Shown piece by piece: positions 1-57,838 of a DNA stretch of 57,838 nt. Under the pieces are notes generated by a model. It was given only the letters and a program-made list of their open reading frames with translations. It was not told where the DNA came from and made no database searches. The position numbers were made by a program, and so were the translations under genes. This DNA is from Bacteroidota bacterium (GTDB lineage Bacteria; Bacteroidota; Ignavibacteria; UBA10030), in contig DATJQB010000144.1 in NCBI GenBank assembly GCA_035506075.1, positions 1-57,838 on the forward strand, in the 5' to 3' direction. Position 1 is the stretch's first letter. The number at the start of each line of letters is the position of its first letter.

Positions 1-2
1 CG

Positions 3-2108
3 CAGGATGCACCTGCCCGCAATGAGCAGAAGATCGATCGCGATTTTCGAACGAACAACCCGGGGGTAGAATACTACCTGCTGGGCAACGGTAGGCTCAC
101 CGTCGCGATCCAAACCTCGCCGACGCCGGAATCGGGTACCCATTGCGGATTGCTCCTGATGTCTCCGGAACACTTTGCCCGGAAACTGAGCACGTACCTC
201 TTCCATCCCGAGCGCGGGCTCCAGAATTCGCGGTTCATTGTCGTTGTAGACGGACAAAGTCACACTCCGGAGTTCGGGAAGTCTGTCGTGAAGTGGGAAT
301 ATCCCGACCGCATCCCGACAATCGTCCTCGAATGGGAGGCTGGAACCTGTTCTGTGCGCGAGGAATTGATGTGTCCCATCGCAGACGCGGCGATGGTGCG
401 AACGGTGACAGTGACGAACAAGGGGACTGTTGCGGCCAATGTTTCCGGCATCATTATGCTTTATCCGAACCTCATGTTCTTCGATGAGTACCATGTTGAC
501 CGAGAACGAGGTACCCTGAGGGCATCGGGGTATGCGACGATGGAGATGTTCTGCCTCGACGAGGCAACCGCCGGGGACAGGCATCTGAATGTGAAATTTG
601 GAGAGATCGCTCCCGGCAGCAGCAAATCATCGAGGATTGCACTGACGCTCGAGCTGGCCCGAGATGCGTTTGCAAAGAAGGGCTTTGCCGCGATGGTGTC
701 GGAGACAAAAAAGTATTGGGGAGCGCGCGCGGTGTGCGAGACGAACAACGCAGTGTTGAATCACCTGTTCAACACTTCGGTACGCGGGCTGCGGACAGCG
801 GTTGCCCAATCCGGAAAAATGGATGCCGGGATCTGGCAGTACAATTTCGAGTGGGTCCGCGATCAAAGCATGATCGTCATCGGCAGTGTCTACGCTGGAC
901 ACACCGATATCGCAGCAGCTTCGCTGAAGCGCATCTTCGACCGTTCCATTGACGATGAAGGACGCGCCCGCGATGCCAGCCGGCAGCGTCCGCCGGAAAC
1001 CGCCGAGCTCGACCAGAATGGCCAGCTCCTTTATGCGCTCTGGACGTACTGGATCTGGACGGGGGATCACTCCTTCCTGAAGCAGTACTGGACGAAGGTC
1101 CGCGCCGTCGCCAACTATGTGCTCAAGCCGGAATTTCTCGATCCCGCCACCGGTCTTGTGAAAAACTCGCGTGAATTCTGGGAGCGCGATGCGGCGTTCG
1201 GCGTGAAAGAGGGATTCGAGAACACATACCAAGCCTGGAATATCGTCGGTCTCCAGCTGGCGGCCGATCTTGCGCGGCAGATGAAGGACGTCGCCAGTGC
1301 GAAGAAATGGACGGAAGCGTCCCGCAGGATGAAGAACTCGTTTCTCCATGATCCGAAGTTCTCATTCATCGACAAGGGGATGTTCATCAAGCGCCGCCTG
1401 GTGAACGGAGAAGTGCAGCGGACGTTCGAGCCGCCAAACCGAAAGACAATGGCGCCAGGTGTACCGTTAAACGTGGAGAAGGTTTCGTACTGCGACCCCG
1501 ACAGCGGCAGTGTCTATCCCATGATTCTCGACATCATTGACGCCAAAGATCCTGTTTCGCTCAAGACACTGGAGTCGATGGAGCAGCTGTGGAATCAACG
1601 ATGGACAACAGGCGGCTACGCGCGGTACAACGTGACGTCAGAGCCGGATTCGCCGGGCGCGTGGCCGTTTCCGACAATGCTCATTGTGCGGGCGTATTTT
1701 GAAGCCGGTAACGACGAAAAAATGTGGCGCGGCCTTGAGTGGCTGCAGCAGGCACCAGGCGGGAAGGCGGGCGCATGGTTCGAATGTTACGCCGATCGCC
1801 CTGTTCCTCCGCTGCCGCCGCTTGGAATCATCCCGTGGACGTGGGCTGAGTTTGTCATGTTCACGGTCCATCACCTGATGGGGGTGAGGCCGTCCGTGGA
1901 TGAGCTCGTTCTTCAGCCGAGACTCCCGAACGGTTTGTCGAGCCTGAAATCTTCCCTCGTTCTTCGCGGTCATACAATTGATCTGACAATCACCAAAACA
2001 GACAAAGAGCCCTCAGCATCCGTCAACGGGAAAAACGTCCCGCTCGTAAACGGCAAGCTCAAACTCCCGATGCCGACAAAAGCATTGACAATCGAGATGG
2101 CCGTATAG
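3..2108 (+). CDS. GH15-like six-hairpin glycoside hydrolase (glucoamylase/trehalase type), probably 5'-truncated by the window edge
   Basis: The track ORF 150..2108 starts at the first Met, but the same frame is open back to nt 3 and the upstream codons (..NNPGVEYYLLGNGRLTVAIQ..) look coding. Motifs WVRDQS, ELDQNGQLLYALW and EFWERD resemble the GH15 (alpha/alpha)6 catalytic domain. Confidence 0.65.
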   Translation, partial: QDAPARNEQKIDRDFRTNNPGVEYYLLGNGRLTVAIQTSPTPESGTHCGLLLMSPEHFARKLSTYLFHPERGLQNSRFIVVVDGQSHTPEFGKSVVKWEYPDRIPTIVLEWEAGTCSVREELMCPIADAAMVRTVTVTNKGTVAANVSGIIMLYPNLMFFDEYHVDRERGTLRASGYATMEMFCLDEATAGDRHLNVKFGEIAPGSSKSSRIALTLELARDAFAKKGFAAMVSETKKYWGARAVCETNNAVLNHLFNTSVRGLRTAVAQSGKMDAGIWQYNFEWVRDQSMIVIGSVYAGHTDIAAASLKRIFDRSIDDEGRARDASRQRPPETAELDQNGQLLYALWTYWIWTGDHSFLKQYWTKVRAVANYVLKPEFLDPATGLVKNSREFWERDAAFGVKEGFENTYQAWNIVGLQLAADLARQMKDVASAKKWTEASRRMKNSFLHDPKFSFIDKGMFIKRRLVNGEVQRTFEPPNRKTMAPGVPLNVEKVSYCDPDSGSVYPMILDIIDAKDPVSLKTLESMEQLWNQRWTTGGYARYNVTSEPDSPGAWPFPTMLIVRAYFEAGNDEKMWRGLEWLQQAPGGKAGAWFECYADRPVPPLPPLGIIPWTWAEFVMFTVHHLMGVRPSVDELVLQPRLPNGLSSLKSSLVLRGHTIDLTITKTDKEPSASVNGKNVPLVNGKLKLPMPTKALTIEMAV

Positions 2109-2247
2109 GAACGAGAGGATTTGTGATTACCGGATCAATTGCGCGTACTGAAAAGAAGATCAGGGAATTCTCAGATAACGAGTGACGCAAGACGATGAGT
2201 GGAACGCACCGGCGTTCACTTGTTGAACATACGAACGAAGCACGAAC

Positions 2248-3318
2248 ATGATCACTCTCAATGGCAAGCAGTATACACGGGAAGAGCTGGACCGGCACAT
2301 CGGTCACCTCTCTCAGGTTGCGGGCGTACGGTTGATGAGTCTTGACGACGGAGTGGAAGCCGGCGTGCGGATTGCGGATATCCGAAGCGGCTCAGGCTTG
2401 CGCTTTCAGGTTACACTCGACCGCGGGATGGATGTTTCGATGGCAGAGTACAAGGGCATTCCGCTCGCCTGGCGATCGCCGAACGGAGATGTGCATCCGT
2501 CGTTTTACGATCCACGGGGGCTGGGATGGTTGCGTTCCTTCCCCGGCGGCTTGGTTACCGGATGTGGAATCACACAGGCGGGGGCGCCATGTGAAGACGA
2601 TGGGGAAGAGCTCGGACTGCACGGCCGCCTCTCGCACACGCCTGCGTCAGACGTCGGGTCGCGCACGGAGTGGCAGGGCGATCGCTGCGTCTTCAAATTG
2701 AGCGGAATGATCAGGGAAAACACCCTTTTTGGGCAAAATCTCGCCCTTTACCGGGAGATCGAGACGGAACTGGGGAGCTCGGCGTTCACGATTCGCGACA
2801 GCGTCGTGAACGAAGGTTTTCGGGTTACGCCCCTCATGATGCTCTATCACATCAATCTCGGCTGGCCGCTGCTCGAGGAAGGTGCCGCGCTCATGGTTCA
2901 TTCGAAGGGACTGATCCCGCGCGATGCTGAAGCAGAGAAAGGTGTGGCGGACGCAACGAAGATTCAGGCACCAATGCAGGGTTACAAGGAACAGGTCTTC
3001 TTCCACGATCTCATTGCCGATGGCCGCGGCTTCGCCACCGCGCTCCTTGCGAATCGGAACCTGGGACTCGGCTTGTACGCGGAGTTCCGTCAGGCCGAGC
3101 TTCCGCGTTTCACTCAGTGGAAAATGGTGGGCGAAGGGGAATATGTGTTCGGGATGGAACCGGCAAACTGCTGGGTGCAGGGACGGGCGAAAGAGCGACA
3201 ACGCGGAACGCTGAAAATGATCGACCCCGGCGAACGATGCGAGTTTCTTGTCCGCATCGGAATTCTGGACGGGCACGCGGCGATGGATCAATTCATCAGC
3301 GAAAGAAATCTGAAATGA
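2248..3318 (+). CDS. Aldose-1-epimerase-like / DUF4432-type (galactose mutarotase fold) protein
   Basis: 356-aa ORF with no signal peptide. The N-terminal pattern (LNGKQYTREEL..HIG..SQVAGVR...DDGVEAGVRIADIRSGSGLRF.V..DRGMD) is typical of DUF4432 mutarotase-like proteins. Its stop overlaps the next start (ATGA at 3315-3318). Confidence 0.6.
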   Translation: MITLNGKQYTREELDRHIGHLSQVAGVRLMSLDDGVEAGVRIADIRSGSGLRFQVTLDRGMDVSMAEYKGIPLAWRSPNGDVHPSFYDPRGLGWLRSFPGGLVTGCGITQAGAPCEDDGEELGLHGRLSHTPASDVGSRTEWQGDRCVFKLSGMIRENTLFGQNLALYREIETELGSSAFTIRDSVVNEGFRVTPLMMLYHINLGWPLLEEGAALMVHSKGLIPRDAEAEKGVADATKIQAPMQGYKEQVFFHDLIADGRGFATALLANRNLGLGLYAEFRQAELPRFTQWKMVGEGEYVFGMEPANCWVQGRAKERQRGTLKMIDPGERCEFLVRIGILDGHAAMDQFISERNLK

Positions 3319-4322
3319 CAAACAGAAAAATACCAGTGGGACAAGCCGGCATCGCGAATCATGGCCGGACAATTATCAACGCAATTCGTGACTCCGGAAA
3401 CCTGCAGCTTGTGTCGTGCTTCGACATCAATGCTGCGGCTCAAGGGCAGGTTGCACGTGAGTTCGGTGCCTCGACGAAATCCGGATTCGATGAGCTTGTG
3501 AACGATCCGGCGATCGAGGCAATTTCGCTTGTCACTCCGAACCAGCTTCATCAGGAGGAAGTGGAGAAGGCTGTCAAAGCGGGCAAGCACATTTTCGTTG
3601 AGAAACCTATCGGCAACACGGTGGCGGAAGGCAAAGCGATGCTTGAAGCCGTGAAGGGATCGGGGCTTGTCTTTATGGTCGGGCACAACACACGACGGCG
3701 GCAGGTCTTTCGCCGAGCGAAAGAAATTCTGAACCAAAAAGAAATCGGCAATGTTGTCGCTGTAGAGGCCAACCTCTCCCGCCCTGCCGGACTGCAACCC
3801 GGTTTGCCGGCCTGGAAAGCGGATCGCCGAACCTGCCCGCTCCTTCCCATGATGCAGCTGGGCATCCACCTCGTCGATACGGTTGAATTCCTCCTGGGGC
3901 ATGTGGCAAAGGTCAGCTGTTTTGCCACAAACATCGCGATGCAGAATGGCGCGCTCGACTCGACCAGTTCGATCCTCCAGCTCGAATCCGGCATCCCCGT
4001 GTCTCTCTCATCGTACTACGTGTCTGCCGATGCTTATTTTCTCCGCGTGTATGGCACGAAGGGGACAATTCACTGCACTCCGACGAAGTTGCGTCTTGAA
4101 AAACTTGAGAACGGTGAATTCAAGGAAGCGATTGACGAGGATTTTAGCAACGAAGGCGCAGGAAGCTATATCAAGCAAATGCAGGAGTTCGGAGACTGTA
4201 TCTTGAACGGCAGGAAGCCGGAGACGGGGGGAGAAGAGGCCCTGCGAGCCCTCGCGGCAATTGAGGCCATGGTTCGCTCGGTTGAACATCAAACGGTTGT
4301 CGCACTGAACGAAATACTCTGA
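3315..4322 (+). CDS. Gfo/Idh/MocA family oxidoreductase
   Basis: I placed the start at the in-frame ATG 3315, which overlaps the upstream stop (ATGA). The track ORF begins at 3117, but that extension is Arg-rich and overlaps the previous gene. The protein has an N-terminal Rossmann-like segment and the family motif FVEKPIG. Confidence 0.85.
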   Translation: MTNRKIPVGQAGIANHGRTIINAIRDSGNLQLVSCFDINAAAQGQVAREFGASTKSGFDELVNDPAIEAISLVTPNQLHQEEVEKAVKAGKHIFVEKPIGNTVAEGKAMLEAVKGSGLVFMVGHNTRRRQVFRRAKEILNQKEIGNVVAVEANLSRPAGLQPGLPAWKADRRTCPLLPMMQLGIHLVDTVEFLLGHVAKVSCFATNIAMQNGALDSTSSILQLESGIPVSLSSYYVSADAYFLRVYGTKGTIHCTPTKLRLEKLENGEFKEAIDEDFSNEGAGSYIKQMQEFGDCILNGRKPETGGEEALRALAAIEAMVRSVEHQTVVALNEIL

Positions 4323-4333
4323 AGGACACCACT

Positions 4334-6352
4334 ATGCAGCAATCGCGACGGAGATTCCTGAATGCGGCAGCACTGACAGCTGCCGGCGTTGCTTTGAATC
4401 CATGGAAGGCACTTGCATCATATGTGCCCGCCCCGGGACAATCGCTCGCCCCAGTCGGCCTGCTCTTCGACAAAGCCGATATTCCCCGGATCCGCGAGAC
4501 GTTCAAACTTCCCCGGTTCGCTGCGTACTGGCGATCGCTGACCGAAGCAGATCTCGAAGCCGACAAGAAAGTCCTCGCGACGGTCAAGCTCAATAACCAC
4601 GCCGTGGATTTCCTGAAGGTCCGGCAGATTCTCGAACGAACATCATTGGTGTACACGATTGATGGGGACAAGCGGCAGCTTGAAGTTGCGCTCATGGCGA
4701 TCAGGAAAGTGCTCGAATACAAGAAGTGGGATTATTTTCTTGAGGGGGGAGAGTTCACGATGGGATTGCAGCGGGCCCCCGAGACCACCATTGCCATGAG
4801 CTTCGCCCTTGAATGGATGAAGGACGATCTGAGCAGCGATCTTCAGAAGGAAATGGAAAAGCAGATCGGAGAGAAAGGCGCACCAGCGTGCTATCGGACA
4901 CTTTACGGAATGAAATATCCCGATCGCGTGCGCGGCTGGAAGTTCGACCCCGAGAGCGATTATCCCTATCCGGTCGATATGAAGCGCTGGCCCCTCATTT
5001 TGAATTCGACGAACCTCAAAGTCATTCCGATCTGCGGGCTTGGCGTCGGGGCGTGCCTTCTCTACGACAAACATCCTCAGGCAAAACAGTGGCTGAATCT
5101 GGCCATTTCAAGCGCAAAAGCGTTCGCCCCGATGTTCGGAGTGGACGGCTGTTACGATGAGGGGGTCAGCTACTGGGGCTACACGGCGCTGCATCTGACA
5201 ATGTTCCTCGAAATTCTCTACAGGAAGCTGGGCATTGACGAACGCAACCTGATCAACTTCCCCGGAACGGTTCGCTACGGGCTGCAAATGTCCATGCCGA
5301 CGATCGGCAAACCGGACGACTGCGTGAACTTTGGAGATGCGAGTGTCGTGGGTGATGTGTCGGTCGCTGCCTGGGTCGCAAGAAAATTCCGGGATCCGAT
5401 TGCCCAATACGTCACAACATCCGTCAGTGAAATCCGCTCACACTATGGCGCGATCTGGTATGATCCGTCGATCGAGGCGAAGACCCCCGGCGCGGATCTC
5501 TACGATGTTCGGTTCGCGAACGACGTTGTCGTTTCCCGCACCGGCTGGGATACAAACAGCTCTGTGCTGGGATTCCGGAGCGGTGGCCCTGCCAATCACG
5601 AGCATGCCGACCGCAACAGCATCGTCTTCAAAGCGTTTGGCGAGCGACTTCTTCACGATCCATTGAAAGCGGCGTATCCGTACACGCTGCCACACTGGGT
5701 TCTGAGACTTACCGAGGCTCACACTTCTGTGCTCATCAACGGCAAGGGGCACCAGTATCATGATGGTCACGAAGGGACGAACGCGTCCTGGGCAGAGGCG
5801 GCGGTCGTTCAATACAAACCGGGCGAACATTCGCTCGTCGTCACAAGTGATGCCACGGGAGCCTATGCGCTCGTGAATCCTGACGTCGACCTCGTTCGCC
5901 GCACACTCGTGTTCCTGAAACCGGACATCCTGCTGATCTTCGATCGTATAAGGATGAAGACGGCCAAGGCAAAAGTCGAATTGCGGTACCAGATTTATAA
6001 CGGGGACGAGAAAGGAAGCTCTGAGACACAAGCCTCCGGGTTCCTGATCAAACGGCCGCAGGCGACACTGAAAGGAACGATCCTTGCCGCTACGACGGTG
6101 ACCATGCGTTCCGGATTCCACAACGTGCCGAAGGACATCGGCATCTATCCATACCTCGAGGCGGAAGCGGCAGAGAATCTCGATCACAAGATCCTGACAA
6201 TCTGCACCGCACAGCGCGCAGGATCGAATCACGGTACGGTATCGCACGCCGAGCAGGGATCGGTCCTGACCGTAAAGGTCGATCATAACGGTCAGTCAAA
6301 GACGGTAACCATCCGGGTTGATGAGGAACTTCCAACCGTCAGCATCGCGTAA
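4334..6352 (+). CDS. Heparinase II/III-like (polysaccharide lyase-like toroid + beta-sandwich) protein with twin-arginine signal
   Basis: The N-terminus MQQSRRRFLNAAALTAAGVALNPWKALA is a Tat-type signal. The motifs DGCYDEGVSYWGY and GGPANHEHADRNSIVF (H-x-H-x-D) are typical of the heparinase II/III family. Confidence 0.75.
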   Translation: MQQSRRRFLNAAALTAAGVALNPWKALASYVPAPGQSLAPVGLLFDKADIPRIRETFKLPRFAAYWRSLTEADLEADKKVLATVKLNNHAVDFLKVRQILERTSLVYTIDGDKRQLEVALMAIRKVLEYKKWDYFLEGGEFTMGLQRAPETTIAMSFALEWMKDDLSSDLQKEMEKQIGEKGAPACYRTLYGMKYPDRVRGWKFDPESDYPYPVDMKRWPLILNSTNLKVIPICGLGVGACLLYDKHPQAKQWLNLAISSAKAFAPMFGVDGCYDEGVSYWGYTALHLTMFLEILYRKLGIDERNLINFPGTVRYGLQMSMPTIGKPDDCVNFGDASVVGDVSVAAWVARKFRDPIAQYVTTSVSEIRSHYGAIWYDPSIEAKTPGADLYDVRFANDVVVSRTGWDTNSSVLGFRSGGPANHEHADRNSIVFKAFGERLLHDPLKAAYPYTLPHWVLRLTEAHTSVLINGKGHQYHDGHEGTNASWAEAAVVQYKPGEHSLVVTSDATGAYALVNPDVDLVRRTLVFLKPDILLIFDRIRMKTAKAKVELRYQIYNGDEKGSSETQASGFLIKRPQATLKGTILAATTVTMRSGFHNVPKDIGIYPYLEAEAAENLDHKILTICTAQRAGSNHGTVSHAEQGSVLTVKVDHNGQSKTVTIRVDEELPTVSIA

Positions 6353-6384
6353 CAAGTGTCCTGATCAAACGATTGACAACGCCT

Positions 6385-7632
6385 ATGAAAATGTCCGACA
6401 AGCATTTTGAGGAAGCGCTCAGGTTGATTCCCTGGGGGACGCAGACGAATGCAAAGCGCCCATTCCCGCAGTTCGATGAGGAAATGCCCAAGTTCATCGA
6501 GCGGGGAAAGGGATGCCGGATCTGGGATATGGAAGGGAAGGAGTACATCGATTTTCGTCTGGCACTCGGTCCGGTGACGCTGGGATACTGCTACGACGAA
6601 GTCGACGATGCGGTCCGCGCGCAGATGAAGAAGGGAGTGCTCTTCAGCATGGCAAGCCCCATCGAGCTCGAGCTTGCACAGTTGCTTCATGAAGCGATAC
6701 CGAACGCGGAGATGGTCCGGTTCATGAAAACCGGCGAGGATGCAAATCTCTGCAATGTGCGCATTGCCCGCGCATACACAAAGAGGGACATGATCCTCAT
6801 CAGCGGATACCATGGATACCCGGATTGGTTTGCCGTTGATGACAGTCCGAAGAACGGTGTGCCGTCGATTCTGCGCGACTATGTGAAGATCATACCGTGG
6901 GGCGATTGTGAAACGGCGGAAGCGCTGATCAAGCAATACAACGAACGAATTGCCTGCGTCCTCTCGATCCCATACGACCAAAATGACGACATCACAGGAT
7001 CGTACATACAGCATCTCCGCGCGCTGACGCACGAGTACGGCATACTGCTCGTGATGGATGAGGTGTGGACGGGGTTCAGGCTCGCGTACGGAGGGGCGCA
7101 GGAGCTGTTCGGTGTCAAGGCCGATCTTGCGAGCTATGCAAAAGCAATGGCAAACGGATACCCGATCTCCACATATGTCGGCAAGCGGGAATACATGGAG
7201 ACTCTGAATACGTTTCGGATGACGACGACCTACGCCGGAGAAACGCTTTCCATTGCAGCAGCCATTGCGACGATGAAGATCATGAAGCGCGACCGGGTTC
7301 ACGATCACCTGAACACAATGGGCCGGCGGCTGATGGACGGATTCAACACGATCGCCGCGGAATGCGGTGTCCAGGCCGCGGCGGCAGGACTTCCCCCGTC
7401 GCCGTATCTCAAGTTCAACAGCCCGGACAAAGCGTACAACGAACGCCTGGAATACCTCTGGTTTCGCGAGTTGTTCAGGGAGGGAATCTTTGTGGTCCTC
7501 CGCTGGTTCGTGTGTTACTCCCACAAAGCGTCCGACATTGACGAAGCGCTTGACAAGGCCCGCAAAGCTCTCAAGCGCGCGCTCGAAGCCGAGCCGCGGG
7601 AACGCTCGACTATCAAACCATTCTACTGGTAG
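6385..7632 (+). CDS. Class III (GSA-aminomutase-like) PLP-dependent aminotransferase
   Basis: The track ORF starts at TTG 6373 and the first ATG is 6385, so the start is uncertain. It has a HemL-like N-terminus (ALRLIPWGTQTNAKRP), the segment ...MDEVWTGFR..., and a PLP-lysine context ADLASYAKAMANGYP. Confidence 0.85.
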   Translation: MKMSDKHFEEALRLIPWGTQTNAKRPFPQFDEEMPKFIERGKGCRIWDMEGKEYIDFRLALGPVTLGYCYDEVDDAVRAQMKKGVLFSMASPIELELAQLLHEAIPNAEMVRFMKTGEDANLCNVRIARAYTKRDMILISGYHGYPDWFAVDDSPKNGVPSILRDYVKIIPWGDCETAEALIKQYNERIACVLSIPYDQNDDITGSYIQHLRALTHEYGILLVMDEVWTGFRLAYGGAQELFGVKADLASYAKAMANGYPISTYVGKREYMETLNTFRMTTTYAGETLSIAAAIATMKIMKRDRVHDHLNTMGRRLMDGFNTIAAECGVQAAAAGLPPSPYLKFNSPDKAYNERLEYLWFRELFREGIFVVLRWFVCYSHKASDIDEALDKARKALKRALEAEPRERSTIKPFYW

Positions 7633-7665
7633 CACATCCGATCTCACACATCGTTGAGGGGCAGC

Positions 7666-9288
7666 ATGAACAATCGCCTGTACATCGACTGTTTTGCAAT
7701 GGTAGGGAAGCGCGGCGCGAAAGATGTTGAAGTGCGCTGGACGACGGAGGATCTCATCGACGAAATGGAGTGGTGCGGGATCCACGGCACCTTCATAACG
7801 CACGGCGTGGCGAAGGAATACGATCCAACGTACGGCAACCGTATGCTGCTCCGCGAGCTGAAGAAAAGTCCGCGCCTCTACGGGGTATGGACCGTCATGC
7901 CGCACCATACGGGGGAGATGCCGGTGCCCAAGGATGTCGTGAGCGAGATGCGTGACCACGGCATCCGCGCTGCAAAAATGTATCCCCGCATTCACCGCTA
8001 TCCATTCAACATCGATTTCTGCGGTGAGCTCCTCAGGGAGCTCGAGAAAAACGAAATTCCGCTCATGGTCGAAGGCGGGCATCTCTATAACTTCGACATC
8101 TTCGAACCAAGCAACCAGGTGTTGCTTGCAGACCTCGACATCGTGCTCTCGGCGTTTCCGGATCTGAAAGTCATTCTCCAGGGAACCCGCTGGGAATCGA
8201 CGCGCTACACGCAGCCGCTCATGAAGAAACATCGCAACCTGCACCTGGATCTTTCCGCTCATCAGGGAAATCACGCCATTGAATTGTTTGCTGAGTGGTA
8301 TGGCGCGGATCGCATTGTGTTCGGTACGGGCGCGCTGGAGAAATCACCCGGGGCTGCCAAGGCGTTCATCGATTACTGCACACTCAACGATGCCGACAAA
8401 CAGCTTATCGCGGCCGGAAACCTCTCCAGGCTGACGAAGCTGGAGACCCCGCCGAAGCCGTACAGTGCGGCGAAAAATCCCGACTGGATTGTTCAACGCG
8501 CGAAGGAGGGGAAACCGCTCGACAACATGCTTGTCATCGACGCGCACGCCCACATGTCGCATGACGGCGCGGAAGGAGTGGGATTCATACATCTCCCGTA
8601 CGGTGATGCAACGAGCATGTACGAGCGGGCACAACTCATGGGAATTCAGAAGATGTGTGTGTCCGGCTTCCTCGCTGTCTGGGTCGACTACGAAGAGGGA
8701 AACAAAATCGTCTGGGACGCGATGAAGCGCTACCCCGAGTTCTATTGCGGGTACGCGGCCCTGCAGCCGCAGTACGTGAAGGACTGGAAGAAGGAATTCA
8801 GGACTGCCCACGGAAAGTATAAGATGGGTGGATTGAAGCCGTACAATCCGCGCACGAACCTGGCCTACAATGATCCCCTCTGGGCGCCCTGGTTTGAATA
8901 CGGCAACAAGATCAACGCGTATGCATTGATCCATCCCTCACCCAACGTCGTTCCTGAAGTGCATGAGATTGCCGCAAAGTACCCGAACATCGCCTTTATC
9001 ATCGCGCACACCGGCGGCTCGTTCCAGGACGCACGAAAGGGAATCGAGATGGCGAAGAAGAATCCGAACGTCTATCTCGAAATTACACTTACATCGGTGA
9101 CATACCGGGTGATCGAATTCATGGTTGAACACGTCGGTGCAGACCGCGTGCTCTTCGGGACCGATCAACCAATGCGCGATCCGATCCCGCAGTTTGGATG
9201 GATGGCGTACTCGCACTGCACGGTGGCGGAAAAGAAAAAGATGTTCGGGCTCAACATGCAGCGCATCCTGAAGCGCGTGAAGGTGTAA
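7666..9288 (+). CDS. Tandem amidohydrolase-2 (ACMSD-type TIM barrel) protein with a degenerate N-terminal copy
   Basis: ATG 7666 is preceded by GAGGGG. The C-half carries VIDAHAH, IIAHTGG and LFGTDQP (metal ligands). The N-half aligns to it but reads YIDCFAM, ILQGTRW and VFGTGAL. Confidence 0.75.
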   Translation: MNNRLYIDCFAMVGKRGAKDVEVRWTTEDLIDEMEWCGIHGTFITHGVAKEYDPTYGNRMLLRELKKSPRLYGVWTVMPHHTGEMPVPKDVVSEMRDHGIRAAKMYPRIHRYPFNIDFCGELLRELEKNEIPLMVEGGHLYNFDIFEPSNQVLLADLDIVLSAFPDLKVILQGTRWESTRYTQPLMKKHRNLHLDLSAHQGNHAIELFAEWYGADRIVFGTGALEKSPGAAKAFIDYCTLNDADKQLIAAGNLSRLTKLETPPKPYSAAKNPDWIVQRAKEGKPLDNMLVIDAHAHMSHDGAEGVGFIHLPYGDATSMYERAQLMGIQKMCVSGFLAVWVDYEEGNKIVWDAMKRYPEFYCGYAALQPQYVKDWKKEFRTAHGKYKMGGLKPYNPRTNLAYNDPLWAPWFEYGNKINAYALIHPSPNVVPEVHEIAAKYPNIAFIIAHTGGSFQDARKGIEMAKKNPNVYLEITLTSVTYRVIEFMVEHVGADRVLFGTDQPMRDPIPQFGWMAYSHCTVAEKKKMFGLNMQRILKRVKV

Positions 9289-9296
9289 CCCCCTCG

Positions 9297-11681
9297 ATGC
9301 GATTCACAATCGTTTTCATAGTGCTGATGGTCGTTTCGTTTCCGTCCCGGGCATTCAGCGCGGGCACGGGCAGCGATCGCGTGATGATCCAGAATGAGTT
9401 TCTCAGGGTGGTGGTCGAACAATCCGGTGATGGCTTTCACGAGTCCTACTTCGTCAAGAAGGGGAACTCGTGGATCGAGCTGCTCGAAGCGGGAAGCCCG
9501 GTGCGTCCCGATCCCTTCGTCCGGCAGGATGGGCGGGCGGTTAAGCTGACGGCGCCGACAGTATCACAGGAGCCGGGAAAACAGCAGATCGTTATCGTTC
9601 GTCATGGGCCTGGCAACGCGGTGAGCTTCAAGTCCATCACTCTAGTGCCAAAAGAACACCGGGCTCATGTTACGTACGCCTACAGAACAGGCGGAAGTGT
9701 CGTTCTCGACGGATTCTGGTCAACGTACTCGTTCACGCCGGCGGGCAAGCGGTTCAAGGAATACCGGCCCCTCGATTTCGTCTGGACACCACAGCTTCGT
9801 CCCGAAGGTGAGCAGATTATTGCGGATCACACGTTCCGGTCACCCGCGCTGATGATGCAGAAGGACGGATATTTTGCGGCGCTGGTCCCCGTGCTGTCTG
9901 ATGTCGATGGGAGGGGAAGAAGGATCCGGACTGCGGCGGATTTGGAGGTAGAGACAGCCGACCGGCCGTTCTTTTCCATAGGGCTGCAGAACTGGATTGC
10001 AGAGCCGTATGCGCGTCGCAACACACACGTGTTCTATGATGCCCCGGATTCCCTTGCGCCGCTGCTCGGCGACACGACGGTGACGATGAACTACTTGCTC
10101 TTCTTGCGATCGGATGCACCGAAGCGGGAGGGGTACCGTGAGGTCGTGCGGTACCACTGGGCGACATCAGGAGAAGCCTGGATGCAGAGGGCAACGAGTC
10201 CGCAGGTTGAGCCGTTTTCAGCCTACATACAGAAGGCCTGGTATCAATTCGTCCCGCAGGTTGCGCTCGACACTCAGTACCGGGGCACGCCGGTCACGCT
10301 GCTTCGCCAGGCGCGTCTTGCATGGAGCAATCAGCTTCCGAAGTCAGCGGACAATGACAGCTGGTTCAACGTCTGGTTCAACGCGCTCCGCACGGCTTAC
10401 GGGATGTTTCTGCATGGAAAAGCTGTTCACGATGAGCACCTGATGCGGCAGGCTAGGCAGGTGTTGAACCTCGCCCTCCTCGCGCCGCAGCAGCGCGGAA
10501 TTGCTCCATCGATCTTCTACCTCGACAGCGCCGGCGGACATTGGGTTGCCGATCACGCGTGGGGAGGAATTGACGGCGGGCGTGACTTTGCAATGTTCCA
10601 CAATGCGTGGACCTGTTACTGGCTCCTGCAGTGGATTGATCTCGTTCCCGAACGGAAGCCCCAGATTCTCAGATACACAATGTCGTTTGCGGATTTTCTG
10701 CTGCGCAACCAGCATCGTAACGGAGTGATTCCGTCATGGTACGATCCGGAGACCTTGAAGCCTGTCGAAACATTCCGCGATGAGAATGCAGAGACAGCAG
10801 GAGCGGCACTGTTTCTCGCAGAGTTCGCAGCCCGCACAAAGCAAAGCCGTTATGCCGTGGGAGCTGAACATGCGATGCAGTACATCTTCACACACGTTCT
10901 CCCTGAGCGAAAGTGGTTCGACTTTGAGACGTTCTTTTCCTGTTCACGGAAGCCGGTCGGGTTTTACGATTCGTTTACACAACAGAATCCGCAAAATACA
11001 CTTTCCATGCACCAGGCGGCTGAAGCATGCTACGCTCTCTATAGGCTGACAGGAAAGAACATGTACAAAGATCGCGGCACGGCGATCATGGACTATCTTT
11101 GTTTGTATCAGCAAGTGTGGAGCCCGCGCTGGCTTTCGAAGGAACTGTTCGGTGGGTTCGGTGTTCAGAACACCGACGCGGAGTGGAGCGATTCCCGGCA
11201 AGGATATTTCGCGGTGACCCTCATGAAGTACTATGAATTGACGGGTCAAAAGGAATACTTCGAACGGGGAGTCGCGGCCCTCAGGGCGATGTTCTCTCTC
11301 TTTGAGTCTCCGACATCACCCCGAACGGCAGAAAACTATGGCCATTCCGGCTCTGACCGCCCGGCCGGTGTGACTGGACTTCACTGGGGAACTGGAAGCT
11401 CGGTCGTTTCAATTCATCTCATCACCCGGCAGTACGGAGACGCCTATGTCGACGTGAAGGGGAAATGGGGCGTTGGAATCGACGGATGCAGGATACCGGC
11501 GGTGACGGTGTCTGGCACGACGATCGAAGTTGAAGTGATCAACAATCTGGCAACCGCCCGAACAATCAAGCTGAAGTTCGGCAACGCGTCCAAAACGGCG
11601 TACAATGTCATCGTGAACAAAAAGCCGATGGGCCGCATCAAGGCAGCAGTGTTGAAGGAAGGAATTGATGTTGCTCTCTAG
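9297..11681 (+). CDS. Secreted hypothetical protein (794 aa), possibly an (alpha/alpha)-barrel glycan-active enzyme
   Basis: In-frame ATG 9297 gives a Sec signal MRFTIVFIVLMVVSFPSRAFSAG. The track ORF's earlier start at 9198 overlaps the previous gene. The helix-rich middle and C-terminal regions (ETAGAALFLAEFAA, AAEACYALYRLTGKNMY, FAVTLMKYYELTGQKEYFERG) suggest a six-hairpin-like fold. No family was recognised. Confidence 0.6.
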   Translation: MRFTIVFIVLMVVSFPSRAFSAGTGSDRVMIQNEFLRVVVEQSGDGFHESYFVKKGNSWIELLEAGSPVRPDPFVRQDGRAVKLTAPTVSQEPGKQQIVIVRHGPGNAVSFKSITLVPKEHRAHVTYAYRTGGSVVLDGFWSTYSFTPAGKRFKEYRPLDFVWTPQLRPEGEQIIADHTFRSPALMMQKDGYFAALVPVLSDVDGRGRRIRTAADLEVETADRPFFSIGLQNWIAEPYARRNTHVFYDAPDSLAPLLGDTTVTMNYLLFLRSDAPKREGYREVVRYHWATSGEAWMQRATSPQVEPFSAYIQKAWYQFVPQVALDTQYRGTPVTLLRQARLAWSNQLPKSADNDSWFNVWFNALRTAYGMFLHGKAVHDEHLMRQARQVLNLALLAPQQRGIAPSIFYLDSAGGHWVADHAWGGIDGGRDFAMFHNAWTCYWLLQWIDLVPERKPQILRYTMSFADFLLRNQHRNGVIPSWYDPETLKPVETFRDENAETAGAALFLAEFAARTKQSRYAVGAEHAMQYIFTHVLPERKWFDFETFFSCSRKPVGFYDSFTQQNPQNTLSMHQAAEACYALYRLTGKNMYKDRGTAIMDYLCLYQQVWSPRWLSKELFGGFGVQNTDAEWSDSRQGYFAVTLMKYYELTGQKEYFERGVAALRAMFSLFESPTSPRTAENYGHSGSDRPAGVTGLHWGTGSSVVSIHLITRQYGDAYVDVKGKWGVGIDGCRIPAVTVSGTTIEVEVINNLATARTIKLKFGNASKTAYNVIVNKKPMGRIKAAVLKEGIDVAL

Positions 11682-12741
11682 ACTTTCAACAAAGAACCCG
11701 GATACGCGAGCGCACGGCTTGGCGGGACCGGAGAGCACCGGACGCGGCGGTCGCGATCGTGTCGCCCTAGCGTTGTGCCTTCTTCTTTGTGCACTCGTTC
11801 AAACTGCTTCAGCGAGGCAGGACACGGTGTACATGTCCGTTTTGAACTCGCGTAAACATCGCCTCGGGGCCATGGATAATCCGACCGTCGGGCTCTTCGT
11901 CAGCACCGATGCCGGTGCGACGTGGCAGCACAAGGGATGGACCGGTTACATTCGAACATTCTACACCGAGTCGGGTTCGGACGGAGTTCTGTGGTCCGCC
12001 TGCGGTAATGGAGTGCTTCGTTCGTCGGATCACGGCAGCCATTGGCGTATCACGAGTGGATGGGAAATCACCGAGGTGCTGAAAGTGAAAGTCGATCCCT
12101 CCGATCCTTCGACAGTCTACGCCGCGACAGCGTATGGCGTGTTCAAGACGACCAACAGCGGTGAATCGTGGTCGGAGCAGAACAACGGATTCCTGAAGCC
12201 GTTCGTTTCCGATATTGTCGTTGATCGGGGTAATTCAAAGAAATTGTTTGCTGCAAGCGAAGACGGCATCTATGCGAGCACGAACGGCGGCGCACAGTGG
12301 CGCCTCTGCGGTCTGAATGGAAAAGGAATCCGGACGATCCTCCAGCATCCAGCGGATCCGAAGACATTCTTTGCTGGGACGGAGGACGACGGGGTGTTCA
12401 TGTCGCGCGATGGCGGGACAACCTGGCTGCAATCCAATGCGGGTTTGACGCAACAGACGGTCTACACGATTGCGTGCGATCGTTCGACTCCCGACATCCT
12501 TTTTGTTGGAACACACGGCGGGGGAGTCTATCGCTCTGCCGATCGGGGGAAGACCTGGAAGCCGTGCATCCTCGGGCTGGAGAATCTCGTCGTGCATACG
12601 CTCGCAATTCTTCCCACGAACCCCTCGACGCTCTTTGCCGGGACGCTGAACGGAGGATTGTTCCGCAGCACGGACGGTGGAGCACACTGGTCCTTCAACA
12701 GTCAGGAAGAAGGCCAGGTCTGGGGACTTTCAGTGCAATGA
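11668..12741 (+). CDS. Asp-box (BNR) beta-propeller protein, paralogue A
   Basis: ATG 11668 follows GAAGGAAGGA and overlaps the upstream gene's end by 14 nt. A hydrophobic segment VALALCLLLCALVQTASA is present. There are seven S-x-D-x-G-x-x-W boxes: STDAGATW, SSDHGSHW, TTNSGESW, STNGGAQW, SRDGGTTW, SADRGKTW, STDGGAHW. Confidence 0.8.
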   Translation: MLLSRLSTKNPDTRAHGLAGPESTGRGGRDRVALALCLLLCALVQTASARQDTVYMSVLNSRKHRLGAMDNPTVGLFVSTDAGATWQHKGWTGYIRTFYTESGSDGVLWSACGNGVLRSSDHGSHWRITSGWEITEVLKVKVDPSDPSTVYAATAYGVFKTTNSGESWSEQNNGFLKPFVSDIVVDRGNSKKLFAASEDGIYASTNGGAQWRLCGLNGKGIRTILQHPADPKTFFAGTEDDGVFMSRDGGTTWLQSNAGLTQQTVYTIACDRSTPDILFVGTHGGGVYRSADRGKTWKPCILGLENLVVHTLAILPTNPSTLFAGTLNGGLFRSTDGGAHWSFNSQEEGQVWGLSVQ

Positions 12742-12751
12742 AAAAGACCGG

Positions 12752-14563
12752 ATGATCAGAACCGCATTCATAGTGCTGGCTGGCCTCGTGCTGGGAGTTG
12801 GTACGCTCGCCTCCCAGACTGGGCAGACACCCGCAGCGCAGTTCGAGCAACGAAGGCAGCGACTGCTTGACGTTGTGAGCAAGGAGAGAGACCGCGGGTT
12901 CTTCACGGTGACGGCGAAGCTTGTCACGGGACACGACAGGGACTGGGCGATCGCGATGCTGGATTCGCTGACGACGGATGAGAGCATCGGAGGAATGTTC
13001 TATTCGTATTCGGCCATCGGCACCTATCTGCGCGTGAAGAATCTGCTTCCTGATTCGTTGAAACACAAAATCCGCAGAGCGTACCGGGAGCGGACAATGT
13101 ACCGCGGCGATACGGAAAACCACTGGGTGATGTACTACACGGGGCTCTATCTCGCTTCGCAGACGTGGCCAAACGAAGACCGGTCACAATGGTTCAACGG
13201 CAAAAGCTCCGCCGAGAATTTCCGTGAAGCGCAGTCCTGGCTCAACCAATGGATGAAAATCACTACGACGATCGGTCAGGGAGAGTTCGATTCGCCCACA
13301 TACTTCACCGTGTTCCTGACGCCGATGCTGACGCTGGCGGAGTTCGCTTCCGATCCGGTGATGAAGCGGAAAGCTGAAATGATGGTCGATTTCCTCCTTG
13401 CCGACTATGCCGTCGATCACCTTGAGGGAAATTACTGTGGGGGCCATTCGAGGGACTACCCGGAGGATATCGTCAACCCGCTGTCCGCCCCGGCAGCACT
13501 CTGGGCCTGGCTCTATTTCGGTGAGCCGAAGACCGAGCTCTGGACGGAAGCCCGCTACCGTCCGCGGTATCGCGGCGGATGGGAAACAGTGTTCGGTGCG
13601 ACAACGTCGTACCGTCTGCCCGAGATCATCTATCGTATCGCAACGGACCGGTCCACTCCATATGTTGCAACTGAAACCAAGCGCGTGCGCAACATCATTC
13701 GATTCAACCCGGAGAAGAACCCCCCGGTTTATAAGTATATGTACATGACCGGCTCGTACGCGTTGGGCTCACTCCAGGGGGGAATTCTGCAGCCGATACA
13801 GCAGCACACGTGGGATGTCACCTACGTTTCGGAGAAGCCCAATAACACGATCTTCACTCTTCATCCGTTTTATTCGGGCAAGGAACTGGCGATGTTTTTC
13901 CCGGAGGAACAGAAATTTCTTGCGGACGATGTGAATCGCTATCACATCGTTTACACCGATCCGAACAAATGGAATTCGAGCTCGCCGTACGAACAGACAT
14001 TCCAACACAAGAACGCAATCATCGTTCTCTATACCATCGACCCGGAGGCGCACCATTCCCACATCGACGGATTCTTCCCGAAGACGCTGGACGAGCGAAT
14101 CATCGACCCGTCAGGCTGGATCTTCTGTCGTGCGGACTCGGTCTATGTTGCGTTCTATCCCCTGAAAGCGTACGAGTGGATTGAGGAGAAAACAGACTGG
14201 CGGTGGCGGAGCCATGCGCTCAAGAATGGTGTTGTACTGGAAGCGGGATCCATGCAGGAGGACCGCTCGTTTGCGGAGTTTCAGAAACGAATGAGGGAGG
14301 GAAAACCGGAACTGCTGGAGAGCGATAAGGCGCTGACGGTGCGCTACCGGACCCGCAACGGCGATTCGATGACGTTTACCTACGGCGGTGAGCGGTTGCT
14401 GAACGGCAAATCGACGGACTTTCAATCCTACAAGCTTTTTAACGGTCCATTCATTCAAAGCGAGCGAGGCAGCGGGGTTGTCAGGATGATTGCACGCGGC
14501 AATGCGCTGGAGCTCGATTTCAATAAGGTGACAATCAGAGAGTGGAAACAATCAGATCGGTAA
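12752..14563 (+). CDS. Secreted ~600-aa protein X1, a divergent heparinase II/III-like toroid protein (tentative)
   Basis: ATG 12752 gives the signal MIRTAFIVLAGLVLGVGTLASQ. It is a clear paralogue of 16633..18453, sharing RGDTENHW, TTIGQGEFDSP.YF, LPEIIY, KRVRNIIRF, EKNPPVYKY, GSLQGGILQPIQQHTW, IDGFFP and ERIIDPSGWI. By-eye alignment of the N-H and E.D..Y motifs to the heparinase-like protein at 35201 is plausible but not verified. Confidence 0.65.
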   Translation: MIRTAFIVLAGLVLGVGTLASQTGQTPAAQFEQRRQRLLDVVSKERDRGFFTVTAKLVTGHDRDWAIAMLDSLTTDESIGGMFYSYSAIGTYLRVKNLLPDSLKHKIRRAYRERTMYRGDTENHWVMYYTGLYLASQTWPNEDRSQWFNGKSSAENFREAQSWLNQWMKITTTIGQGEFDSPTYFTVFLTPMLTLAEFASDPVMKRKAEMMVDFLLADYAVDHLEGNYCGGHSRDYPEDIVNPLSAPAALWAWLYFGEPKTELWTEARYRPRYRGGWETVFGATTSYRLPEIIYRIATDRSTPYVATETKRVRNIIRFNPEKNPPVYKYMYMTGSYALGSLQGGILQPIQQHTWDVTYVSEKPNNTIFTLHPFYSGKELAMFFPEEQKFLADDVNRYHIVYTDPNKWNSSSPYEQTFQHKNAIIVLYTIDPEAHHSHIDGFFPKTLDERIIDPSGWIFCRADSVYVAFYPLKAYEWIEEKTDWRWRSHALKNGVVLEAGSMQEDRSFAEFQKRMREGKPELLESDKALTVRYRTRNGDSMTFTYGGERLLNGKSTDFQSYKLFNGPFIQSERGSGVVRMIARGNALELDFNKVTIREWKQSDR

Positions 14564-14565
14564 CA

Positions 14566-15564
14566 ATGTTGGCCGCTGTGCTGATCCTCGGCGGCTTTTC
14601 AGGACGGTCCGGAGTGAACGGGCCGGGCTCTCAACCCAAACCGCTCCGCTATTATGCCGCGGTGTTCCTGAACCGCGGGCATGTGTCCGGGAGTCCCACG
14701 AGCCACGTGGGTCTCTATCGCAGAGATGATGCCGACACTTCGTGGACGAATCTCTATCATACGAACCTCCTGACGTTCGGCATGGGGATCTGGCAAAAGG
14801 GAACAACCGAACGCAGGTACCTTTGCATGGGCAACGGCCTGCACCGGTCGGAGGATGGCGGCCTCACGTGGCGCGTTCTGACGAGCTGGCAAACGGAGGA
14901 GGTGCTCTCTGTAGCCCTTGATCCAAGGGATTCAGCGCTCATCTACATCTCGACACCGTTCGGCATCTACAAATCGACCGATGACGGTGCTCATTGGATC
15001 AAGAAAATGGATGGGATGAAGAGATGGTTTGTGAAGAGGCTGCTCATGGATCACGCCAATCCCGATGTTCTCTACGCCGGAGCGGAAGACGATCTCTACC
15101 GCTCGACCGATCGGGGCGAGCACTGGATGCCACTGCACGTCGGAGTCGAGATGATCGAAGTGGTCATACAGGATCCTGTTGATGGAAGACGGCTGCTCGT
15201 CGGTACGGAGGATGATGGTGTCCGGGTGACGACAGACGGCGGCAAAACATGGATGGCCGGAAAAGGCCTGCCGAAGACAGCCTTCTATGGATTGTGCGCT
15301 TCCCCCGATGGCCGGACAATCTACACGGGGGGATTTCAAACAGGACTCTGGAAAAGTGTGGATGGAGGGTTGTCGTGGAGTCTTCTCTGGCAGGGGGCTG
15401 ATATCGAGGCGATCTTCACGATCTTCGTCAATCCGGACGACGCTCGCCATATCCTCCTGGGGACGAGCGGTCAGGGAATGTTTGAATCGTTCGATGCCGG
15501 GGCAACCTGGCGGTATGCAGGCATGAGGGGCTGTCACATCAAACAAATCGCTCTCTATCCTTGA
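14566..15564 (+). CDS. Asp-box (BNR) beta-propeller protein, paralogue B
   Basis: ATG 14566 lies immediately after the upstream TAA (the track start GTG 14542 overlaps that gene). It has a signal-like MLAAVLILGGFSG and six Asp-boxes: SEDGGLTW, STDDGAHW, STDRGEHW, TTDGGKTW, SVDGGLSW, SFDAGATW. Confidence 0.8.
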   Translation: MLAAVLILGGFSGRSGVNGPGSQPKPLRYYAAVFLNRGHVSGSPTSHVGLYRRDDADTSWTNLYHTNLLTFGMGIWQKGTTERRYLCMGNGLHRSEDGGLTWRVLTSWQTEEVLSVALDPRDSALIYISTPFGIYKSTDDGAHWIKKMDGMKRWFVKRLLMDHANPDVLYAGAEDDLYRSTDRGEHWMPLHVGVEMIEVVIQDPVDGRRLLVGTEDDGVRVTTDGGKTWMAGKGLPKTAFYGLCASPDGRTIYTGGFQTGLWKSVDGGLSWSLLWQGADIEAIFTIFVNPDDARHILLGTSGQGMFESFDAGATWRYAGMRGCHIKQIALYP

Positions 15565-15608
15565 TCTCATTCTCAAGGATGTTTCGTACAAGAAATCTCA
15601 GGTGTCTG

Positions 15609-16616
15609 ATGAAATCACAATGGTATGTCTGGCTCTTCTGTCTTGTCGTTCTGGTCCCGTCGACGATGTTCGCTCAGCATTCGACGGTCTATGCTTCCGT
15701 TCTTTCAACCAAACTCTTCGTTGTCGGTGCAGCGAATCCGGAAACGGGACTCTACCTGCAATCGCAGCCGACGACGGATACGATCTGGCATCACGTCGGA
15801 CCAAAAACGATCCGGGATTTCGGCCTGGCGGTTTATTCCCCTTCGAAAGGACAGATCATCTGTCTTGCCTCCGGGAACGGAGTGCATCGAACGACCGACG
15901 GAGGGAAGACATGGAAGATCACAAGCGGCTGGGAGATCACCGAAGTCCTCTGCGTCACGATTGACCGGAACGATCCCAACATCATTTATTGCGGTACGCC
16001 GTACGGTGTGTTCAGGACCCTTGATGGCGGGACCACGTGGGTGGAATGCACGAACGGGATAAAAGAGAAATTTACCTCGTCGGTCATCATCGATGCGGCA
16101 AATCCCGCGGTGTTGTACTGTGCCACCGAGGGGGGCGTCTACCGGAGCGACGATCGAGGAACGACGTGGATGCGAACCGGGCTCAGTGTGGGGGGAGTAC
16201 GCGTTGTGGTTCAGAATCCCAAAGACCCGACAATGCTTGTTGCCGGAACTGATGACTACGGCATCTACATCACACATAACACGGGCCGGTACTGGGAGAA
16301 AACCGAGGCCGGCCTTGATCATCAGACATTTTACTCGATCGCGTTCGATCCATCGAATCCGAAAGTCCTCTTTGCAGGAGGTTATGTCACAGGTGTTTAC
16401 AAATCTGTGGATGGCGGGGTGAGTTGGGCCAGGAAAAACACCGGCATCTCAGTGCTCAACATCCATTCGATTGCCGTCGACCCCACGAACAGCAACCGTG
16501 TGTTCGCCGGGTCAATGTGGGGAGGGCTCTTCCGGTCGGAGGATGGGGGAGAAACCTGGAATAAAGCGGGTCTGACCGGCTCTCAGGTCTGGCAAATTGT
16601 TGTGGAACCATACTAA
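15609..16616 (+). CDS. Asp-box (BNR) beta-propeller protein, paralogue C
   Basis: ATG 15609 gives the signal MKSQWYVWLFCLVVLVPSTMFAQ (alternative starts are 15561 TTG and 15579 ATG). Asp-boxes are TTDGGKTW, TLDGGTTW, SDDRGTTW, SVDGGVSW and SEDGGETW, plus a degenerate HNTGRYW. The blade GWEITEVLCVTIDRNDPNIIYCGTPYGVF matches paralogue A. Confidence 0.8.
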   Translation: MKSQWYVWLFCLVVLVPSTMFAQHSTVYASVLSTKLFVVGAANPETGLYLQSQPTTDTIWHHVGPKTIRDFGLAVYSPSKGQIICLASGNGVHRTTDGGKTWKITSGWEITEVLCVTIDRNDPNIIYCGTPYGVFRTLDGGTTWVECTNGIKEKFTSSVIIDAANPAVLYCATEGGVYRSDDRGTTWMRTGLSVGGVRVVVQNPKDPTMLVAGTDDYGIYITHNTGRYWEKTEAGLDHQTFYSIAFDPSNPKVLFAGGYVTGVYKSVDGGVSWARKNTGISVLNIHSIAVDPTNSNRVFAGSMWGGLFRSEDGGETWNKAGLTGSQVWQIVVEPY

Positions 16617-16632
16617 CGAGGAAAACTGAACA

Positions 16633-18453
16633 ATGAAACGAACGACGTCTCTTCTTCTCCTGGTGATTTCTTTGTGTGCAGTATCGCATGCGCAGATGGT
16701 GGATCGGGCGACCTACCTGAAAGAATTTGAACAGCGCAGGGCTTTCGTGACGTCTATTTACGACACGATGCAGGCGCCGGGATATTACCAGATTGCCGTC
16801 CGGTATGCGCATAGCAAGGACATCGCCGTTGCCGACAAGATGTTCAAGGAGCTTCTTCGCGATCCGCGCGGCGACATGTTCTGGATGATTCCGTGCATCG
16901 GCGCATATCTCGTGGGCCGGGATAAGATGTCGGACGAGACGAGAGCCGTCGTCCGGAACGCCTGGAAAACGTACGCGCCGTACCGCGGCGACACCGAGAA
17001 TCACTGGTGCATGTACTATTCCTCGCTCTACCTGGCCGCGGAACAATGGCCCCACCTGCCGGGAAGCGAATGGTACAACGGAAAATCATCGGACGAAAAC
17101 CTTACCGAAGCACGGGAATATCTCATTCACTGGATGCAGATCGCCACAACGATTGGCCAGGGAGAATTCGACTCGCCCGACTATTTTCCCGAGTACGCAA
17201 TGCCCATGTTCCTGCTCACGGAATTTGCGCAGGACCCGGCCATGAAAACACGCGGCCGGATGATGCTCGATTTTATTTTCTCCGATTTTGCGACGGAACA
17301 CCTTGCGGGACAGTATATCGGCGGGTACAGCAGGATCTATCAGCCTGCGGTGTACAAGCCGCTCCTTTCCGGAGCATCGCAGTTCGCCTACCTGTATTTC
17401 GGCACTGGAGATCCGACGAATTCCGGATGGATTGTTCTTCCGGCGCTTACCTCGTACAAGCTTCCGGAGATCATCTACGACATAGCGCTCGATCGGACAA
17501 AGCCGTTCATCGAACGCGAACGGAAACGCGTGCGCAACGTCATCCGGTTCGGCTCCGAGAAAAATCCCCCCGTCTACAAATACTCGTACGTCACAAAAGA
17601 CTATGGTATTGGCTCTCTGCAGGGGGGCATCCTGCAGCCCATCCAGCAGCATACCTGGGGGGTACGCTATCTCTATGGAAAGCCATACACGACGATCTTT
17701 GGTTTGCACCCGTACTGGTCGGGATGGGAAGTCGGCATGTTCTTCCCGGAAGAAGTGAAAACCCTCATTGCCGATGTCGTCGCGTCGAAGGGAACGTACA
17801 ACAATCCGGACAAATGGACGGGTGGCTCGCCGTACGAACGCACGTTCCAGGAGAAGAACACGCTCATCGTGCTCTACGATATCAAACCGGGAACGCAAAC
17901 CGAACACATCGACGGATTCTTCCCGCGCAATCTTGAAGAACGAATCATTGACCCCTCCGGCTGGATCATCTGCAAGGCCGGCGACACCTACATCGGATGG
18001 TACCCGCTGCAGGAGTATGAGTGGAAGGAAGAGCTCGAGACACCGGCAAATTCCCTCAACGACATCGGCCGCCCGCAGCTCGAGCGCGTCAAAGAGACCG
18101 GTAACTGGCGGTTGAGGAGCTACAAACTCCAGAACGGCTACGTGATCGAGGTTCGGTCGAAGGATGAGATCGGATCGTTCGACACGTTCAAGGCTGAACT
18201 CAAATCTCATCTGCCGAAAGCCAACCTGACTCCCGGCGCCGTCTCTGTCCACTATACCACGCTGAACGGGGAAACAATGGATTTTGGCTTCCCCGAGAAG
18301 CGCACATTAAACGGCACCGCGGTCGATCTGTCCAAGACAAGACTCTTCGACGGGCCATTCCTCAGTTCGGATGTCGGAAGCGAAAAGCTGACGATCACAT
18401 ACAAATCCAAAAAGATGATCCTCGATTTCAAAGCAGTAACGATCGTTGAATAA
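16633..18453 (+). CDS. Secreted ~600-aa protein X2, paralogue of X1 (divergent heparinase II/III-like, tentative)
   Basis: It has the Sec signal MKRTTSLLLLVISLCAVSHAQ and is collinear with X1 over the whole length (motifs listed under X1). Confidence 0.65.
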   Translation: MKRTTSLLLLVISLCAVSHAQMVDRATYLKEFEQRRAFVTSIYDTMQAPGYYQIAVRYAHSKDIAVADKMFKELLRDPRGDMFWMIPCIGAYLVGRDKMSDETRAVVRNAWKTYAPYRGDTENHWCMYYSSLYLAAEQWPHLPGSEWYNGKSSDENLTEAREYLIHWMQIATTIGQGEFDSPDYFPEYAMPMFLLTEFAQDPAMKTRGRMMLDFIFSDFATEHLAGQYIGGYSRIYQPAVYKPLLSGASQFAYLYFGTGDPTNSGWIVLPALTSYKLPEIIYDIALDRTKPFIERERKRVRNVIRFGSEKNPPVYKYSYVTKDYGIGSLQGGILQPIQQHTWGVRYLYGKPYTTIFGLHPYWSGWEVGMFFPEEVKTLIADVVASKGTYNNPDKWTGGSPYERTFQEKNTLIVLYDIKPGTQTEHIDGFFPRNLEERIIDPSGWIICKAGDTYIGWYPLQEYEWKEELETPANSLNDIGRPQLERVKETGNWRLRSYKLQNGYVIEVRSKDEIGSFDTFKAELKSHLPKANLTPGAVSVHYTTLNGETMDFGFPEKRTLNGTAVDLSKTRLFDGPFLSSDVGSEKLTITYKSKKMILDFKAVTIVE

Positions 18454-18464
18454 GAACACTTCCC

Positions 18465-19406
18465 ATGAGCCAGACACAACATCTTGACGTGATCGTCGCC
18501 GGACTGGCGCTTGCCGATGTCATCGGACGGCCGGTTGAGTTCAACAAACCTCCGAAGCGCGGAGCCCTGAAACTCATTGATTCAATCACGCTGACAACCG
18601 GCGGGAACGTTTCCAACGTCGGCATCGACCTCGCCCGGCTTGGGTTCCGCGTCGGTGCCATCACAAGGGTGGGCAACGATCCGATCGGGCGATTTGTCAT
18701 ACAGCATTACAGGACGTTTGGGATCGATACCGAAGGGGTCATCATCGACGCGAAGGCACAGACATCTGCAACGATCGTCGGTGTGGATAAGAAGGGAGAA
18801 AGGACGTTTCTTCACACGCGCGGGTGCATGAAAAACTTCCGTGCACACGACATCCTGGCCCGCATCCCGCTGATCCGGAAAGCATCGATCCTTGCCGTCG
18901 GCTATCTCGGACTGCTCCCGGAGACCGAGCGGGATTTCAAGCCGCTCTTTCGTGCAATCAAACATGAAACGCAGACAACAATCCTGCTCGACACGGCGGC
19001 ATCGCCGCGCGTCACGGGCAAGGAACTGCGCGGGTTCCTGCCATACGTCGACTATTTCATTCCCAGTTACGAAGAAGCGGCGGGGCTGACAGGCTGCAAA
19101 ACTCCCGAAGCGATTGTCAAAGCGTTCTTCGATGCGGGGGCGCCGCACATCGTCGGAGTGAAGCTGGCCGAAAAGGGATGCTATATCTCTGATGGTCGCC
19201 ATGGCGAATTTGTGAAATCGAAACGTGTCAGGCACGTTGTCGATGCCACCGGGGCGGGCGACGCGTTCGTGGCCGGATTCGTGGCAGCGACGCTGAAAGG
19301 CCTCGATCCGTTCAAGGCTGCCCGCGTCGCAAATTCTGTTGCAGCAAGCTGTGTCTCTGCTGTCGGAGCCTCGACGGCGATCCGTGAGTTTGATTCGTAC
19401 CTGTAA
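18465..19406 (+). CDS. PfkB-family sugar(-acid) kinase (ribokinase/KDG-kinase-like)
   Basis: 313 aa with the C-terminal PfkB signature DATGAGDAFVAGF and an N-terminal VIVAGLALADVIG. Confidence 0.8.
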   Translation: MSQTQHLDVIVAGLALADVIGRPVEFNKPPKRGALKLIDSITLTTGGNVSNVGIDLARLGFRVGAITRVGNDPIGRFVIQHYRTFGIDTEGVIIDAKAQTSATIVGVDKKGERTFLHTRGCMKNFRAHDILARIPLIRKASILAVGYLGLLPETERDFKPLFRAIKHETQTTILLDTAASPRVTGKELRGFLPYVDYFIPSYEEAAGLTGCKTPEAIVKAFFDAGAPHIVGVKLAEKGCYISDGRHGEFVKSKRVRHVVDATGAGDAFVAGFVAATLKGLDPFKAARVANSVAASCVSAVGASTAIREFDSYL

Positions 19407-19413
19407 TCGCGAT

Positions 19414-19433
19414 GCCGGCCCCGCCGGGCCGGT
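19414..19433 (+). other. GC-rich hairpin just after the kinase stop (possible RNA structure or weak terminator)
   Basis: CCGGCCC (19415-19421) pairs with GGGCCGG (19426-19432) around the loop CGCC. No downstream T-tract follows. Confidence 0.2.
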
Positions 19434-19457
19434 GAGTCGGGACTTGACGACGAACAT

Positions 19458-22139
19458 ATGAAGCCAACCTATCACATCGTTTCACACTCGCACTGGGACC
19501 GGGAGTGGTATTTTCCGTTCGACCGCTTTCGTGCGATGCTCGTCGACATGATCGACGACCTTGTCGAGCTGATGGGAAGAAATCCCGAGTTCAAATCGTA
19601 CACGCTCGACGGCCAGCTTGCGGCAATCATGGACTACCTCGAGGTTCGCCCTGAGCGGGCCGACACGATTCGCCGTCTCGTGGAGGAGAAGAAGCTCTTC
19701 ATCGGACCGTGGTATATCCTGAATGATGAATTTCTTTCAAGCGGCGAATCGCACATCAGGAATCTCTCCCTGGGATTTCGACTCGGCAGACAGCTTGGCG
19801 GCGCAATGCCGGTGGGATACATACCGGACCAGTTCGGGCACATCGCGCAAATGCCGCAGATCCTGAAAGGTTTCAATATCGACACCGCCCTTATCTACCG
19901 GGGGTTCGGCGGTGAGCCGGGGCAGGAGCAGTCTGAATACTGGTGGATCAGCCCGGACGGGACGCGGGTGCTTATGCATCACCTGCCGCACGACGGATAC
20001 AGCGCCGGGTATTTTGCCTCGCGGGATGAGCATGTCATTCTCCAGAAATTCACGCGGCTCAAGAACGAGCTCGACGCCCGGGCTACAACATCGCAGCGTC
20101 TCTTTTTCAACGGCGGAGACCACCACTGGCCGGACGAAGAGGTGACCGATGCCATCGGCGTGCTGAGAAAGAGTTTTGACGCCGAATTCCGCCACAGCAA
20201 CTTCCCGGATTTCTTCAGCGCTGTGAGACGAGAGATCGGCGATACCACGGACCTTCCGCAGCTGCACGGAGAGACACGGTTTGGATTCCGCTATGCGTTC
20301 GCCGTGCTCGGCGGTGTGTTCTCAAGTCGTATGTACCTCAAGCAGCTCAACGCCCGGTGCGAAACATTGCTGGAACGGTATCTCGAGCCGCTCAATGCAA
20401 TTGTTTCCCTTGAACGGCAGCGCGACAGGACACCGCAAATTGAACAGGCATGGAAGTACGTCATCCAGAACCAGGACCATGATGCGATTTGCGGCACAAG
20501 CGTCGACGAAGTCCACCGCGAGATGGTTGTCCGCTACGAAAAGGCGCTCCAGATCGGCAAACACGTGACATCAGAATGTTTTGCCGGACTGCTTCCATAC
20601 GACGAGCACGAACATCACGACGACAGGTACCTGTTCGTGTTCAACCTGTCGCCCTTTGAGCGGAGCGACGTCGTGGAAGCGGCTGTGGAGTTCTTCCTCC
20701 AGGATGTCGTTGTCGGCCTCAATCCGGAAGTGAAGGTGGATCCAAAACTCCCGCCTGTCGAGGGTTTCAAGCTGCTCGATTCAAACGGGAGGGAAGCCCC
20801 GTTCCAGATACTTCGGCGCAAAGAGGATTTCGGCGTAACGTATTCGAAGCACGATTATCCTCACCAGACACTTGCTGATCGCTTCGACATTCTTGTCTCG
20901 GCTGAACACCTGCCGACGCTTGGATGGAAAGGGTTCTCGATCATCCGGACGGACGCAATGCCGACGTACAGCTCAACCCTCCGCATTGATCGGCACGTGA
21001 TGGAAAATCAGCTCATCAGGGTCGAGGTCAGCGATACGGGCATCATCACGCTGATTGACAAGACGACCGGAGAAAAATTCGACAAGATCAATTGCTTCGA
21101 AGACTCGGGAGATGTTGGTGACGAGTACAACTATTCCTACCCGGAACGGGACGAATGGATTTTGTCGGAGCAGCGAAAAGCTCGGGTGACAGTCGAGGAA
21201 CGGGGCCCGCTGCGCGTCGCACTGCGGATTGAGCACCGGCTCATGGTGCCCGTGTCGGCCTCCGCGGATGAAAAGTCGCGTACCGGCCAGAAGACTGAAT
21301 TGATAATCTCGTCGGTTCTCTCGATCACGGAGAATTCAAAACGCGTCGATATCCGGACAACCGTTGTAAATACGGCGAAGGACCATAGGCTGAGAAGTCT
21401 GTTCTCAACCGGAATCACAACGAGACAATCGTTCGCCGACACCCCGTTTGCAGTTGTACAACGGACACATCAGACATACGACACCTCGCACTTTGCCATT
21501 GAGCATCCCGCCATGGTGGCTCCGATGCAGCGCTTCGTGACAATCGTCGATGGACGCAAGAGCTTCACGCTGATCGTCAAAGGGCTTCCGGAATACGAGC
21601 TGAAGCTTGATGAGCCGGGCGTCCTTGCGTTGACGCTGCTCCGATGTGTCGCAAAGCTCTCGGGGAGAGATCTTATAACCCGGCCGGGTGGCGCAGCCGG
21701 ATGGTGGAACGAAACACCCGACGCCCAGTGCCTGGGGACGCACACGTTCGACTATGCAATAGTACCCGGTTCCCCGGGCGATGTTTCGGATTGGTCCGGC
21801 GTCTTAAGAGAAGTTGAACTGTTTACAGTTCCGCCCGCGACGGTCAATCGCAAGAATCAACAACAAGAGCTCGATCGAAGCTTCCTCTCACTCTCGCCGG
21901 ATTCGCTCACACTTTCTGCCCTGAAAACCTCCGAGGACCGGAAAGGGATCGTTCTTCGTCTCAGCAATCCGGTCGACAGGACTGTGCGGGGATCGCTGCA
22001 TTGTGCCCGACCGATCAAGGAAGCGTTCCGGGCGAAGATGAACGAAGAGCTCATTGAACCGTTACAAATTGATCACGGCCACGATCTCCACGTTGCCGTC
22101 AAACCATACGAGGTGTTGACGGTGATTGTGAGGATATGA
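19458..22139 (+). CDS. GH38 alpha-mannosidase / mannosylglycerate-hydrolase-like, cytoplasmic
   Basis: The N-terminus YHIVSHSHWDREWYFPF is the GH38 signature. The protein is 893 aa with no signal peptide. Confidence 0.85.
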   Translation: MKPTYHIVSHSHWDREWYFPFDRFRAMLVDMIDDLVELMGRNPEFKSYTLDGQLAAIMDYLEVRPERADTIRRLVEEKKLFIGPWYILNDEFLSSGESHIRNLSLGFRLGRQLGGAMPVGYIPDQFGHIAQMPQILKGFNIDTALIYRGFGGEPGQEQSEYWWISPDGTRVLMHHLPHDGYSAGYFASRDEHVILQKFTRLKNELDARATTSQRLFFNGGDHHWPDEEVTDAIGVLRKSFDAEFRHSNFPDFFSAVRREIGDTTDLPQLHGETRFGFRYAFAVLGGVFSSRMYLKQLNARCETLLERYLEPLNAIVSLERQRDRTPQIEQAWKYVIQNQDHDAICGTSVDEVHREMVVRYEKALQIGKHVTSECFAGLLPYDEHEHHDDRYLFVFNLSPFERSDVVEAAVEFFLQDVVVGLNPEVKVDPKLPPVEGFKLLDSNGREAPFQILRRKEDFGVTYSKHDYPHQTLADRFDILVSAEHLPTLGWKGFSIIRTDAMPTYSSTLRIDRHVMENQLIRVEVSDTGIITLIDKTTGEKFDKINCFEDSGDVGDEYNYSYPERDEWILSEQRKARVTVEERGPLRVALRIEHRLMVPVSASADEKSRTGQKTELIISSVLSITENSKRVDIRTTVVNTAKDHRLRSLFSTGITTRQSFADTPFAVVQRTHQTYDTSHFAIEHPAMVAPMQRFVTIVDGRKSFTLIVKGLPEYELKLDEPGVLALTLLRCVAKLSGRDLITRPGGAAGWWNETPDAQCLGTHTFDYAIVPGSPGDVSDWSGVLREVELFTVPPATVNRKNQQQELDRSFLSLSPDSLTLSALKTSEDRKGIVLRLSNPVDRTVRGSLHCARPIKEAFRAKMNEELIEPLQIDHGHDLHVAVKPYEVLTVIVRI

Positions 22140-22200
22140 GCGTTGCATTAGATGCTCTCTGCTGCCGGTTTTTCCATACGCTACGAAAGGTGACTCAGCT

Positions 22201-23025
22201 ATGTCAACACTACCAGGTAATCAGCTTCGAACAAACAGGATTCTCAATCCATCTTCCGGCAACGGGATTGTCGTCGCCATCGACCATGGCCTTTTCATCG
22301 GGCCGCTCCCGGGAATCGAGGATTCCGGCAAGGCTGTCGACATGCTCCTCCCCGGCCATCCGGATGCAATCCAGATGACGCCGGGCACCACGCGGGCCAA
22401 TCTCCCCAAGTTCTACGGGAAGAACAAGCCGGGTGTCATTGTGCGATTGGACGCCACAAATATCTGGCGAAAGAAACCGGCGCCAAAAGAAGGGTACTAC
22501 ACGCACGTCGCGACCGTGAAGGATGCCATTCAGCTCGGCGCGGACGCGGTTGTTACGTTTCTCTTTGCCGGCTATGACACCGACGCGCAGGAAGCGGACA
22601 ATCTCCAGACACTTGCGCGGATTGCAGCGGAAAGCCGGGAATACGGCATCCCGTTCATCGTTGAACCGCTCGCCATCCAGAAGGGTGCAAATGTTGTGCG
22701 GGATTTCGAAATCATGAAGCTCATCATCCGCATGGCGTCGGAAATCGGAGCCGACCTGATCAAAGCAGACTTCCCGGAATCGAAGAAACAGTTCCAGGAG
22801 CTGATCGGCGTTTCGTCCGTTCCGATCCTCGTCCGCGGCGGTCCGAAAATGGATTCAGACCGCGAGATGCTGCAAATGGTCAAAGATGCAATTGACTGCG
22901 GTGCGAAGGGAATTGTGTTCGGACGCAACGTCTGGCAGCACAAGGAGCCTGCAAAGATCCTCCGCGCTCTGGCTGCCATCGTCCACGAGGGGCAGGGTGT
23001 CTCAAAGGCGCTGAAAGCACTCTGA
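22201..23025 (+). CDS. Class I aldolase of the DhnA/FbaB/LsrF (DeoC/LacD-like) family
   Basis: 274 aa with the motifs VVAIDHG, DLIKADFP (Schiff-base Lys context), VRGGPK and GRNVWQ. Confidence 0.75.
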   Translation: MSTLPGNQLRTNRILNPSSGNGIVVAIDHGLFIGPLPGIEDSGKAVDMLLPGHPDAIQMTPGTTRANLPKFYGKNKPGVIVRLDATNIWRKKPAPKEGYYTHVATVKDAIQLGADAVVTFLFAGYDTDAQEADNLQTLARIAAESREYGIPFIVEPLAIQKGANVVRDFEIMKLIIRMASEIGADLIKADFPESKKQFQELIGVSSVPILVRGGPKMDSDREMLQMVKDAIDCGAKGIVFGRNVWQHKEPAKILRALAAIVHEGQGVSKALKAL

Positions 23026-23094
23026 ACTGCCACAGGAAGAACAAGGATGTCAATCGATCAGGCTCTGGTACCGGTGCACGAAAGGGGGCGGCAA

Positions 23095-24219
23095 ATGCAG
23101 AAAGAAATCAACGTCGGACTGATAGGCTTCGGGCAAATGGGGCGGATTCATTCCTACGCGTATCGCTCGATCCCGCTGTACTATGACGGCAGCCCGTGCA
23201 GGATCAATCTCAAATGTGTCTGCGACACCAACGAGTCGCTTGCGCGGAAAGGAGTGGATCAGGCGGGGTTCGAGTCATATACCACGGATTACAAGGAGCT
23301 CCTTGGCCGTAAGGATATCGATGTTGTCAACATCTGTACGCCGAACAAGCTGCACAAGGATGCAGTGATCGCAGCACTGAAGGCGGGCAAGCATGTGTAC
23401 TGCGAGAAGCCGCTTGCGTTCAACGAGGCGGAAGCGAAGGAGATTGTCGCTGTTGCCGACCAGACCGGGGTGAAGCATCAGATCACGGCGGAATACCGGT
23501 TCATTCCTGCGATCATGAAAGCCAAGGAACTCATCAACGCCGACTTTGTCGGGCGCGTGTTTCATTTCCGCGGCCTGTACCTGCATTCGGGTTACATCGA
23601 TCCAAAGCGGCCGCGCGAGTGGCGGCTTGTGAAAGAAATGATCGGCGGCGGCGTGCTTGTCGATCTCGGTCCCCATATACTCGACCTCATGCTTCATCTC
23701 GTCGGCGATGTTGAGATGGTTTCTGCGACGATGGAGACGTTTTTCAAGGAGCGCCCGCTTCCGGACAATCCGAAGAAAACCGGGAAGGTAGACGTTGAGG
23801 ACGCCATCACGGCTGTCCTGCGCTTCAAGAACGGCGGCATCGGCATCGCCGAGATGTCGCGTGTTGCGACCGGTGCGGAGGACGAACTGCGGTTTGAAAT
23901 CAATGGAGCGACCGGTGCACTAAAATTCAACCTGATGAATCCAAACGAGCTCCTTGCCTACAACGCGAATGAACCCAAGGGAATCCAGGGATTCAAATCC
24001 ATCAGCACGGTGCAGAAGTATGCCGCACCCGCCGTGATGCCCGCGCCGAAGTTTACCATGGGCTGGGTACGGACGCACGTGGCGGCCCAATACAGCTTCC
24101 TGGATTGCGTCGTCAACAACCGTGTTCCTTCACCGAATTTTCACGATGCGCTCAAGATTCACCATCTCATGGAGGCAATCTACAAGGCGGTGGAAGCAAA
24201 ACAGTGGGTGAAAGTATAA
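23095..24219 (+). CDS. Gfo/Idh/MocA family oxidoreductase
   Basis: ATG 23095 is preceded by AAGGGGG (the track start is 23047). Motifs are VGLIGFGQMGRIH (Rossmann) and YCEKPLA. Confidence 0.85.
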   Translation: MQKEINVGLIGFGQMGRIHSYAYRSIPLYYDGSPCRINLKCVCDTNESLARKGVDQAGFESYTTDYKELLGRKDIDVVNICTPNKLHKDAVIAALKAGKHVYCEKPLAFNEAEAKEIVAVADQTGVKHQITAEYRFIPAIMKAKELINADFVGRVFHFRGLYLHSGYIDPKRPREWRLVKEMIGGGVLVDLGPHILDLMLHLVGDVEMVSATMETFFKERPLPDNPKKTGKVDVEDAITAVLRFKNGGIGIAEMSRVATGAEDELRFEINGATGALKFNLMNPNELLAYNANEPKGIQGFKSISTVQKYAAPAVMPAPKFTMGWVRTHVAAQYSFLDCVVNNRVPSPNFHDALKIHHLMEAIYKAVEAKQWVKV

Positions 24220-24236
24220 GATCTTCTCGAACGATC

Positions 24237-25973
24237 ATGAACCGTCTGTTCATGGCAATGCTTGTTGCGCTGGCGCTCTCTTGCGCAGCGCTTGCGCACG
24301 GGCTTCCGGGCATTGCGGCGTATCAACACAAGCCGGAAGCATATGCTGAGTTCGTGGGTAAGTATAAAAGAGGCGGGACGGATATCCTGTACTTCAACAT
24401 CCGCGAGGGGAAGCTCACGGCCCGTCCGGCATTCTGGCACTCGATACAACCCGTCGAAGTCAACAAAGACTCATTCGTCGTTGCAGATCGCCGAGAGCGT
24501 GGCGGATCATTCGTCCGGAATTCCCACGGCGACGTCATCGCTGTGTGGCTTGTCGGGCTCAGCGATTCCCCTCTTAGGTACGAGAAGGTTGCTCCATCGG
24601 AAAAACTTTCGCTTGAACTGTTGTTTGCCGGAAAAGGGAGTGAAGCGTACAGGGCACTTTCAAAAGAGTGCAGCTACAATGAACTCCTTGCCGCCGGCAC
24701 AATGTTCTTTGAACATTTTCCAACCAGGGCGTCTGTCGCCGCGGCGTACCTTCAGGAAATGACGAAGCAGTTCGGCGATTCATCGGATGTGCATATGCTT
24801 CTGGGGCGGGCATACATTGGCGCTCACATGCGGCCGCAGGGGCTGAAGAGTTTTCGAAAAGCAGTGGCACTGAATCCCGGAAACCAGGAAGCGGTTGATT
24901 ACCTGCGCCGTCTCCGTGCAGTCCCGATTCCAGCTGAAGTTGCAGCGTCAGAATGGAAGGTTCCGTTTTCGCTGAAGGAGCTCTTGAAGCCTCCAACGGC
25001 GTCAGAAATCAGCACGGTTCGACAGATCTGGGCAAAACGGGATTTGTCGCCCGTCGAGCCAAGGGAAGTTACCAGTGCGACAGTTCGTTTTGGCAGCATC
25101 GATGCGGTCGTCCGGATTATATCGCATCGCGTGCACGGTTCCTTGCACTACGGCGCCATTCTTGTCCCCGTAAATGCCCCGAAGGGGTCTTGCGCTGTTC
25201 TTGTCGAGGCCAAAGGTGTGTCATGGGACTATTTCCCGCTTGCTGTGCCTTCGGGACTCAACAGCCCGGGAATCCTTGGTTCCGATCTGTCGCACTGCGT
25301 CATCGTCGCTCCCTCCTTCCGCGGGGAGAAGATTATCTTCAACGGACAGGAATTTCAGTCGGAAGGGGACAGGACGGACAATTGGGACGGTGCAACCGAC
25401 GATGCGCTTGCGTTGCTGAACGTTGCTCTTCAAACCACACCCGGAGCTGATTCGACGAGGATCCTGGCATTTGGCAGAAGCCGGGGAGGAAGCGTTGCCA
25501 TGCTTGCCGCAGAACGCGACAGGCGCATCAAAGGTGTTGTGGAATGGGCGGGACCGACCGACTGGTTTGAACACATGTCCGAAGAAGGATGGACACAGCA
25601 GGAACTTGTTGAAGAAGGACTGAGAATTCACGCGAAGCCGAACGAAACAGCCGGACAATTCATCGAACGATTCCTACTGAAAGCAATCGACGGAACGCAG
25701 AGTCTGGAAGAGACCAGGCTCAGGATGATTGCCGCTTCGCCGTTGTATTTCGCCTCGTCGCTTCCGGATCTGCAGATCCATCACGGTGTCGAGGACTACA
25801 ACGTGCCGATCGCGAACGCCCGCGCACTCGCCGATAGCTTGAAAAAGACGGGCCGATCAGGGGCCGCTCTTGAAGCTTTCTTCTATGAAGGATTCGGCCA
25901 CGATACGGACGTTCAGGTTGCGACGAAGCGTTCACACAAATTTCTGCACGCGAAGATGGGGTCCAAGCGGTAG
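24237..25973 (+). CDS. Secreted multidomain alpha/beta-hydrolase (S9/dienelactone-hydrolase-like), with an N-terminal lipocalin-like domain and a TPR-like segment
   Basis: ATG 24237 gives the signal MNRLFMAMLVALALSCAALAHG (the track ORF starts at 24105). The nucleophile elbow is FGRSRGGSVA, and the C-terminal HHGVEDYNVP is a His context. The N-terminal FVGKYKRGGTDILYFNIREGKLTARP resembles DUF3471-type domains. Confidence 0.65.
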   Translation: MNRLFMAMLVALALSCAALAHGLPGIAAYQHKPEAYAEFVGKYKRGGTDILYFNIREGKLTARPAFWHSIQPVEVNKDSFVVADRRERGGSFVRNSHGDVIAVWLVGLSDSPLRYEKVAPSEKLSLELLFAGKGSEAYRALSKECSYNELLAAGTMFFEHFPTRASVAAAYLQEMTKQFGDSSDVHMLLGRAYIGAHMRPQGLKSFRKAVALNPGNQEAVDYLRRLRAVPIPAEVAASEWKVPFSLKELLKPPTASEISTVRQIWAKRDLSPVEPREVTSATVRFGSIDAVVRIISHRVHGSLHYGAILVPVNAPKGSCAVLVEAKGVSWDYFPLAVPSGLNSPGILGSDLSHCVIVAPSFRGEKIIFNGQEFQSEGDRTDNWDGATDDALALLNVALQTTPGADSTRILAFGRSRGGSVAMLAAERDRRIKGVVEWAGPTDWFEHMSEEGWTQQELVEEGLRIHAKPNETAGQFIERFLLKAIDGTQSLEETRLRMIAASPLYFASSLPDLQIHHGVEDYNVPIANARALADSLKKTGRSGAALEAFFYEGFGHDTDVQVATKRSHKFLHAKMGSKR

Positions 25974-25991
25974 CATCGTCATCACGACACG

Positions 25992-27227
25992 ATGGAGGAA
26001 GGGCAAGACGATATGGCAGGTACGTTGACCGTTCAGCAAAATCTTGAACTGCTCGGGCGCTATCGGTACGTCGAAATGCAGTTCATGGAATTAATGGGCA
26101 GCTGGGCCTATTCGATGATTGACCCCGAAATCAAGATCGGGTTCGGCCGGCACATGTTTCAGGATTCGGTCCACGCCGATTTGATCGGCAAACGGATCCC
26201 CGAGCTGAAAGGGCGTTCGCAGCACTTCCATTCCATCGCGCCGAGCGATGAGTACGTCAGGATCCTGGAAAGGATCTGGAAGGAATCCGATCAGCTCCTG
26301 CGCATGATCGGTTTGTACCGCGTTCTGAAACCAGGGCTCGTCGCGGTCTATCGCCGTCACCTCGATCACCTTGAGCTTCCTGCCGACGAGCCGACAGGGT
26401 ACATTCTCCGGCTGATCGCCGACGAGGAACAGGACCACATCGAGTGGGCTGAGAAGATCATTGAGCGCTTGATGAACGGCGCAAAGAACAAAATCGAAAT
26501 CGCAGCATGGGAACAAGGGCTCGTCCGTGAGCTGCATGAGGCGGGCGGCGTATGGGGAGAAGGGAAAAAAGCGGGAGCGTACACCTTCAGGAAATCTCAT
26601 CCGTACAGCAAGCTCCCCGTGCGGGACAGTCGGTGGAATGTTGTTGAGAACCCGGAGGAGTTCAAAGAAAAAGACTGGTCGTTCGATACAAACGACGGCA
26701 AGCTTCATCTACTTCACGATCTTCTCAACAGCGAGTTTATTACGGTCGAACGAATGGGACTCATCCTTGCAGACTTTCCGGAGATCCCGTGGCAGATGAA
26801 GCTCGACATGGCGCGGCAGGCGTGGGATGAGGCGAGGCATGCAGAAATTGTCCAACGGAGGCTCGAGGAGCTCGGCGGTCACGTCGGCATGTTTCCGACG
26901 AGTTGTTTCGGATGGGAACAGGATGTCAACCGCCCCGATCCGCTCGAGCGGCTTGCATTGTCGAACATGACATTTGAAAGCGAAAGCTGCAAGCATTTGA
27001 GGGACTGGATCGTCAAGGCGAAGCGGACGGGCGATGTCCGATCGCAGCAGCTTGTTGAGTTTCTCCTCGCAGACGAAGTCAATCACGTGCTGTACGGCGT
27101 TCACTGGATCGATGAGTTGACGAAAGACGATCCCGAACGGCGGAAACGCGTGATGGCATATCCCGATCAGGTGCTTTCGACACAACATCCCGTCGGAGTG
27201 TATTTCAACGAAACGAAAAACGCCTGA
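25992..27227 (+). CDS. Double ferritin-like (DUF455-type, putative di-iron) protein
   Basis: Carboxylate/His motifs occur in both halves: ..QDSVHADL.., ADEEQDHIEW, then AWDEARHAEI and LADEVNHVLYG (ExxH). Confidence 0.55.
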   Translation: MEEGQDDMAGTLTVQQNLELLGRYRYVEMQFMELMGSWAYSMIDPEIKIGFGRHMFQDSVHADLIGKRIPELKGRSQHFHSIAPSDEYVRILERIWKESDQLLRMIGLYRVLKPGLVAVYRRHLDHLELPADEPTGYILRLIADEEQDHIEWAEKIIERLMNGAKNKIEIAAWEQGLVRELHEAGGVWGEGKKAGAYTFRKSHPYSKLPVRDSRWNVVENPEEFKEKDWSFDTNDGKLHLLHDLLNSEFITVERMGLILADFPEIPWQMKLDMARQAWDEARHAEIVQRRLEELGGHVGMFPTSCFGWEQDVNRPDPLERLALSNMTFESESCKHLRDWIVKAKRTGDVRSQQLVEFLLADEVNHVLYGVHWIDELTKDDPERRKRVMAYPDQVLSTQHPVGVYFNETKNA

Positions 27228-27272
27228 CCCGTTCGCGGGTTGGGGAACCGAGACATCGGCAAGGAAACGACA

Positions 27273-28169
27273 ATGAAGGTTGCACAATTCGAAGACGCAC
27301 AAGGCTATTGCATTGGCCTGTCAAGCAACGGCCGCTGGATCAACTATTCCGACGCAGAGGCGGCCTACACAGCGGTTACACAGAAGGTCGTCGTGGAACC
27401 CACCACAACGATTCTCCAGCTTCTCGAGGACGGTCGATTCGATCCGGCGGAATTCAGGGTCGTGCTCCAATTCCTCGCAGAACATAAGCTTGAAAAGCAG
27501 TACTTGATCAATAAAGACGCGGTGTTGAAGGCCCCCATCCTCCGTCCGCCAAAAATAGTGGCGCTCGGCCTCAACTATGCTCTCCACGCCAAGGAGGGGA
27601 ATGCCGCAGTTCCGAAAGAGCCCATTATCTTCATGAAGGCGGGTTCTTCAGTGATCGGACCCGGCGACACGATCCTTCTTCCGCGGGGACTCGGTCGGAT
27701 GGATCACGAGGTGGAACTTGCCGTTGTGATTGGCCGTCGTGCCTCGGGCGCAAAGAAGAAGGATGCACTCAGCTATGTCGCAGGCTACACGGTTCTCAAT
27801 GATGTCACCGCGCGCGAACTGCAGACCAGCGATCTCGAGGAAAAGCACCCCTGGTTCAGGTCGAAGAGCTTCGACACCTTCACACCGCTCGGCCCGTGGA
27901 TCGTCACCGCCGATGAGATTGGCTCGCCCATCGAGCTGGCCCTTGAATGTCGTGTCAACAAGAAGGTGCGTCAGAAGTCGAATACGAAGAACATGGTGTT
28001 CGACGTACCGACGCAGATCGAGTTTATCTCGAAGTTCATAGCGCTGGAACCCGGTGACATCCTATCGACCGGAACACCGCACGGCATTGGCCCGATCGCC
28101 GAAGGAGACGAAGTCGTTTGCTCGATCAAAGGCATTGGTGAATTGAAGAACCCTGTTCGTAACCGATGA
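27273..28169 (+). CDS. Fumarylacetoacetate hydrolase (FAH) family protein
   Basis: ATG 27273 follows AAGGAAA. The C-terminal catalytic domain pattern is GLNYALHAKE, HEVELAVVIG, YTVLNDVTAR and FDTF.PLGPW. Its stop overlaps the next start (ATGA 28166-28169). Confidence 0.85.
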   Translation: MKVAQFEDAQGYCIGLSSNGRWINYSDAEAAYTAVTQKVVVEPTTTILQLLEDGRFDPAEFRVVLQFLAEHKLEKQYLINKDAVLKAPILRPPKIVALGLNYALHAKEGNAAVPKEPIIFMKAGSSVIGPGDTILLPRGLGRMDHEVELAVVIGRRASGAKKKDALSYVAGYTVLNDVTARELQTSDLEEKHPWFRSKSFDTFTPLGPWIVTADEIGSPIELALECRVNKKVRQKSNTKNMVFDVPTQIEFISKFIALEPGDILSTGTPHGIGPIAEGDEVVCSIKGIGELKNPVRNR

Positions 28170-29269
28170 AGATCGACCAGATCACGTTAACGCACGTGCG
28201 CGTCCCGCTTGTTGAGCCGTTCAGGATCAGCAACGGGGAAGTTGCAGAGAAAGATGCAATCCTGGTCGGTGTCCACTCCGACGGCCTCGTCGGGTATGGA
28301 GAATCGTCGCCGATGTCCGGCTCGTTCTATTCCGACGAGACGCCGGAGTCCGCCTGGAGATGCCTGACAAAGGATCTGGTTCCGAACATTCTCCAAGCGG
28401 CTCCCGTAACAATTGAAGAGGTGAACGCTCTTCTCGAGTCGGTCATGGGGAATGCGTTTGCGAAGGCGGGCATTGAAACTGCATTTTGGGATTTGCACGC
28501 ACAGAAAGAAGGGAAGCCGCTTTTTGAAGTTCTCGGCGGCAAGAGGTCAACCGTCGAGTCGGGGCTGGCCGTTGGAATTTATCCTTCCGTCGACGGCCTC
28601 CTGAATGCCATTGAGCGGTACCTGGTGGAAGGCTACAAGCGTGTGAAGATCAAGATTCAACCGGGATGGGATCTGCAGCCGCTGAGTGAAGTCCGGCGCA
28701 GGTTTGGCAAGATCCCCCTGATGGTCGACGCGAATTGCGCATACACAGTGAAGGACCTTGATCACCTTCGGCGATTGGATGATTTTGAGATGATGATGAT
28801 CGAACAGCCGCTCCCGAAGGATGATCTCGAGGGACACGCTGCGCTTCAGAGGATCCTCAGTACGCCGGTATGCATCGACGAGAGTGCAAAAGATCTGGCG
28901 ACCGTGAAAAGGGCGATCGACCTGGACGCGTGCCGGATCGTCAACATCAAAATCCAGCGTGTGGGCGGACTCTGGAACTCAAAGAACATTCACGATCTGT
29001 GTGCCTCGCGGAACATTCCGGTCTGGGGAGGTACGATGCCGGAGCTTGGGATCGGCGGAGCGCAAACCGTCCATCTTGCGACCCTGGGGAATTTCGGCTT
29101 CCCGACAGATGTGGAGTCGTCGCGGCGCTGGTTTGTCGATGATATCGTCGAGCCCCTCATCGAAGTCCATGATGGAATGATCTCGGTGCCGGCTGGATCC
29201 GGCAACGCATATGCGCTCAATACGCGTGTTGTCGCAAAATACAAGGTGAGGGAAGAGAAGATCACGTAG
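28166..29269 (+). CDS. Enolase-superfamily enzyme, MLE subgroup (OSBS / N-acylamino-acid racemase / dipeptide epimerase-like)
   Basis: Motifs are KIKIQP (KxK), MVDANCAY, MIEQPL, CIDES and NIKIQRVGG. Confidence 0.8.
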   Translation: MKIDQITLTHVRVPLVEPFRISNGEVAEKDAILVGVHSDGLVGYGESSPMSGSFYSDETPESAWRCLTKDLVPNILQAAPVTIEEVNALLESVMGNAFAKAGIETAFWDLHAQKEGKPLFEVLGGKRSTVESGLAVGIYPSVDGLLNAIERYLVEGYKRVKIKIQPGWDLQPLSEVRRRFGKIPLMVDANCAYTVKDLDHLRRLDDFEMMMIEQPLPKDDLEGHAALQRILSTPVCIDESAKDLATVKRAIDLDACRIVNIKIQRVGGLWNSKNIHDLCASRNIPVWGGTMPELGIGGAQTVHLATLGNFGFPTDVESSRRWFVDDIVEPLIEVHDGMISVPAGSGNAYALNTRVVAKYKVREEKIT

Positions 29270-29315
29270 TCGTGCGCAACATGGTTCATGCTTCCAGCCA
29301 GGGAGGCCCGGATTC

Positions 29316-31076
29316 TTGAAGAAAATCATCTCACTTTTTGTTCTGCTCATCATGATGTCGCATACAAATACGTACGCACAGGGAAACGGCTGGGTCGGAT
29401 CAACGATTCGCTCCATGACGCTTGAAGAGAAGATCGGGCAGCTGTTCTGTGCCGACCTCATCGCGGTGTATTCGAACAAGGAAGGTCCGGCGCTGGTTCT
29501 CGCAAAGGAGTTCATCCGCAAGTACCACGTGGGAAGTTTTGTCATTGCGGGGGGCACGGTGACCGATATCGCCCTCGTGACGAACGAGCTTCAGCGGGAA
29601 TCGAAACTTCCGATCCTCATCAACGCCGACCTTGAAGCCGGGCTTTGGTTCAACCATCCATATCGATGGATGATGGGGAGAGGGCCGGAACTCCCGCGGT
29701 TTGTCGTTGGCGGCGGGACACCCCTTCCTTCGTGCATGGCTGTGGGAGCGACAGGAAACCCCCGATTTGCTTACGAATTCGGCAAAATTACAGGGCGGGA
29801 AGCCCGGGCGGTTGGGATTCACTGGATCAATGCCCCGGTTTCCGATGTGAATATCAACCCGCTCAATCCGATCATCAACACGAGATCGTTCGGCGAGGAT
29901 CCGCAGCAGGTTGCCGCGATGGTGGCCGAGTTCGTGCGCGGTGTGCAGGAAGAAAAAGTGATGGCAACGGTGAAGCACTTCCCGGGACACGGCGACACCG
30001 AGGAAGACACGCACATGAAGCTTCCCCTCCTGCCGTTCGATCGTGCGAGGCTCGACGCAATAGAGTTTGTTCCGTTCAAAGCGGGAATCCAGGCGGGTGT
30101 GAAGGCTGTGATGACAGCCCACATCGCTCTTCCCGCGATTGATCCGGAAAAGCGTCCCTCAACACTTTCGCCGATCATCATCAATGAATTGCTCCGCAAG
30201 CACCTCGGCTTCAACGGCATTGTCGTAACCGACGGCATGACCATGCAAGGGGTGACCGATCATTACTCTCCGGCCGAAGCTGCAATCAGAGCCATTGAAG
30301 CAGGCGATGATGTTGTTCTCGTTCCTGCAAATCTTGGTGAGGCGTACGCCGGTGTCCTCGGCGCCGTCCGGTCGGGTCGGATCTCCGAAGCGCGCGTCGA
30401 CGAATCGGTGCGCCGGGTTCTCGAGGCAAAAGCATGGGTTGGTCTTGAGAAGAAACGAACGGTTGATGTCGAAGCGATCATGAACATCGTGGATTCACCT
30501 GCTGCAGAGAAGACAGCTGATTCGATGTTCTCTGCTGCGATCACTCTCCTGAGGAATTCAGGAAACGTCATCCCCGTTCAACGCGGGAAGAAGATCCAGG
30601 TTGTTACAGTCTCGGATGATCCGAACCTGCAATTTGGGGACGGCCTTTCGTCGGTGCTTGAATCGGACGCGCGCGTGGTGTCCCTGTCTCATCTCTGGAA
30701 CGAATCATCCACCGAGGCCGTTGGACGTACGCTCAGCGAAGCCCGGTCGTCGGATGTTATTGTGCTCGGAATTTACCTTTCTGTTGGATCGTGGAAGGGA
30801 CAGCTCGGATTTTCAGAAGGACTGAAACAATACTTCGGGCAAGTCTCCGCTTTGAAGAAGCCGCTCATCATCATCACGTTCGGCGACCCGTACGTCATCG
30901 AAAAGCTCCCGGCCGCGGACGGAATTCTCGCAGCCTATACGGGACTTCGGAAGTCGGAAGAAGCAGCAGGCTGCGTATTGCTCGGAACATCGGGAACGCA
31001 GGGAACGCTTCCCGTCACCATCCCGGGAAAGTTCAAACGGGGAGACGGACTCCATCTGGACGCCGCTCCACGCTGA
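29316..31076 (+). CDS. Secreted GH3 beta-N-acetylhexosaminidase (NagZ-type motif) with extra C-terminal domain
   Basis: A TTG start at 29316 lies 8 nt after GGGAGG and gives the signal MKKIISLFVLLIMMSHTNTYAQ. It carries KHFPGHGDTEEDTH (the NagZ-type D-H motif). Confidence 0.8.
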   Translation: MKKIISLFVLLIMMSHTNTYAQGNGWVGSTIRSMTLEEKIGQLFCADLIAVYSNKEGPALVLAKEFIRKYHVGSFVIAGGTVTDIALVTNELQRESKLPILINADLEAGLWFNHPYRWMMGRGPELPRFVVGGGTPLPSCMAVGATGNPRFAYEFGKITGREARAVGIHWINAPVSDVNINPLNPIINTRSFGEDPQQVAAMVAEFVRGVQEEKVMATVKHFPGHGDTEEDTHMKLPLLPFDRARLDAIEFVPFKAGIQAGVKAVMTAHIALPAIDPEKRPSTLSPIIINELLRKHLGFNGIVVTDGMTMQGVTDHYSPAEAAIRAIEAGDDVVLVPANLGEAYAGVLGAVRSGRISEARVDESVRRVLEAKAWVGLEKKRTVDVEAIMNIVDSPAAEKTADSMFSAAITLLRNSGNVIPVQRGKKIQVVTVSDDPNLQFGDGLSSVLESDARVVSLSHLWNESSTEAVGRTLSEARSSDVIVLGIYLSVGSWKGQLGFSEGLKQYFGQVSALKKPLIIITFGDPYVIEKLPAADGILAAYTGLRKSEEAAGCVLLGTSGTQGTLPVTIPGKFKRGDGLHLDAAPR

Positions 31077-31087
31077 AAGAAGATCGC

Positions 31088-32107
31088 ATGCCGCTCACGA
31101 CGAAATTTCTCGGTTTGACTCTGCAGAGCCCGGTGCTCGTGGCTTCCGGACCGGCGAGTCATGATGTCAATCAGATACGATTTGCCGAGGAGCAAAACGC
31201 CGGGGCGATCGTTCTCAAGACGGCTTGTTCGGACAAGTTCGAGCACATGCGGTCCTGGCCGCGCCCGCGTTACAAGCTGCTTGATTGGGACAAACAAATT
31301 GCGGGACGATCGAAGAGCTTTAGTTTGTATTCGTACGAACAGGGGTACAGCGGAACGCTTGAGGATTACTGGGAGTTCATCCGGGCGTGCAAGAAGCACG
31401 CTGCGATACCAATCATCGGCAGTATCTTCGCCGATGACGCGAACGACTGGGCCGAGATGGCAAAAAACGTCGAGGGATGCGGCGCGGATGCTATCGAGCT
31501 GGACATCTCTTCGCCGCACAGGCCCGGGAGTGTTGCGTTCGAGACCACGTTTGTCGCAGCAATCAAGATTGTCGTGAAGTCTGTCGGGATTCCGGTGCTT
31601 GTAAAACTGACAGCCGGCCAGGAAGTCGTTCCACAGTGTCTTGTTGCCCAGGATTGCGGGGCCTCGGCCGTCACGCTCTGCAATCGCATCCGCGGCATCG
31701 ATGTCGACACCGAAAGCCAGCGGCCGATTCTCCACGGATCATACGGCGGCATTGGAGGACCCTGGGCAAAGTACTACACGATGCGGCATGTCGCCGAAGC
31801 TGCGCAGGCAATCACAATCCCGATCAGCGGCACCGGGGGAATCATGTCCGGCGACGATGTGATCAAGTATGCGTTGCTCGGAGCTTCGACCGTGCAGGTT
31901 CTTTCCGTGATCATGGTGAATGGCTGGGAATCGATCGGCCGCATACAAGGCGAGATCGAGGAGTATTTGGTGCGAAAAGGCCTGAATTCACTGGACGATC
32001 TGCGCGGAAGAGCGCTGGCTGCACTCACACCCCCGGATGAAATCATCCGTTGGTCGGGCGAACCGAAAACAGGTGCGCGCAACGTCTGGAAGAAAGATCT
32101 ACCGTAG
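31088..32107 (+). CDS. Dihydroorotate/dihydropyrimidine dehydrogenase-like flavoprotein (PreA-like catalytic domain)
   Basis: I placed the start at ATG 31088. The upstream part of the track ORF (30791) is Arg-rich and overlaps the GH3 gene. Motifs are LQSPVLVASGP, IELDISSPH (compare ELNLSCPH), and GTGGI near the C-terminus. Confidence 0.75.
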   Translation: MPLTTKFLGLTLQSPVLVASGPASHDVNQIRFAEEQNAGAIVLKTACSDKFEHMRSWPRPRYKLLDWDKQIAGRSKSFSLYSYEQGYSGTLEDYWEFIRACKKHAAIPIIGSIFADDANDWAEMAKNVEGCGADAIELDISSPHRPGSVAFETTFVAAIKIVVKSVGIPVLVKLTAGQEVVPQCLVAQDCGASAVTLCNRIRGIDVDTESQRPILHGSYGGIGGPWAKYYTMRHVAEAAQAITIPISGTGGIMSGDDVIKYALLGASTVQVLSVIMVNGWESIGRIQGEIEEYLVRKGLNSLDDLRGRALAALTPPDEIIRWSGEPKTGARNVWKKDLP

Positions 32108-32146
32108 CACAAGAGCTCCCTTGTGTTTCAACCTATCCGTTCGTCG

Positions 32147-32473
32147 ATGGCTCAACAACAAAAATATCGCGGACTTCCTCCACTTCCACCACCGTTTGTC
32201 AGGCAATCGCCTCCGGTCGCGGTGGTCGTTGAAGAGAAGTGCATTGCGTGCGATCGGTGCCCGCCTCTCTGCTTCTTTGACGCGATCGTCATGGAAGGCA
32301 GGCCGGGGCACAAGTATCAGCGCACTGCAGTCGTCGTGGCGGACAACTGCACCGGCTGCGGACTTTGCTTTGAGGCTTGTCCGACCGATGCGTTTCTCTG
32401 GGTTCCGGATACAACCCCGGGACGCAGTCCATCGAAGAGTGTACACACCCCCGACAGGAAATCAGACAGATGA
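32147..32473 (+). CDS. 2x[4Fe-4S] ferredoxin
   Basis: Two cluster motifs are present: CIACDRCPPLC and CTGCGLCFEACP. ATG is at 32147. The stop overlaps the next start (ATGA 32470-32473). Confidence 0.8.
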   Translation: MAQQQKYRGLPPLPPPFVRQSPPVAVVVEEKCIACDRCPPLCFFDAIVMEGRPGHKYQRTAVVVADNCTGCGLCFEACPTDAFLWVPDTTPGRSPSKSVHTPDRKSDR

Positions 32474-33087
32474 AGGTTCTGGACCTGACTCATCCGATCA
32501 CCGCTGAGATGCCGGTCTATTTTCCCTGGCACCCGAAAACGGAACTTGAACAAACCGCGACATACAAAGACAATCGCTGCGTCGTCACGCGGTTAAGTGT
32601 CGGCAGCCACACCGGAACACACATCGATGCCCCAAGCCATGTCCTTGAAGGAACACCGACCCTTGATCAGTACGATCCGGCGTTGTGGTACGTCGATGCC
32701 CGCGTTCTTGATTTCACCGGTCGAGCCCCGAAGCAGTCGATCACGAAGGAAGAAGTCCGGAAGAAATTTGATTCGCGAGGAATCGGCGTCGTGATCAAAA
32801 CCGGGTGGGACAACCGCTTTGGCCATCAGGACTATTATACAACCTATCCGCCGCTCTCGAACGAAGCGGCCGAGTATCTTGTCGAATTGGGTATTCCCGT
32901 TCTCGCAGCAGACACACCGTTCACACTGGATGTTCATTATATCATGCTGCGGCGCGGCATACCGCTCATAACGAACCTGAACAACACGGGACAATTGTCT
33001 GAAGGAGTCATCAAACTCATTTCAGCACCGCTTCTCATCAAGGGAGGCGACGGAGCACCGGCCAGAGTCATCGCAGTGACGGCATAA
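32470..33087 (+). CDS. Cyclase-family (kynurenine-formamidase-like) metal hydrolase
   Basis: 205 aa with the motif GSHTGTHIDAPSH (HxGTHxDxPxH). Confidence 0.8.
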   Translation: MKVLDLTHPITAEMPVYFPWHPKTELEQTATYKDNRCVVTRLSVGSHTGTHIDAPSHVLEGTPTLDQYDPALWYVDARVLDFTGRAPKQSITKEEVRKKFDSRGIGVVIKTGWDNRFGHQDYYTTYPPLSNEAAEYLVELGIPVLAADTPFTLDVHYIMLRRGIPLITNLNNTGQLSEGVIKLISAPLLIKGGDGAPARVIAVTA

Positions 33088-33094
33088 CAAAACC

Positions 33095-34222
33095 ATGGAC
33101 CACATCGTCTCGCTTCTCTCCGATCTTGTCGCAATCCCGAGCATGAACCCGATGGGAAGAGGCCGTACGGGAGCGGAGTACTCGGAGCAGACAATTGCGG
33201 ATTTCGTTCGATCGCTTCTGTCGAATCATTCGATCGACTGCGAGATGCAGCCTGTCCTGCCCGGCCGGCCAAACGTGATCGGATATGTGGATGCCGGGGC
33301 TGAACGAACCTTGCTGCTCGAAGCTCATCTGGATACGGTCCACGCCGAGGCGATGAGTATCGACCCGTTCACTCCGGTTATTCGGGACAATAAGCTGTAC
33401 GGCCGCGGCGCATGCGACACAAAAGGTTCGATCGCCGCTTTCCTCGACGGGACGTTTCGGGCCCTGAAGCACACGCATCGGCTGAAGTATAATGTGAGGC
33501 TCCTGTTCGTTTCAGACGAGGAATATCGTTTCACCGGGGCGCAGCACGCCGTGAAGAAAGGGTTAAGCGCAGACTTTGGTATTGCCGGAGAACCCACACA
33601 ACTGAGAATTGTCCGCGCACACAAGGGAGTGACGCGCTGGAAAATCGTGACGAACGGAATCGCTGCACATTCCGCCTACCCCGAACGGGGACGGAATGCG
33701 ATCTACGCGATGTCCCGCGTTGTGGGAAGGCTGGAACGCTACGCGGCCGAACTGTATGCCGGTCCACGCCATCCGCTCCTCGGTGCCCCGTCGATGAGCG
33801 TCGGAGTGATTGAAGGAGGGCAGGCTGTCAACATCGTTCCGGACCGGTGTGTGATTGAAATAGACCGGCGAACGCTTCCGGATGAGACGTTGCAGGGTGT
33901 ACTCGATCCCGTCCGGGCTCTCCTGGCTGATCTCGCCGATTGGGAGATAAAGGCGCCGCACCTGTCCGTTGCGGGAATGGAAATCCTTGAAACTGCACCG
34001 GTCACGCTGGTTTTGGCTGAGGCCGTCCAGAATGTGTGCGGCAGCGCGACCATCGAATCGGCACAATACGCGACAGATGCCGGCATTTACAATTCAGTTG
34101 GTATTCCGACAGTTGTTTTTGGTCCGGGCGACATCGCCCAGGCACATACCGCCGCCGAATGCATCGATCTCGGCCAACTGGAGCAGGCGGCGTCAATCAT
34201 CGAAAAGGTGTTGGTGTCATGA
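33095..34222 (+). CDS. M20 family metallo-deacylase (ArgE/DapE/ACY1-like)
   Basis: Motifs are LLLEAHLDTVH, GRGACDTKGS and SDEE. The stop overlaps the next start (ATGA 34219-34222). Confidence 0.85.
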   Translation: MDHIVSLLSDLVAIPSMNPMGRGRTGAEYSEQTIADFVRSLLSNHSIDCEMQPVLPGRPNVIGYVDAGAERTLLLEAHLDTVHAEAMSIDPFTPVIRDNKLYGRGACDTKGSIAAFLDGTFRALKHTHRLKYNVRLLFVSDEEYRFTGAQHAVKKGLSADFGIAGEPTQLRIVRAHKGVTRWKIVTNGIAAHSAYPERGRNAIYAMSRVVGRLERYAAELYAGPRHPLLGAPSMSVGVIEGGQAVNIVPDRCVIEIDRRTLPDETLQGVLDPVRALLADLADWEIKAPHLSVAGMEILETAPVTLVLAEAVQNVCGSATIESAQYATDAGIYNSVGIPTVVFGPGDIAQAHTAAECIDLGQLEQAASIIEKVLVS

Positions 34223-35160
34223 TCATCGGGCTCGACATCGGCGGGACGAAAACGGCGGTCGTTGCCGGGACCCGCACGGGAGAAGTGCTCTCCCGGGTTC
34301 AATTCGCGACATCGCCTGAGCGCGGCTTCGAACAATTTTACAAACAACTGTCTGCCGTCATTCCGGGCGTCATCTCGGGTTCGAAAGAACATGTTGACGC
34401 GATCAGCGTCTCGATTGGCGGACCCCTGAACATTCTCGAGGGCATCATCGAGTCTCCTCCCAACTTGCCGGGATGGGACAATATTCGCCTCAAGGAGCGC
34501 CTGGCGCAATCGTTCTCGCTTCCTGTGTTTGTTGAGCACGACGGGAATGCAGGAGCGTTGGCGGAGTTCTATTTTGGCGCGGGCAGGGGATTTCGCAATA
34601 TCGTTTTCCTGACGATGGGAACCGGACTCGGAGCCGGCCTGATCCTTGACGGGAAGGTGTACCGTGGTACAACCGATACGGCGGGCGAAGTTGGGCACAT
34701 CCGCATCGCCGACGATGGGCCGGAGTGTTACGGCAAGGCCGGATCGTTCGAAGGGTACGGAAGCGGTACCGGCATTGCGCGGCTCGCCAACATGATGTTC
34801 CCGGCCCTGTGGAGTGAATCGGTCACCGTTCTTGACGTGTATGCGGCATTCAAGGATGGCTCGGCTGAAGCGAGGCAGGTGTTCGAAAGGGCGGGAATGT
34901 ACATTGGTCGCGGGTTCGCGATGATAGCCGATTTTATCAACCCGCAGCGCATTATCCTCGGAGGACTCGGGATGCGCATTGCGGATGCCTTCGTTCCTTT
35001 TGCCGAAGCAGTCTTTACCAAAGAAGCGTTGCCACAATCAGCGCGCGCGTGCAGCATCGTGCCGGCGCAGCTTGGAGAGCGTATTGGCGACGTCGCATCG
35101 TTGTGCGCGGCGCTCGATCAGGGACGGCTGATCGATGCAAGAGTGATTCGCGGAGCGTGA
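34219..35160 (+). CDS. ROK-family sugar kinase
   Basis: It starts MIIGLDIGGTKTAVV and has GNAGALAE and GEVGHIRI. The usual CxCGxxGC zinc motif reads ECYGKAGS here. Confidence 0.8.
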   Translation: MIIGLDIGGTKTAVVAGTRTGEVLSRVQFATSPERGFEQFYKQLSAVIPGVISGSKEHVDAISVSIGGPLNILEGIIESPPNLPGWDNIRLKERLAQSFSLPVFVEHDGNAGALAEFYFGAGRGFRNIVFLTMGTGLGAGLILDGKVYRGTTDTAGEVGHIRIADDGPECYGKAGSFEGYGSGTGIARLANMMFPALWSESVTVLDVYAAFKDGSAEARQVFERAGMYIGRGFAMIADFINPQRIILGGLGMRIADAFVPFAEAVFTKEALPQSARACSIVPAQLGERIGDVASLCAALDQGRLIDARVIRGA

Positions 35161-35200
35161 CCGCGCTGTGTGTCAGGATTATCCAGGGGAGGCTTTTCCA

Positions 35201-37444
35201 ATGAAACGGTTCGGTTTGATCTTCAGTACTCTGCTCGTTTGTGCATCCACGGGATTTTCTCAGAAATCTATCTATCTCGAAGAGATCAAGAACGCTGTCG
35301 ATCGCGAGTGGAAAAACTATCCGGCACAGATTGAATCCTGGAAGAAGAATACCCAGCCGAGCATTCTTTGGGGTTACAACCCGCCTGGTGGTCCCGCGTA
35401 CCTCGCGGGGGCTCTTGGCTTTCTGTATGAACAGACAAAGAATGTCAGCTATGCAAAAAAGGCGGCGGAGATCCTTGCTTCGTACGGAGACCTGCGCGCA
35501 ACGTACCCGAAGGATTACGCAAAGACACGTGCAGAGTATGTCAACGGCATCCCGGCGTTGTCCAACTTTTTCTTCATGCCCCCCTTCATTCGGGCGTATC
35601 AACGGATCAGGGATTGCGGCGTGCTCGATGAGGAGATGAGAAAGAAAATTGAGGAGAATGTTGCGGGAAGCGCGGACTTTGTCTTCTTCTTTCCCGAGTG
35701 GGGAACCCACAATCGCGCGATGCTCAGAGCCGAGGCCCTGCTCTACGCGTCGCTTGCAATGCCTCATCATCCCCACGCGGAACGGTGGAGAACAATGGCC
35801 CGGATCCTTGCTGATGACAACCTCAAGCAATGGGAAATCGAAGATGCCACGGTGTATCATCCGGTGTGGATGACGGCGCTGTATTCGTATGCGGATGCGT
35901 CGGGAGCAACGGACCTCTTCAATTCACCTCTCATGAGATTCTATCCGAAGTACTTTGAGAAACTCATCGCACCTCACGGTACGCTACCGGAATTTGGCGA
36001 TGCGCGCTGGTTGTCAGGATTCGAGGGGCTCCGGTGGGTGGCTATTTTCGAGCATGCGGCAGCCGCATACAAAGACCCCGAACTCAAATGGGCTGCAAAA
36101 TCGGTCTTCGAGGCCTTCAAGAGCAGAAACGGGAACATCGCCTCCGGCGAAGCATACTATCTCGCCGACGCTTACCGATGGACTGATGAATCGATCAAAC
36201 CTGTAAAGCCGACAAGCAGATCGCAGGAAGTGCTTGAGGATCTCGTGGGAAAGAAGATCGTTTTCCGCAACGGCTGGGAACCCACGAGCACCTACATGCT
36301 TCTGAACTACAGGGATGAAGGGGACGGCGGATTGCTGTACCGGGATTTCCTCCGGCAGACGATTTCGGTTGAAGACGAGAAAATGCACCATGGACATTCG
36401 GATGAAAACAGCATCGCCCTCCTGATGAGCAACGGATCGGTTCTTCTGCATGACGGAGATTACAGGAGCGATCTTCCGAGCGGACCGTACGGGGCATGGA
36501 GGCAGGACTATTTCCACAACCGGCTGATTGCCCGAACGGGCAAGCGCGACGCGAGGCAGAAACTCCTGGAGTTTGTACAGAATTCCGGTGCATACCGCCA
36601 GGTCCGGACACAGAAGTTAGACTTCCTGAGCCTGAAGGAAGTCGATATGAGCCGAACGCGCCTTATCGACGCGGATCTTGGGTACCAGTCCGATCGAAGC
36701 ATCACCTATCTCAAGGAAGAGGGATGGTTTGTTGTCGTCGACGCTGTAAAGATCCTCAGGACGGGATACTATACTTTCGCGAATCTCTGGCATGCCCAGA
36801 CGATTCTTGCGAAAGGCAAGGAGTACTACGATGTCGCAACGGACTCCATTGCCGGCGCAACGCTTCCACAGTCACAGTCACTTCTCCTCGTGTTCCCGGA
36901 ATCATATCAGAAGACGCTGGGAGCAGAGCCCATTACTCGGAGCACGCAGCAGGAACACGCGATCTTCCAAACGGTCTCGAGTCAATACAAAGCGGGAGAT
37001 ACAGAATTGTTCGTGACCGTTCTCATTCCCCATGCGCGCGGCGCCAACGTCGAGGAACTGAAGTCCAGGATAACACTCGCACCCGTTACGTCGCCCTATA
37101 AGGCGGTCGGCGTTGAACTTGCGCGGGAAAATAAAGTCTCGACATGCTGCGTCAAGATTGACCTGGACATGGACCTTGCGCGCGAGAATATCCGACCGCG
37201 CTATCTTTATCAGCTTGGGAAAGTCGGGTACGGCGAATTCGAGACTGACGCCAGCTACATGTTTGCGACGGTCGACCGGGGGACGGTGTCCTATGCGGCG
37301 TCAAACGTCCTGAAAGTGCTGTACAAGAACAAACCGTTGTTCGAATCGCTCGCTGATACGCATCCTCTTCAGCTCGACGGGACCGTCGAGCGTGTTGGAT
37401 TTGTGAAATGGAGATACTGGGAGGATTCTGTTGAAACGAAATAA
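35201..37444 (+). CDS. Secreted heparinase II/III-like protein
   Basis: ATG 35201 follows GGAGG and gives the signal MKRFGLIFSTLLVCASTGFSQ. Toroid-like motifs are EWGTHNRAMLRAEALLYASLA and EIEDATVYHPVW. The C-terminal MHHGHSDENSIALL matches the family H-x-H-x-D motif. Confidence 0.7.
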   Translation: MKRFGLIFSTLLVCASTGFSQKSIYLEEIKNAVDREWKNYPAQIESWKKNTQPSILWGYNPPGGPAYLAGALGFLYEQTKNVSYAKKAAEILASYGDLRATYPKDYAKTRAEYVNGIPALSNFFFMPPFIRAYQRIRDCGVLDEEMRKKIEENVAGSADFVFFFPEWGTHNRAMLRAEALLYASLAMPHHPHAERWRTMARILADDNLKQWEIEDATVYHPVWMTALYSYADASGATDLFNSPLMRFYPKYFEKLIAPHGTLPEFGDARWLSGFEGLRWVAIFEHAAAAYKDPELKWAAKSVFEAFKSRNGNIASGEAYYLADAYRWTDESIKPVKPTSRSQEVLEDLVGKKIVFRNGWEPTSTYMLLNYRDEGDGGLLYRDFLRQTISVEDEKMHHGHSDENSIALLMSNGSVLLHDGDYRSDLPSGPYGAWRQDYFHNRLIARTGKRDARQKLLEFVQNSGAYRQVRTQKLDFLSLKEVDMSRTRLIDADLGYQSDRSITYLKEEGWFVVVDAVKILRTGYYTFANLWHAQTILAKGKEYYDVATDSIAGATLPQSQSLLLVFPESYQKTLGAEPITRSTQQEHAIFQTVSSQYKAGDTELFVTVLIPHARGANVEELKSRITLAPVTSPYKAVGVELARENKVSTCCVKIDLDMDLARENIRPRYLYQLGKVGYGEFETDASYMFATVDRGTVSYAASNVLKVLYKNKPLFESLADTHPLQLDGTVERVGFVKWRYWEDSVETK

Positions 37445-37464
37445 TATCTCCACAACCCGCTGAC

Positions 37465-38391
37465 ATGGTACTCACGATCACGCTCAATCCGATGCTGGAC
37501 AAAACAGTTCACATCGGACAACTTCAGCGGGGGGCAATTCATCGGGCGACCGCGATGGAAACTGTTCCGGGCGGCAAAGGAATCAATGTGTCGCGGCAAT
37601 TGAAGCGGCTCGGCATAAGGACGCTCGCGACAGGATTCCTTGGCGGCGACGCGGGGCACCGGATTTCGGAAATGCTGACGGCGGAAGGCGTTGATCATGA
37701 GTTCGTCATGACGAATGCACGTACTCGTGATGGGGTTACGTACCTCGAACCCGACGGGACATGGACGGCTGTCTTCGAACCGGCGTTCGCGATCGACGCA
37801 ATGTCCGTCGATGCCCTGAGGAGCAAGTTCGACAAACTGATTCCACAATGTTCGTGGGTGATGTGTGGGGGAAGTTCTCCGGGCGAGGAGACTGACGATC
37901 TTTTCTTCGAAGCTATCGTGAAGGCGCATGACGCAGGGTTGCCGAGCGTTCTTGATTCGTACGGCAACGCGTTCGGGCGGGCAATGAAGGCGAAGCCAAC
38001 GATGGTAAAGCCGAACAAAAAGGAGTTCGAATCGACGTACAATGCACGGCTCGAGTCGGCCGGTGATTACGTTGACGCAATCAATTTTCTTTTCAGTCAA
38101 GGAGCAAACTACTGTATTATCACTGACGGGGGATCACCGTTCTACGCCGGTGTCAAAGGCCATTACTGGAAAGTCAGTCCGCCGGCTGTCAGAACCGTAA
38201 ATCCCACGGGATCAGGGGACGCAATGATTGCAGGCATTCTGTACGGTTTTCGCCAGGGTTGGAAGTTCGAACGGTGTCTCGCTTTTGGAGCTGCAGCCGG
38301 AGCTGCAAATGCGATGATGTGGGAAGTAGCTCTATTGACCCTGGATGACATTATGAGACTCGAAGCACAGGTAGTAATCCAGCGGGTCTAA
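37465..38391 (+). CDS. PfkB-family kinase of the 1-phosphofructokinase / tagatose-6-P kinase subgroup
   Basis: The N-terminus is MVLTITLNPMLDKT...GGKGINVSR and the C-terminus carries NPTGSGDAMIAG. Confidence 0.8.
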   Translation: MVLTITLNPMLDKTVHIGQLQRGAIHRATAMETVPGGKGINVSRQLKRLGIRTLATGFLGGDAGHRISEMLTAEGVDHEFVMTNARTRDGVTYLEPDGTWTAVFEPAFAIDAMSVDALRSKFDKLIPQCSWVMCGGSSPGEETDDLFFEAIVKAHDAGLPSVLDSYGNAFGRAMKAKPTMVKPNKKEFESTYNARLESAGDYVDAINFLFSQGANYCIITDGGSPFYAGVKGHYWKVSPPAVRTVNPTGSGDAMIAGILYGFRQGWKFERCLAFGAAAGAANAMMWEVALLTLDDIMRLEAQVVIQRV

Positions 38392-38405
38392 AAGGCTAAT
38401 CGACT

Positions 38406-39449
38406 ATGAATGATCGTCTGCTGCGTACGTTGAATGGTGATGTGCCGGACCAGGTGCCGTTTCTTCCTGCGATCTACGAGCACAAAGGATGGTTCATCGG
38501 CGAGACACCTTCGCGCGTTGCGCGGGACGCGCGCCTGCTCACAACTGCGCTGCAGGCTGAGTTTGAACAGGTCGGTGCCGATGCTCTCATCGTTGGAGTC
38601 GATATCTACAATGTCGAAGCTGAGGCGATGGGATGCACCGTGACGTATTACGAGGGGAACGACAACTCCGTGCCTGCGATCGGCTCCAACGGAGCGATTG
38701 TTCACACAGCAGGAGACCTGGAATCTCTCAGGACGCCGGACCCGTACAAAGACGGGCGGATGCCGCTGAATCTCGAAGCCGCCAGGAACACAGTGAAAAC
38801 GCTGGGACGTGAAGTCCCTGTCAGGGGAGCAGTCTCCGGTCCATTTTCGCTGGCAGCACACCTTTCCGGCCCGGGGAATTTTTTTCTGCTGCTTATGATG
38901 CAGACGGAGTTGGTGAAGGCGCTTCTCGCGTTCGCCGCCGGTGTCATCAAGGCCTACGGCAAGGCGCTTATCGAACAAGGGTGCGGCATCGTCATGTTTG
39001 ATTCGCACGCGTCGCCGGACCTGTTGCCGCCCGACATGTACCGCGATCTTGTGCTTCCGCATACACGCGAGATCATAGAGTACTTTCAAACGCTCGGCGT
39101 TCAACACGTGCCGCTCATTATCGGTGGGAACACCACGAAAATGCTCGACTCGTATCTCGACACGGGAGCAAATAACCTTCTCTGCGACGTCAAGGCAGAT
39201 CCGCAAAGGTTCGTGGAGGCCTGCTCCAAAACAAGAAGAGCGTTTCGCCGGAACATTGATTTGTCGGATGCCGGCACGACGACACCGGATGAGGCGCACC
39301 GGCGCGCACTCCGTGATCTTGAAGCATCGGGTGGATATCCGGGATTCATTCTTGGTACCGCTGTCCTGCCATACGGCACGCCGCTGTCGCACCTGCTCGC
39401 GATGAAAGAGGCGATACGGGAGCATAGCAAGAGTCGCGGCAGGGGATGA
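38406..39449 (+). CDS. Uroporphyrinogen-decarboxylase (URO-D) family protein, MtaA/O-demethylase-methyltransferase-like
   Basis: 347 aa. It has the N-terminus NDRLLRTLNGDVPDQVPF and the C-terminus GFILGTAVLPYGTPLSHLLAMKEAI, typical of the URO-D/MtaA fold. The expected H-x-C zinc motif appears as SHAS. Confidence 0.7.
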   Translation: MNDRLLRTLNGDVPDQVPFLPAIYEHKGWFIGETPSRVARDARLLTTALQAEFEQVGADALIVGVDIYNVEAEAMGCTVTYYEGNDNSVPAIGSNGAIVHTAGDLESLRTPDPYKDGRMPLNLEAARNTVKTLGREVPVRGAVSGPFSLAAHLSGPGNFFLLLMMQTELVKALLAFAAGVIKAYGKALIEQGCGIVMFDSHASPDLLPPDMYRDLVLPHTREIIEYFQTLGVQHVPLIIGGNTTKMLDSYLDTGANNLLCDVKADPQRFVEACSKTRRAFRRNIDLSDAGTTTPDEAHRRALRDLEASGGYPGFILGTAVLPYGTPLSHLLAMKEAIREHSKSRGRG

Positions 39450-39498
39450 AGAAGTAACGGCGGAATGCAGAACGAACACGCGTGACTCTGATAGAACT

Positions 39499-39609
39499 GC
39501 AGGGACTCTAGACCAGAGCTTTGCAAATGAATTTGGCGCGGATGGATTTGCCCGTGACGCCGTTCTCGCTTTCGATACCTTCAAACGTTTTATTCAAACG
39601 GAACCATAA
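39499..39609 (+). pseudogene. Relic of the 3' end of a cobalamin-binding (corrinoid) protein gene
   Basis: The frame is open 39406-39609 with no usable start codon. It ends ..AGTLDQSFANEFGADGFARDAVLAFDTFKRFIQTEP*. This matches the C-terminal consensus of B12-binding domains (GGAP.T..FA..IGADGY..DA..AV). The N-terminal ~170 aa, including the DxHxxG loop, are absent. Confidence 0.55.
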
Positions 39610-39627
39610 TTTTCATCAGGGGGGTTC

Positions 39628-41001
39628 ATGGCAGGTCGTTTCACATCACTCGCTATTCCCGGCGCGACGGGATTGATGTTCGGCAGATCGACAACAACCG
39701 TGCGATGCGGCTTGGGACTTGAGCTCGGAAAAGGCGAAGTCTATCCGGAGCTGAACTTCACCTTGCCGACAATGGCGCTCGATGAATCCACATGGTCCGC
39801 CGTTCTTGGACACTACGAAGAGATCGGGGCGAGCGTCGAGCGGGCTGCAAGACGATTGCACCTCCCCGGACTGATGATCGAGTTCGAACTGTTGCCCCCC
39901 ATGACTGAGCACCCTTCCTGGGGAGCTGAAATCACGGCCATCCTGAACCGCCATTTGAAACAGGCCCACGAGGAATTCGGGCTGCCGTGCGCTCTCCGTG
40001 TGACGCCGACGGATATCCGCGACGTGACGCGCCCCCCCGACCTCCGGTCAGGAAAACCCGTTGAAGCGCTCTTCGAATCATTCGAACAATGCGCAGCCGC
40101 CGGTGCACACGTACTCTCGATTGAGTCGGTGGGAGCAAAGGAAGTCCACGACGAGGCGTTGCTGTATGGTGACATCGAGGGAGTGATCTTCGCACTGGGA
40201 GTGCTCGCGCCGAGGGACATGGAGTTCCTCTGGAAAAGGATCATCAGCATCTGTAAAGCTCACAACGTTGTGGCGGGCGGCGATTCTGCGTGTGGGTTTG
40301 CCAACACGGCGATGCAGCTTTCTTCACAGGGCATGCTCCCGGAAGTTCTGGCGACAATCGTGCGGGCGGCGAGCTCGGTGCGAAGCCTCGTTGCGTATGA
40401 ATGCGGCGCACAGGGACCGTCCAAGGATTGTGCTTATGAAGGACCCGTGATTAAGGCGATCACAGGAACGCCGATTGCGATGGAAGGAAAGTCGGCGAGC
40501 TGCGCTCATTTCAGTCCGGTAGGTAACGTCGCAGCGGCAATGTGCGATCTCTGGAGCAACGAATCGGTCCAGAACCTCCGGCTGCTCTCAGGCCCCGCGC
40601 CTGAAGCGTACCTTGAACTTCTCGCCTACGATTGCCGGTTGTTCAACCGTGCACTCCGAACCGGAACAGAGGGAGTGTACCAAAAACTGCTGGTCGATTC
40701 CGACATTCACATCAGCCCGCAAGCGTATATTCTGTCTCCCGAGTCGACGTCAAGGATTGCCGCGGTGATCGTGAAGGAATCGAATCACTACGCGATGACA
40801 CTTGCCGCAGCGAAGGAAGCTGTTGCCATCATCCGTGATGGCGCAGCGAAGAAAGCGCTGACGCTGAATTCGAAGGAAGTGGAGTGGACGGATCGAATCA
40901 GCCGCGAGCTTGACGCAATGCCGGCGGACGAGCAAAGCCTGATGGGATCGATGCAGGATCGGTACGGTCACCTGTTTTCAGGTGCGAGTTACGGGCTGTG
41001 A
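39628..41001 (+). CDS. MtaB-like (methanol:corrinoid methyltransferase family) protein
   Basis: 457 aa, with ATG 39628 following AGGGGGG. The segments MIEFELLPPMTEHPSWGAEI, LPCALRVTPTDIRD, SIESVGAKE, GGDSACGF and SKDCAYEGP are collinear with my recollection of Methanosarcina MtaB. Confidence 0.6.
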   Translation: MAGRFTSLAIPGATGLMFGRSTTTVRCGLGLELGKGEVYPELNFTLPTMALDESTWSAVLGHYEEIGASVERAARRLHLPGLMIEFELLPPMTEHPSWGAEITAILNRHLKQAHEEFGLPCALRVTPTDIRDVTRPPDLRSGKPVEALFESFEQCAAAGAHVLSIESVGAKEVHDEALLYGDIEGVIFALGVLAPRDMEFLWKRIISICKAHNVVAGGDSACGFANTAMQLSSQGMLPEVLATIVRAASSVRSLVAYECGAQGPSKDCAYEGPVIKAITGTPIAMEGKSASCAHFSPVGNVAAAMCDLWSNESVQNLRLLSGPAPEAYLELLAYDCRLFNRALRTGTEGVYQKLLVDSDIHISPQAYILSPESTSRIAAVIVKESNHYAMTLAAAKEAVAIIRDGAAKKALTLNSKEVEWTDRISRELDAMPADEQSLMGSMQDRYGHLFSGASYGL

Positions 41002-41106
41002 CGCATGAACGATCCCGCGTTCTCGCAGTTCCGCCGCCGAGACAAATCGTAAGAAATTGAATTACATCTTGTTTCCATACATGAACCTATAGTCCGAAGG
41101 AATATC

Positions 41107-43440
41107 ATGCCCACAATGAGCGAACTGCTTGCGCAGGCGAAGGTCATCCACACCACGAACCCTTCGATCCAGGTCGAACAAACCGTTGCACATGAGCTGC
41201 AAACCATCGTCGGTCGTGCAATCGATATTAAAAATGCTCCGGGATTGTCTGCTCCGGCAGGGACAATCCGCGTCGCCGTCGTGAAAGAGAAGGCACAATG
41301 GCACAGCCTTCACGCGTCGCTCAGTGGATCCGGCGACTGGATGATGGTTCGGGCGAAGCCCGGGTCAGGAATTGAAATTCTCGCGTCCCGTCCTCATCTC
41401 CTCTTCTATATCTATTCCATGCTTGTCGAGGACTGGAAAGGTATGGACGCGGGGGAGTTTGCCAAGGGGAAGATCGTTCACCCGTCGTTTCACAATATGC
41501 GCCCGGTCTACGACCTCTTTCTCACGCAGCACGCGCGGACGGTTCGCAACTTCGATCGCGAGGAGCACATTCGCAACCTTGCGCGCCTAGGATTCTCGCA
41601 CGCTGAGGTCAACGGTCTGGCGTTCGCGGTGCCGTTTGAACGCGGCCCGCAGGGGGAGCTCCTCCATCGTTTTTACACGTACTGTCCATCGCTCGATCAA
41701 TTCGTTTCGAGCCGTCTGAACAAGGGAATTTATGACGACGACTACCTGCAGGCGAATCTGAACTTTCTGAAGCGCAATGCGGCCCTGGCGGAAAAATACG
41801 GATTGGCCCCCGGCCTTGTCTGCTTCGAACCGCGTTCTGTTCCCGACAATCTTCTTGAACGCTATCCGATGCTGCGGGGTGCGCGCGTCGATCACCCGAT
41901 CCGCAGCTGGCATCCGCGATACAACCTGTCGATCGCACATCCGGTGGTCCGTGATCACTACGCTGAGATGCTCGAAAATCTCCTGAAGGAAGTCCCGTCT
42001 CTGGAGTACATCTCTGTCTGGTCGAACGACAGCGGCGCGGGGTTTGAGTACACAAGCTCGTTGTATGTCGGCCGCAACGGAGGCGGCTATGTGATTCGCG
42101 AGTGGAAGGGGGACACGGAGATCGCGGAATCGGCGGCGAACAACCTGGTGCGGTTCATGAAGACACTGCGGGATGCGGCGCGCAAAGTGAATCCGAAATT
42201 CAGAACGCTCATCCGTCTGGAACCGTTCTGGGCGGAGCATGAATATATCTGGAATCAACTCGGCGACGGATTGGACGTCGAAGTTTCGTCCCTGCTGACA
42301 AAGGGGTGGAAGCTGGCGTATCAACATCCAAAATACAAGGAAGCACGGGAGATTCACGGCACGGCGCTGCATAACAGGTTTGTGGACGACGAGAAACCGA
42401 TCATCGAAGAGCTGCGGAAAAAGAAATCGGAGGCAGACGTCTACTTCAATCCGGGCACAATCTGGAATCACGAGCCTCTCCTGGGAGTCCCGTTCCCCGG
42501 CCTGGTCTACGACAAACTCGCGGATATGGCAAAGCAGGGAGTGACAACCCCTTGCTTCAACGGCAGCACAACCCCGCAGTCGTTTGCACCGTACAACATC
42601 AACCAGGAACTCGTCCGTGCATTCCAGGCGGATGCAACGCTCGATCTTGACGTCTTCCTGCACAGGAAAGCGTCGGAGTGGATCGGCGAATCACTTGCGG
42701 CCGATCTTGTAAAAATATGGAAACACTCGGATGATGCATACCGGTCGTTCCCCATCCCGATCTGGATTTACTCGTCATGGGGAAACTGGTACCGGCTTGC
42801 CATCCGGCCCATCATTCCAAACGTCGAAGCGATCTCACCCAAAGAGCGGGCATACTACGAGAAGTTCCTCCTGGCGACCTCGCACAACCGGTGCATGATC
42901 GATTTCCGGTACGATGTGGGATTCGATCTTGTCGATCCGGCCCACGCCTATCATTGCATGAAGTTGATGGATAAGGACTTGTTCCCCGAGCTGGATGCGG
43001 CGATGAAGCTGCTTGGGCAAATGAAGTCCAAAGCGAAGACCGACGCCGCCCAGGCGTGTGTCGAGGATCTGACAGACCGTATGCGTGCCCTGCAATGCTG
43101 GTACCGCACGCAGCGGAATGTCACCGCATGGGTTGCGGGCGTCCATGGCTACCTCGAAACGAAGGACAAGAAGGTGAAGAAAGAATCCCGCCGGCTGCTC
43201 AAGGAGATGGTTCTGGATGAAATCGAGAACACGAAAGAGCTCCTGAAGCTGTGGGAGACCTCGAAGACGAACTGGATGATCCTTTCGGATGTCGGCGAGA
43301 CGACGTTTATCTACTACAAGAACTTTGGTGAACTGTTGAAGCGGAAGATCGTCCTGATGAAGGGGCATGAAAACGACGAGCCGTACGTCGATCCTGACTT
43401 CCAGTGGCGCGTTCCCGGCTTCACCGATGTGAAGGCGTAA
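41107..43440 (+). CDS. Large cytoplasmic hypothetical protein (777 aa), possibly a TIM-barrel glycoside-hydrolase-like enzyme
   Basis: It is a long uninterrupted ORF with coding-like composition and no signal peptide. The central region (LGFSHAEVNGLAF, LVCFEPRS, ISVWSNDSGAGFEY) looks like a beta/alpha barrel and the C-terminus is helical. No family was recognised. Confidence 0.55.
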   Translation: MPTMSELLAQAKVIHTTNPSIQVEQTVAHELQTIVGRAIDIKNAPGLSAPAGTIRVAVVKEKAQWHSLHASLSGSGDWMMVRAKPGSGIEILASRPHLLFYIYSMLVEDWKGMDAGEFAKGKIVHPSFHNMRPVYDLFLTQHARTVRNFDREEHIRNLARLGFSHAEVNGLAFAVPFERGPQGELLHRFYTYCPSLDQFVSSRLNKGIYDDDYLQANLNFLKRNAALAEKYGLAPGLVCFEPRSVPDNLLERYPMLRGARVDHPIRSWHPRYNLSIAHPVVRDHYAEMLENLLKEVPSLEYISVWSNDSGAGFEYTSSLYVGRNGGGYVIREWKGDTEIAESAANNLVRFMKTLRDAARKVNPKFRTLIRLEPFWAEHEYIWNQLGDGLDVEVSSLLTKGWKLAYQHPKYKEAREIHGTALHNRFVDDEKPIIEELRKKKSEADVYFNPGTIWNHEPLLGVPFPGLVYDKLADMAKQGVTTPCFNGSTTPQSFAPYNINQELVRAFQADATLDLDVFLHRKASEWIGESLAADLVKIWKHSDDAYRSFPIPIWIYSSWGNWYRLAIRPIIPNVEAISPKERAYYEKFLLATSHNRCMIDFRYDVGFDLVDPAHAYHCMKLMDKDLFPELDAAMKLLGQMKSKAKTDAAQACVEDLTDRMRALQCWYRTQRNVTAWVAGVHGYLETKDKKVKKESRRLLKEMVLDEIENTKELLKLWETSKTNWMILSDVGETTFIYYKNFGELLKRKIVLMKGHENDEPYVDPDFQWRVPGFTDVKA

Positions 43441-43463
43441 GCAAAGGAATCGTCTCATCGTTG

Positions 43464-44615
43464 ATGACTATGCCCCTGCGCATTCTCATAGCCCCGGATT
43501 CGTTCAAAGGAACCCTTACTGCAGCCGAGGCGGCCGCGGCGATGGAGAGCGGGGTCCTCACAGCGCTTCCTGATGCAGTCGTGATGAAGCAGCCCCTCTC
43601 CGACGGCGGAGAGGGAATGGTCGACATTATCACGGGGGCTCTCGGAGGCAGGATCATCACCACTCGGGTGAGCGGACCGCTGCCTGAGCAGCGAGTAGAT
43701 GCAACGTGGGGTTTGTCGGCAGACGGCACAACGGCTGTCATTGAGATGGCTGAAGCCGCGGGACTGCTGCTTGTCCCGAAGGAACGCCGGAATCCGGGAA
43801 TCACATCGACGATTGGTGTCGGCGAGGTGATGAAGGCCGCGCTTGATGAGGGGGTCAGCTCTCTTCTCATCGGCATCGGCGGGAGCGCGACGAATGACGG
43901 CGGGGCGGGGATGGCGGAGGCGCTCGGCTACAAGTTTCTTGATGCCGGAGGCTCCCCGCTTGACCGGGGAGGGGCGGCGCTCATGAACCTGGCAATCATC
44001 GATCCTGCCGAAAAAGATCCGCGCCTGGATCGTGTGGAAATTCTCGTTGCCTGCGATGTGCAGAACACGCTCTGTGGAAAGGAAGGCGCATCCGCCGTCT
44101 ATGGACCGCAGAAGGGAGCTTCGCTCTCCGATGTTTCCCTGCTTGACAAAGCGCTCGGGCATTTTGGCCGACTCATACAGTCACAGCTGAACGTGGATGT
44201 TCTTTCTCTTCCTGGAGGCGGCGCGGCCGGAGGATTGGGAGCAGGGCTCGTGGCGTTTTGCGGCGCCCGGCTCCTGAATGGGATTGATCTTGTTCTGCGG
44301 ATTACAAAGTTCGATGAACGGCTTCAGACCGTCGATCTCGTCATCACGGGTGAAGGGAAGATCGACCGTCAGTTCAGCTACGGAAAGTCTCTCGCAGGTG
44401 TTGTCGGCCACTCGAAGAAGTTGGGAGTACCGGCACTGGCTGTCGTTGGACGGAGAGAAGGGGATCGCGCCTTGTTTGTGAACGCGGATGCGTTTGCCGA
44501 CATCGAATCGCTCGTGGACGAAGAATTCTCTGAACAGGAAGCCATGAACAACGCCGCCGTGATGGTCGCTCAAAAGACGAATCGCTTGCTTCAACGGTAT
44601 TTAAGTCGTACTTAA
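43464..44615 (+). CDS. Glycerate kinase (GlxK/GarK family)
   Basis: It starts MTMPLRILIAPDSFKGTLTAAEAA (the family signature APDSFKG) and has GGSATNDGGAGM. An alternative ATG is at 43470. Confidence 0.85.
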   Translation: MTMPLRILIAPDSFKGTLTAAEAAAAMESGVLTALPDAVVMKQPLSDGGEGMVDIITGALGGRIITTRVSGPLPEQRVDATWGLSADGTTAVIEMAEAAGLLLVPKERRNPGITSTIGVGEVMKAALDEGVSSLLIGIGGSATNDGGAGMAEALGYKFLDAGGSPLDRGGAALMNLAIIDPAEKDPRLDRVEILVACDVQNTLCGKEGASAVYGPQKGASLSDVSLLDKALGHFGRLIQSQLNVDVLSLPGGGAAGGLGAGLVAFCGARLLNGIDLVLRITKFDERLQTVDLVITGEGKIDRQFSYGKSLAGVVGHSKKLGVPALAVVGRREGDRALFVNADAFADIESLVDEEFSEQEAMNNAAVMVAQKTNRLLQRYLSRT

Positions 44616-44654
44616 TACGCCTGAAGGAAAGGATCGATCAACCGAGGAGAGAGT

Positions 44655-45587
44655 ATGACGGGCGTCTCTACTGTGAAGCATTCGCGTTTTCTCGACACGC
44701 TTGCGGTAGCGTTTCTTGCTGCTGTCTGGGGACTTGCGTGGCCGGTGGCCAAGATCGGCCTGCGCGACTGCGATCCGTTTTTGTTTGCAAGTTTGCGAAG
44801 CCTGGTGGGAGGTGTCTTTCTGTTCGGGTGGCGCCTTTTCAAGAAGGACAAGGAACCGTTCAACAGGCATACGTTTTGGGTCGCGTTCATTTCGGGAACA
44901 TGCTGGGTCGGGATCCCCATGGCGTTCGTCTCCTGGGCGATCCTCTACATCAATATTGGCCTTGGCGCCATTCTTCAGAGCACGACCCCGTTTTTTGTTG
45001 CCATCTGCGCGTATTATCTGCTCGGCGAGAAGCAGTTCACGTTTGCCAAGGTCGGCGGTCTTGTGATAGGATTTGCAGGCATCGTTGTTCTGTTTTCCGA
45101 CAAGCCGATCGCAGATTTCACAAGCTTGGCGGTCATCGGGGGACTTGCCATCCTGATCTCCTCGATCTTCAACGGTTACGGCCAGGTTTACGCGAGGAAG
45201 CACTTCAAAGGGCATGACCAGTTTGCGTTCATGACAGCAATCCTCATCATCTCGGGACTGGAGACGATGCCCTTCTGGTTTCTCAACGGCGTTCCGAAAC
45301 TGAATCTCTCGCTCGATCTTGTTCTCTCGTCGCTGTATCTGGGTATCATGGCGTCAGCGATTCCGTTTGCAGTGTATTTCGCCCTTCTCGTGCGGGTCGA
45401 TGTCGTCATTCTTTCCATGGTTGGCTATGTCATCCCGGTGATCGCCGTTGCTGCCGGATTCGTCCTGTTCGGCGAACGCATGTCGCAGGCGGAAATTGCG
45501 GGGTCGGTTCTTGTGCTGGTGGGAGTCGTGCTTGCGACACAATTTGATCTTGTGAAGACGAAAATCCTTTCCCGGAAAACCTCGTAA
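44655..45587 (+). CDS. EamA/DMT-superfamily permease
   Basis: About 10 hydrophobic segments form two EamA-like halves. Confidence 0.75.
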   Translation: MTGVSTVKHSRFLDTLAVAFLAAVWGLAWPVAKIGLRDCDPFLFASLRSLVGGVFLFGWRLFKKDKEPFNRHTFWVAFISGTCWVGIPMAFVSWAILYINIGLGAILQSTTPFFVAICAYYLLGEKQFTFAKVGGLVIGFAGIVVLFSDKPIADFTSLAVIGGLAILISSIFNGYGQVYARKHFKGHDQFAFMTAILIISGLETMPFWFLNGVPKLNLSLDLVLSSLYLGIMASAIPFAVYFALLVRVDVVILSMVGYVIPVIAVAAGFVLFGERMSQAEIAGSVLVLVGVVLATQFDLVKTKILSRKTS

Positions 45588-45598
45588 AGGGTTCCTCC

Positions 45599-46510
45599 AT
45601 GATTCGAATCGGCCTGGTCGATCTCGATACCACTCATCCAAAGACGTTCACAAAAATTCTCAATGCCATGCCGGGCGTGAAGGTGAACGCCCTCTGGGAC
45701 GGCCGCGACGTATGGCCGGAGGGGTACGACGAGCGGTTCGCGAAAGAAAACGATATTCCGAACGTCTGTAAGAAACTCGAAGACATGCTTGAGCATGTCG
45801 ACGCGGCGATGGTGCACGGCGTCAACTGGGACAAGCACGTTGACAGGGCGTATCCATTCATCGAAGCCGGTAAGCCCGTGCTCATCGACAAACCGGTCGT
45901 CGGCAAGGTGCGCGATATCTACACGTTGCTCGAATTGCAGGTAACACACGGGACCCCTGTCTACGGCGGTTCGGCGCTGCGCTACGCGCAGGAGATCGGC
46001 ATGCTCCGGTCGCAGGCGGAGCGTGTGGGAGAGGTTTTGACGGCGATTGCGACCGGTCCGGGTGATTTTTTCAGCTACGGCATTCATACGACTGAGCTGG
46101 CACAGGGCATGGTGGGCACGGGAGCGAATTATGTGGAGTACGTCGCCGAAAACAAGTCGTGCTTCGTTGCCGTGACGTATCACAACGGGTTCGTGCTTCA
46201 GCTTCAACTTCAACAGCCGTTCCAGGAATGGTCGATGTGTCTCTTCTCGACGACGGGCATGCACACGCTCAGGGTCGATCCAACCCGCATGTACGAACCG
46301 TTCCTTCAAAACTTTATCGACATCATCAACAAGAAAGAAGTTTCGTATTCACTCGAGGCGCCGCTGGAAGCGGTCAAGATTCTTATCGCAGCAAAGCTCT
46401 CCCGCCAGCACGGAGGGAAGATCTACCTTTCGGAAGTTCCTGCAGAGGAGGGATTCGACGGTGCGGCATACGCGGCTGAATATGCTGCAGCAAGGAGACG
46501 GGGAGAATAA
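45599..46510 (+). CDS. Gfo/Idh/MocA-like protein with degenerate dinucleotide-binding motif
   Basis: It reads MIRIGLVDLDTTHP where GxGxxG is expected, and LIDKPV in place of EKP. The overall length and layout are like the oxidoreductase family. Confidence 0.5.
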   Translation: MIRIGLVDLDTTHPKTFTKILNAMPGVKVNALWDGRDVWPEGYDERFAKENDIPNVCKKLEDMLEHVDAAMVHGVNWDKHVDRAYPFIEAGKPVLIDKPVVGKVRDIYTLLELQVTHGTPVYGGSALRYAQEIGMLRSQAERVGEVLTAIATGPGDFFSYGIHTTELAQGMVGTGANYVEYVAENKSCFVAVTYHNGFVLQLQLQQPFQEWSMCLFSTTGMHTLRVDPTRMYEPFLQNFIDIINKKEVSYSLEAPLEAVKILIAAKLSRQHGGKIYLSEVPAEEGFDGAAYAAEYAAARRRGE

Positions 46511-46513
46511 CCG

Positions 46514-47392
46514 ATGAGCCGAGGCGATAAGCGGGCGGTCATTCTGGCCGGCGGCATTTCCTCGAGGATGAAGAAGTCGTCGGTCGACCCGGGTGTCGAT
46601 GCGGAGCTTGTCCGCCAGGCGGATGAGCGGACGAAAGGTATGATCGGCGTCGGCGAAGGGGGACGTCCGTTTCTGGACTATCTCCTGAACAACATGAAGC
46701 ACGCCGGCATCGACGACGTTGTCATCGTCATCGCTGAACGCGACACAGAATTGAGGAACTACTACGGTCCCCGGGATCGCGGCAATGAGTTTCACGGCAT
46801 GCGCATTTCGTACGCTCTCCAGCGTATCCCGCAGGGCAGATCGAAGCCCATCGGAACCTCCGACGCATTGACACAAGCGCTTCTCTCCCGGCCCGATTGG
46901 GATGGCGGGGACTTTATCGTCTGCAACAGCGACAATCTCTATTCCGTACGTGCCTACACTTTGCTCCTGGAATCGGACGCGCCGAATGCGCTGATCGACT
47001 ATGACCGGTCGGGACTGGAATTTGATGAGACGCGCATCGCCCAGTTCGGCATCACGCGGAAGGACAACGACGGCTATGTGATTGAAATTGTCGAGAAGCC
47101 GAAGATGGAGGATCTTGACGCACTTCGATCGACAGACGGCACCATCCGTGTCAGCATGAACATCTTCCGCCTGGAATATGCCACGATGATTGGACCGCTG
47201 CTCGACTGCCCTGAAGATCCCGTGCGTCATGAAAAGGAACTCGTCACTGCGGTGACGAATATGGTGAAAGCCAATCCAAAATCCCTCAAGGCGCTCCCGC
47301 TGAAGGAGCACGTTCCTGACCTGACGAGCAAAGAGGACATTCCCGTCACCCGGGAATACCTCCGGAAGTACTTCGCAACACTGACATGGTAG
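46514..47392 (+). CDS. Sugar-1-phosphate nucleotidyltransferase family protein
   Basis: The N-terminal AVILAGGISSRM is a variant of the LAGGxGxRL pyrophosphorylase loop. The protein is 292 aa. Confidence 0.7.
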   Translation: MSRGDKRAVILAGGISSRMKKSSVDPGVDAELVRQADERTKGMIGVGEGGRPFLDYLLNNMKHAGIDDVVIVIAERDTELRNYYGPRDRGNEFHGMRISYALQRIPQGRSKPIGTSDALTQALLSRPDWDGGDFIVCNSDNLYSVRAYTLLLESDAPNALIDYDRSGLEFDETRIAQFGITRKDNDGYVIEIVEKPKMEDLDALRSTDGTIRVSMNIFRLEYATMIGPLLDCPEDPVRHEKELVTAVTNMVKANPKSLKALPLKEHVPDLTSKEDIPVTREYLRKYFATLTW

Positions 47393-47430
47393 CACCCGTT
47401 CATCCCATCACAACCAACACCTGAAGCTCC

Positions 47431-48897
47431 GTGCGTTTACTGCACCTCCATGCCGCGGATGTCCTGCAAACGGTGTACAACTGCCCCCGGGTGGAATTGG
47501 CCGCCCATGAAGCCCGCTACGATCGGCTCTGCAGATTCTTTTGTGATCAATTTCCCGGCAGGACGCCAAGGATCATTGTGCGCGCACCGGGCCGGGTCAA
47601 CCTGATCGGCGAACACACCGATTACAATGGATATCCCGTGTTGCCGATGGCAATCGACAGGGACTTTGTGTTCGCCATCGCTCCGGCGGACGATCGCGGG
47701 ATCAGGCTTTTCAATGAAGACCCGTCGTTCGAACCGCGATCGTTCAGTGCCGAGTTTCCGGTGTCTCCGTACTCGCAAGGTGATTGGGGAAATTATGTGA
47801 AAGCGGCGGTTCACGGAGTTCTCGATGCCGGGTTCATCGATCCAAAGAACGCCCGCGGGTTCGATGCTGCGATCGGGGGAACCATACCGGAGTCGGCAGG
47901 ACTTTCTTCGTCGTCGGCCCTTGTGGTTGCTTCCGCCCTTGCGTTCCTGGCTGCGAATCAAACCGAAGTCGAGCCGGGAGCATTGGCCGAACTTCTCGCA
48001 AGAGCTGAGCGTTACGTCGGCAGCGAAGGAGGGGGAATGGATCAGGCCGTTTCGCTTCTGGCAGAGACCGGCAGGGCGCTCATGATCGATTTCTTCCCGC
48101 TGACAGCAACACCTGCGCCCCTGCCCGGGGACATCATGTTCGTGGTTTGTAACAGCCTTGTGCGGGCACCGAAAAGTGAGAGCGTGCGGTATGCCTATAA
48201 CAGCCGGGTGATCGAGTGCCGTCTGGCAACAGCGCTTCTTGCCAGGATTGTTGAGGAGAAAATTGGAAGGAAGATCCCGGCGGCACGGTTGGCGGATTTG
48301 TCTGCGAAAAACCTGGGCCTGGAGCCCGCAATTCTGAATTCATGGGCACAGGAAGCCATTGGCGGTCAGCCGCTGCGGCTCCAGGAGGTAGCACGAAGAT
48401 TAGCGATGGCGCCGCACGCGGTTGAGACAGAACTCTGCAGGCTGAGGGATGGGAGCGTGCTCAAGGAACCTCCTGGCGGCTTTCGCGTGTGGGAGCGGTA
48501 TCGGCACGTCGTATCGGAAGCGGAACGAGTACGGCAAATGGCCGATGCGCTCAGCGAGGGAAACCTGACCGGGATTGGCTCGTTGATGAATCAATCGCAT
48601 GCCAGCTGCAGGGACGACTATGAAATCAGCTGTCCGGAACTTGAAGCGCTGGTATCGATTGCGTTGGAATCGGGCGCTCTTGGCTCCCGGCTTACAGGAG
48701 CGGGGTTCGGTGGATGCACCGTGAGTGCCGTCCGAAGAGAATCACTGGATCAATTTCTCAGCGGGGTGGAGGCAGGATATTATGACGGCTTTGTGAACCG
48801 GGAAGGCTCGCGCCCGTTTGTTGCATTCCAAAAGCTTTCGGATGTGATGTTCCCCTGCCGCGCCTCGATGGGGGCCGGATATTGGCAAGCGCAATGA
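47431..48897 (+). CDS. GHMP sugar-1-kinase of the galactokinase family (long, GALK2/GalNAc-kinase-like)
   Basis: Motifs are RAPGRVNLIGEHTDYNGYPVLPMAI (galactokinase signature), GGMDQAVS and GAGFGGCTV. The start is uncertain (GTG 47431 or GTG 47473). Confidence 0.85.
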   Translation: MRLLHLHAADVLQTVYNCPRVELAAHEARYDRLCRFFCDQFPGRTPRIIVRAPGRVNLIGEHTDYNGYPVLPMAIDRDFVFAIAPADDRGIRLFNEDPSFEPRSFSAEFPVSPYSQGDWGNYVKAAVHGVLDAGFIDPKNARGFDAAIGGTIPESAGLSSSSALVVASALAFLAANQTEVEPGALAELLARAERYVGSEGGGMDQAVSLLAETGRALMIDFFPLTATPAPLPGDIMFVVCNSLVRAPKSESVRYAYNSRVIECRLATALLARIVEEKIGRKIPAARLADLSAKNLGLEPAILNSWAQEAIGGQPLRLQEVARRLAMAPHAVETELCRLRDGSVLKEPPGGFRVWERYRHVVSEAERVRQMADALSEGNLTGIGSLMNQSHASCRDDYEISCPELEALVSIALESGALGSRLTGAGFGGCTVSAVRRESLDQFLSGVEAGYYDGFVNREGSRPFVAFQKLSDVMFPCRASMGAGYWQAQ

Positions 48898-50699
48898 TCA
48901 CCGGATATACCTCTATGCCTGCATTCAATACCGTCAACCTCCTCGATTACGTTCTCATCACGCTGCACTTTGTCGTGATCATCTGGGTTGGTGTCTACGC
49001 AGCGAAGCAGAACAAGAATACAGAAGAGTACTTCAAGGGCGGTGGACAGATTCCGTGGGTCATTGCCGGCCTTTCGAACTGGGTCGCGGGGTACTCAGCC
49101 TTCATGTTCGTTGCCGCTGCCGGGTTCGCGTACCTGAATGGCATCGGTGCCGCGCTCATATTCACCTCGGCACTCTGGGCGTACGGCGTCGGGTATTTTG
49201 TCTTTGGCCGGCTCTGGAGGCGCGCGCGGCTCGCGTCGCCCCTGAGTTTTCTCACACGACGCTACTCGGCTTCCACCACCTATTTCTATTCGGTCACTGC
49301 AATCATTCCGAACATCGTCGGTATCGGCCAGGGGCTTTACATCCTCTGCATCTTCATCTCCACCGCGCTTGGTTTCAACGAGAGAGTGTTCGACCTCGGG
49401 TTTGCCACGCTCAGCGGGTTTCAGGTTTCAATCGTCCTGGTGGGCACCGTCATGGTTGTGTACTCCGTGATCGGCGGATTGTGGGCGGCGGTGATTTCCG
49501 ATTCCGTGCAGGCGATCATCGTGACGATCATGACGTTCATCATTTTTCCGGTCGCCTATTTTTATCTTGGTGAAGGGGGCGGCTTCATCGCGGGATTCAA
49601 GCGGCTGATCGCCGAGGCACCGGACGGCTTTTTGAGATTGAGCGGCGATACGGCAAAGCCGCTGTTTCTGCTGGCGTATTTCCTGAACGTGATGCTCGGG
49701 TACAATGTGGGGTGGGCACTCGTGCAGCGGTACAGCAGCGTTGCGGACGAGCGCGACACGAAGAAAATGGCGATCATGTGCGCGGTCCTGTCGGTGGTTG
49801 GGCCGCTGCTCTGGATTTTGCCTGTGATGGCAGCGCGCATCATTCTCCCGGACATGGGAAGGCTCTGGCCGTCGCTCGCTGTTCCCGCCGAAGCGTCGTT
49901 TGTCAGCCTGGTGCTCATGCTGCTGCCGCACGGGTTGATCGGGTTCGTGGTTTCGGCGATTCTCTCCGCAACGCTGGGCCAATCTGGAGATACGTTCAAC
50001 TGGCTCTCTGCGACGGTCACAAGGGATATGTATGTTCCGCTCAGCAAGCGGTGGGGAAGAAAAACGCCGACAGAAAAGAATCAGCTCAGGGTTGCGCGTC
50101 TGTCAATGTTCATTGTCGGTGTGCTTGGAATCTGGGTTGCATTCTACATTCCGAAACTTGGCGGGGCATTCCAGTTTGCCCTTCAATTCTATTCTCTGAC
50201 TGCAGCGTTCATGATGCCTGTGTTCCTTGGGATCCTGTACAGGCGAACCCCCTGGTGGTCAGGGATGGCCTCGTGCAGCGCGGCGATTCTGCTTGCTGTC
50301 ACGCTGATGGTGCTCGGCCTTTGGAACGACCAGGCGTTTGCGCGCAACATGCTCAGTGAATCGCTCGCAGCAACCGTCGTTTTCTTCGGCTCCGCGTACT
50401 GGTTCAAACCCGACGATCCCCGTCATTCGGCCCTGATGCAGCTTGAGAAGGATCTGCAGACACCGGTCCACCGCGACTCTGAGCACCTGAAACCAGCCGG
50501 TTTGGGCGCGTACGTGCTGATTGGGAAAATTTGTGTCGTCATGGGGCTTATCATGATCGCCTGTGTGTTCGCACCGTCGACTCCGGCAGCATCGTCGACG
50601 CTGAATGTGGTTGCAGGAACGATGAGCCTGATCCTTGGCATCGTCATACTGTATCTCACGAGGAATCAGTCTCCGGCAAAGGAGGTGGCTCACAAATGA
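48894..50699 (+). CDS. Sodium:solute symporter (SSS) family transporter
   Basis: ATG 48894 overlaps the kinase stop (ATGA). The protein is multi-pass hydrophobic with an SSS-like N-terminus (EEYFKGGGQIPWVIAGLS). Confidence 0.8.
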   Translation: MITGYTSMPAFNTVNLLDYVLITLHFVVIIWVGVYAAKQNKNTEEYFKGGGQIPWVIAGLSNWVAGYSAFMFVAAAGFAYLNGIGAALIFTSALWAYGVGYFVFGRLWRRARLASPLSFLTRRYSASTTYFYSVTAIIPNIVGIGQGLYILCIFISTALGFNERVFDLGFATLSGFQVSIVLVGTVMVVYSVIGGLWAAVISDSVQAIIVTIMTFIIFPVAYFYLGEGGGFIAGFKRLIAEAPDGFLRLSGDTAKPLFLLAYFLNVMLGYNVGWALVQRYSSVADERDTKKMAIMCAVLSVVGPLLWILPVMAARIILPDMGRLWPSLAVPAEASFVSLVLMLLPHGLIGFVVSAILSATLGQSGDTFNWLSATVTRDMYVPLSKRWGRKTPTEKNQLRVARLSMFIVGVLGIWVAFYIPKLGGAFQFALQFYSLTAAFMMPVFLGILYRRTPWWSGMASCSAAILLAVTLMVLGLWNDQAFARNMLSESLAATVVFFGSAYWFKPDDPRHSALMQLEKDLQTPVHRDSEHLKPAGLGAYVLIGKICVVMGLIMIACVFAPSTPAASSTLNVVAGTMSLILGIVILYLTRNQSPAKEVAHK

Positions 50700-51610
50700 A
50701 CAGCCAGATCCGCATCAGCGCTGCGCAGCTGCCGACAGTGGTCGATGGATCGTCGTTCGCTGAGAAGCAGCGGAACAACCTCGGCCATGTCATCGAGATG
50801 CTCGAAACTGCAGGGACCCGGAAATCCGATCTTGTCCTCTTTGGCGAATATGCGAACCTCCATCACCGGACGTGGTCAGACGATCGAAGAGAGTATGTGG
50901 CGGATCCGATTCCCGGCTCCTTTACGAAAGTCGTTGGGGAAATGGCGCGCAAGTTCCGCATGAACGTTGCAATGCCGGTATTTGGAACGTTTCGGGGAGC
51001 CCTTTCAAGCTGGGTGGTCTTGTTCGACAGGAAGGGGAAGATTGCCGGATGTTATCAGAAGGCACATCCGACGATACCGGAGCAGAACGCGGGCATTGTG
51101 GCGGGCAAGGACCTGCCTGTCTACAAGCTGGATTGCGTGAGGGTTGGGATCATGACCTGCATGGACATCGAGTATCCCGAGGTCGCACAGGTCCTGCTGC
51201 TGAAGGGGGCGCAGCTGCTTCTGTTTCCTCATGTGCAGGGCACATGGGGAGAGGTGGATTGGGAAATCCGCTACCGGGCCCGCGCAATCGATACGGGACT
51301 TCCCATCGTATCGGCATGTTACGGTTTTCCGGAAGGGGAGTGGATGCCTGGAAAAATGATTGGACGCAGCAGCGTCATTGGCAGGGACGGGCTCGTTCTC
51401 GCAGATATCGGTAGAAAGATCGGCGTGTTGACCTGCGATCTCGATCTCAGCGCCGGGCGTGTGACGCCGTTCTTCTTCAACGAGCCGATCGACCGATCGC
51501 TTGCGGTCAGCGCTTCCCGGCGACCCGAATTGTATTCGGTCCTCGTCGATGAAGAGGTAAGGAACAAGGCTCTTCGCCAGGCAGAGAAGATCCGGAAACA
51601 GAAGAAATGA
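50696..51610 (+). CDS. Carbon-nitrogen hydrolase (nitrilase superfamily)
   Basis: ATG 50696 overlaps the symporter stop (ATGA). Candidate E-K-C triad contexts are LFGEYAN, YQKAHP and MTCMDIEYPE. Confidence 0.8.
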   Translation: MNSQIRISAAQLPTVVDGSSFAEKQRNNLGHVIEMLETAGTRKSDLVLFGEYANLHHRTWSDDRREYVADPIPGSFTKVVGEMARKFRMNVAMPVFGTFRGALSSWVVLFDRKGKIAGCYQKAHPTIPEQNAGIVAGKDLPVYKLDCVRVGIMTCMDIEYPEVAQVLLLKGAQLLLFPHVQGTWGEVDWEIRYRARAIDTGLPIVSACYGFPEGEWMPGKMIGRSSVIGRDGLVLADIGRKIGVLTCDLDLSAGRVTPFFFNEPIDRSLAVSASRRPELYSVLVDEEVRNKALRQAEKIRKQKK

Positions 51611-51649
51611 AATTCGCACGCGGGGCGAGGCCGCCTGAGATCCACGCGC

Positions 51650-52747
51650 TCAGACATTGAAACGAACAAACATCACATCCCCATCCTCGACGATATACTC
51701 CCTTCCCTGGACGTGCAGCAACCCGGCTTCGCGAAGTGCGTGTTCTGAACCAAACCGGTCGAGGTCGGCAAACTTCAGTATCTCCGCGCGTATGAATCCC
51801 TTCTCGAAATCCGTGTGAATGGTTCCGGCAGCAGCGAGTGCAGAGGTCCCCTTTCGAATTGTCCAGGCCCGCAGCTCTTTCGCGTTAACAGTGAAGAACG
51901 TGATGAGACGAAGCAAGTCGTATCCTTCGCGTATGAGCTGGCTCAGTCCAGACGCCTGCAGGCCAAGTTCCTTGAGAAACGGACCGCGCTCCGCTTCAGG
52001 CAGTTCGGCAATTTCTGCCTCGACCTCCGCGCTTATAAGGACAACCTTTGCAGATTCCTTTGAGGCGATTTCGCGGACCTTCGTGACATACTCCGATTCT
52101 GTTGCATAGTGTTTCTCGTGAACATTGCAGACGTACATCACAGGCTTGTTCGTGAGAAGATGGAGATCGCGCAGCCAAATATTCTCGTGGTCATGCGACG
52201 TGGAAAAGTACCGTGCGAGGCGTCCTCCGGCGAGGTGCTCGCGGACGCGCACGTAAAAAAGCGATTCGTCACGCGCCATCTTGTCTCCCGTCTTCGCGTG
52301 CTTCTCCGCTTCAGCATGTTTGTGATCCACTGTTTCAAGGTCCTTGAGGAGAAGCTCTGTTTCGACAATCTCGATGTCGCGCTTTGGATCGATGGTGCTG
52401 TCGATGTGGATCACATTGGGATCATCGAAGCAGCGGACAACGTGTGCAATGGCGTCGACAGTATGAATGTGTGACAGAAACTGATTGCCGAGTCCTTCCC
52501 CCTTGCTGGCGCCGCGCACGAGGCCCGCGATGTCGAGAAACTCGAGTGTCGTGGGTGTTGTCTTCGCAGGCTTGTAAAGGGCCGCGAGGCGGGCGAGGCG
52601 TTCGTCGGGTACCGGGACGACGCCGACGTTCGGCTCGATCGTGCAAAAGGGGTAGTTAGCGACTTCGGCTGACGCTGAGGTGATCGCGTTGAAGAGTGTC
52701 GACTTGCCGACGTTTGGCAGTCCAACAATGCCGCAGGTGAATCCCAT
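51650..52747 (-). CDS. ychF: Ribosome-binding ATPase YchF (OLA1)
   Basis: The start [21 protein letters not shown] is preceded on the minus strand by GGAGGAG. The C-terminal TGS-like end is present. The track ORF extends to 52822, but the upstream Met lacks support. Confidence 0.9.
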
Positions 52748-52954
52748 TTCAGTTTTCTCCTCCCGTGAGGGTGTCTCTGCATTCCCCGGGTGCGCGGGGC
52801 ATGTGTCGTGTACTTCCTCCACGAAACTAGAGAAGTATCTCCACTAATGCTCTCGGTTTTCAACGTTGTCATCACTCCCCCGGAAGAGCACGAAATTCTC
52901 AATTCTCATAAAATTCCAGAGCGCACCAAAAGCAGCAAACTATTGAGATTTTGC

Positions 52955-52983
52955 TTGCATATATATGCATCAACGCGTATATT
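52955..52983 (+). promoter_or_regulatory. Sigma70-like promoter for the argC operon
   Basis: TTGCAT (52955-52960), a 17-nt spacer, then TATATT (52978-52983), about 25 nt upstream of the argC ATG. This lies in the only AT-rich stretch of the window. Confidence 0.45.
52956..52969. promoter_or_regulatory. ARG-box-like perfect palindrome (putative ArgR operator)
   Basis: TGCATATATATGCA differs from the TGAATwwwwATTCA core only at the symmetric positions 3 and 12. It overlaps the -35 element and the spacer. Confidence 0.5.
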
Positions 52984-53008
52984 TATCCATATTGATTTGG
53001 GAATCTGA

Positions 53009-54040
53009 ATGACAGAGAAAACGATATCGGTATCAATAGTCGGAGCATCGGGATATTCGGGCGCAGAGCTGACGAAGATCCTGCTTCGCCACAAGCACGT
53101 CCGTCTTGCGACGCTGTTTGCAAACAGTTCAGCCGGCAAGAAGGTCGCGGAAGTCTATCCATGGTTTGCAGGCAGAGTGGACGCAGTCTACGAGCAGTAC
53201 ACTGTTGAAGCGGCGAGCTCGAGCGACATCACGTTCATTGCGCTCCCGTCAGGCGAAGCGATGAACATTGTGCCGGAACTTCTGGAGCGTGGAAAACGTG
53301 TGATCGATCTTGGCGGAGATTTCCGGTTCAACGATGCGGCGCTGTACGAGAAATACTACAAGCATCAACACACAGCGGCGGGTTCACTTCCCCGGGCGGT
53401 TTTTGGGTTGCCGGAGTGGAATCGCGCACAGATCGCATCAGCGTCGCTGATCGCCAACCCGGGCTGTTACGCAACGAGCGCGATCCTTCCGCTCGCCCCG
53501 GTGCTGAAAGCCGGGATCGTTCAACCCCGCGGCATCACAATCAGTTCGCTCTCGGGGGTTTCGGGTGCAGGGCGCAGCGCAAAGGTGGACTACTCCTTCA
53601 CCGAATTGAACGAGTCCGTTCGCGCCTACAAGGTCGGTGTTCATCAACATACGCCCGAAATCAAAACTGTGCTCGAGAGCATCAGCGGCAAAGAACTTGC
53701 GCTGACGTTTGTTCCGCACCTCCTGCCGATTACCCGGGGGATCTACACGAGCATCTATGCTCCGCTCGCGGGGAATGTCACCCAATCCGATGTCCTGGCG
53801 ACTTTCCAGCAGTACTACGGCCGCGAGCCGTTCGTGCGAATTTCGGACACGGCTATCCCGGAAATCAAGAACGTCAACCATACCAATTACATCGATATTG
53901 GCTTCCGCGTCTATACGGACAACAATCAGCTTATCATCTTATCGGTCATCGACAATCTTATCAAAGGAGCCGCAGGGCAAGCGGTTCAGAACATGAATCT
54001 GATGTTTGGATTCGAAGAGACGGAGGGACTTCTCTCGTGA
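53009..54040 (+). CDS. argC: N-acetyl-gamma-glutamyl-phosphate reductase
   Basis: Motifs are VSIVGASGYSGAEL and the active-site NPGCYATS. The protein is 343 aa. Confidence 0.92.
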   Translation: MTEKTISVSIVGASGYSGAELTKILLRHKHVRLATLFANSSAGKKVAEVYPWFAGRVDAVYEQYTVEAASSSDITFIALPSGEAMNIVPELLERGKRVIDLGGDFRFNDAALYEKYYKHQHTAAGSLPRAVFGLPEWNRAQIASASLIANPGCYATSAILPLAPVLKAGIVQPRGITISSLSGVSGAGRSAKVDYSFTELNESVRAYKVGVHQHTPEIKTVLESISGKELALTFVPHLLPITRGIYTSIYAPLAGNVTQSDVLATFQQYYGREPFVRISDTAIPEIKNVNHTNYIDIGFRVYTDNNQLIILSVIDNLIKGAAGQAVQNMNLMFGFEETEGLLS

Positions 54041-54051
54041 CAACAATCTCA

Positions 54052-55254
54052 ATGGATGAATGCCAGGGGGGCGTGACGGCCCCAAAAGGATTTCGGGCCG
54101 CAGGAATGTACTGCGGGATCCGGAAGGTCAAAAAGGATATCGCGATGATCGTTTCCGACGTTCCGGCGACATCGGCGGGCGTGTTCACGCTCAACAAAAC
54201 ACAGGCTGCATGTGTCCTGGTCGATAAGACACAGCTGAAACGCTCACCGGTGTGCTCTGCGATCGTCGTGAACAGCGGCAACGCAAACGCATGCACGGGT
54301 GAACGCGGACTGAACGATACATGGGACATGATCAAGGCGACCGCAACGGCGCTGAACATCCCTGAAGAGCAGGTGATGGTCTCGTCGACCGGTGTCATTG
54401 GCCAGTACATGCCGATGGACAAGGTCCTGCCCGCCATCGGGGAGCTGGCGGGGATTCTGAGCACGTCGGGCAATACGGATGCCGCAGAAGCGATCATGAC
54501 GACGGACACGTTTTCGAAAGAAGCGGCTGTTCACTTCTCGCTTGGGCCGAAGGTTGTCACGATCGGCGGAGTGGCAAAAGGGTCGGGCATGATTGCGCCC
54601 AACATGGCGACAATGCTGGCCTTCATTACGACCGATATTGTGATCTCGCAAGAGCTGCTCTCGAAAGCACTCCGCTCGGCGAACAACCGGTCCTTTAACC
54701 GGATCACAGTGGATGGCGACATGAGCACGAACGACATGGTCATTGTGATGGCAAATGGTCTGGCGGGGAACGCACCGTTGACAGAGAATTCGGAGGAGTT
54801 TCAGCTCTTCGCAGCAGCGCTGGAGTACGTCCTGATCAAACTGGCAAAAATGATCGCGAAGGATGGCGAGGGTGCGACAAAACTTGTCGAGATCATGGTC
54901 AAAGGGGCTACCTCGGAGGAAGAGGCGGCGCAGGCAGCGCGGGCGGTGGCAAATTCCAATCTCGTGAAGACGGCAATCCATGGTGCCGACGCAAACTGGG
55001 GGCGTATCCTCGCGGCGGTCGGATACTCTGGCATCGACTTCAATCCCGACAACGTGGAGATTTCCTTCGGGGAGCTGCCGGTTCTCAAGAAGAACTACGA
55101 GATTGTGCTCGATGAGGACAAGGCAAAGGAAATCCTGTTGAAGGACAGCGTGGTAGTGGTGATAGACCTGAACCAGGGGAATCAGTTTGCCCGGTTCTGG
55201 ACGTGCGATCTCACGAAGGACTATGTTCACATCAATGCGAGCTACCGGTCATGA
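54052..55254 (+). CDS. argJ: Bifunctional ornithine acetyltransferase / N-acetylglutamate synthase
   Basis: It has GVTAPKGFRAAG and the autoprocessing site PNMATMLAFITTD. The start is ATG 54052, or GTG 54037 overlapping the argC stop. The track ORF's earlier part (53416) overlaps argC out of frame. Confidence 0.9.
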   Translation: MDECQGGVTAPKGFRAAGMYCGIRKVKKDIAMIVSDVPATSAGVFTLNKTQAACVLVDKTQLKRSPVCSAIVVNSGNANACTGERGLNDTWDMIKATATALNIPEEQVMVSSTGVIGQYMPMDKVLPAIGELAGILSTSGNTDAAEAIMTTDTFSKEAAVHFSLGPKVVTIGGVAKGSGMIAPNMATMLAFITTDIVISQELLSKALRSANNRSFNRITVDGDMSTNDMVIVMANGLAGNAPLTENSEEFQLFAAALEYVLIKLAKMIAKDGEGATKLVEIMVKGATSEEEAAQAARAVANSNLVKTAIHGADANWGRILAAVGYSGIDFNPDNVEISFGELPVLKKNYEIVLDEDKAKEILLKDSVVVVIDLNQGNQFARFWTCDLTKDYVHINASYRS

Positions 55255-56102
55255 TTGATCCGTCAAGCAAAGAAGAAGTGCTGATTGAGGCATTGCCGTA
55301 CATTCAGACGTACGAGGGAAAGACCTTCGTGATCAAGTACGGCGGCGCTGTGATGACAGATGAAAAGCTGAAGCAGACCTTCGCCAAGGATGTCACACTC
55401 CTGAGGAAGATCGGGGTCAATATCATCATCGTCCACGGCGGCGGCAAAGAGATCACCCAGACAGCGAGCGCCCTTGGCGTGGATACGACATTTGTGGATG
55501 GACAACGGTACACCGATGACAAGATGATCGAAGTCGTCCTCATGGTGCTCGCCGGTCTCGTCAACAAAGAAATTGTGAATCTCATCAACACCAACGGCGG
55601 CAACGCGGTCGGACTCTGCGGGGTGGACAACATGCTGCTCCGTGCGCGCAAGCTCGTGACCAACGGTACCGACCTTGGACTCGTGGGGGAAATCACGAGT
55701 GTGAACCTTTCGTTCCTGAGCCTCTTTCTCCAGAACGGCATGATGCCTGTGATCGCGCCGATCGGGATGGGGGAGAACGGACAGCTATTCAACATCAACG
55801 CCGATCTCGCTGCCGGTGCGGTGGCAACGGCGCTTAAGGCGGAGAAGCTTGTGTACCTGAGCGATACGGAGGGGATTCTCGTCCGGGACAAGCTGATTTC
55901 GACGCTGACGAAATCCCAGGCCCAGAATTACATCCAGGATGGTTCGATCTTCGGTGGGATGATTCCGAAAGTTACTTCAGCCTTCGACACGCTGGACGCG
56001 GGAGTCAACAAGGTCCACATCATCGACGGCCGCATCAAGCACTCGCTTCTTCTTGAGATCTTTACAGATGAGGGGGTTGGAACACAGATGGTTCACGGGT
56101 AA
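55251..56102 (+). CDS. argB: Acetylglutamate kinase
   Basis: ATG 55251 overlaps the argJ stop (ATGA). Motifs are FVIKYGGA, IIVHGGG and NINAD. Confidence 0.92.
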   Translation: MIDPSSKEEVLIEALPYIQTYEGKTFVIKYGGAVMTDEKLKQTFAKDVTLLRKIGVNIIIVHGGGKEITQTASALGVDTTFVDGQRYTDDKMIEVVLMVLAGLVNKEIVNLINTNGGNAVGLCGVDNMLLRARKLVTNGTDLGLVGEITSVNLSFLSLFLQNGMMPVIAPIGMGENGQLFNINADLAAGAVATALKAEKLVYLSDTEGILVRDKLISTLTKSQAQNYIQDGSIFGGMIPKVTSAFDTLDAGVNKVHIIDGRIKHSLLLEIFTDEGVGTQMVHG

Positions 56103-56159
56103 CATGAGGATGTTGCGGGAAGAACGACCGGCGCCCTGCGTTCCCAGAGTCCCCTTACA

Positions 56160-56654
56160 ATGAGCAATGCGTCTATCAGGACACGAGGCCTTATGAACAA
56201 ACAGCGCAGACATTTTACGATTAAGCAGATCATCACGCAGCAAGTGATCTCCAACCAGGACGAGCTGTGTCAGGCCCTGGAAAAAGCCGGCTTCACGGTG
56301 ACGCAAGCAACGCTGTCGCGCGACATGAAGGAGCTTGGCATTGCCAGGGTTCACAGCGCGAACCGCATCCGCTACGTGCTCAATATCGAAAGCGAAGAGC
56401 GCCGGCTCGTACCGCTCATCGGCTATGAGATCGAGCGGATCGATTCAAACGAGACGATGATTGTCATCAAAACTCTCCCCGGAAGAGCCCAGGGTGTTGC
56501 GGAGATCATCGACAGCCTGCACCACCCGGCAATTCTCGGCACGCTCGCCGGCGACAACACGATCTTCATCACCCCCTCCTCCGTTGCGAAGATCGACGAG
56601 ACGCTGGAGCTTGTAAAAGGATTCATGACTTCGAAGAAACTCGAAGTTGCGTAG
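56160..56654 (+). CDS. argR: Arginine repressor
   Basis: The winged-helix N-terminus is ISNQDELCQALEKAGFTVTQATLSRDMKELGI and the C-terminal oligomerisation domain has GTLAGDNTIFI. An alternative start is 56193. Confidence 0.9.
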   Translation: MSNASIRTRGLMNKQRRHFTIKQIITQQVISNQDELCQALEKAGFTVTQATLSRDMKELGIARVHSANRIRYVLNIESEERRLVPLIGYEIERIDSNETMIVIKTLPGRAQGVAEIIDSLHHPAILGTLAGDNTIFITPSSVAKIDETLELVKGFMTSKKLEVA

Positions 56655-56843
56655 CGCTGAACCGGCGTCACGCAAAGCAGCAACGCGAGCAACACATGGC
56701 AGGTGAAGCAGCTGATGGGGGGAGAGTGTGACAGGCATCGGGACTCCCGCTGCAGCAAGCGTTATGGCCTAGAAAAAAACAAAGCAAACGAAGCTCCGTC
56801 AGGAGCGATACAAGAGAACAGCAGTTCCACCCAACCACGTTCG

Positions 56844-57838
56844 ATGAAAGACATGACAATGAAAAAGCAGCGCATCGCAGTAGCATATTCCGGCGGCCTC
56901 GACACGTCAGTGATCGTGAAATGGCTGCAGGAGAAGTACAATGCAGACGTCATCACCGTCACAGGAAACCTCGGCCAGAAGAAAGAGCTGACAGGCGTTC
57001 CGGAGAAAGCATACAAGACCGGGGCGAAGAAAGTGTATATCCAGGATTTGCGCGAAGAGTTTGTCGAGGAGTACATTTTCCCTGCGTTGAAAGCCGGGGC
57101 GCTTTACGAGCACACGTATCCGATGGCAACATCGATCGGCCGTCCCTTGCTGGCGAAATCACTGGTTGAGGTTGCGAAACGGGAACGCTGCACGGCGGTG
57201 GCGCACGGTTGCACAGGGAAGGGGAACGACCAGGTGCGTTTCGAGGCGGCGATTGCTGCGCTGGCGCCGAACCTGAAGGTTCTGGCACCGTTGCGTGATT
57301 GGGAGTTCAAATCACGGGAAGAGGAAATTGCGTATTGCGAGCAGCACGGAATCCCGGTTGCAGCGACGAAGAAGAACCCGTACTCGATTGACGAGAACAT
57401 CTGGGGAACCGCGATCGAATGCGGAGTCCTGGAGGATCCGATGGTTGAGCCTCCGGCCGATGCGTTCCAGCGAACGGTATCTCCGCAGGATGCTCCGGAC
57501 AAACCGACGTACGTCACAATCGAGTTCAAGGAGGGGGTTCCTGTCGGCCTGAACGACAAGAAAATGTCCGGTTATGACATCATTGACGAGCTTAATGAGA
57601 TCGCGGGCGCGAACGGTGTCGGTCGGATGGATTTGATCGAAAACAGGCTCGTTGGGATCAAATCAAGAGAGGTGTACGAAGCTCCGGCCGCGGTGGTCCT
57701 GCATTTTGCACATCGTGAGCTTGAGCGGCTCACGCTCGACAAGGAAGTGGCGCATTACCTGGCGAAACTCTCCCAGGACTATGCGACCCTCATTTACAAC
57801 GGTCTCTGGTTCACTCCGTTGAGGTCAGCCATGGACGC
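56844..57838 (+). CDS. argG: Argininosuccinate synthase, 3'-truncated by the window edge
   Basis: It is not in the ORF track because there is no stop in the window. The translation is M(KDMTM)[17 protein letters not shown]...[15 protein letters not shown]...NIWG...[14 protein letters not shown]. In-frame ATGs are at 56844, 56853 and 56859. Confidence 0.9.

Follow-up and report, generated by a model that had tools for sequence, protein, structure and literature searches.

Organization of the gene block

The window analyzed here is a stretch of 57,838 nucleotides from an uncultured Ignavibacteria-like bacterium. In its ORF listing, five consecutive plus-strand genes in the order P-X-P-P-X (PA, X1, PB, PC, and X2) were found where the first-pass annotation had reported them; P denotes an Asp-box propeller and X a protein of about 600 amino acids. 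The block sits in a sugar-breakdown gene island, and the following genes are considered.

4334–6352, plus strand: heparinase II/III-like (PL35/PL15-like) lyase, predicted Tat-exported (Pfam Hepar_II_III_C)
7654–9288, plus strand: two-domain Amidohydro_2 protein without a signal peptide (Pfam)
9294–11681, plus strand: Y827, putatively exported ~795-aa protein of unassigned family, directly 5' of the propeller/X block (signal-peptide-like N-terminus)
11668–12741, plus strand: PA, 7-bladed Asp-box propeller, cognate partner of X1 (ORF, Pfam, Asp boxes)
12752–14563, plus strand: X1, putatively exported ~600-aa X-family protein, predicted helical toroid plus beta-sandwich (homology to X2)
14542–15564, plus strand: PB, third propeller paralogue, without an X gene of its own (ORF, Asp boxes)
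15561–16616, plus strand: PC, 7-bladed Asp-box propeller, cognate partner of X2 (ORF, Asp boxes)
16633–18453, plus strand: X2, putatively exported 606-aa X-family protein with a predicted polysaccharide-lyase-like fold (AlphaFold2, Foldseek)
18465–19406, plus strand: PfkB-family sugar kinase, directly 3' of X2 (Pfam)

The PA ORF opens at 11665 (TTG), with alternative starts at ATG 11668 and TTG 11773; homologues point to the later TTG as a possible start. The X1 ORF opens at 12677, and the gene start was taken as 12752. PA and X1 are separated by 10 nt, X1 and PB overlap by 22 nt (or leave a 2-nt gap with a PB start at ATG 14566), PB and PC overlap by 4 nt, and the spacing between PC and X2 is 16 nt.

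Signal-peptide calls were made by eye on the N-termini. Hydrophobic N-termini resembling Sec signal peptides were seen on all five proteins, as had been noted before, and were otherwise limited to Y827; the neighboring heparinase-like protein carries a twin-arginine motif (SRRRFL). Export of the propellers and X is predicted from these N-termini.

The Asp-box propellers

By regular expression, seven Asp boxes were found in PA, six plus one degenerate box in PB, and six, with THNTGRYW counted in, plus one degenerate box in PC. The earlier counts of 7, 6, and 5+1 agree with this, and the degenerate boxes in PB and PC are additional. The boxes recur every 42–44 residues, which indicates seven blades. 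Pairwise identity of 29–40% verifies that the three propellers are mutual paralogues. The blade strings that had been highlighted as common to them are present, but they are the ordinary repeat signature of the propeller class rather than a special feature. Besides the Asp boxes themselves, the loops that precede them carry conserved acidic residues (E128, E190, and E231).

The propellers match the Pfam Sortilin-Vps10, BNR, and PSII_BNR models, and the PSII_BNR (Ycf48) cut-off of 27 bits is passed by PA (27.5) and PC (44.8). Their resemblances are only to one half of GH74, Ycf48, DAIP, and one structural-genomics protein without tested activity. A match to a characterized stand-alone glycosidase, which had been raised as a competing identity, was not found.

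The GH74 xyloglucanases have the Asp-box seven-bladed class in common with these propellers, by sequence and structure matches. In GH74 the substrate cleft is flanked by two large domains, and a comparable layout is proposed for the propeller and X. However, in a GH74 enzyme two propellers follow one another within a single chain (700–790 residues), and the catalytic Asp residues sit in the cleft between them, whereas P is a single propeller of ~300 residues and its partner is a helical-toroid/sandwich protein. Ycf48/HCF136 is likewise a compact single 7-bladed Asp-box propeller of ~300 residues (structural TM 0.60–0.65), and binding to a partner protein, at work there, is proposed here. Nevertheless, the NCBIfam Ycf48 model gives 42 bits, where 326 are required; the partner is the D1 protein there and a lyase-like enzyme here, and the window genes are carbohydrate-catabolic. 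The closest relatives are MAGs labeled Ignavibacteria/Bacteroidota, a group not known to be photosynthetic.

The closest single-propeller relatives are Reut_B4987 (PDB 3B7F; E 5e-12 by sequence, TM 0.66 by structure) and the NCBIfam "F510_1955 family glycosylhydrolase" (NF045728). The latter model matches PA at E 2e-41, but the propeller scores fall below its cut-off (142 bits, cut-off 175). Unlike the propellers here, neither has a reported X-family partner, and both are without tested activity (PMC3948429).

The X family

X1 and X2 are 44% identical over the full length (BLASTP E = 0.0), as expected from their earlier description as paralogues of ~600 aa. X orthologue groups are 60–87% identical across genomes compared with the 44% between X1 and X2. 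This indicates that the duplication is ancient and has been kept across many species. The proposed origin of the P-X, P, P-X order by duplication of a two-gene unit is thus retained, but not as a recent local event.

More than 2000 X homologues form 1187 clusters at 50% identity, and none of them carries an annotation. No sequence match of X was found in Pfam, NCBIfam, or PDB: the X profile gave 0 matches against PDB, no consistent Pfam match at E ≤ 10, and an hhalign probability below 1% against the heparinase-like family of the same window. In the second heparinase-like protein of the window (35168–37444), H181-N182 and a Tyr align weakly with N123-H124 and Y184 of X2. In other organisms, X is joined to CBM9, BACON/CHB_HEX_C, F5/8-C, dockerin, and CARDB modules, and in multimodular proteins it holds the catalytic-module position beside CBMs and dockerin. 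Many Arg and Lys residues of X are conserved, which fits an anionic substrate.

Predicted structure and candidate catalytic residues of X

The AlphaFold2 model of X2 (pLDDT 86, pTM 0.87) consists of a helical toroid N-domain (~25–290) and a beta-sandwich C-domain (~290–606). The description of X as toroid-like is therefore correct for the N-terminal half and not for the C-terminal half. In Foldseek, the best 23 PDB matches were all polysaccharide lyases of families PL8, PL15, PL17, PL33, and PL35 (E 8e-7 to 1e-3), including exoHep and Atu3025 (PL15; PDB 6LJA and 3A0O for this family), PL33 (8R6Z), PL35 (8KHV/8KHW), Alg17c (PL17), and PL8. In contrast, hydrolases with an (alpha/alpha)6 fold, GH146 among them, and phosphorylases appeared only at E > 0.05. 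TM-scores to the lyases are 0.28–0.43 at 8–11% identity; these low values indicate a common architecture without proving homology. The idea of a depolymerase fits this lyase-like fold and the carbohydrate-binding modules joined to X elsewhere, the activity being presumptive.

The X-family motifs are RGDTENHW, GQGEFDSPxY, GxHSR, and GGILQPIQQHTW, and in the model each conserved polar motif is placed at the N-terminal end of the helix that comes after it. The motifs were located as follows.

13103–13126, plus strand: X1 motif RGDTENHW with the candidate Asn-His pair (coordinates checked, conservation)
16984–17007, plus strand: X2 motif RGDTENHW (R118–W125), candidate neutralizer/base N123-H124 and near-invariant E122
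17155–17184, plus strand: X2 motif GQGEFDSPDY (G175–Y184), candidate catalytic Tyr184, with E178 and D180
17320–17334, plus strand: X2 motif GGYSR (family consensus G-A/G-H-S-R), R234 near-invariant
17635–17658, plus strand: X2 motif QPIQQHTW, beta-sandwich domain, with His340 as the candidate second catalytic His

RGDTENHW is invariant in 56 close homologues. Among 49 diverse X representatives, conservation of polar residues is highest at E122 (47/49) and E178 (48/49) and lower at N123 and H124 (41/49 each) and at H340; Y184 is kept in 46/49. H340 is His in 55 of the 56 close homologues but in 26 of the 49 diverse representatives. E122-N123-H124, E178/D180/Y184, and R234 are kept down to 24% identity.

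In X2, H124 is followed after 60 residues by Y184 and after a further 156 residues by H340. Published Asn/His-Tyr-His triplets are N192/Y246/H401 in PL35, N336-H337/Y390/H555 in PL15, and N186-H187/Y239/H405 in PL39 (PMC12088678, Table 4). The H124–Y184 distance is similar to the Asn/His–Tyr spacing in PL12/15/17/35/39 (same table), and the Y184–H340 distance of 156 residues compares with 155 in PL35 and PL17. By spacing and conservation, these X residues are candidate counterparts of the lyase catalytic residues.

The toroid/sandwich lyases are thus the closest in predicted fold and in the Asn-His, Tyr, His arrangement, and X, putatively exported, shares its glycan-catabolic locus with a bona fide lyase of this group (4334–6352). 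X differs from them by having no detectable sequence similarity to lyase families or Pfam models, by its own motifs, and by its pairing or fusion with an Asp-box propeller, which was not found for lyases in the PDB or the literature searched.

Pairing and fusion of propeller and X

The adjacency of propeller and X that the first-pass annotation proposed to survey proved to be conserved. In 77 species-representative genomes, 79 of the 96 X genes are immediately preceded by a propeller gene on the same strand. Pairing is cognate in 81 of 86 cases: PA-type propellers precede X1-type genes 21 times and PC-type propellers precede X2-type genes 60 times, with 5 exceptions. X-CBM9 genes also have a propeller directly upstream. 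Related loci show the order P X P P X as well as P X P X and P P X; PB is found in only part of them, usually just 5' of PC.

Propeller-X fusion proteins make up 21 of 149 representative clusters (50% identity), often without a linker. For one fusion, the predicted structure is that of one rigid unit with an ordered junction (pLDDT 89, pTM 0.86). We infer that the unfused propeller and X also form a physical complex. The partnership is not universal, since for some X genes (L060–L062) the surrounding 10 kb contain no propeller, and X is also found as part of large multimodular proteins that lack one; in L077 and L078 the propeller is downstream of X rather than upstream.

Between the PA/X1 and PC/X2 pairs, 34 positions are fixed differently. 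His232 of the X consensus is present in 30/30 X1-type sequences, and every X2-type protein has Tyr or Phe in its place. From these differences, the two pairs are probably directed at different linkages within one polymer.

The surrounding gene island

The sugar-acid catabolic neighbors are conserved across loci. The PfkB kinase gene is present in 41/77 loci, directly downstream of X2 in most. The Amidohydro_2 gene neighbors propeller/X in 22/77 loci, minimal loci included; in L084 and L085 it directly follows the gene for X-CBM9. Y827 is present in 23/77 loci, usually immediately before the first propeller, and may belong to the same exported machinery; it gave no PDB sequence match and only sub-threshold GH47/GH76 scores. 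The 4334–6352 protein matches 8khw, 8khv, and 3a0o by sequence, with its Asn/Tyr/His triplet aligned. Other island genes encode an aldolase, an MR_MLE dehydratase, an FAA hydrolase, GFO/IDH/MocA oxidoreductases, GH38, and GH3.

Interpretation

We hold with moderate confidence that PA with X1 and PC with X2 are ancient cognate copies of an exported two-subunit glycan-cleaving enzyme, probably a beta-eliminative lyase. In the lyase chemistry, propeller role, and substrate that we infer, X would be the catalytic subunit and would most likely cleave an acidic (uronate-containing) glycan by beta-elimination, with N123/H124 neutralizing the carboxylate and Y184 and the sandwich-domain H340 serving as the acid/base pair. 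The 7-bladed propeller would dock rigidly onto X, probably lining the substrate cleft as a second wall or capping it so as to fix specificity or exo/endo mode, and would not be an independent enzyme. The two pairs probably divide the linkages of one polymer between them, with PB as a spare or alternative propeller. The products would be imported and then consumed by the cytoplasmic sugar-acid/mannoside pathway encoded around the block. No published description of the propeller-X pair was found in the literature searched, and the pair is probably a previously undescribed two-part glycan-cleaving enzyme.

An unlikely but serious alternative is that X, still partnered by the propeller, is a carbohydrate-active non-lyase of the same fold, either a glycoside hydrolase using E122/E178 or a uronate C5-epimerase. 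C5-epimerases share the fold and the proton-abstraction step with toroid/sandwich lyases. The Glu pair outranks N123, H124, and H340 in conservation and suits a glycoside hydrolase, and no sequence-level link joins X to any lyase family. The GH38, GH3, and GH-like neighbors point to neutral sugars such as mannose, and no GH88/GH105 unsaturated-uronate hydrolase, KduI, or KduD was seen among the window genes to ~50.7 kb and the ArgJ gene (53416–55254). However, all significant structural matches are lyases, the N-H/Y/H pattern with the conserved Arg/Lys fits a lyase acting on an anionic substrate, and the MR_MLE, FAA hydrolase, Amidohydro_2, and PfkB genes fit an acidic sugar.

The many linkerless fusions, the rigid fusion model, and the cognate co-divergence of PA/X1 and PC/X2 across many species argue against separately encoded propellers and X proteins remaining uncomplexed and acting successively on one polymer, with the propeller as a glycosidase or glycan binder. 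We regard this as distinctly improbable, although adjacency and fusion also arise for consecutive pathway enzymes, E128, E190, and E231 could form an active site, GH74 enzymes are among the propeller's sequence relatives, and PB lacks its own X gene. The GH74 active site is formed by a cleft between two propellers, which one propeller of 300 residues does not have, and F510_1955, the nearest named family, is of no tested activity.

A non-enzymatic module for glycan binding, sensing, or assembly, with the propeller serving X or envelope proteins as an assembly factor or chaperone of the Ycf48 type, is very improbable: it would accommodate the PSII_BNR scores of PA and PC, the TM-scores to Ycf48 structures, weak propeller matches to the PorZ and BamI propeller proteins, and a family with no member of demonstrated activity, but the NCBIfam Ycf48, PorZ, and BamI scores are far below their cut-offs, and X has strongly conserved polar motifs at helix N-termini, takes the catalytic-module position in multimodular proteins, and is embedded in a catabolic island.

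Organization of the propeller/X block

The block contains five consecutive plus-strand genes, which encode three paralogous Asp-box propellers (PA, PB, and PC) and two paralogous proteins of ~600 residues (X1 and X2). This arrangement, proposed in the first-pass annotation, was confirmed by the ORF list and by pairwise alignments. The ORF list gives the following coordinates.

11665/11668-12741, + strand: PA, propeller; a later TTG start at 11773 agrees with the homologues
12752-14563, + strand: X1; the ORF opens at 12677
14542-15564, + strand: PB, propeller
15561-16616, + strand: PC, propeller
16633-18453, + strand: X2

The spacing along the block is 10 nt for PA/X1, -22 nt (or +2) for X1/PB, -4 nt for PB/PC, and 16 nt for PC/X2. 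The three propellers are ~320-350 residues long, share pairwise identities of 29-40%, and match Pfam Sortilin-Vps10, BNR, and PSII_BNR. S/T-x-D/N-x-G-x-x-W boxes number 7 in PA and 6 (+1 degenerate) in both PB and PC. The boxes recur at an interval of 42-44 residues, which indicates seven blades in each protein. The X1/X2 alignment spans both proteins from end to end, at 44% identity. As judged by eye, a hydrophobic, signal-peptide-like N-terminus is present on all five proteins, in agreement with the first-pass annotation, and on Y827, the 795-residue protein encoded directly before the block. By the same inspection, no signal-peptide-like start is present on the kinase, GH38, aldolase, or amidohydrolase encoded on either side.

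Conserved pairing of propeller and X

The gene neighborhood was scanned in GTDB representatives, one genome per species, and 77 loci with an X relative were found. All are from metagenome-assembled or uncultured genomes, labeled as Bacteroidota, Ignavibacteriota, KSB1, Calditrichota, and a few others. Adjacency was counted over the 96 X genes that had 1.3 kb or more of sequence before them. A propeller gene was found directly upstream on the same strand in 79 of these, so the systematic adjacency that had been suggested as a check on a joint role is indeed conserved. Gene orders that recur, with P for any propeller, include P X in 21 loci, P X P P X in 12 (the order of the window), P X P X in 11, and P P X in 10. 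The pairing is also cognate: orthologues of PA precede orthologues of X1 in 21 cases, and those of PC precede those of X2 in 60, with 5 exceptions.

Across genomes, identity within each X orthologue group is 60-87%, versus 44% between X1 and X2. This indicates an ancient duplication of a two-gene unit, with both copies retained. The duplication of a propeller-X unit read from the sequence therefore stands; a recent local duplication is ruled out, as the X1 and X2 orthologue groups are each kept across many species.

Propeller and X also occur as single polypeptides, in 21 of 149 representative clusters (20 propeller-X and 1 X-propeller), several of them without a linker. At locus L082, an X1-type gene is fused to the next propeller. 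The model of one 910-residue fusion protein, P0243, has a pLDDT of 89, a pTM of 0.86, and an ordered junction, values that would not be expected from two independently tumbling domains. Foldseek matched the propeller part to one half of GH74 enzymes, 3B7F, DAIP, and Ycf48, and no PDB entry matching both the propeller and the X parts was found. Genes for X joined to CBM9 likewise have a propeller directly upstream, and a two-domain amidohydrolase directly downstream. Counter-examples are the X genes of loci L060-L062, which have no propeller within 10 kb, and multimodular X proteins, which also occur without a propeller. We consider it probable that propeller and X associate physically.

A propeller-X fusion gene at locus L080 (8110-10860) lies outside any catabolic island, with small, unannotated neighbors. 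This indicates that the fused unit can stand alone.

Sequence and predicted fold of the X family

X1 and X2 showed no match in Pfam (E<=0.01) or NCBIfam, the latter giving just a sub-threshold EXLDI match. At E<=10, no Pfam model was matched by more than 1 of 56 X members. A single-sequence search of the PDB returned just two chance-level capsid-protein matches (E 0.04-0.2), and the X profile returned 0 PDB matches at E<=10. By sequence, X falls outside Hepar_II_III_N/C, DUF4962, Alginate_lyase, and the PL families with a solved structure. More than 2000 homologues were found for X1 and more than 2000 for X2, and those with a source name are all "hypothetical protein"; an exhaustive search (E<=1e-3) placed the X family in 1187 clusters at 50% identity.

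X2 was modeled with AlphaFold2 from an alignment of 56 sequences, and the model is confident, with a pLDDT of 86 and a pTM of 0.87. It consists of an N-domain of ~13 helices (residues ~25-290) and a C-domain beta-sandwich (~290-606). When the model was compared with the PDB by Foldseek, the top 23 matches (E 8e-7 to 1.3e-3) were all toroid-plus-beta-sandwich polysaccharide lyases, and unrelated folds appeared only at E>0.01. The matches include the exo-heparinase 6LJA and the alginate lyase Atu3025 (PL15), BtPL33HA (PL33), GAGases and a chondroitinase (PL35), Alg17c (PL17), and a hyaluronate lyase (PL8). TM-scores between X2 and the lyase structures are 0.28-0.43, with identities of 8-11%. In AlphaFold2 secondary structure, domain order, and Foldseek matches, X has the architecture of the toroid/beta-sandwich lyases (PL8/12/15/17/21/33/35/39). 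At the level of the predicted structure, this establishes a shared polysaccharide-lyase architecture, short of demonstrating homology.

X in other protein contexts

Many proteins of ~810 residues in other organisms combine X with CBM9, and X is also joined to CHB_HEX_C, Fn3-associated, and BACON modules. It is also found in extracellular proteins of 1800-3400 residues together with F5/8 type C and NedA-like galactose-binding domains, CARDB, beta-helix, and type I dockerin. The slot beside such binding modules is normally taken by a catalytic module. The joining of X to carbohydrate-binding modules indicates, on independent evidence, a carbohydrate-active role, and X is very probably a carbohydrate-active catalytic module.

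Candidate catalytic residues

Conservation was counted in a diverse alignment of 49 representatives that are 24-57% identical to X2. W342, E402, Q406, and Y415 are also among the best-conserved polar positions of X.

Conservation of polar residues in the X family (X2 numbering)
Residue; members
E122; 47/49
N123; 41/49, plus 6 His
H124; 41/49
E178; 48/49
D180; 41/49
Y184; 46/49
H232; 41/49
R234; 47/49

The E122-H124 and E178-Y184 clusters lie just before, or at the first turn of, model helices 122-138 and 185-198. H340 is His in 26 of the 49 members and is not kept family-wide.

Catalytic triplets of lyase families (Table 4, PMC12088678)
PL35: N192/Y246/H401
PL15 exoHep: N336-H337/Y390/H555
PL39: N186-H187/Y239/H405
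PL17: H200-N201/Y258/H413
PL12: N240/Y294/H424

The triplets combine an Asn (or His/Arg/Glu) neutralizer, a Tyr acid/base, and a His of the sandwich domain. In X2, N123-H124 is followed after 60 residues by Y184 and after a further 156 by H340; the intervals in the known families are 53-57 and 130-166 (PMC12088678). The X2 residues appear similar to the lyase triplets in pattern and spacing. From spacing and conservation, we infer N123-H124/Y184/H340 as the candidate catalytic triplet of X. A hydrolase could likewise make use of the E122/E178 pair.

Two other proteins of the window were compared with X.

4334-6352, + strand: Tat-exported heparinase-like lyase with a twin-arginine SRRRFL signal
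35168-37444, + strand: 758-aa protein

The first matches PL35 GAGases (8khw, E 1.5e-14) and PL15 Atu3025, with residues aligned to the PL35 Asn/Tyr/His triplet, and its relatives adjoin the propeller/X block in 18 of 77 loci. The second has no Pfam match at E<=0.001 and a sub-threshold Hepar_II_III_N match (E 0.033). The hhalign probability between it and the family of the first is 94.6%, which indicates that it is a second, divergent heparinase-like protein. Between X and the 4334-6352 family (Hepar_II_III_C), the hhalign probability is <1% with both the close and the 49-sequence diverse alignment. The 35168-37444 protein is the only faint sequence bridge to X: at a probability of 9%, its H181-N182 aligns onto N123-H124 of X2, and a Tyr onto Y184. 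This alignment may lend weak transitive support to the candidate triplet, and the residue-for-residue alignment of the 4334-6352 protein with the PL35 triplet may likewise support it weakly.

Comparison of the propellers with known families

GH74 enzymes have two tandem 7-bladed propellers in one chain, with a catalytic cleft. PA, PB, and PC, each with 320-350 residues and 7 repeats, are each a single propeller, versus 704-778 residues in the matching GH74 chains, and the alignments of about 330-480 columns cover a single propeller. GH33 sialidases (BNR) have a 6-bladed propeller with a sialidase catalytic domain. The present propellers have seven blades and no BNR_2 match, and no sialidase was found in the PDB sequence matches or among the 50 Foldseek matches listed. 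Identity as sialidases or GH74 enzymes is ruled out by blade number and architecture. Against the Ycf48/HCF136 equivalog NF010237, the propellers scored 26-42 bits, versus a cut-off of 326. Of the three, PC clears the Pfam PSII_BNR threshold, PA does so by a small margin, and PB falls below it. Judged by these profiles, they share the fold class of Ycf48, which in photosynthetic hosts binds the D1 protein; their own gene context is carbohydrate-catabolic. Scores against NF045728 (F510_1955 family glycosylhydrolase, cut-off 175 bits) were 141.7 for PA, 102.8 for PB, and 113.7 for PC; the namesake of this family is without tested function (PMC3948429). By these membership tests, the propellers belong to the Ycf48/GH74-half/3B7F class, outside GH74, Ycf48, GH33, and NF045728. 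The first-pass annotation had set a match to a characterized stand-alone glycosidase against its own two-component reading; the GH74, GH33, and NF045728 comparisons gave no such match.

Divergence of the two pairs

X1-type and X2-type proteins differ at 34 positions that are fixed differently, clustered near the GxHSR motif and in loop 381-390, where the X2 model is least confident. Residue 232 (X1 13445-13447, X2 17326-17328) in the G-x-H-S-R motif is His in 30/30 X1-type and Phe/Tyr in 26/26 X2-type proteins, a clean, lineage-wide split between the paralogues. This divergence would fit different specificities, or changed catalytic detail, in the two pairs.

Proposed mechanism and significance

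In the proposed mechanism, X, once exported, would split an acidic glycan by beta-elimination, using the cleft that separates its toroid from its sandwich domain. Rigidly bound to X, the cognate propeller would add a wall or cap to this cleft. The two diverged pairs would act on different linkages, and the cleavage products would pass into the cytoplasmic pathway. The chance that the chemistry of X is beta-elimination is judged to be about even. X is like heparinase II/III-type lyases in build and in proposed action; however, it falls outside every known family by sequence.

To our knowledge, most descriptions of polysaccharide lyases and glycosidases are of enzymes with a single chain, to which binding modules are sometimes added. 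No account of a lyase-like enzyme that has an Asp-box propeller as its own subunit was found in the literature searched, and searches on Ycf48 in non-photosynthetic bacteria, on DUF6242/heparinase/Asp-box, and on new PL toroid/propeller families returned nothing relevant. Propeller and X, with their unusual architecture of two components, are a candidate for a new CAZy family. A wider reading is offered tentatively, as somewhat doubtful: that they found a new carbohydrate-active enzyme class. In this reading, X would represent a new family of lyases (or hydrolases), and an obligate Asp-box propeller subunit, separate or fused, would complete its active-site cleft. Such a heteromeric CAZyme, its specificity set by swapping cognate pairs, would occur widely among uncultured Ignavibacteriota, KSB1, and Calditrichota and act on an environmental acidic glycan.

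A large family of lyase-like fold, with over 2000 sequences, is without annotation in any database and has a separate propeller subunit at most loci examined. If true, the proposal would bring a new family into CAZy and establish a new principle of enzyme architecture. A recurrent block of "hypothetical proteins" in FCB-group bacteria of soil, peat, sediment, and groundwater would gain a function, and there would be a clue to the polymer degraded by these abundant uncultured heterotrophs. With two diverged cognate pairs, the operon lends itself directly to studies of the propeller's share in specificity.

The surrounding gene island

Over about 50 kb (1-51610), nearly all long predicted genes lie on the + strand, intergenic gaps are short or absent, and GC is even at about 0.56. 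It is a single catabolic array of great length, with its genes pointing the same way. In a scan of 4000-23500, which did not cover Bacteroidota-type promoters, promoters and terminators were no more frequent than in shuffled sequence, so the scan has no bearing on where operons begin or end. The genes near the block, besides the heparinase-like lyase, are as follows.

Near the block: GH65C/rhamnosidase-like protein, DUF4432, GFO/IDH/MocA oxidoreductase, class III aminotransferase
7654-9288, + strand: two-domain Amidohydro_2 protein (~540 aa); also at L084 10510-12123 and L085 10532-12181
9294-11681, + strand: Y827, exported 795-residue protein
Near the block: PfkB kinase, GH38, DeoC/LacD aldolase, second GFO/IDH/MocA oxidoreductase
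Near the block: S9/TPR protein, DUF455, FAA hydrolase, MR_MLE dehydratase, GH3

Much of this gene order is also kept in relatives. A lactonase-type amidohydrolase, an enolase-superfamily dehydratase, an FAA hydrolase, a kinase, and an aldolase are typical of sugar-acid catabolism. The gene mix is compatible with an acidic glycan substrate, without identifying it.

Y827 could be assigned to no family, with just sub-threshold GH47/GH76 matches in residues ~530-680. Its profile showed no relation to X or to the heparinase-like family, and no PDB sequence match was found. In many genomes, Y827 is the gene kept immediately before the propeller/X block; it is duplicated in L082 and L086 and may be a further glycan-active enzyme.

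The two-domain Amidohydro_2 gene adjoins propeller/X even in minimal loci without the rest of the island. Sugar-lactonase-type enzymes belong to Pfam Amidohydro_2, and the protein may act on the product of X.

The Peptidase_S9/TPR gene (24105-25973, +) lies between GFO/IDH/MocA and DUF455 and is missing there in the close loci L001 and L002. At 38406-41001 (+), a strong homologue of MtaB (methanol:cobalamin methyltransferase B; E 4e-154) lies beside a URO-D/MtaA-like gene; the host is not a methanogen. The propeller/X-CBM9 loci L084 and L085 are also flanked by URO-D genes and a radical-SAM gene. As a guess, the MtaB/URO-D genes could serve demethylation of O-methylated sugars. In 43 of 77 loci, X2 and PfkB are followed by a GH38 (19458-22139, +, in the window), which has no signal peptide. 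A glycerate kinase is encoded further along the window (43404-44615, +), and a mannose-6-phosphate isomerase in L082 (20395-21495). Together with GH38, these hint at mannoside or mannosylglycerate-type intermediates.

Follow-up and report, generated by a model that had tools for sequence, protein, structure and literature searches.

The closest described counterparts of the locus analysed here are corrinoid-dependent methyl-transfer systems of methanogens and anaerobic bacteria. In the MtaABC system of Methanosarcina (MtaBC, PDB 2I2X; MtaA, PDB 4AY7), MtaB with its zinc triad works beside a carrier composed of B12-binding_2 and B12-binding domains, and the third component is a URO-D-superfamily protein with an H-x-C...C zinc site that activates coenzyme M. 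Bacterial O-demethylases (Odm, Vdm and Mtv) comprise methyltransferase I, a corrinoid protein, methyltransferase II and an activating enzyme; their methyltransferase I is of the UroD superfamily, and the methyl group passes from the ether to the Co(I) carrier and on to an acceptor. Among bacterial corrinoid enzymes of the URO-D type, those that have been characterised act as substrate demethylases (O-, S- or halogen-demethylases). The characterised bacterial corrinoid:tetrahydrofolate (THF) methyltransferases are all proteins of about 30 kDa, none of them of the URO-D type (PMC10418091, PMC13391211). Acetogen operons are ordered mtaA-mtaC-mtaB, with an MtaA that is a 29.7-kDa THF methyltransferase (PMC13391211). 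Type 1 mlp clusters, which occur in obligate anaerobes, mostly Firmicutes, contain two to three Mlps and a Ram/RACE activase, but no MtaB, and thiol or selenide chemistry has been proposed for them (PMC10418091).

We analysed a 57.8-kb stretch of DNA (hereafter, the window), in which the initial annotation had described a pair of MtaA-like and MtaB-like genes within a sugar-catabolic array. Both ORFs are real, 178 nt apart, and the flanking genes are those reported, all on the plus strand. The features relevant to the analysis are as follows.

150..2108, plus strand: 652-aa (alpha/alpha)6-glycosidase-like protein (weak Pfam matches GH65C and Bac_rhamnosid6H; cluster 18)
9198..11681, plus strand: 827-aa protein without a Pfam match (cluster 23 of our own clustering)
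35168..37444, plus strand: 758-aa secreted protein, weakly heparinase-III/PL17-like (signal-peptide-like N-terminus; profile search against PDB, 4fnv, E = 0.002)
37465..38391, plus strand: PfkB-family hexose-phosphate kinase (Pfam; TIGR03168, 262 bits, above cutoff; syntenic in relatives)
38406..39449, plus strand: 347-aa URO-D-superfamily, MtaA/CmuA-like protein (Pfam PF01208, E = 7.6e-45, far beyond chance)
39488..39508, plus strand: 5' remnant of a corrinoid-protein gene, 21 nt, 7 codons (alignment A1 with orthologous loci L001 and L004)
39511..39609, plus strand: 3' remnant of the corrinoid-protein gene, 99 nt, 32 codons, reading DQSFANEFGADGFARDAVLAFDTFKRFIQTEP and then a stop (alignment to intact relatives)
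39628..41001, plus strand: 457-aa MtaB-family methanol:corrinoid methyltransferase homologue (Pfam, PDB match, zinc triad, AF2 fold)
41107..43440, plus strand: 777-aa cytoplasmic glycoside-hydrolase-like protein (AF2/Foldseek; most constant neighbour of the cassette)
43404..44615, plus strand: glycerate kinase (Pfam PF02595, E = 5.7e-129; syntenic; downstream of the 777-aa gene)

The locus resembles Methanosarcina MtaABC in the fold and zinc triad of its MtaB, in the two-domain carrier encoded beside MtaB in orthologous loci, and in a third component from the URO-D superfamily. It differs in that this URO-D protein lacks the zinc site of MtaA, the hosts of the cassette are heterotrophic bacteria and not methanogens, and the window no longer has an intact carrier gene. 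The acetogen systems (Acetobacterium woodii, Eubacterium limosum/maltosivorans/callanderi and Moorella thermoacetica) are likewise bacterial and cytoplasmic and have the same order of methyltransferase, carrier and MtaB. Here, however, the mtaA position is filled by the gene of a 38-kDa URO-D-type protein, the cassette lies among genes for glycan catabolism, and there is no RACo gene nearby and no Wood–Ljungdahl gene among the annotated neighbours. The O-demethylases share with the locus a UroD-superfamily protein, but their known substrates are aryl methyl ethers, both a THF methyltransferase and an activase belong to the known systems, and they have no MtaB-family member. Type 1 mlp clusters also place an MtaA-like UroD protein beside a corrinoid protein in non-methanogens without a THF methyltransferase, whereas the present cassette includes MtaB and only one URO-D protein, in which the canonical zinc motif is missing, and has a glycosidase-like protein as its neighbour.

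The two intact methyltransferase-family proteins

Placement of the 457-aa protein in the MtaB family had been made by eye from five peptide strings. All five are present in the protein, and profile, sequence and structure comparisons agree with the placement. The protein, whose ORF is preceded by an RBS-like AGGGGGG at 39618-39624, matched Pfam MtaB (PF12176) far beyond chance (E = 4e-154; 514.3 bits, cutoff 25) and over its full length (residues 4-448 on profile positions 3-449 of 460). It was 39% identical to M. barkeri MtaB (2i2x_A, E = 5.6e-93), and its AF2 model (pTM 0.85) was matched by Foldseek to the same TIM-barrel structure with a TM score of 0.88 (E = 1.6e-31). The second-best match reached only E = 1e-4, and there was no other strong match.

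Residues E166, C222 and C268 align with Glu164, Cys220 and Cys269 of M. barkeri MtaB, reported as the zinc ligands in the 2I2X structure; their positions were verified in the alignment. This triad is kept in 67 of 68 aligned MtaB-family sequences. The window protein is 44-45% identical to MtaB of the acetogen E. maltosivorans, a closer match than the 35% identity between the acetogen and M. barkeri enzymes. Clade-specific switches were found at 5 of the 153 columns at which those two reference proteins agree, and the window protein departs from the family at only 2 of 146 near-invariant columns. The NCBIfam equivalog model for methanogen MtaB (NF040651) scored 417.9 bits and did not reach its cutoff of 720, which makes the protein a family member and not an equivalog of the archaeal enzyme. 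A methanol methyltransferase role is predicted from family membership and the zinc triad.

The assignment of the 347-aa protein as URO-D/MtaA-like was likewise upheld. Its best PDB match was MtaA (4ay7, E = 1.3e-17), ahead of HemE structures, and the PDB matches comprised MtaA and HemE only; the MtaA/CmuA model TIGR01463 gave 128.4 bits and did not reach its cutoff of 235.4. The zinc motif of MtaA had been said to read H-A-S in this protein. That was the wrong position, as HMMER, aligning the protein with M. mazei MtaA (4ay7), pairs DSHASPD with DPVASPD, a non-zinc segment, but the canonical triad is indeed absent. The H-x-C...C motif of M. mazei MtaA consists of His240, Cys242 and Cys319. The MtaA segment LHICGN aligns with LIIGGN of the window protein (preceded by Q-H-V-P) and its G-C(319) with G-T, so that the true motif positions read I/G/T. 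Paralogues in related loci have LH[VIM]CGN and GC at the same positions (motif table of 34 homologues). C260, D261 and C273 of the URO-D protein are invariant, and both cysteines are kept in all 22 orthologues. Neither this protein nor the window MtaB shows any sign of decay, with branch lengths like those of their neighbours, and both may still be in use.

A deleted carrier gene and its intact counterparts

The corrinoid-gene stub proposed between the two ORFs proved to be real: the 178-nt intergenic region contains two remnants of a gene that is intact in orthologous loci. About 520 bp are gone as a clean internal gap, and the DxHxxG, SxL and GG cobalamin-binding motifs lie inside the lost part. 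The start codon of the 5' remnant has changed from ATG to CTG, the 3' remnant is out of frame with it, and both flanks of the junction are collinear with relatives. An MtaC profile HMM detected the carrier gene immediately before MtaB in about 50 of 90 loci, but gave a single 23-bit match in the window (39406-39606). The 3' remnant has three substitutions at 10 highly conserved columns, compared with none or one in 38 intact proteins, a pattern of a decaying pseudogene and not of a collapsed assembly. With the cobalamin-binding core missing from its carrier, the cassette as encoded would be unable to relay methyl groups.

In MAGs of Ignavibacteriales and Bacteroidota, syntenic loci encode an intact 213-aa corrinoid protein between the URO-D and MtaB genes, and these orthologous loci share a gene order of about 20 kb with the window. 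The protein consists of B12-binding_2 and B12-binding domains with the DxHxxG, SxL and GG motifs, and it is present with its binding motifs in loci L001, L003, L004, L008-L026, L090 and others. The closest relative (88% identity) also retains the gene. One relative with the intact cassette is GCA_026390595.1. As every close orthologous locus has the corrinoid protein, the window represents a lineage-specific deletion and not a designed two-gene system, and the earlier suggestion that the pair was repurposed to work independently of cobalamin is not the preferred interpretation of this locus. On balance, we favour the view that the pair is what is left of a three-gene corrinoid cassette (URO-D-type methyltransferase, MtaC-like carrier and MtaB) for glycan-linked methyl transfer, the carrier of which is deleted in the window. 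The window cassette would then be either disabled by a recent loss of function or dependent on a corrinoid protein encoded elsewhere.

One relative has an independent nonsense codon in mtaB, which suggests that the cassette is dispensable in this clade.

Acidobacteriota versions of the cassette add the reductive activase RACo and DUF1638, which are hallmarks of working corrinoid systems, and have genes for sugar MFS transporters and for a phosphohexomutase as neighbours. Expression of bacterial mtaB is reported for Acidobacteriota in peat (PMC10805028). Searched with an HMM of the Acidobacteriota RACo proteins, 17 loci gave matches, none of them from Ignavibacteriota, Bacteroidota or Kryptoniota, and the window gave no match. 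Neither RACo, DUF1638, a second B12-binding protein nor a cobalamin riboswitch was found within the 57.8-kb window, and Pfam detected no pterin-binding protein among its large ORFs. No acceptor-side methyltransferase of known type, whether a pterin-binding THF methyltransferase or a zinc MtaA, was detected by Pfam among the large ORFs of the window or, in the Ignavibacteriota loci, among the annotated genes.

Glycan context and candidate reactions

The 777-aa protein had no Pfam or NCBIfam match, and its 1414 homologues are all annotated as hypothetical. Its AF2 model (pTM 0.86) has a glycosidase fold, with Foldseek matches to GH20C, GH67, GH89 and GH115 at E values of 1e-12 to 1e-8. The gene adjoins MtaB in both type A and type B loci, and URO-D-MtaC-MtaB-777aa recurs as a block in several phyla, in two gene contexts that otherwise differ. 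The cassette, the 777-aa protein and other array genes occur together in Ignavibacteriota, Bacteroidota and Kryptoniota; in KSB1 the cassette lies in glycan loci without an adjoining 777-aa-type protein. The 758-aa secreted protein also co-occurs with the cassette across phyla. In the window, the URO-D gene is the immediate downstream neighbour of the PfkB-family kinase gene. In Kryptoniota/Bacteroidota loci, homologues of the 827-aa protein (about 794 aa) are encoded directly upstream of URO-D-MtaC-MtaB, and homologues of the 652-aa glycosidase-like protein downstream of the cassette. The proposed link of the pair to sugar catabolism is thus not accidental, as the same 777-aa protein and array genes recur beside the cassette across phyla. 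Action on O-methyl or methyl-esterified sugars would fit this context.

As to the substrate, the direction and acceptor of the transfer, the part played by the URO-D protein and present activity, we infer the following scheme. In intact relatives, the Glu/Cys/Cys-bound zinc of the MtaB-like enzyme would polarise the C-O bond of methanol, and the carrier's Co(I) would then receive the methyl group. A second half-reaction, on the methylated carrier, would fall to the URO-D-type enzyme, which is encoded at the mtaA position of acetogen operons; its partner would be something other than a zinc-activated thiol, most probably tetrahydrofolate. Because the cassette travels with a cytoplasmic GH20/GH67/GH115-like protein in a glycan-degradation array, the methyl groups it handles are most likely those accompanying that glycan, either as methanol from methyl esters or as methoxy groups. 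Several observations speak against this scheme: the URO-D protein lacks the zinc motif of MtaA and is not of the same type as the characterised bacterial THF methyltransferases, the URO-D subfamily changes between lineages, MtaB and the URO-D protein of the window are free of decay, entire MtaB clades are without a nearby MtaC, and no activase, second B12-binding protein or cobalamin riboswitch was found in the window.

Among the other readings, the one that fares best, though we consider it distinctly less probable than the favoured view, is that the cassette is still functional in this organism: a corrinoid protein from another genomic locus would serve it, and the deleted copy would have been redundant. 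Both flanking genes are intact, retain the residues invariant in the family and have branches that are not unusually long, and in acetogens the corrinoid protein and methyltransferase II can be shared between systems (PMC13391211). Some MtaB homologues, which make up entire clades (types C, D and E), lack an MtaC gene within 10 kb. They keep the zinc triad, and 183 of 192 conserved columns (95%) are common to MtaC-linked and MtaC-less MtaB; a trans partner is therefore plausible for those clades. However, a very recent deletion would look identical, the window holds no second B12-binding protein, and the nonsense codon in the relative's mtaB points to dispensability.

A methyl-ether hydrolase for O-methylated sugars is an unlikely further reading. 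The URO-D enzyme would move a sugar methoxy methyl group to the corrinoid protein, and MtaB, working in reverse, would discharge it to water as methanol (R-O-CH3 + H2O -> R-OH + CH3OH); no folate pathway would be needed, and the sugar would be freed by the 777-aa protein. The cassette would on this account consist of two enzymes of the "substrate:corrinoid" type and one carrier, and no THF methyltransferase occurs among the Pfam-annotated genes of the loci examined. As known THF methyltransferases are not of the URO-D type and known URO-D enzymes are demethylases, the URO-D protein is perhaps a second methyl-donor enzyme and not an acceptor-side one. The URO-D partner varies among lineages (four types) and MtaB is constant, a pattern more in keeping with a partner that changes with the substrate than with an acceptor enzyme of general use. 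The tight adjacency to the GH67/GH115/GH20-like protein, together with the sugar transporters and phosphohexomutase beside the Acidobacteriota versions, also speaks for this reaction; GH67 and GH115 enzymes release 4-O-methyl-glucuronate. On the other hand, we found no precedent for in vivo methanol formation by an MtaB-family enzyme, and the 777-aa fold is equally similar to hexosaminidases. The URO-D protein also lacks a canonical zinc site for activating the ether oxygen, for which C260 and C273 might substitute.

We give little credence to a repurposing of both proteins for a role independent of a corrinoid carrier. MtaC adjacency has been lost repeatedly, with types C, D and E forming their own clades in the MtaB tree, and a switch occurs in these clades at one conserved position, E258 (E259 in M. 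barkeri). But the window protein falls in the clade linked to MtaC and retains E258, MtaC is present at all close orthologous loci, and the 95% of shared conserved columns argue for unchanged chemistry; moreover, MtaC absence in the MtaC-less types was judged within +/-10 kb of each gene. Least probable of all is an assembly or binning artefact hiding an intact three-gene cassette, since the clean, collinear junction, the lost start codon, the frame offset and the substitutions in the 3' remnant speak against it, even though the window comes from one metagenomic contig, observed a single time, with no independent copy of the lineage found.

Implications for bacterial MtaB

Metagenome studies (including PMC10805028) read MtaB of bacteria that are neither methanogens nor acetogens simply as "bacterial methanol methylotrophy". 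In Ignavibacteriota, Bacteroidota, Kryptoniota and KSB1, MtaB is instead found in a fixed cassette with an unusual URO-D partner without the zinc motif, inside glycan-degradation loci and, in all of these but KSB1, beside an uncharacterised glycosidase-like protein. The deletion in the window with both enzymes intact, the nonsense codon in the relative's mtaB and the clades without a nearby carrier gene offer natural experiments on the dispensability of the carrier.

An anaerobic, oxygen-independent demethylase for O-methylated sugars, formed by the URO-D enzyme, corrinoid protein, MtaB and GH67/GH115/GH20-like block and releasing methanol through a reversed MtaB, is a speculative outcome to which we assign a low probability. 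Its aerobic functional counterpart would be the cytochrome P450 6-O-methyl-D-galactose demethylase that Reisky and co-workers are said to have described in 2018 from marine Bacteroidetes, reportedly inside a polysaccharide-utilisation locus; that enzyme uses oxygen-dependent oxidative chemistry yielding formaldehyde and belongs to unrelated protein families. If true, methyl-ether hydrolysis would open methylated glycans to fermenters that have no C1 pathways, and anoxic soils and sediments would have a biological source of methanol that has so far gone unrecognised. If the cassette processes polysaccharide methyl groups, whether by capture of methanol from methyl esters or by cleavage of sugar methyl ethers, polysaccharide turnover would be connected to the methanol pools that feed methylotrophic methanogens in wetlands and sediments.

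MtaB-family and URO-D-type proteins of the cassette

The initial annotation had read two ORFs, separated by 178 nt, as an MtaA-like and an MtaB-like methyltransferase. Profile-HMM searches placed them as follows:

38406–39449, + strand: URO-D ORF, 347 aa (Pfam PF01208, E = 7.6e-45)
39628–41001, + strand: MtaB ORF, 457 aa (Pfam PF12176, E = 4e-154, full length)

All five peptide strings cited for the 457-aa protein were present in it. Its alignment with M. barkeri MtaB (2i2x_A; 39% identity, E = 5.6e-93) ran end to end; residues E166, C222 and C268 of the 457-aa protein aligned, at verified positions, with Glu164, Cys220 and Cys269, the zinc ligands of archaeal MtaB. The predicted structure (AF2, pTM 0.85) agreed, with 2i2x_A as the sole strong PDB match (TM 0.88, E = 1.6e-31). 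The score against the NCBI equivalog for methanogen MtaB (418 bits) did not reach the cutoff of 720. The MtaB of Eubacterium maltosivorans, an acetogen that uses methanol, was 44–45% identical to the window protein and more distant from archaeal MtaB (35%). Among 153 columns in which acetogen and archaeal MtaB are identical, 94 were identical in the clade of the window and only five were clade-specific switches. From this identity and the small number of switches, we infer methanol to be the likeliest small-molecule partner of the 457-aa protein. A MtaB-like domain was also seen at residues 793–1237 of a 1238-aa fusion protein (P0265).

The MtaA-like label of the 347-aa protein held in part: its closest solved structure was the methylcobalamin:CoM methyltransferase MtaA (4ay7, E = 1.3e-17), with true uroporphyrinogen decarboxylases ranking behind, but its score was below the MtaA/CmuA subfamily cutoff. 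The zinc-motif remnant H-A-S had been proposed at the wrong position, as DSHASPD aligns with DPVASPD of MtaA, but the canonical zinc site is indeed absent. LHICGN of MtaA is replaced by LIIGGN, and G-C319 by G-T. The loss is common to 22 of 22 orthologues (≥42% identity), all of which keep C260, C273 and D261, so the canonical site is gone, and a different metal site may exist in its place. Three more URO-D subfamilies, all retaining H-x-C, were found in related loci:

URO-D subfamily with LH[VIM]CGN...GC
URO-D subfamily with QHTCGR, ~380 aa
URO-D subfamily with KHSCG/LHSCG, ~370–430 aa

An antisense ORF at 38388–39584 (398 aa) had no Pfam match and was rejected as spurious.

The corrinoid-carrier gene was compared with loci sharing ~20 kb of gene order: an Ignavibacteriales MAG (GCA_026390595.1, MtaB 85% identical), fen and lake MAGs (75–81%) and a JGI contig (85%). 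In all of them, a 213-aa protein with B12-binding_2 and B12-binding domains is encoded between the URO-D and MtaB genes. The carrier of one such locus (L001) has the DxHxxG (DMHDIG), SxL and GG motifs and matches corrinoid-protein models. Alignment to these relatives indicated that ~520 bp of the gene is gone from the window, in agreement with the stub described in the initial annotation. Two remnants are left:

39488–39508, + strand: 5' remnant, seven N-terminal codons, CTG in place of ATG
39511–39609, + strand: 3' remnant, 32 C-terminal codons and the stop, in a frame differing from that of the 5' remnant

The remnant (23 bits) was the sole match of an MtaC profile HMM in the whole window. 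The 3' remnant carried three substitutions in 10 columns with at least 90% conservation, compared with zero or one in 38 intact proteins. All three were to Phe (I to F, V to F, V to F), a bias in direction that one additional Y to F change shares. The closest relative (MtaB 88% identical) has kept coding sequence for the 70 C-terminal carrier residues, past the breakpoint of the window. Because this relative retains the carrier and the remnant has excess substitutions, the deletion is specific to this lineage and the remnant seems to be a genuine pseudogene in decay. No independent copy of the deletion junction or of the lineage turned up in exact-pattern scans of JGI metagenome contigs.

Relative-rate and invariant-column tests gave no decay signal for the window MtaB and URO-D. 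MtaB departed from a typical number of near-invariant columns (two of 146), and the branch lengths of both genes fit the range of 13 neighbouring genes; as far as sequence comparison tells, neither gene is decaying.

Surroundings of the cassette and its 777-aa neighbour

The genes flanking the cassette were as first described, on the + strand throughout:

+ strand: 758-aa protein, signal-peptide-like N-terminus, weak heparinase III profile match
+ strand: PfkB kinase
41107–43440, + strand: 777-aa protein, no Pfam or NCBIfam match
+ strand: glycerate kinase

Nearly all genes of the 57.8-kb window lie on one strand as an array. The sugar and glycan genes include GH38, GH3, heparinase-II/III-like, BNR/sortilin-like, DeoC/LacD aldolase, ROK and GHMP galactokinase-like genes, SSF and EamA transporters, and GFO/IDH oxidoreductases; arginine-biosynthesis genes occupy the 3' end. 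Three tandem BNR/sortilin-like paralogues (11665–12741, 14542–15564 and 15561–16616) alternate with two paralogues of ~600–630 aa that have no Pfam domain (12677–14563 and 16633–18453). Within 29316–32107, a DHO_dh-like ORF (30791–32107, 438 aa, GTG start) shares 285 nt with the GH3 ORF. Its relatives have 339–342 aa, followed in L003 and L004 by a gene for a 114-aa 4Fe-4S ferredoxin, and the real start of the window gene probably lies further downstream. An Rfam scan of the whole window detected neither a cobalamin riboswitch nor other RNAs, and a promoter and terminator scan near the cassette gave no relevant signal exceeding the shuffled expectation.

The 777-aa protein had 1414 homologues, none of them named. 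Its AF2 model (pTM 0.86) comprised an N-terminal alpha/beta domain, a TIM barrel and a C-terminal helical bundle, and a fold search matched GH20C hexosaminidases, GH67 and GH115 alpha-glucuronidases, and GH89/GH84 (E from 1e-12 to 1e-8, TM ~0.4–0.5). Sequence and profile searches against the PDB had yielded nothing beyond spurious matches to the von Willebrand factor A1 domain. The sequence has no signal peptide. The protein is probably a cytoplasmic glycosidase of a family not yet described, a candidate new glycoside-hydrolase family. Pairwise comparisons of the 758-aa protein with the 777-aa protein and with a 794-aa neighbour found in other loci showed no similarity.

Cassette arrangements across genomes

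A GTDB-wide scan yielded 80 loci with MtaB homologues (55–81% identity) from Ignavibacteriota, Bacteroidota, Kryptoniota, KSB1, Acidobacteriota, Methylomirabilota, Alphaproteobacteria, Planctomycetota and Dehalococcoidia. All 80 were from MAGs, many of peat, fen, lake or soil origin. Mapping of window genes, neighbour clustering and Pfam searches defined the following types:

Type A (the type of the window): ...M20-ROK-758aa-PfkB-UROD-MtaC-MtaB-777aa-GlyK...
Type B (Kryptoniota/Bacteroidota): 794aa-UROD-MtaC-MtaB-777aa-like, then a core-MetE-like gene
Type C: M20-MtaB-ROK-UROD(LHSCG)-758aa-PfkB-UROD(window type)-777aa-GlyK, MtaC absent within 10 kb
Types D and E: MtaB solitary or accompanied by a URO-D that has the canonical zinc motif, MtaC absent within 10 kb
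Acidobacteriota type: DUF6580-MtaC-MtaB-DUF1638-RACo-UROD(KHSCG), often adjoined by a sugar MFS transporter or phosphohexomutase

The block of window-type URO-D, MtaC, MtaB and 777-aa protein occurs in types A and B and is thus retained in two differing contexts. The co-occurrence with glycan loci raised in the initial annotation extends to relatives, in which the block is conserved and its linkage to glycan genes is kept. Type B loci also have homologues of the window proteins 9198–11681 and 150–2108 close by. In five of them (L018, L021, L025, L026 and L054, ~13800–14900), the core-MetE-like gene encodes a 339-aa Meth_synt_2 protein directly after the 777-aa-like gene, and a second URO-D with canonical LHMCGN...GC lies farther downstream. 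In the Acidobacteriota loci the corrinoid system is complete, with a partner of URO-D type and no pterin-binding methyltransferase; one or two 430-aa URO-D-like proteins were seen in L051, L057, L060, L062, L066–L069, L073 and L079 (~8000–15000).

MtaB homologues lacking MtaC form separate clades in the MtaB tree. Their zinc triad is intact, as are 183 of 192 conserved columns (95%), with one clear switch at E258 (M. barkeri E259), which is R, S or Q in most. Such loci (L006, L007, L028, L030 and L032–L047, MtaB at ~10001) belong to Bacteroidota and Ignavibacteriota, with nothing MtaC-like within 10 kb. The MtaC homologues listed in a search for a trans-acting carrier of these genomes all had at least 77% identity, too narrow a range to be informative. 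In one Bacteroidota MAG (contig_3754), the solitary MtaB of L006 lies at 0.08 Mb and a sugar module (L088: GH38-FAA hydrolase-M20-ROK-UROD(LHSCGN)-758aa-DeoC-PfkB-777aa-GlyK) at 1.84 Mb; the two are 1.76 Mb apart, so linkage between module and MtaB is not obligatory. We dropped L088 as a case of zinc-less URO-D without MtaB, as BLAST put its URO-D in another (LHSCGN) subfamily.

Two records, L090 (5755–7128, JGI 3300035659) and L091 (identical coordinates, Logan SRR11721627), are the same sequence from a close relative, with an MtaB 85% identical to that of the window. Here the carrier gene is intact, but an in-frame TGA interrupts mtaB at the codon of the family-invariant Trp56 (DEST*KTVL, compared with DESTWSAVL in the window). 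This is either a second independent lesion of the cassette or a sequencing error common to one read set; together with the intact carrier, it hints that the cassette may be dispensable in this clade.

Direction of methyl transfer and significance

With an MtaB-family zinc enzyme, an MtaA-like URO-D that lacks the canonical zinc triad, a deleted carrier and a conserved glycan linkage established, we considered how the intact relatives might work. Through MtaB, a methyl group would pass between methanol and the Co(I) carrier; the second half-reaction would fall to the URO-D protein. If methanol is captured, the methyl group would go to an acceptor other than a thiol, for example THF. We favour methanol capture because methanol consumption is, to our knowledge, the only direction established for the MtaB family, and because the lyase-like proteins of the locus would attack uronic-acid polymers, which can bear methyl esters. 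A third reason is that the gene order matches the mtaA-mtaC-mtaB methanol operon of acetogens (PMC13391211).

Alternatively, the URO-D enzyme would demethylate an O-methyl sugar and MtaB would discharge the methyl group as methanol. We regard this as unlikely, yet three points against methanol capture keep it alive: the bacterial THF methyltransferases known so far are ~30-kDa proteins (PMC10418091, PMC13391211), the bacterial URO-D-type corrinoid enzymes known so far demethylate substrates, and the URO-D partner differs between lineages while MtaB is constant.

All component families are already known. Bacterial mtaB in heterotrophs was noted earlier, and its expression was seen in peat Acidobacteriota (PMC10805028). 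Literature searches for a characterised MtaB function in Ignavibacteria, Bacteroidetes or Acidobacteria, or for corrinoid-dependent sugar demethylation, gave annotation-level mentions only. We found no description there of the block of URO-D without HxC, MtaC, MtaB and glycosidase-like protein, of its placement in glycan loci, or of recurrent carrier loss. The significance is tempered by the broken copy in the window and by a substrate and direction that are inferred.

Judged from its genes, the cassette of the window cannot work as encoded. Corrinoid carriers can be shared in acetogens (PMC13391211), and the cassette would represent either a recent loss or the substitution of its carrier by a corrinoid protein from elsewhere.
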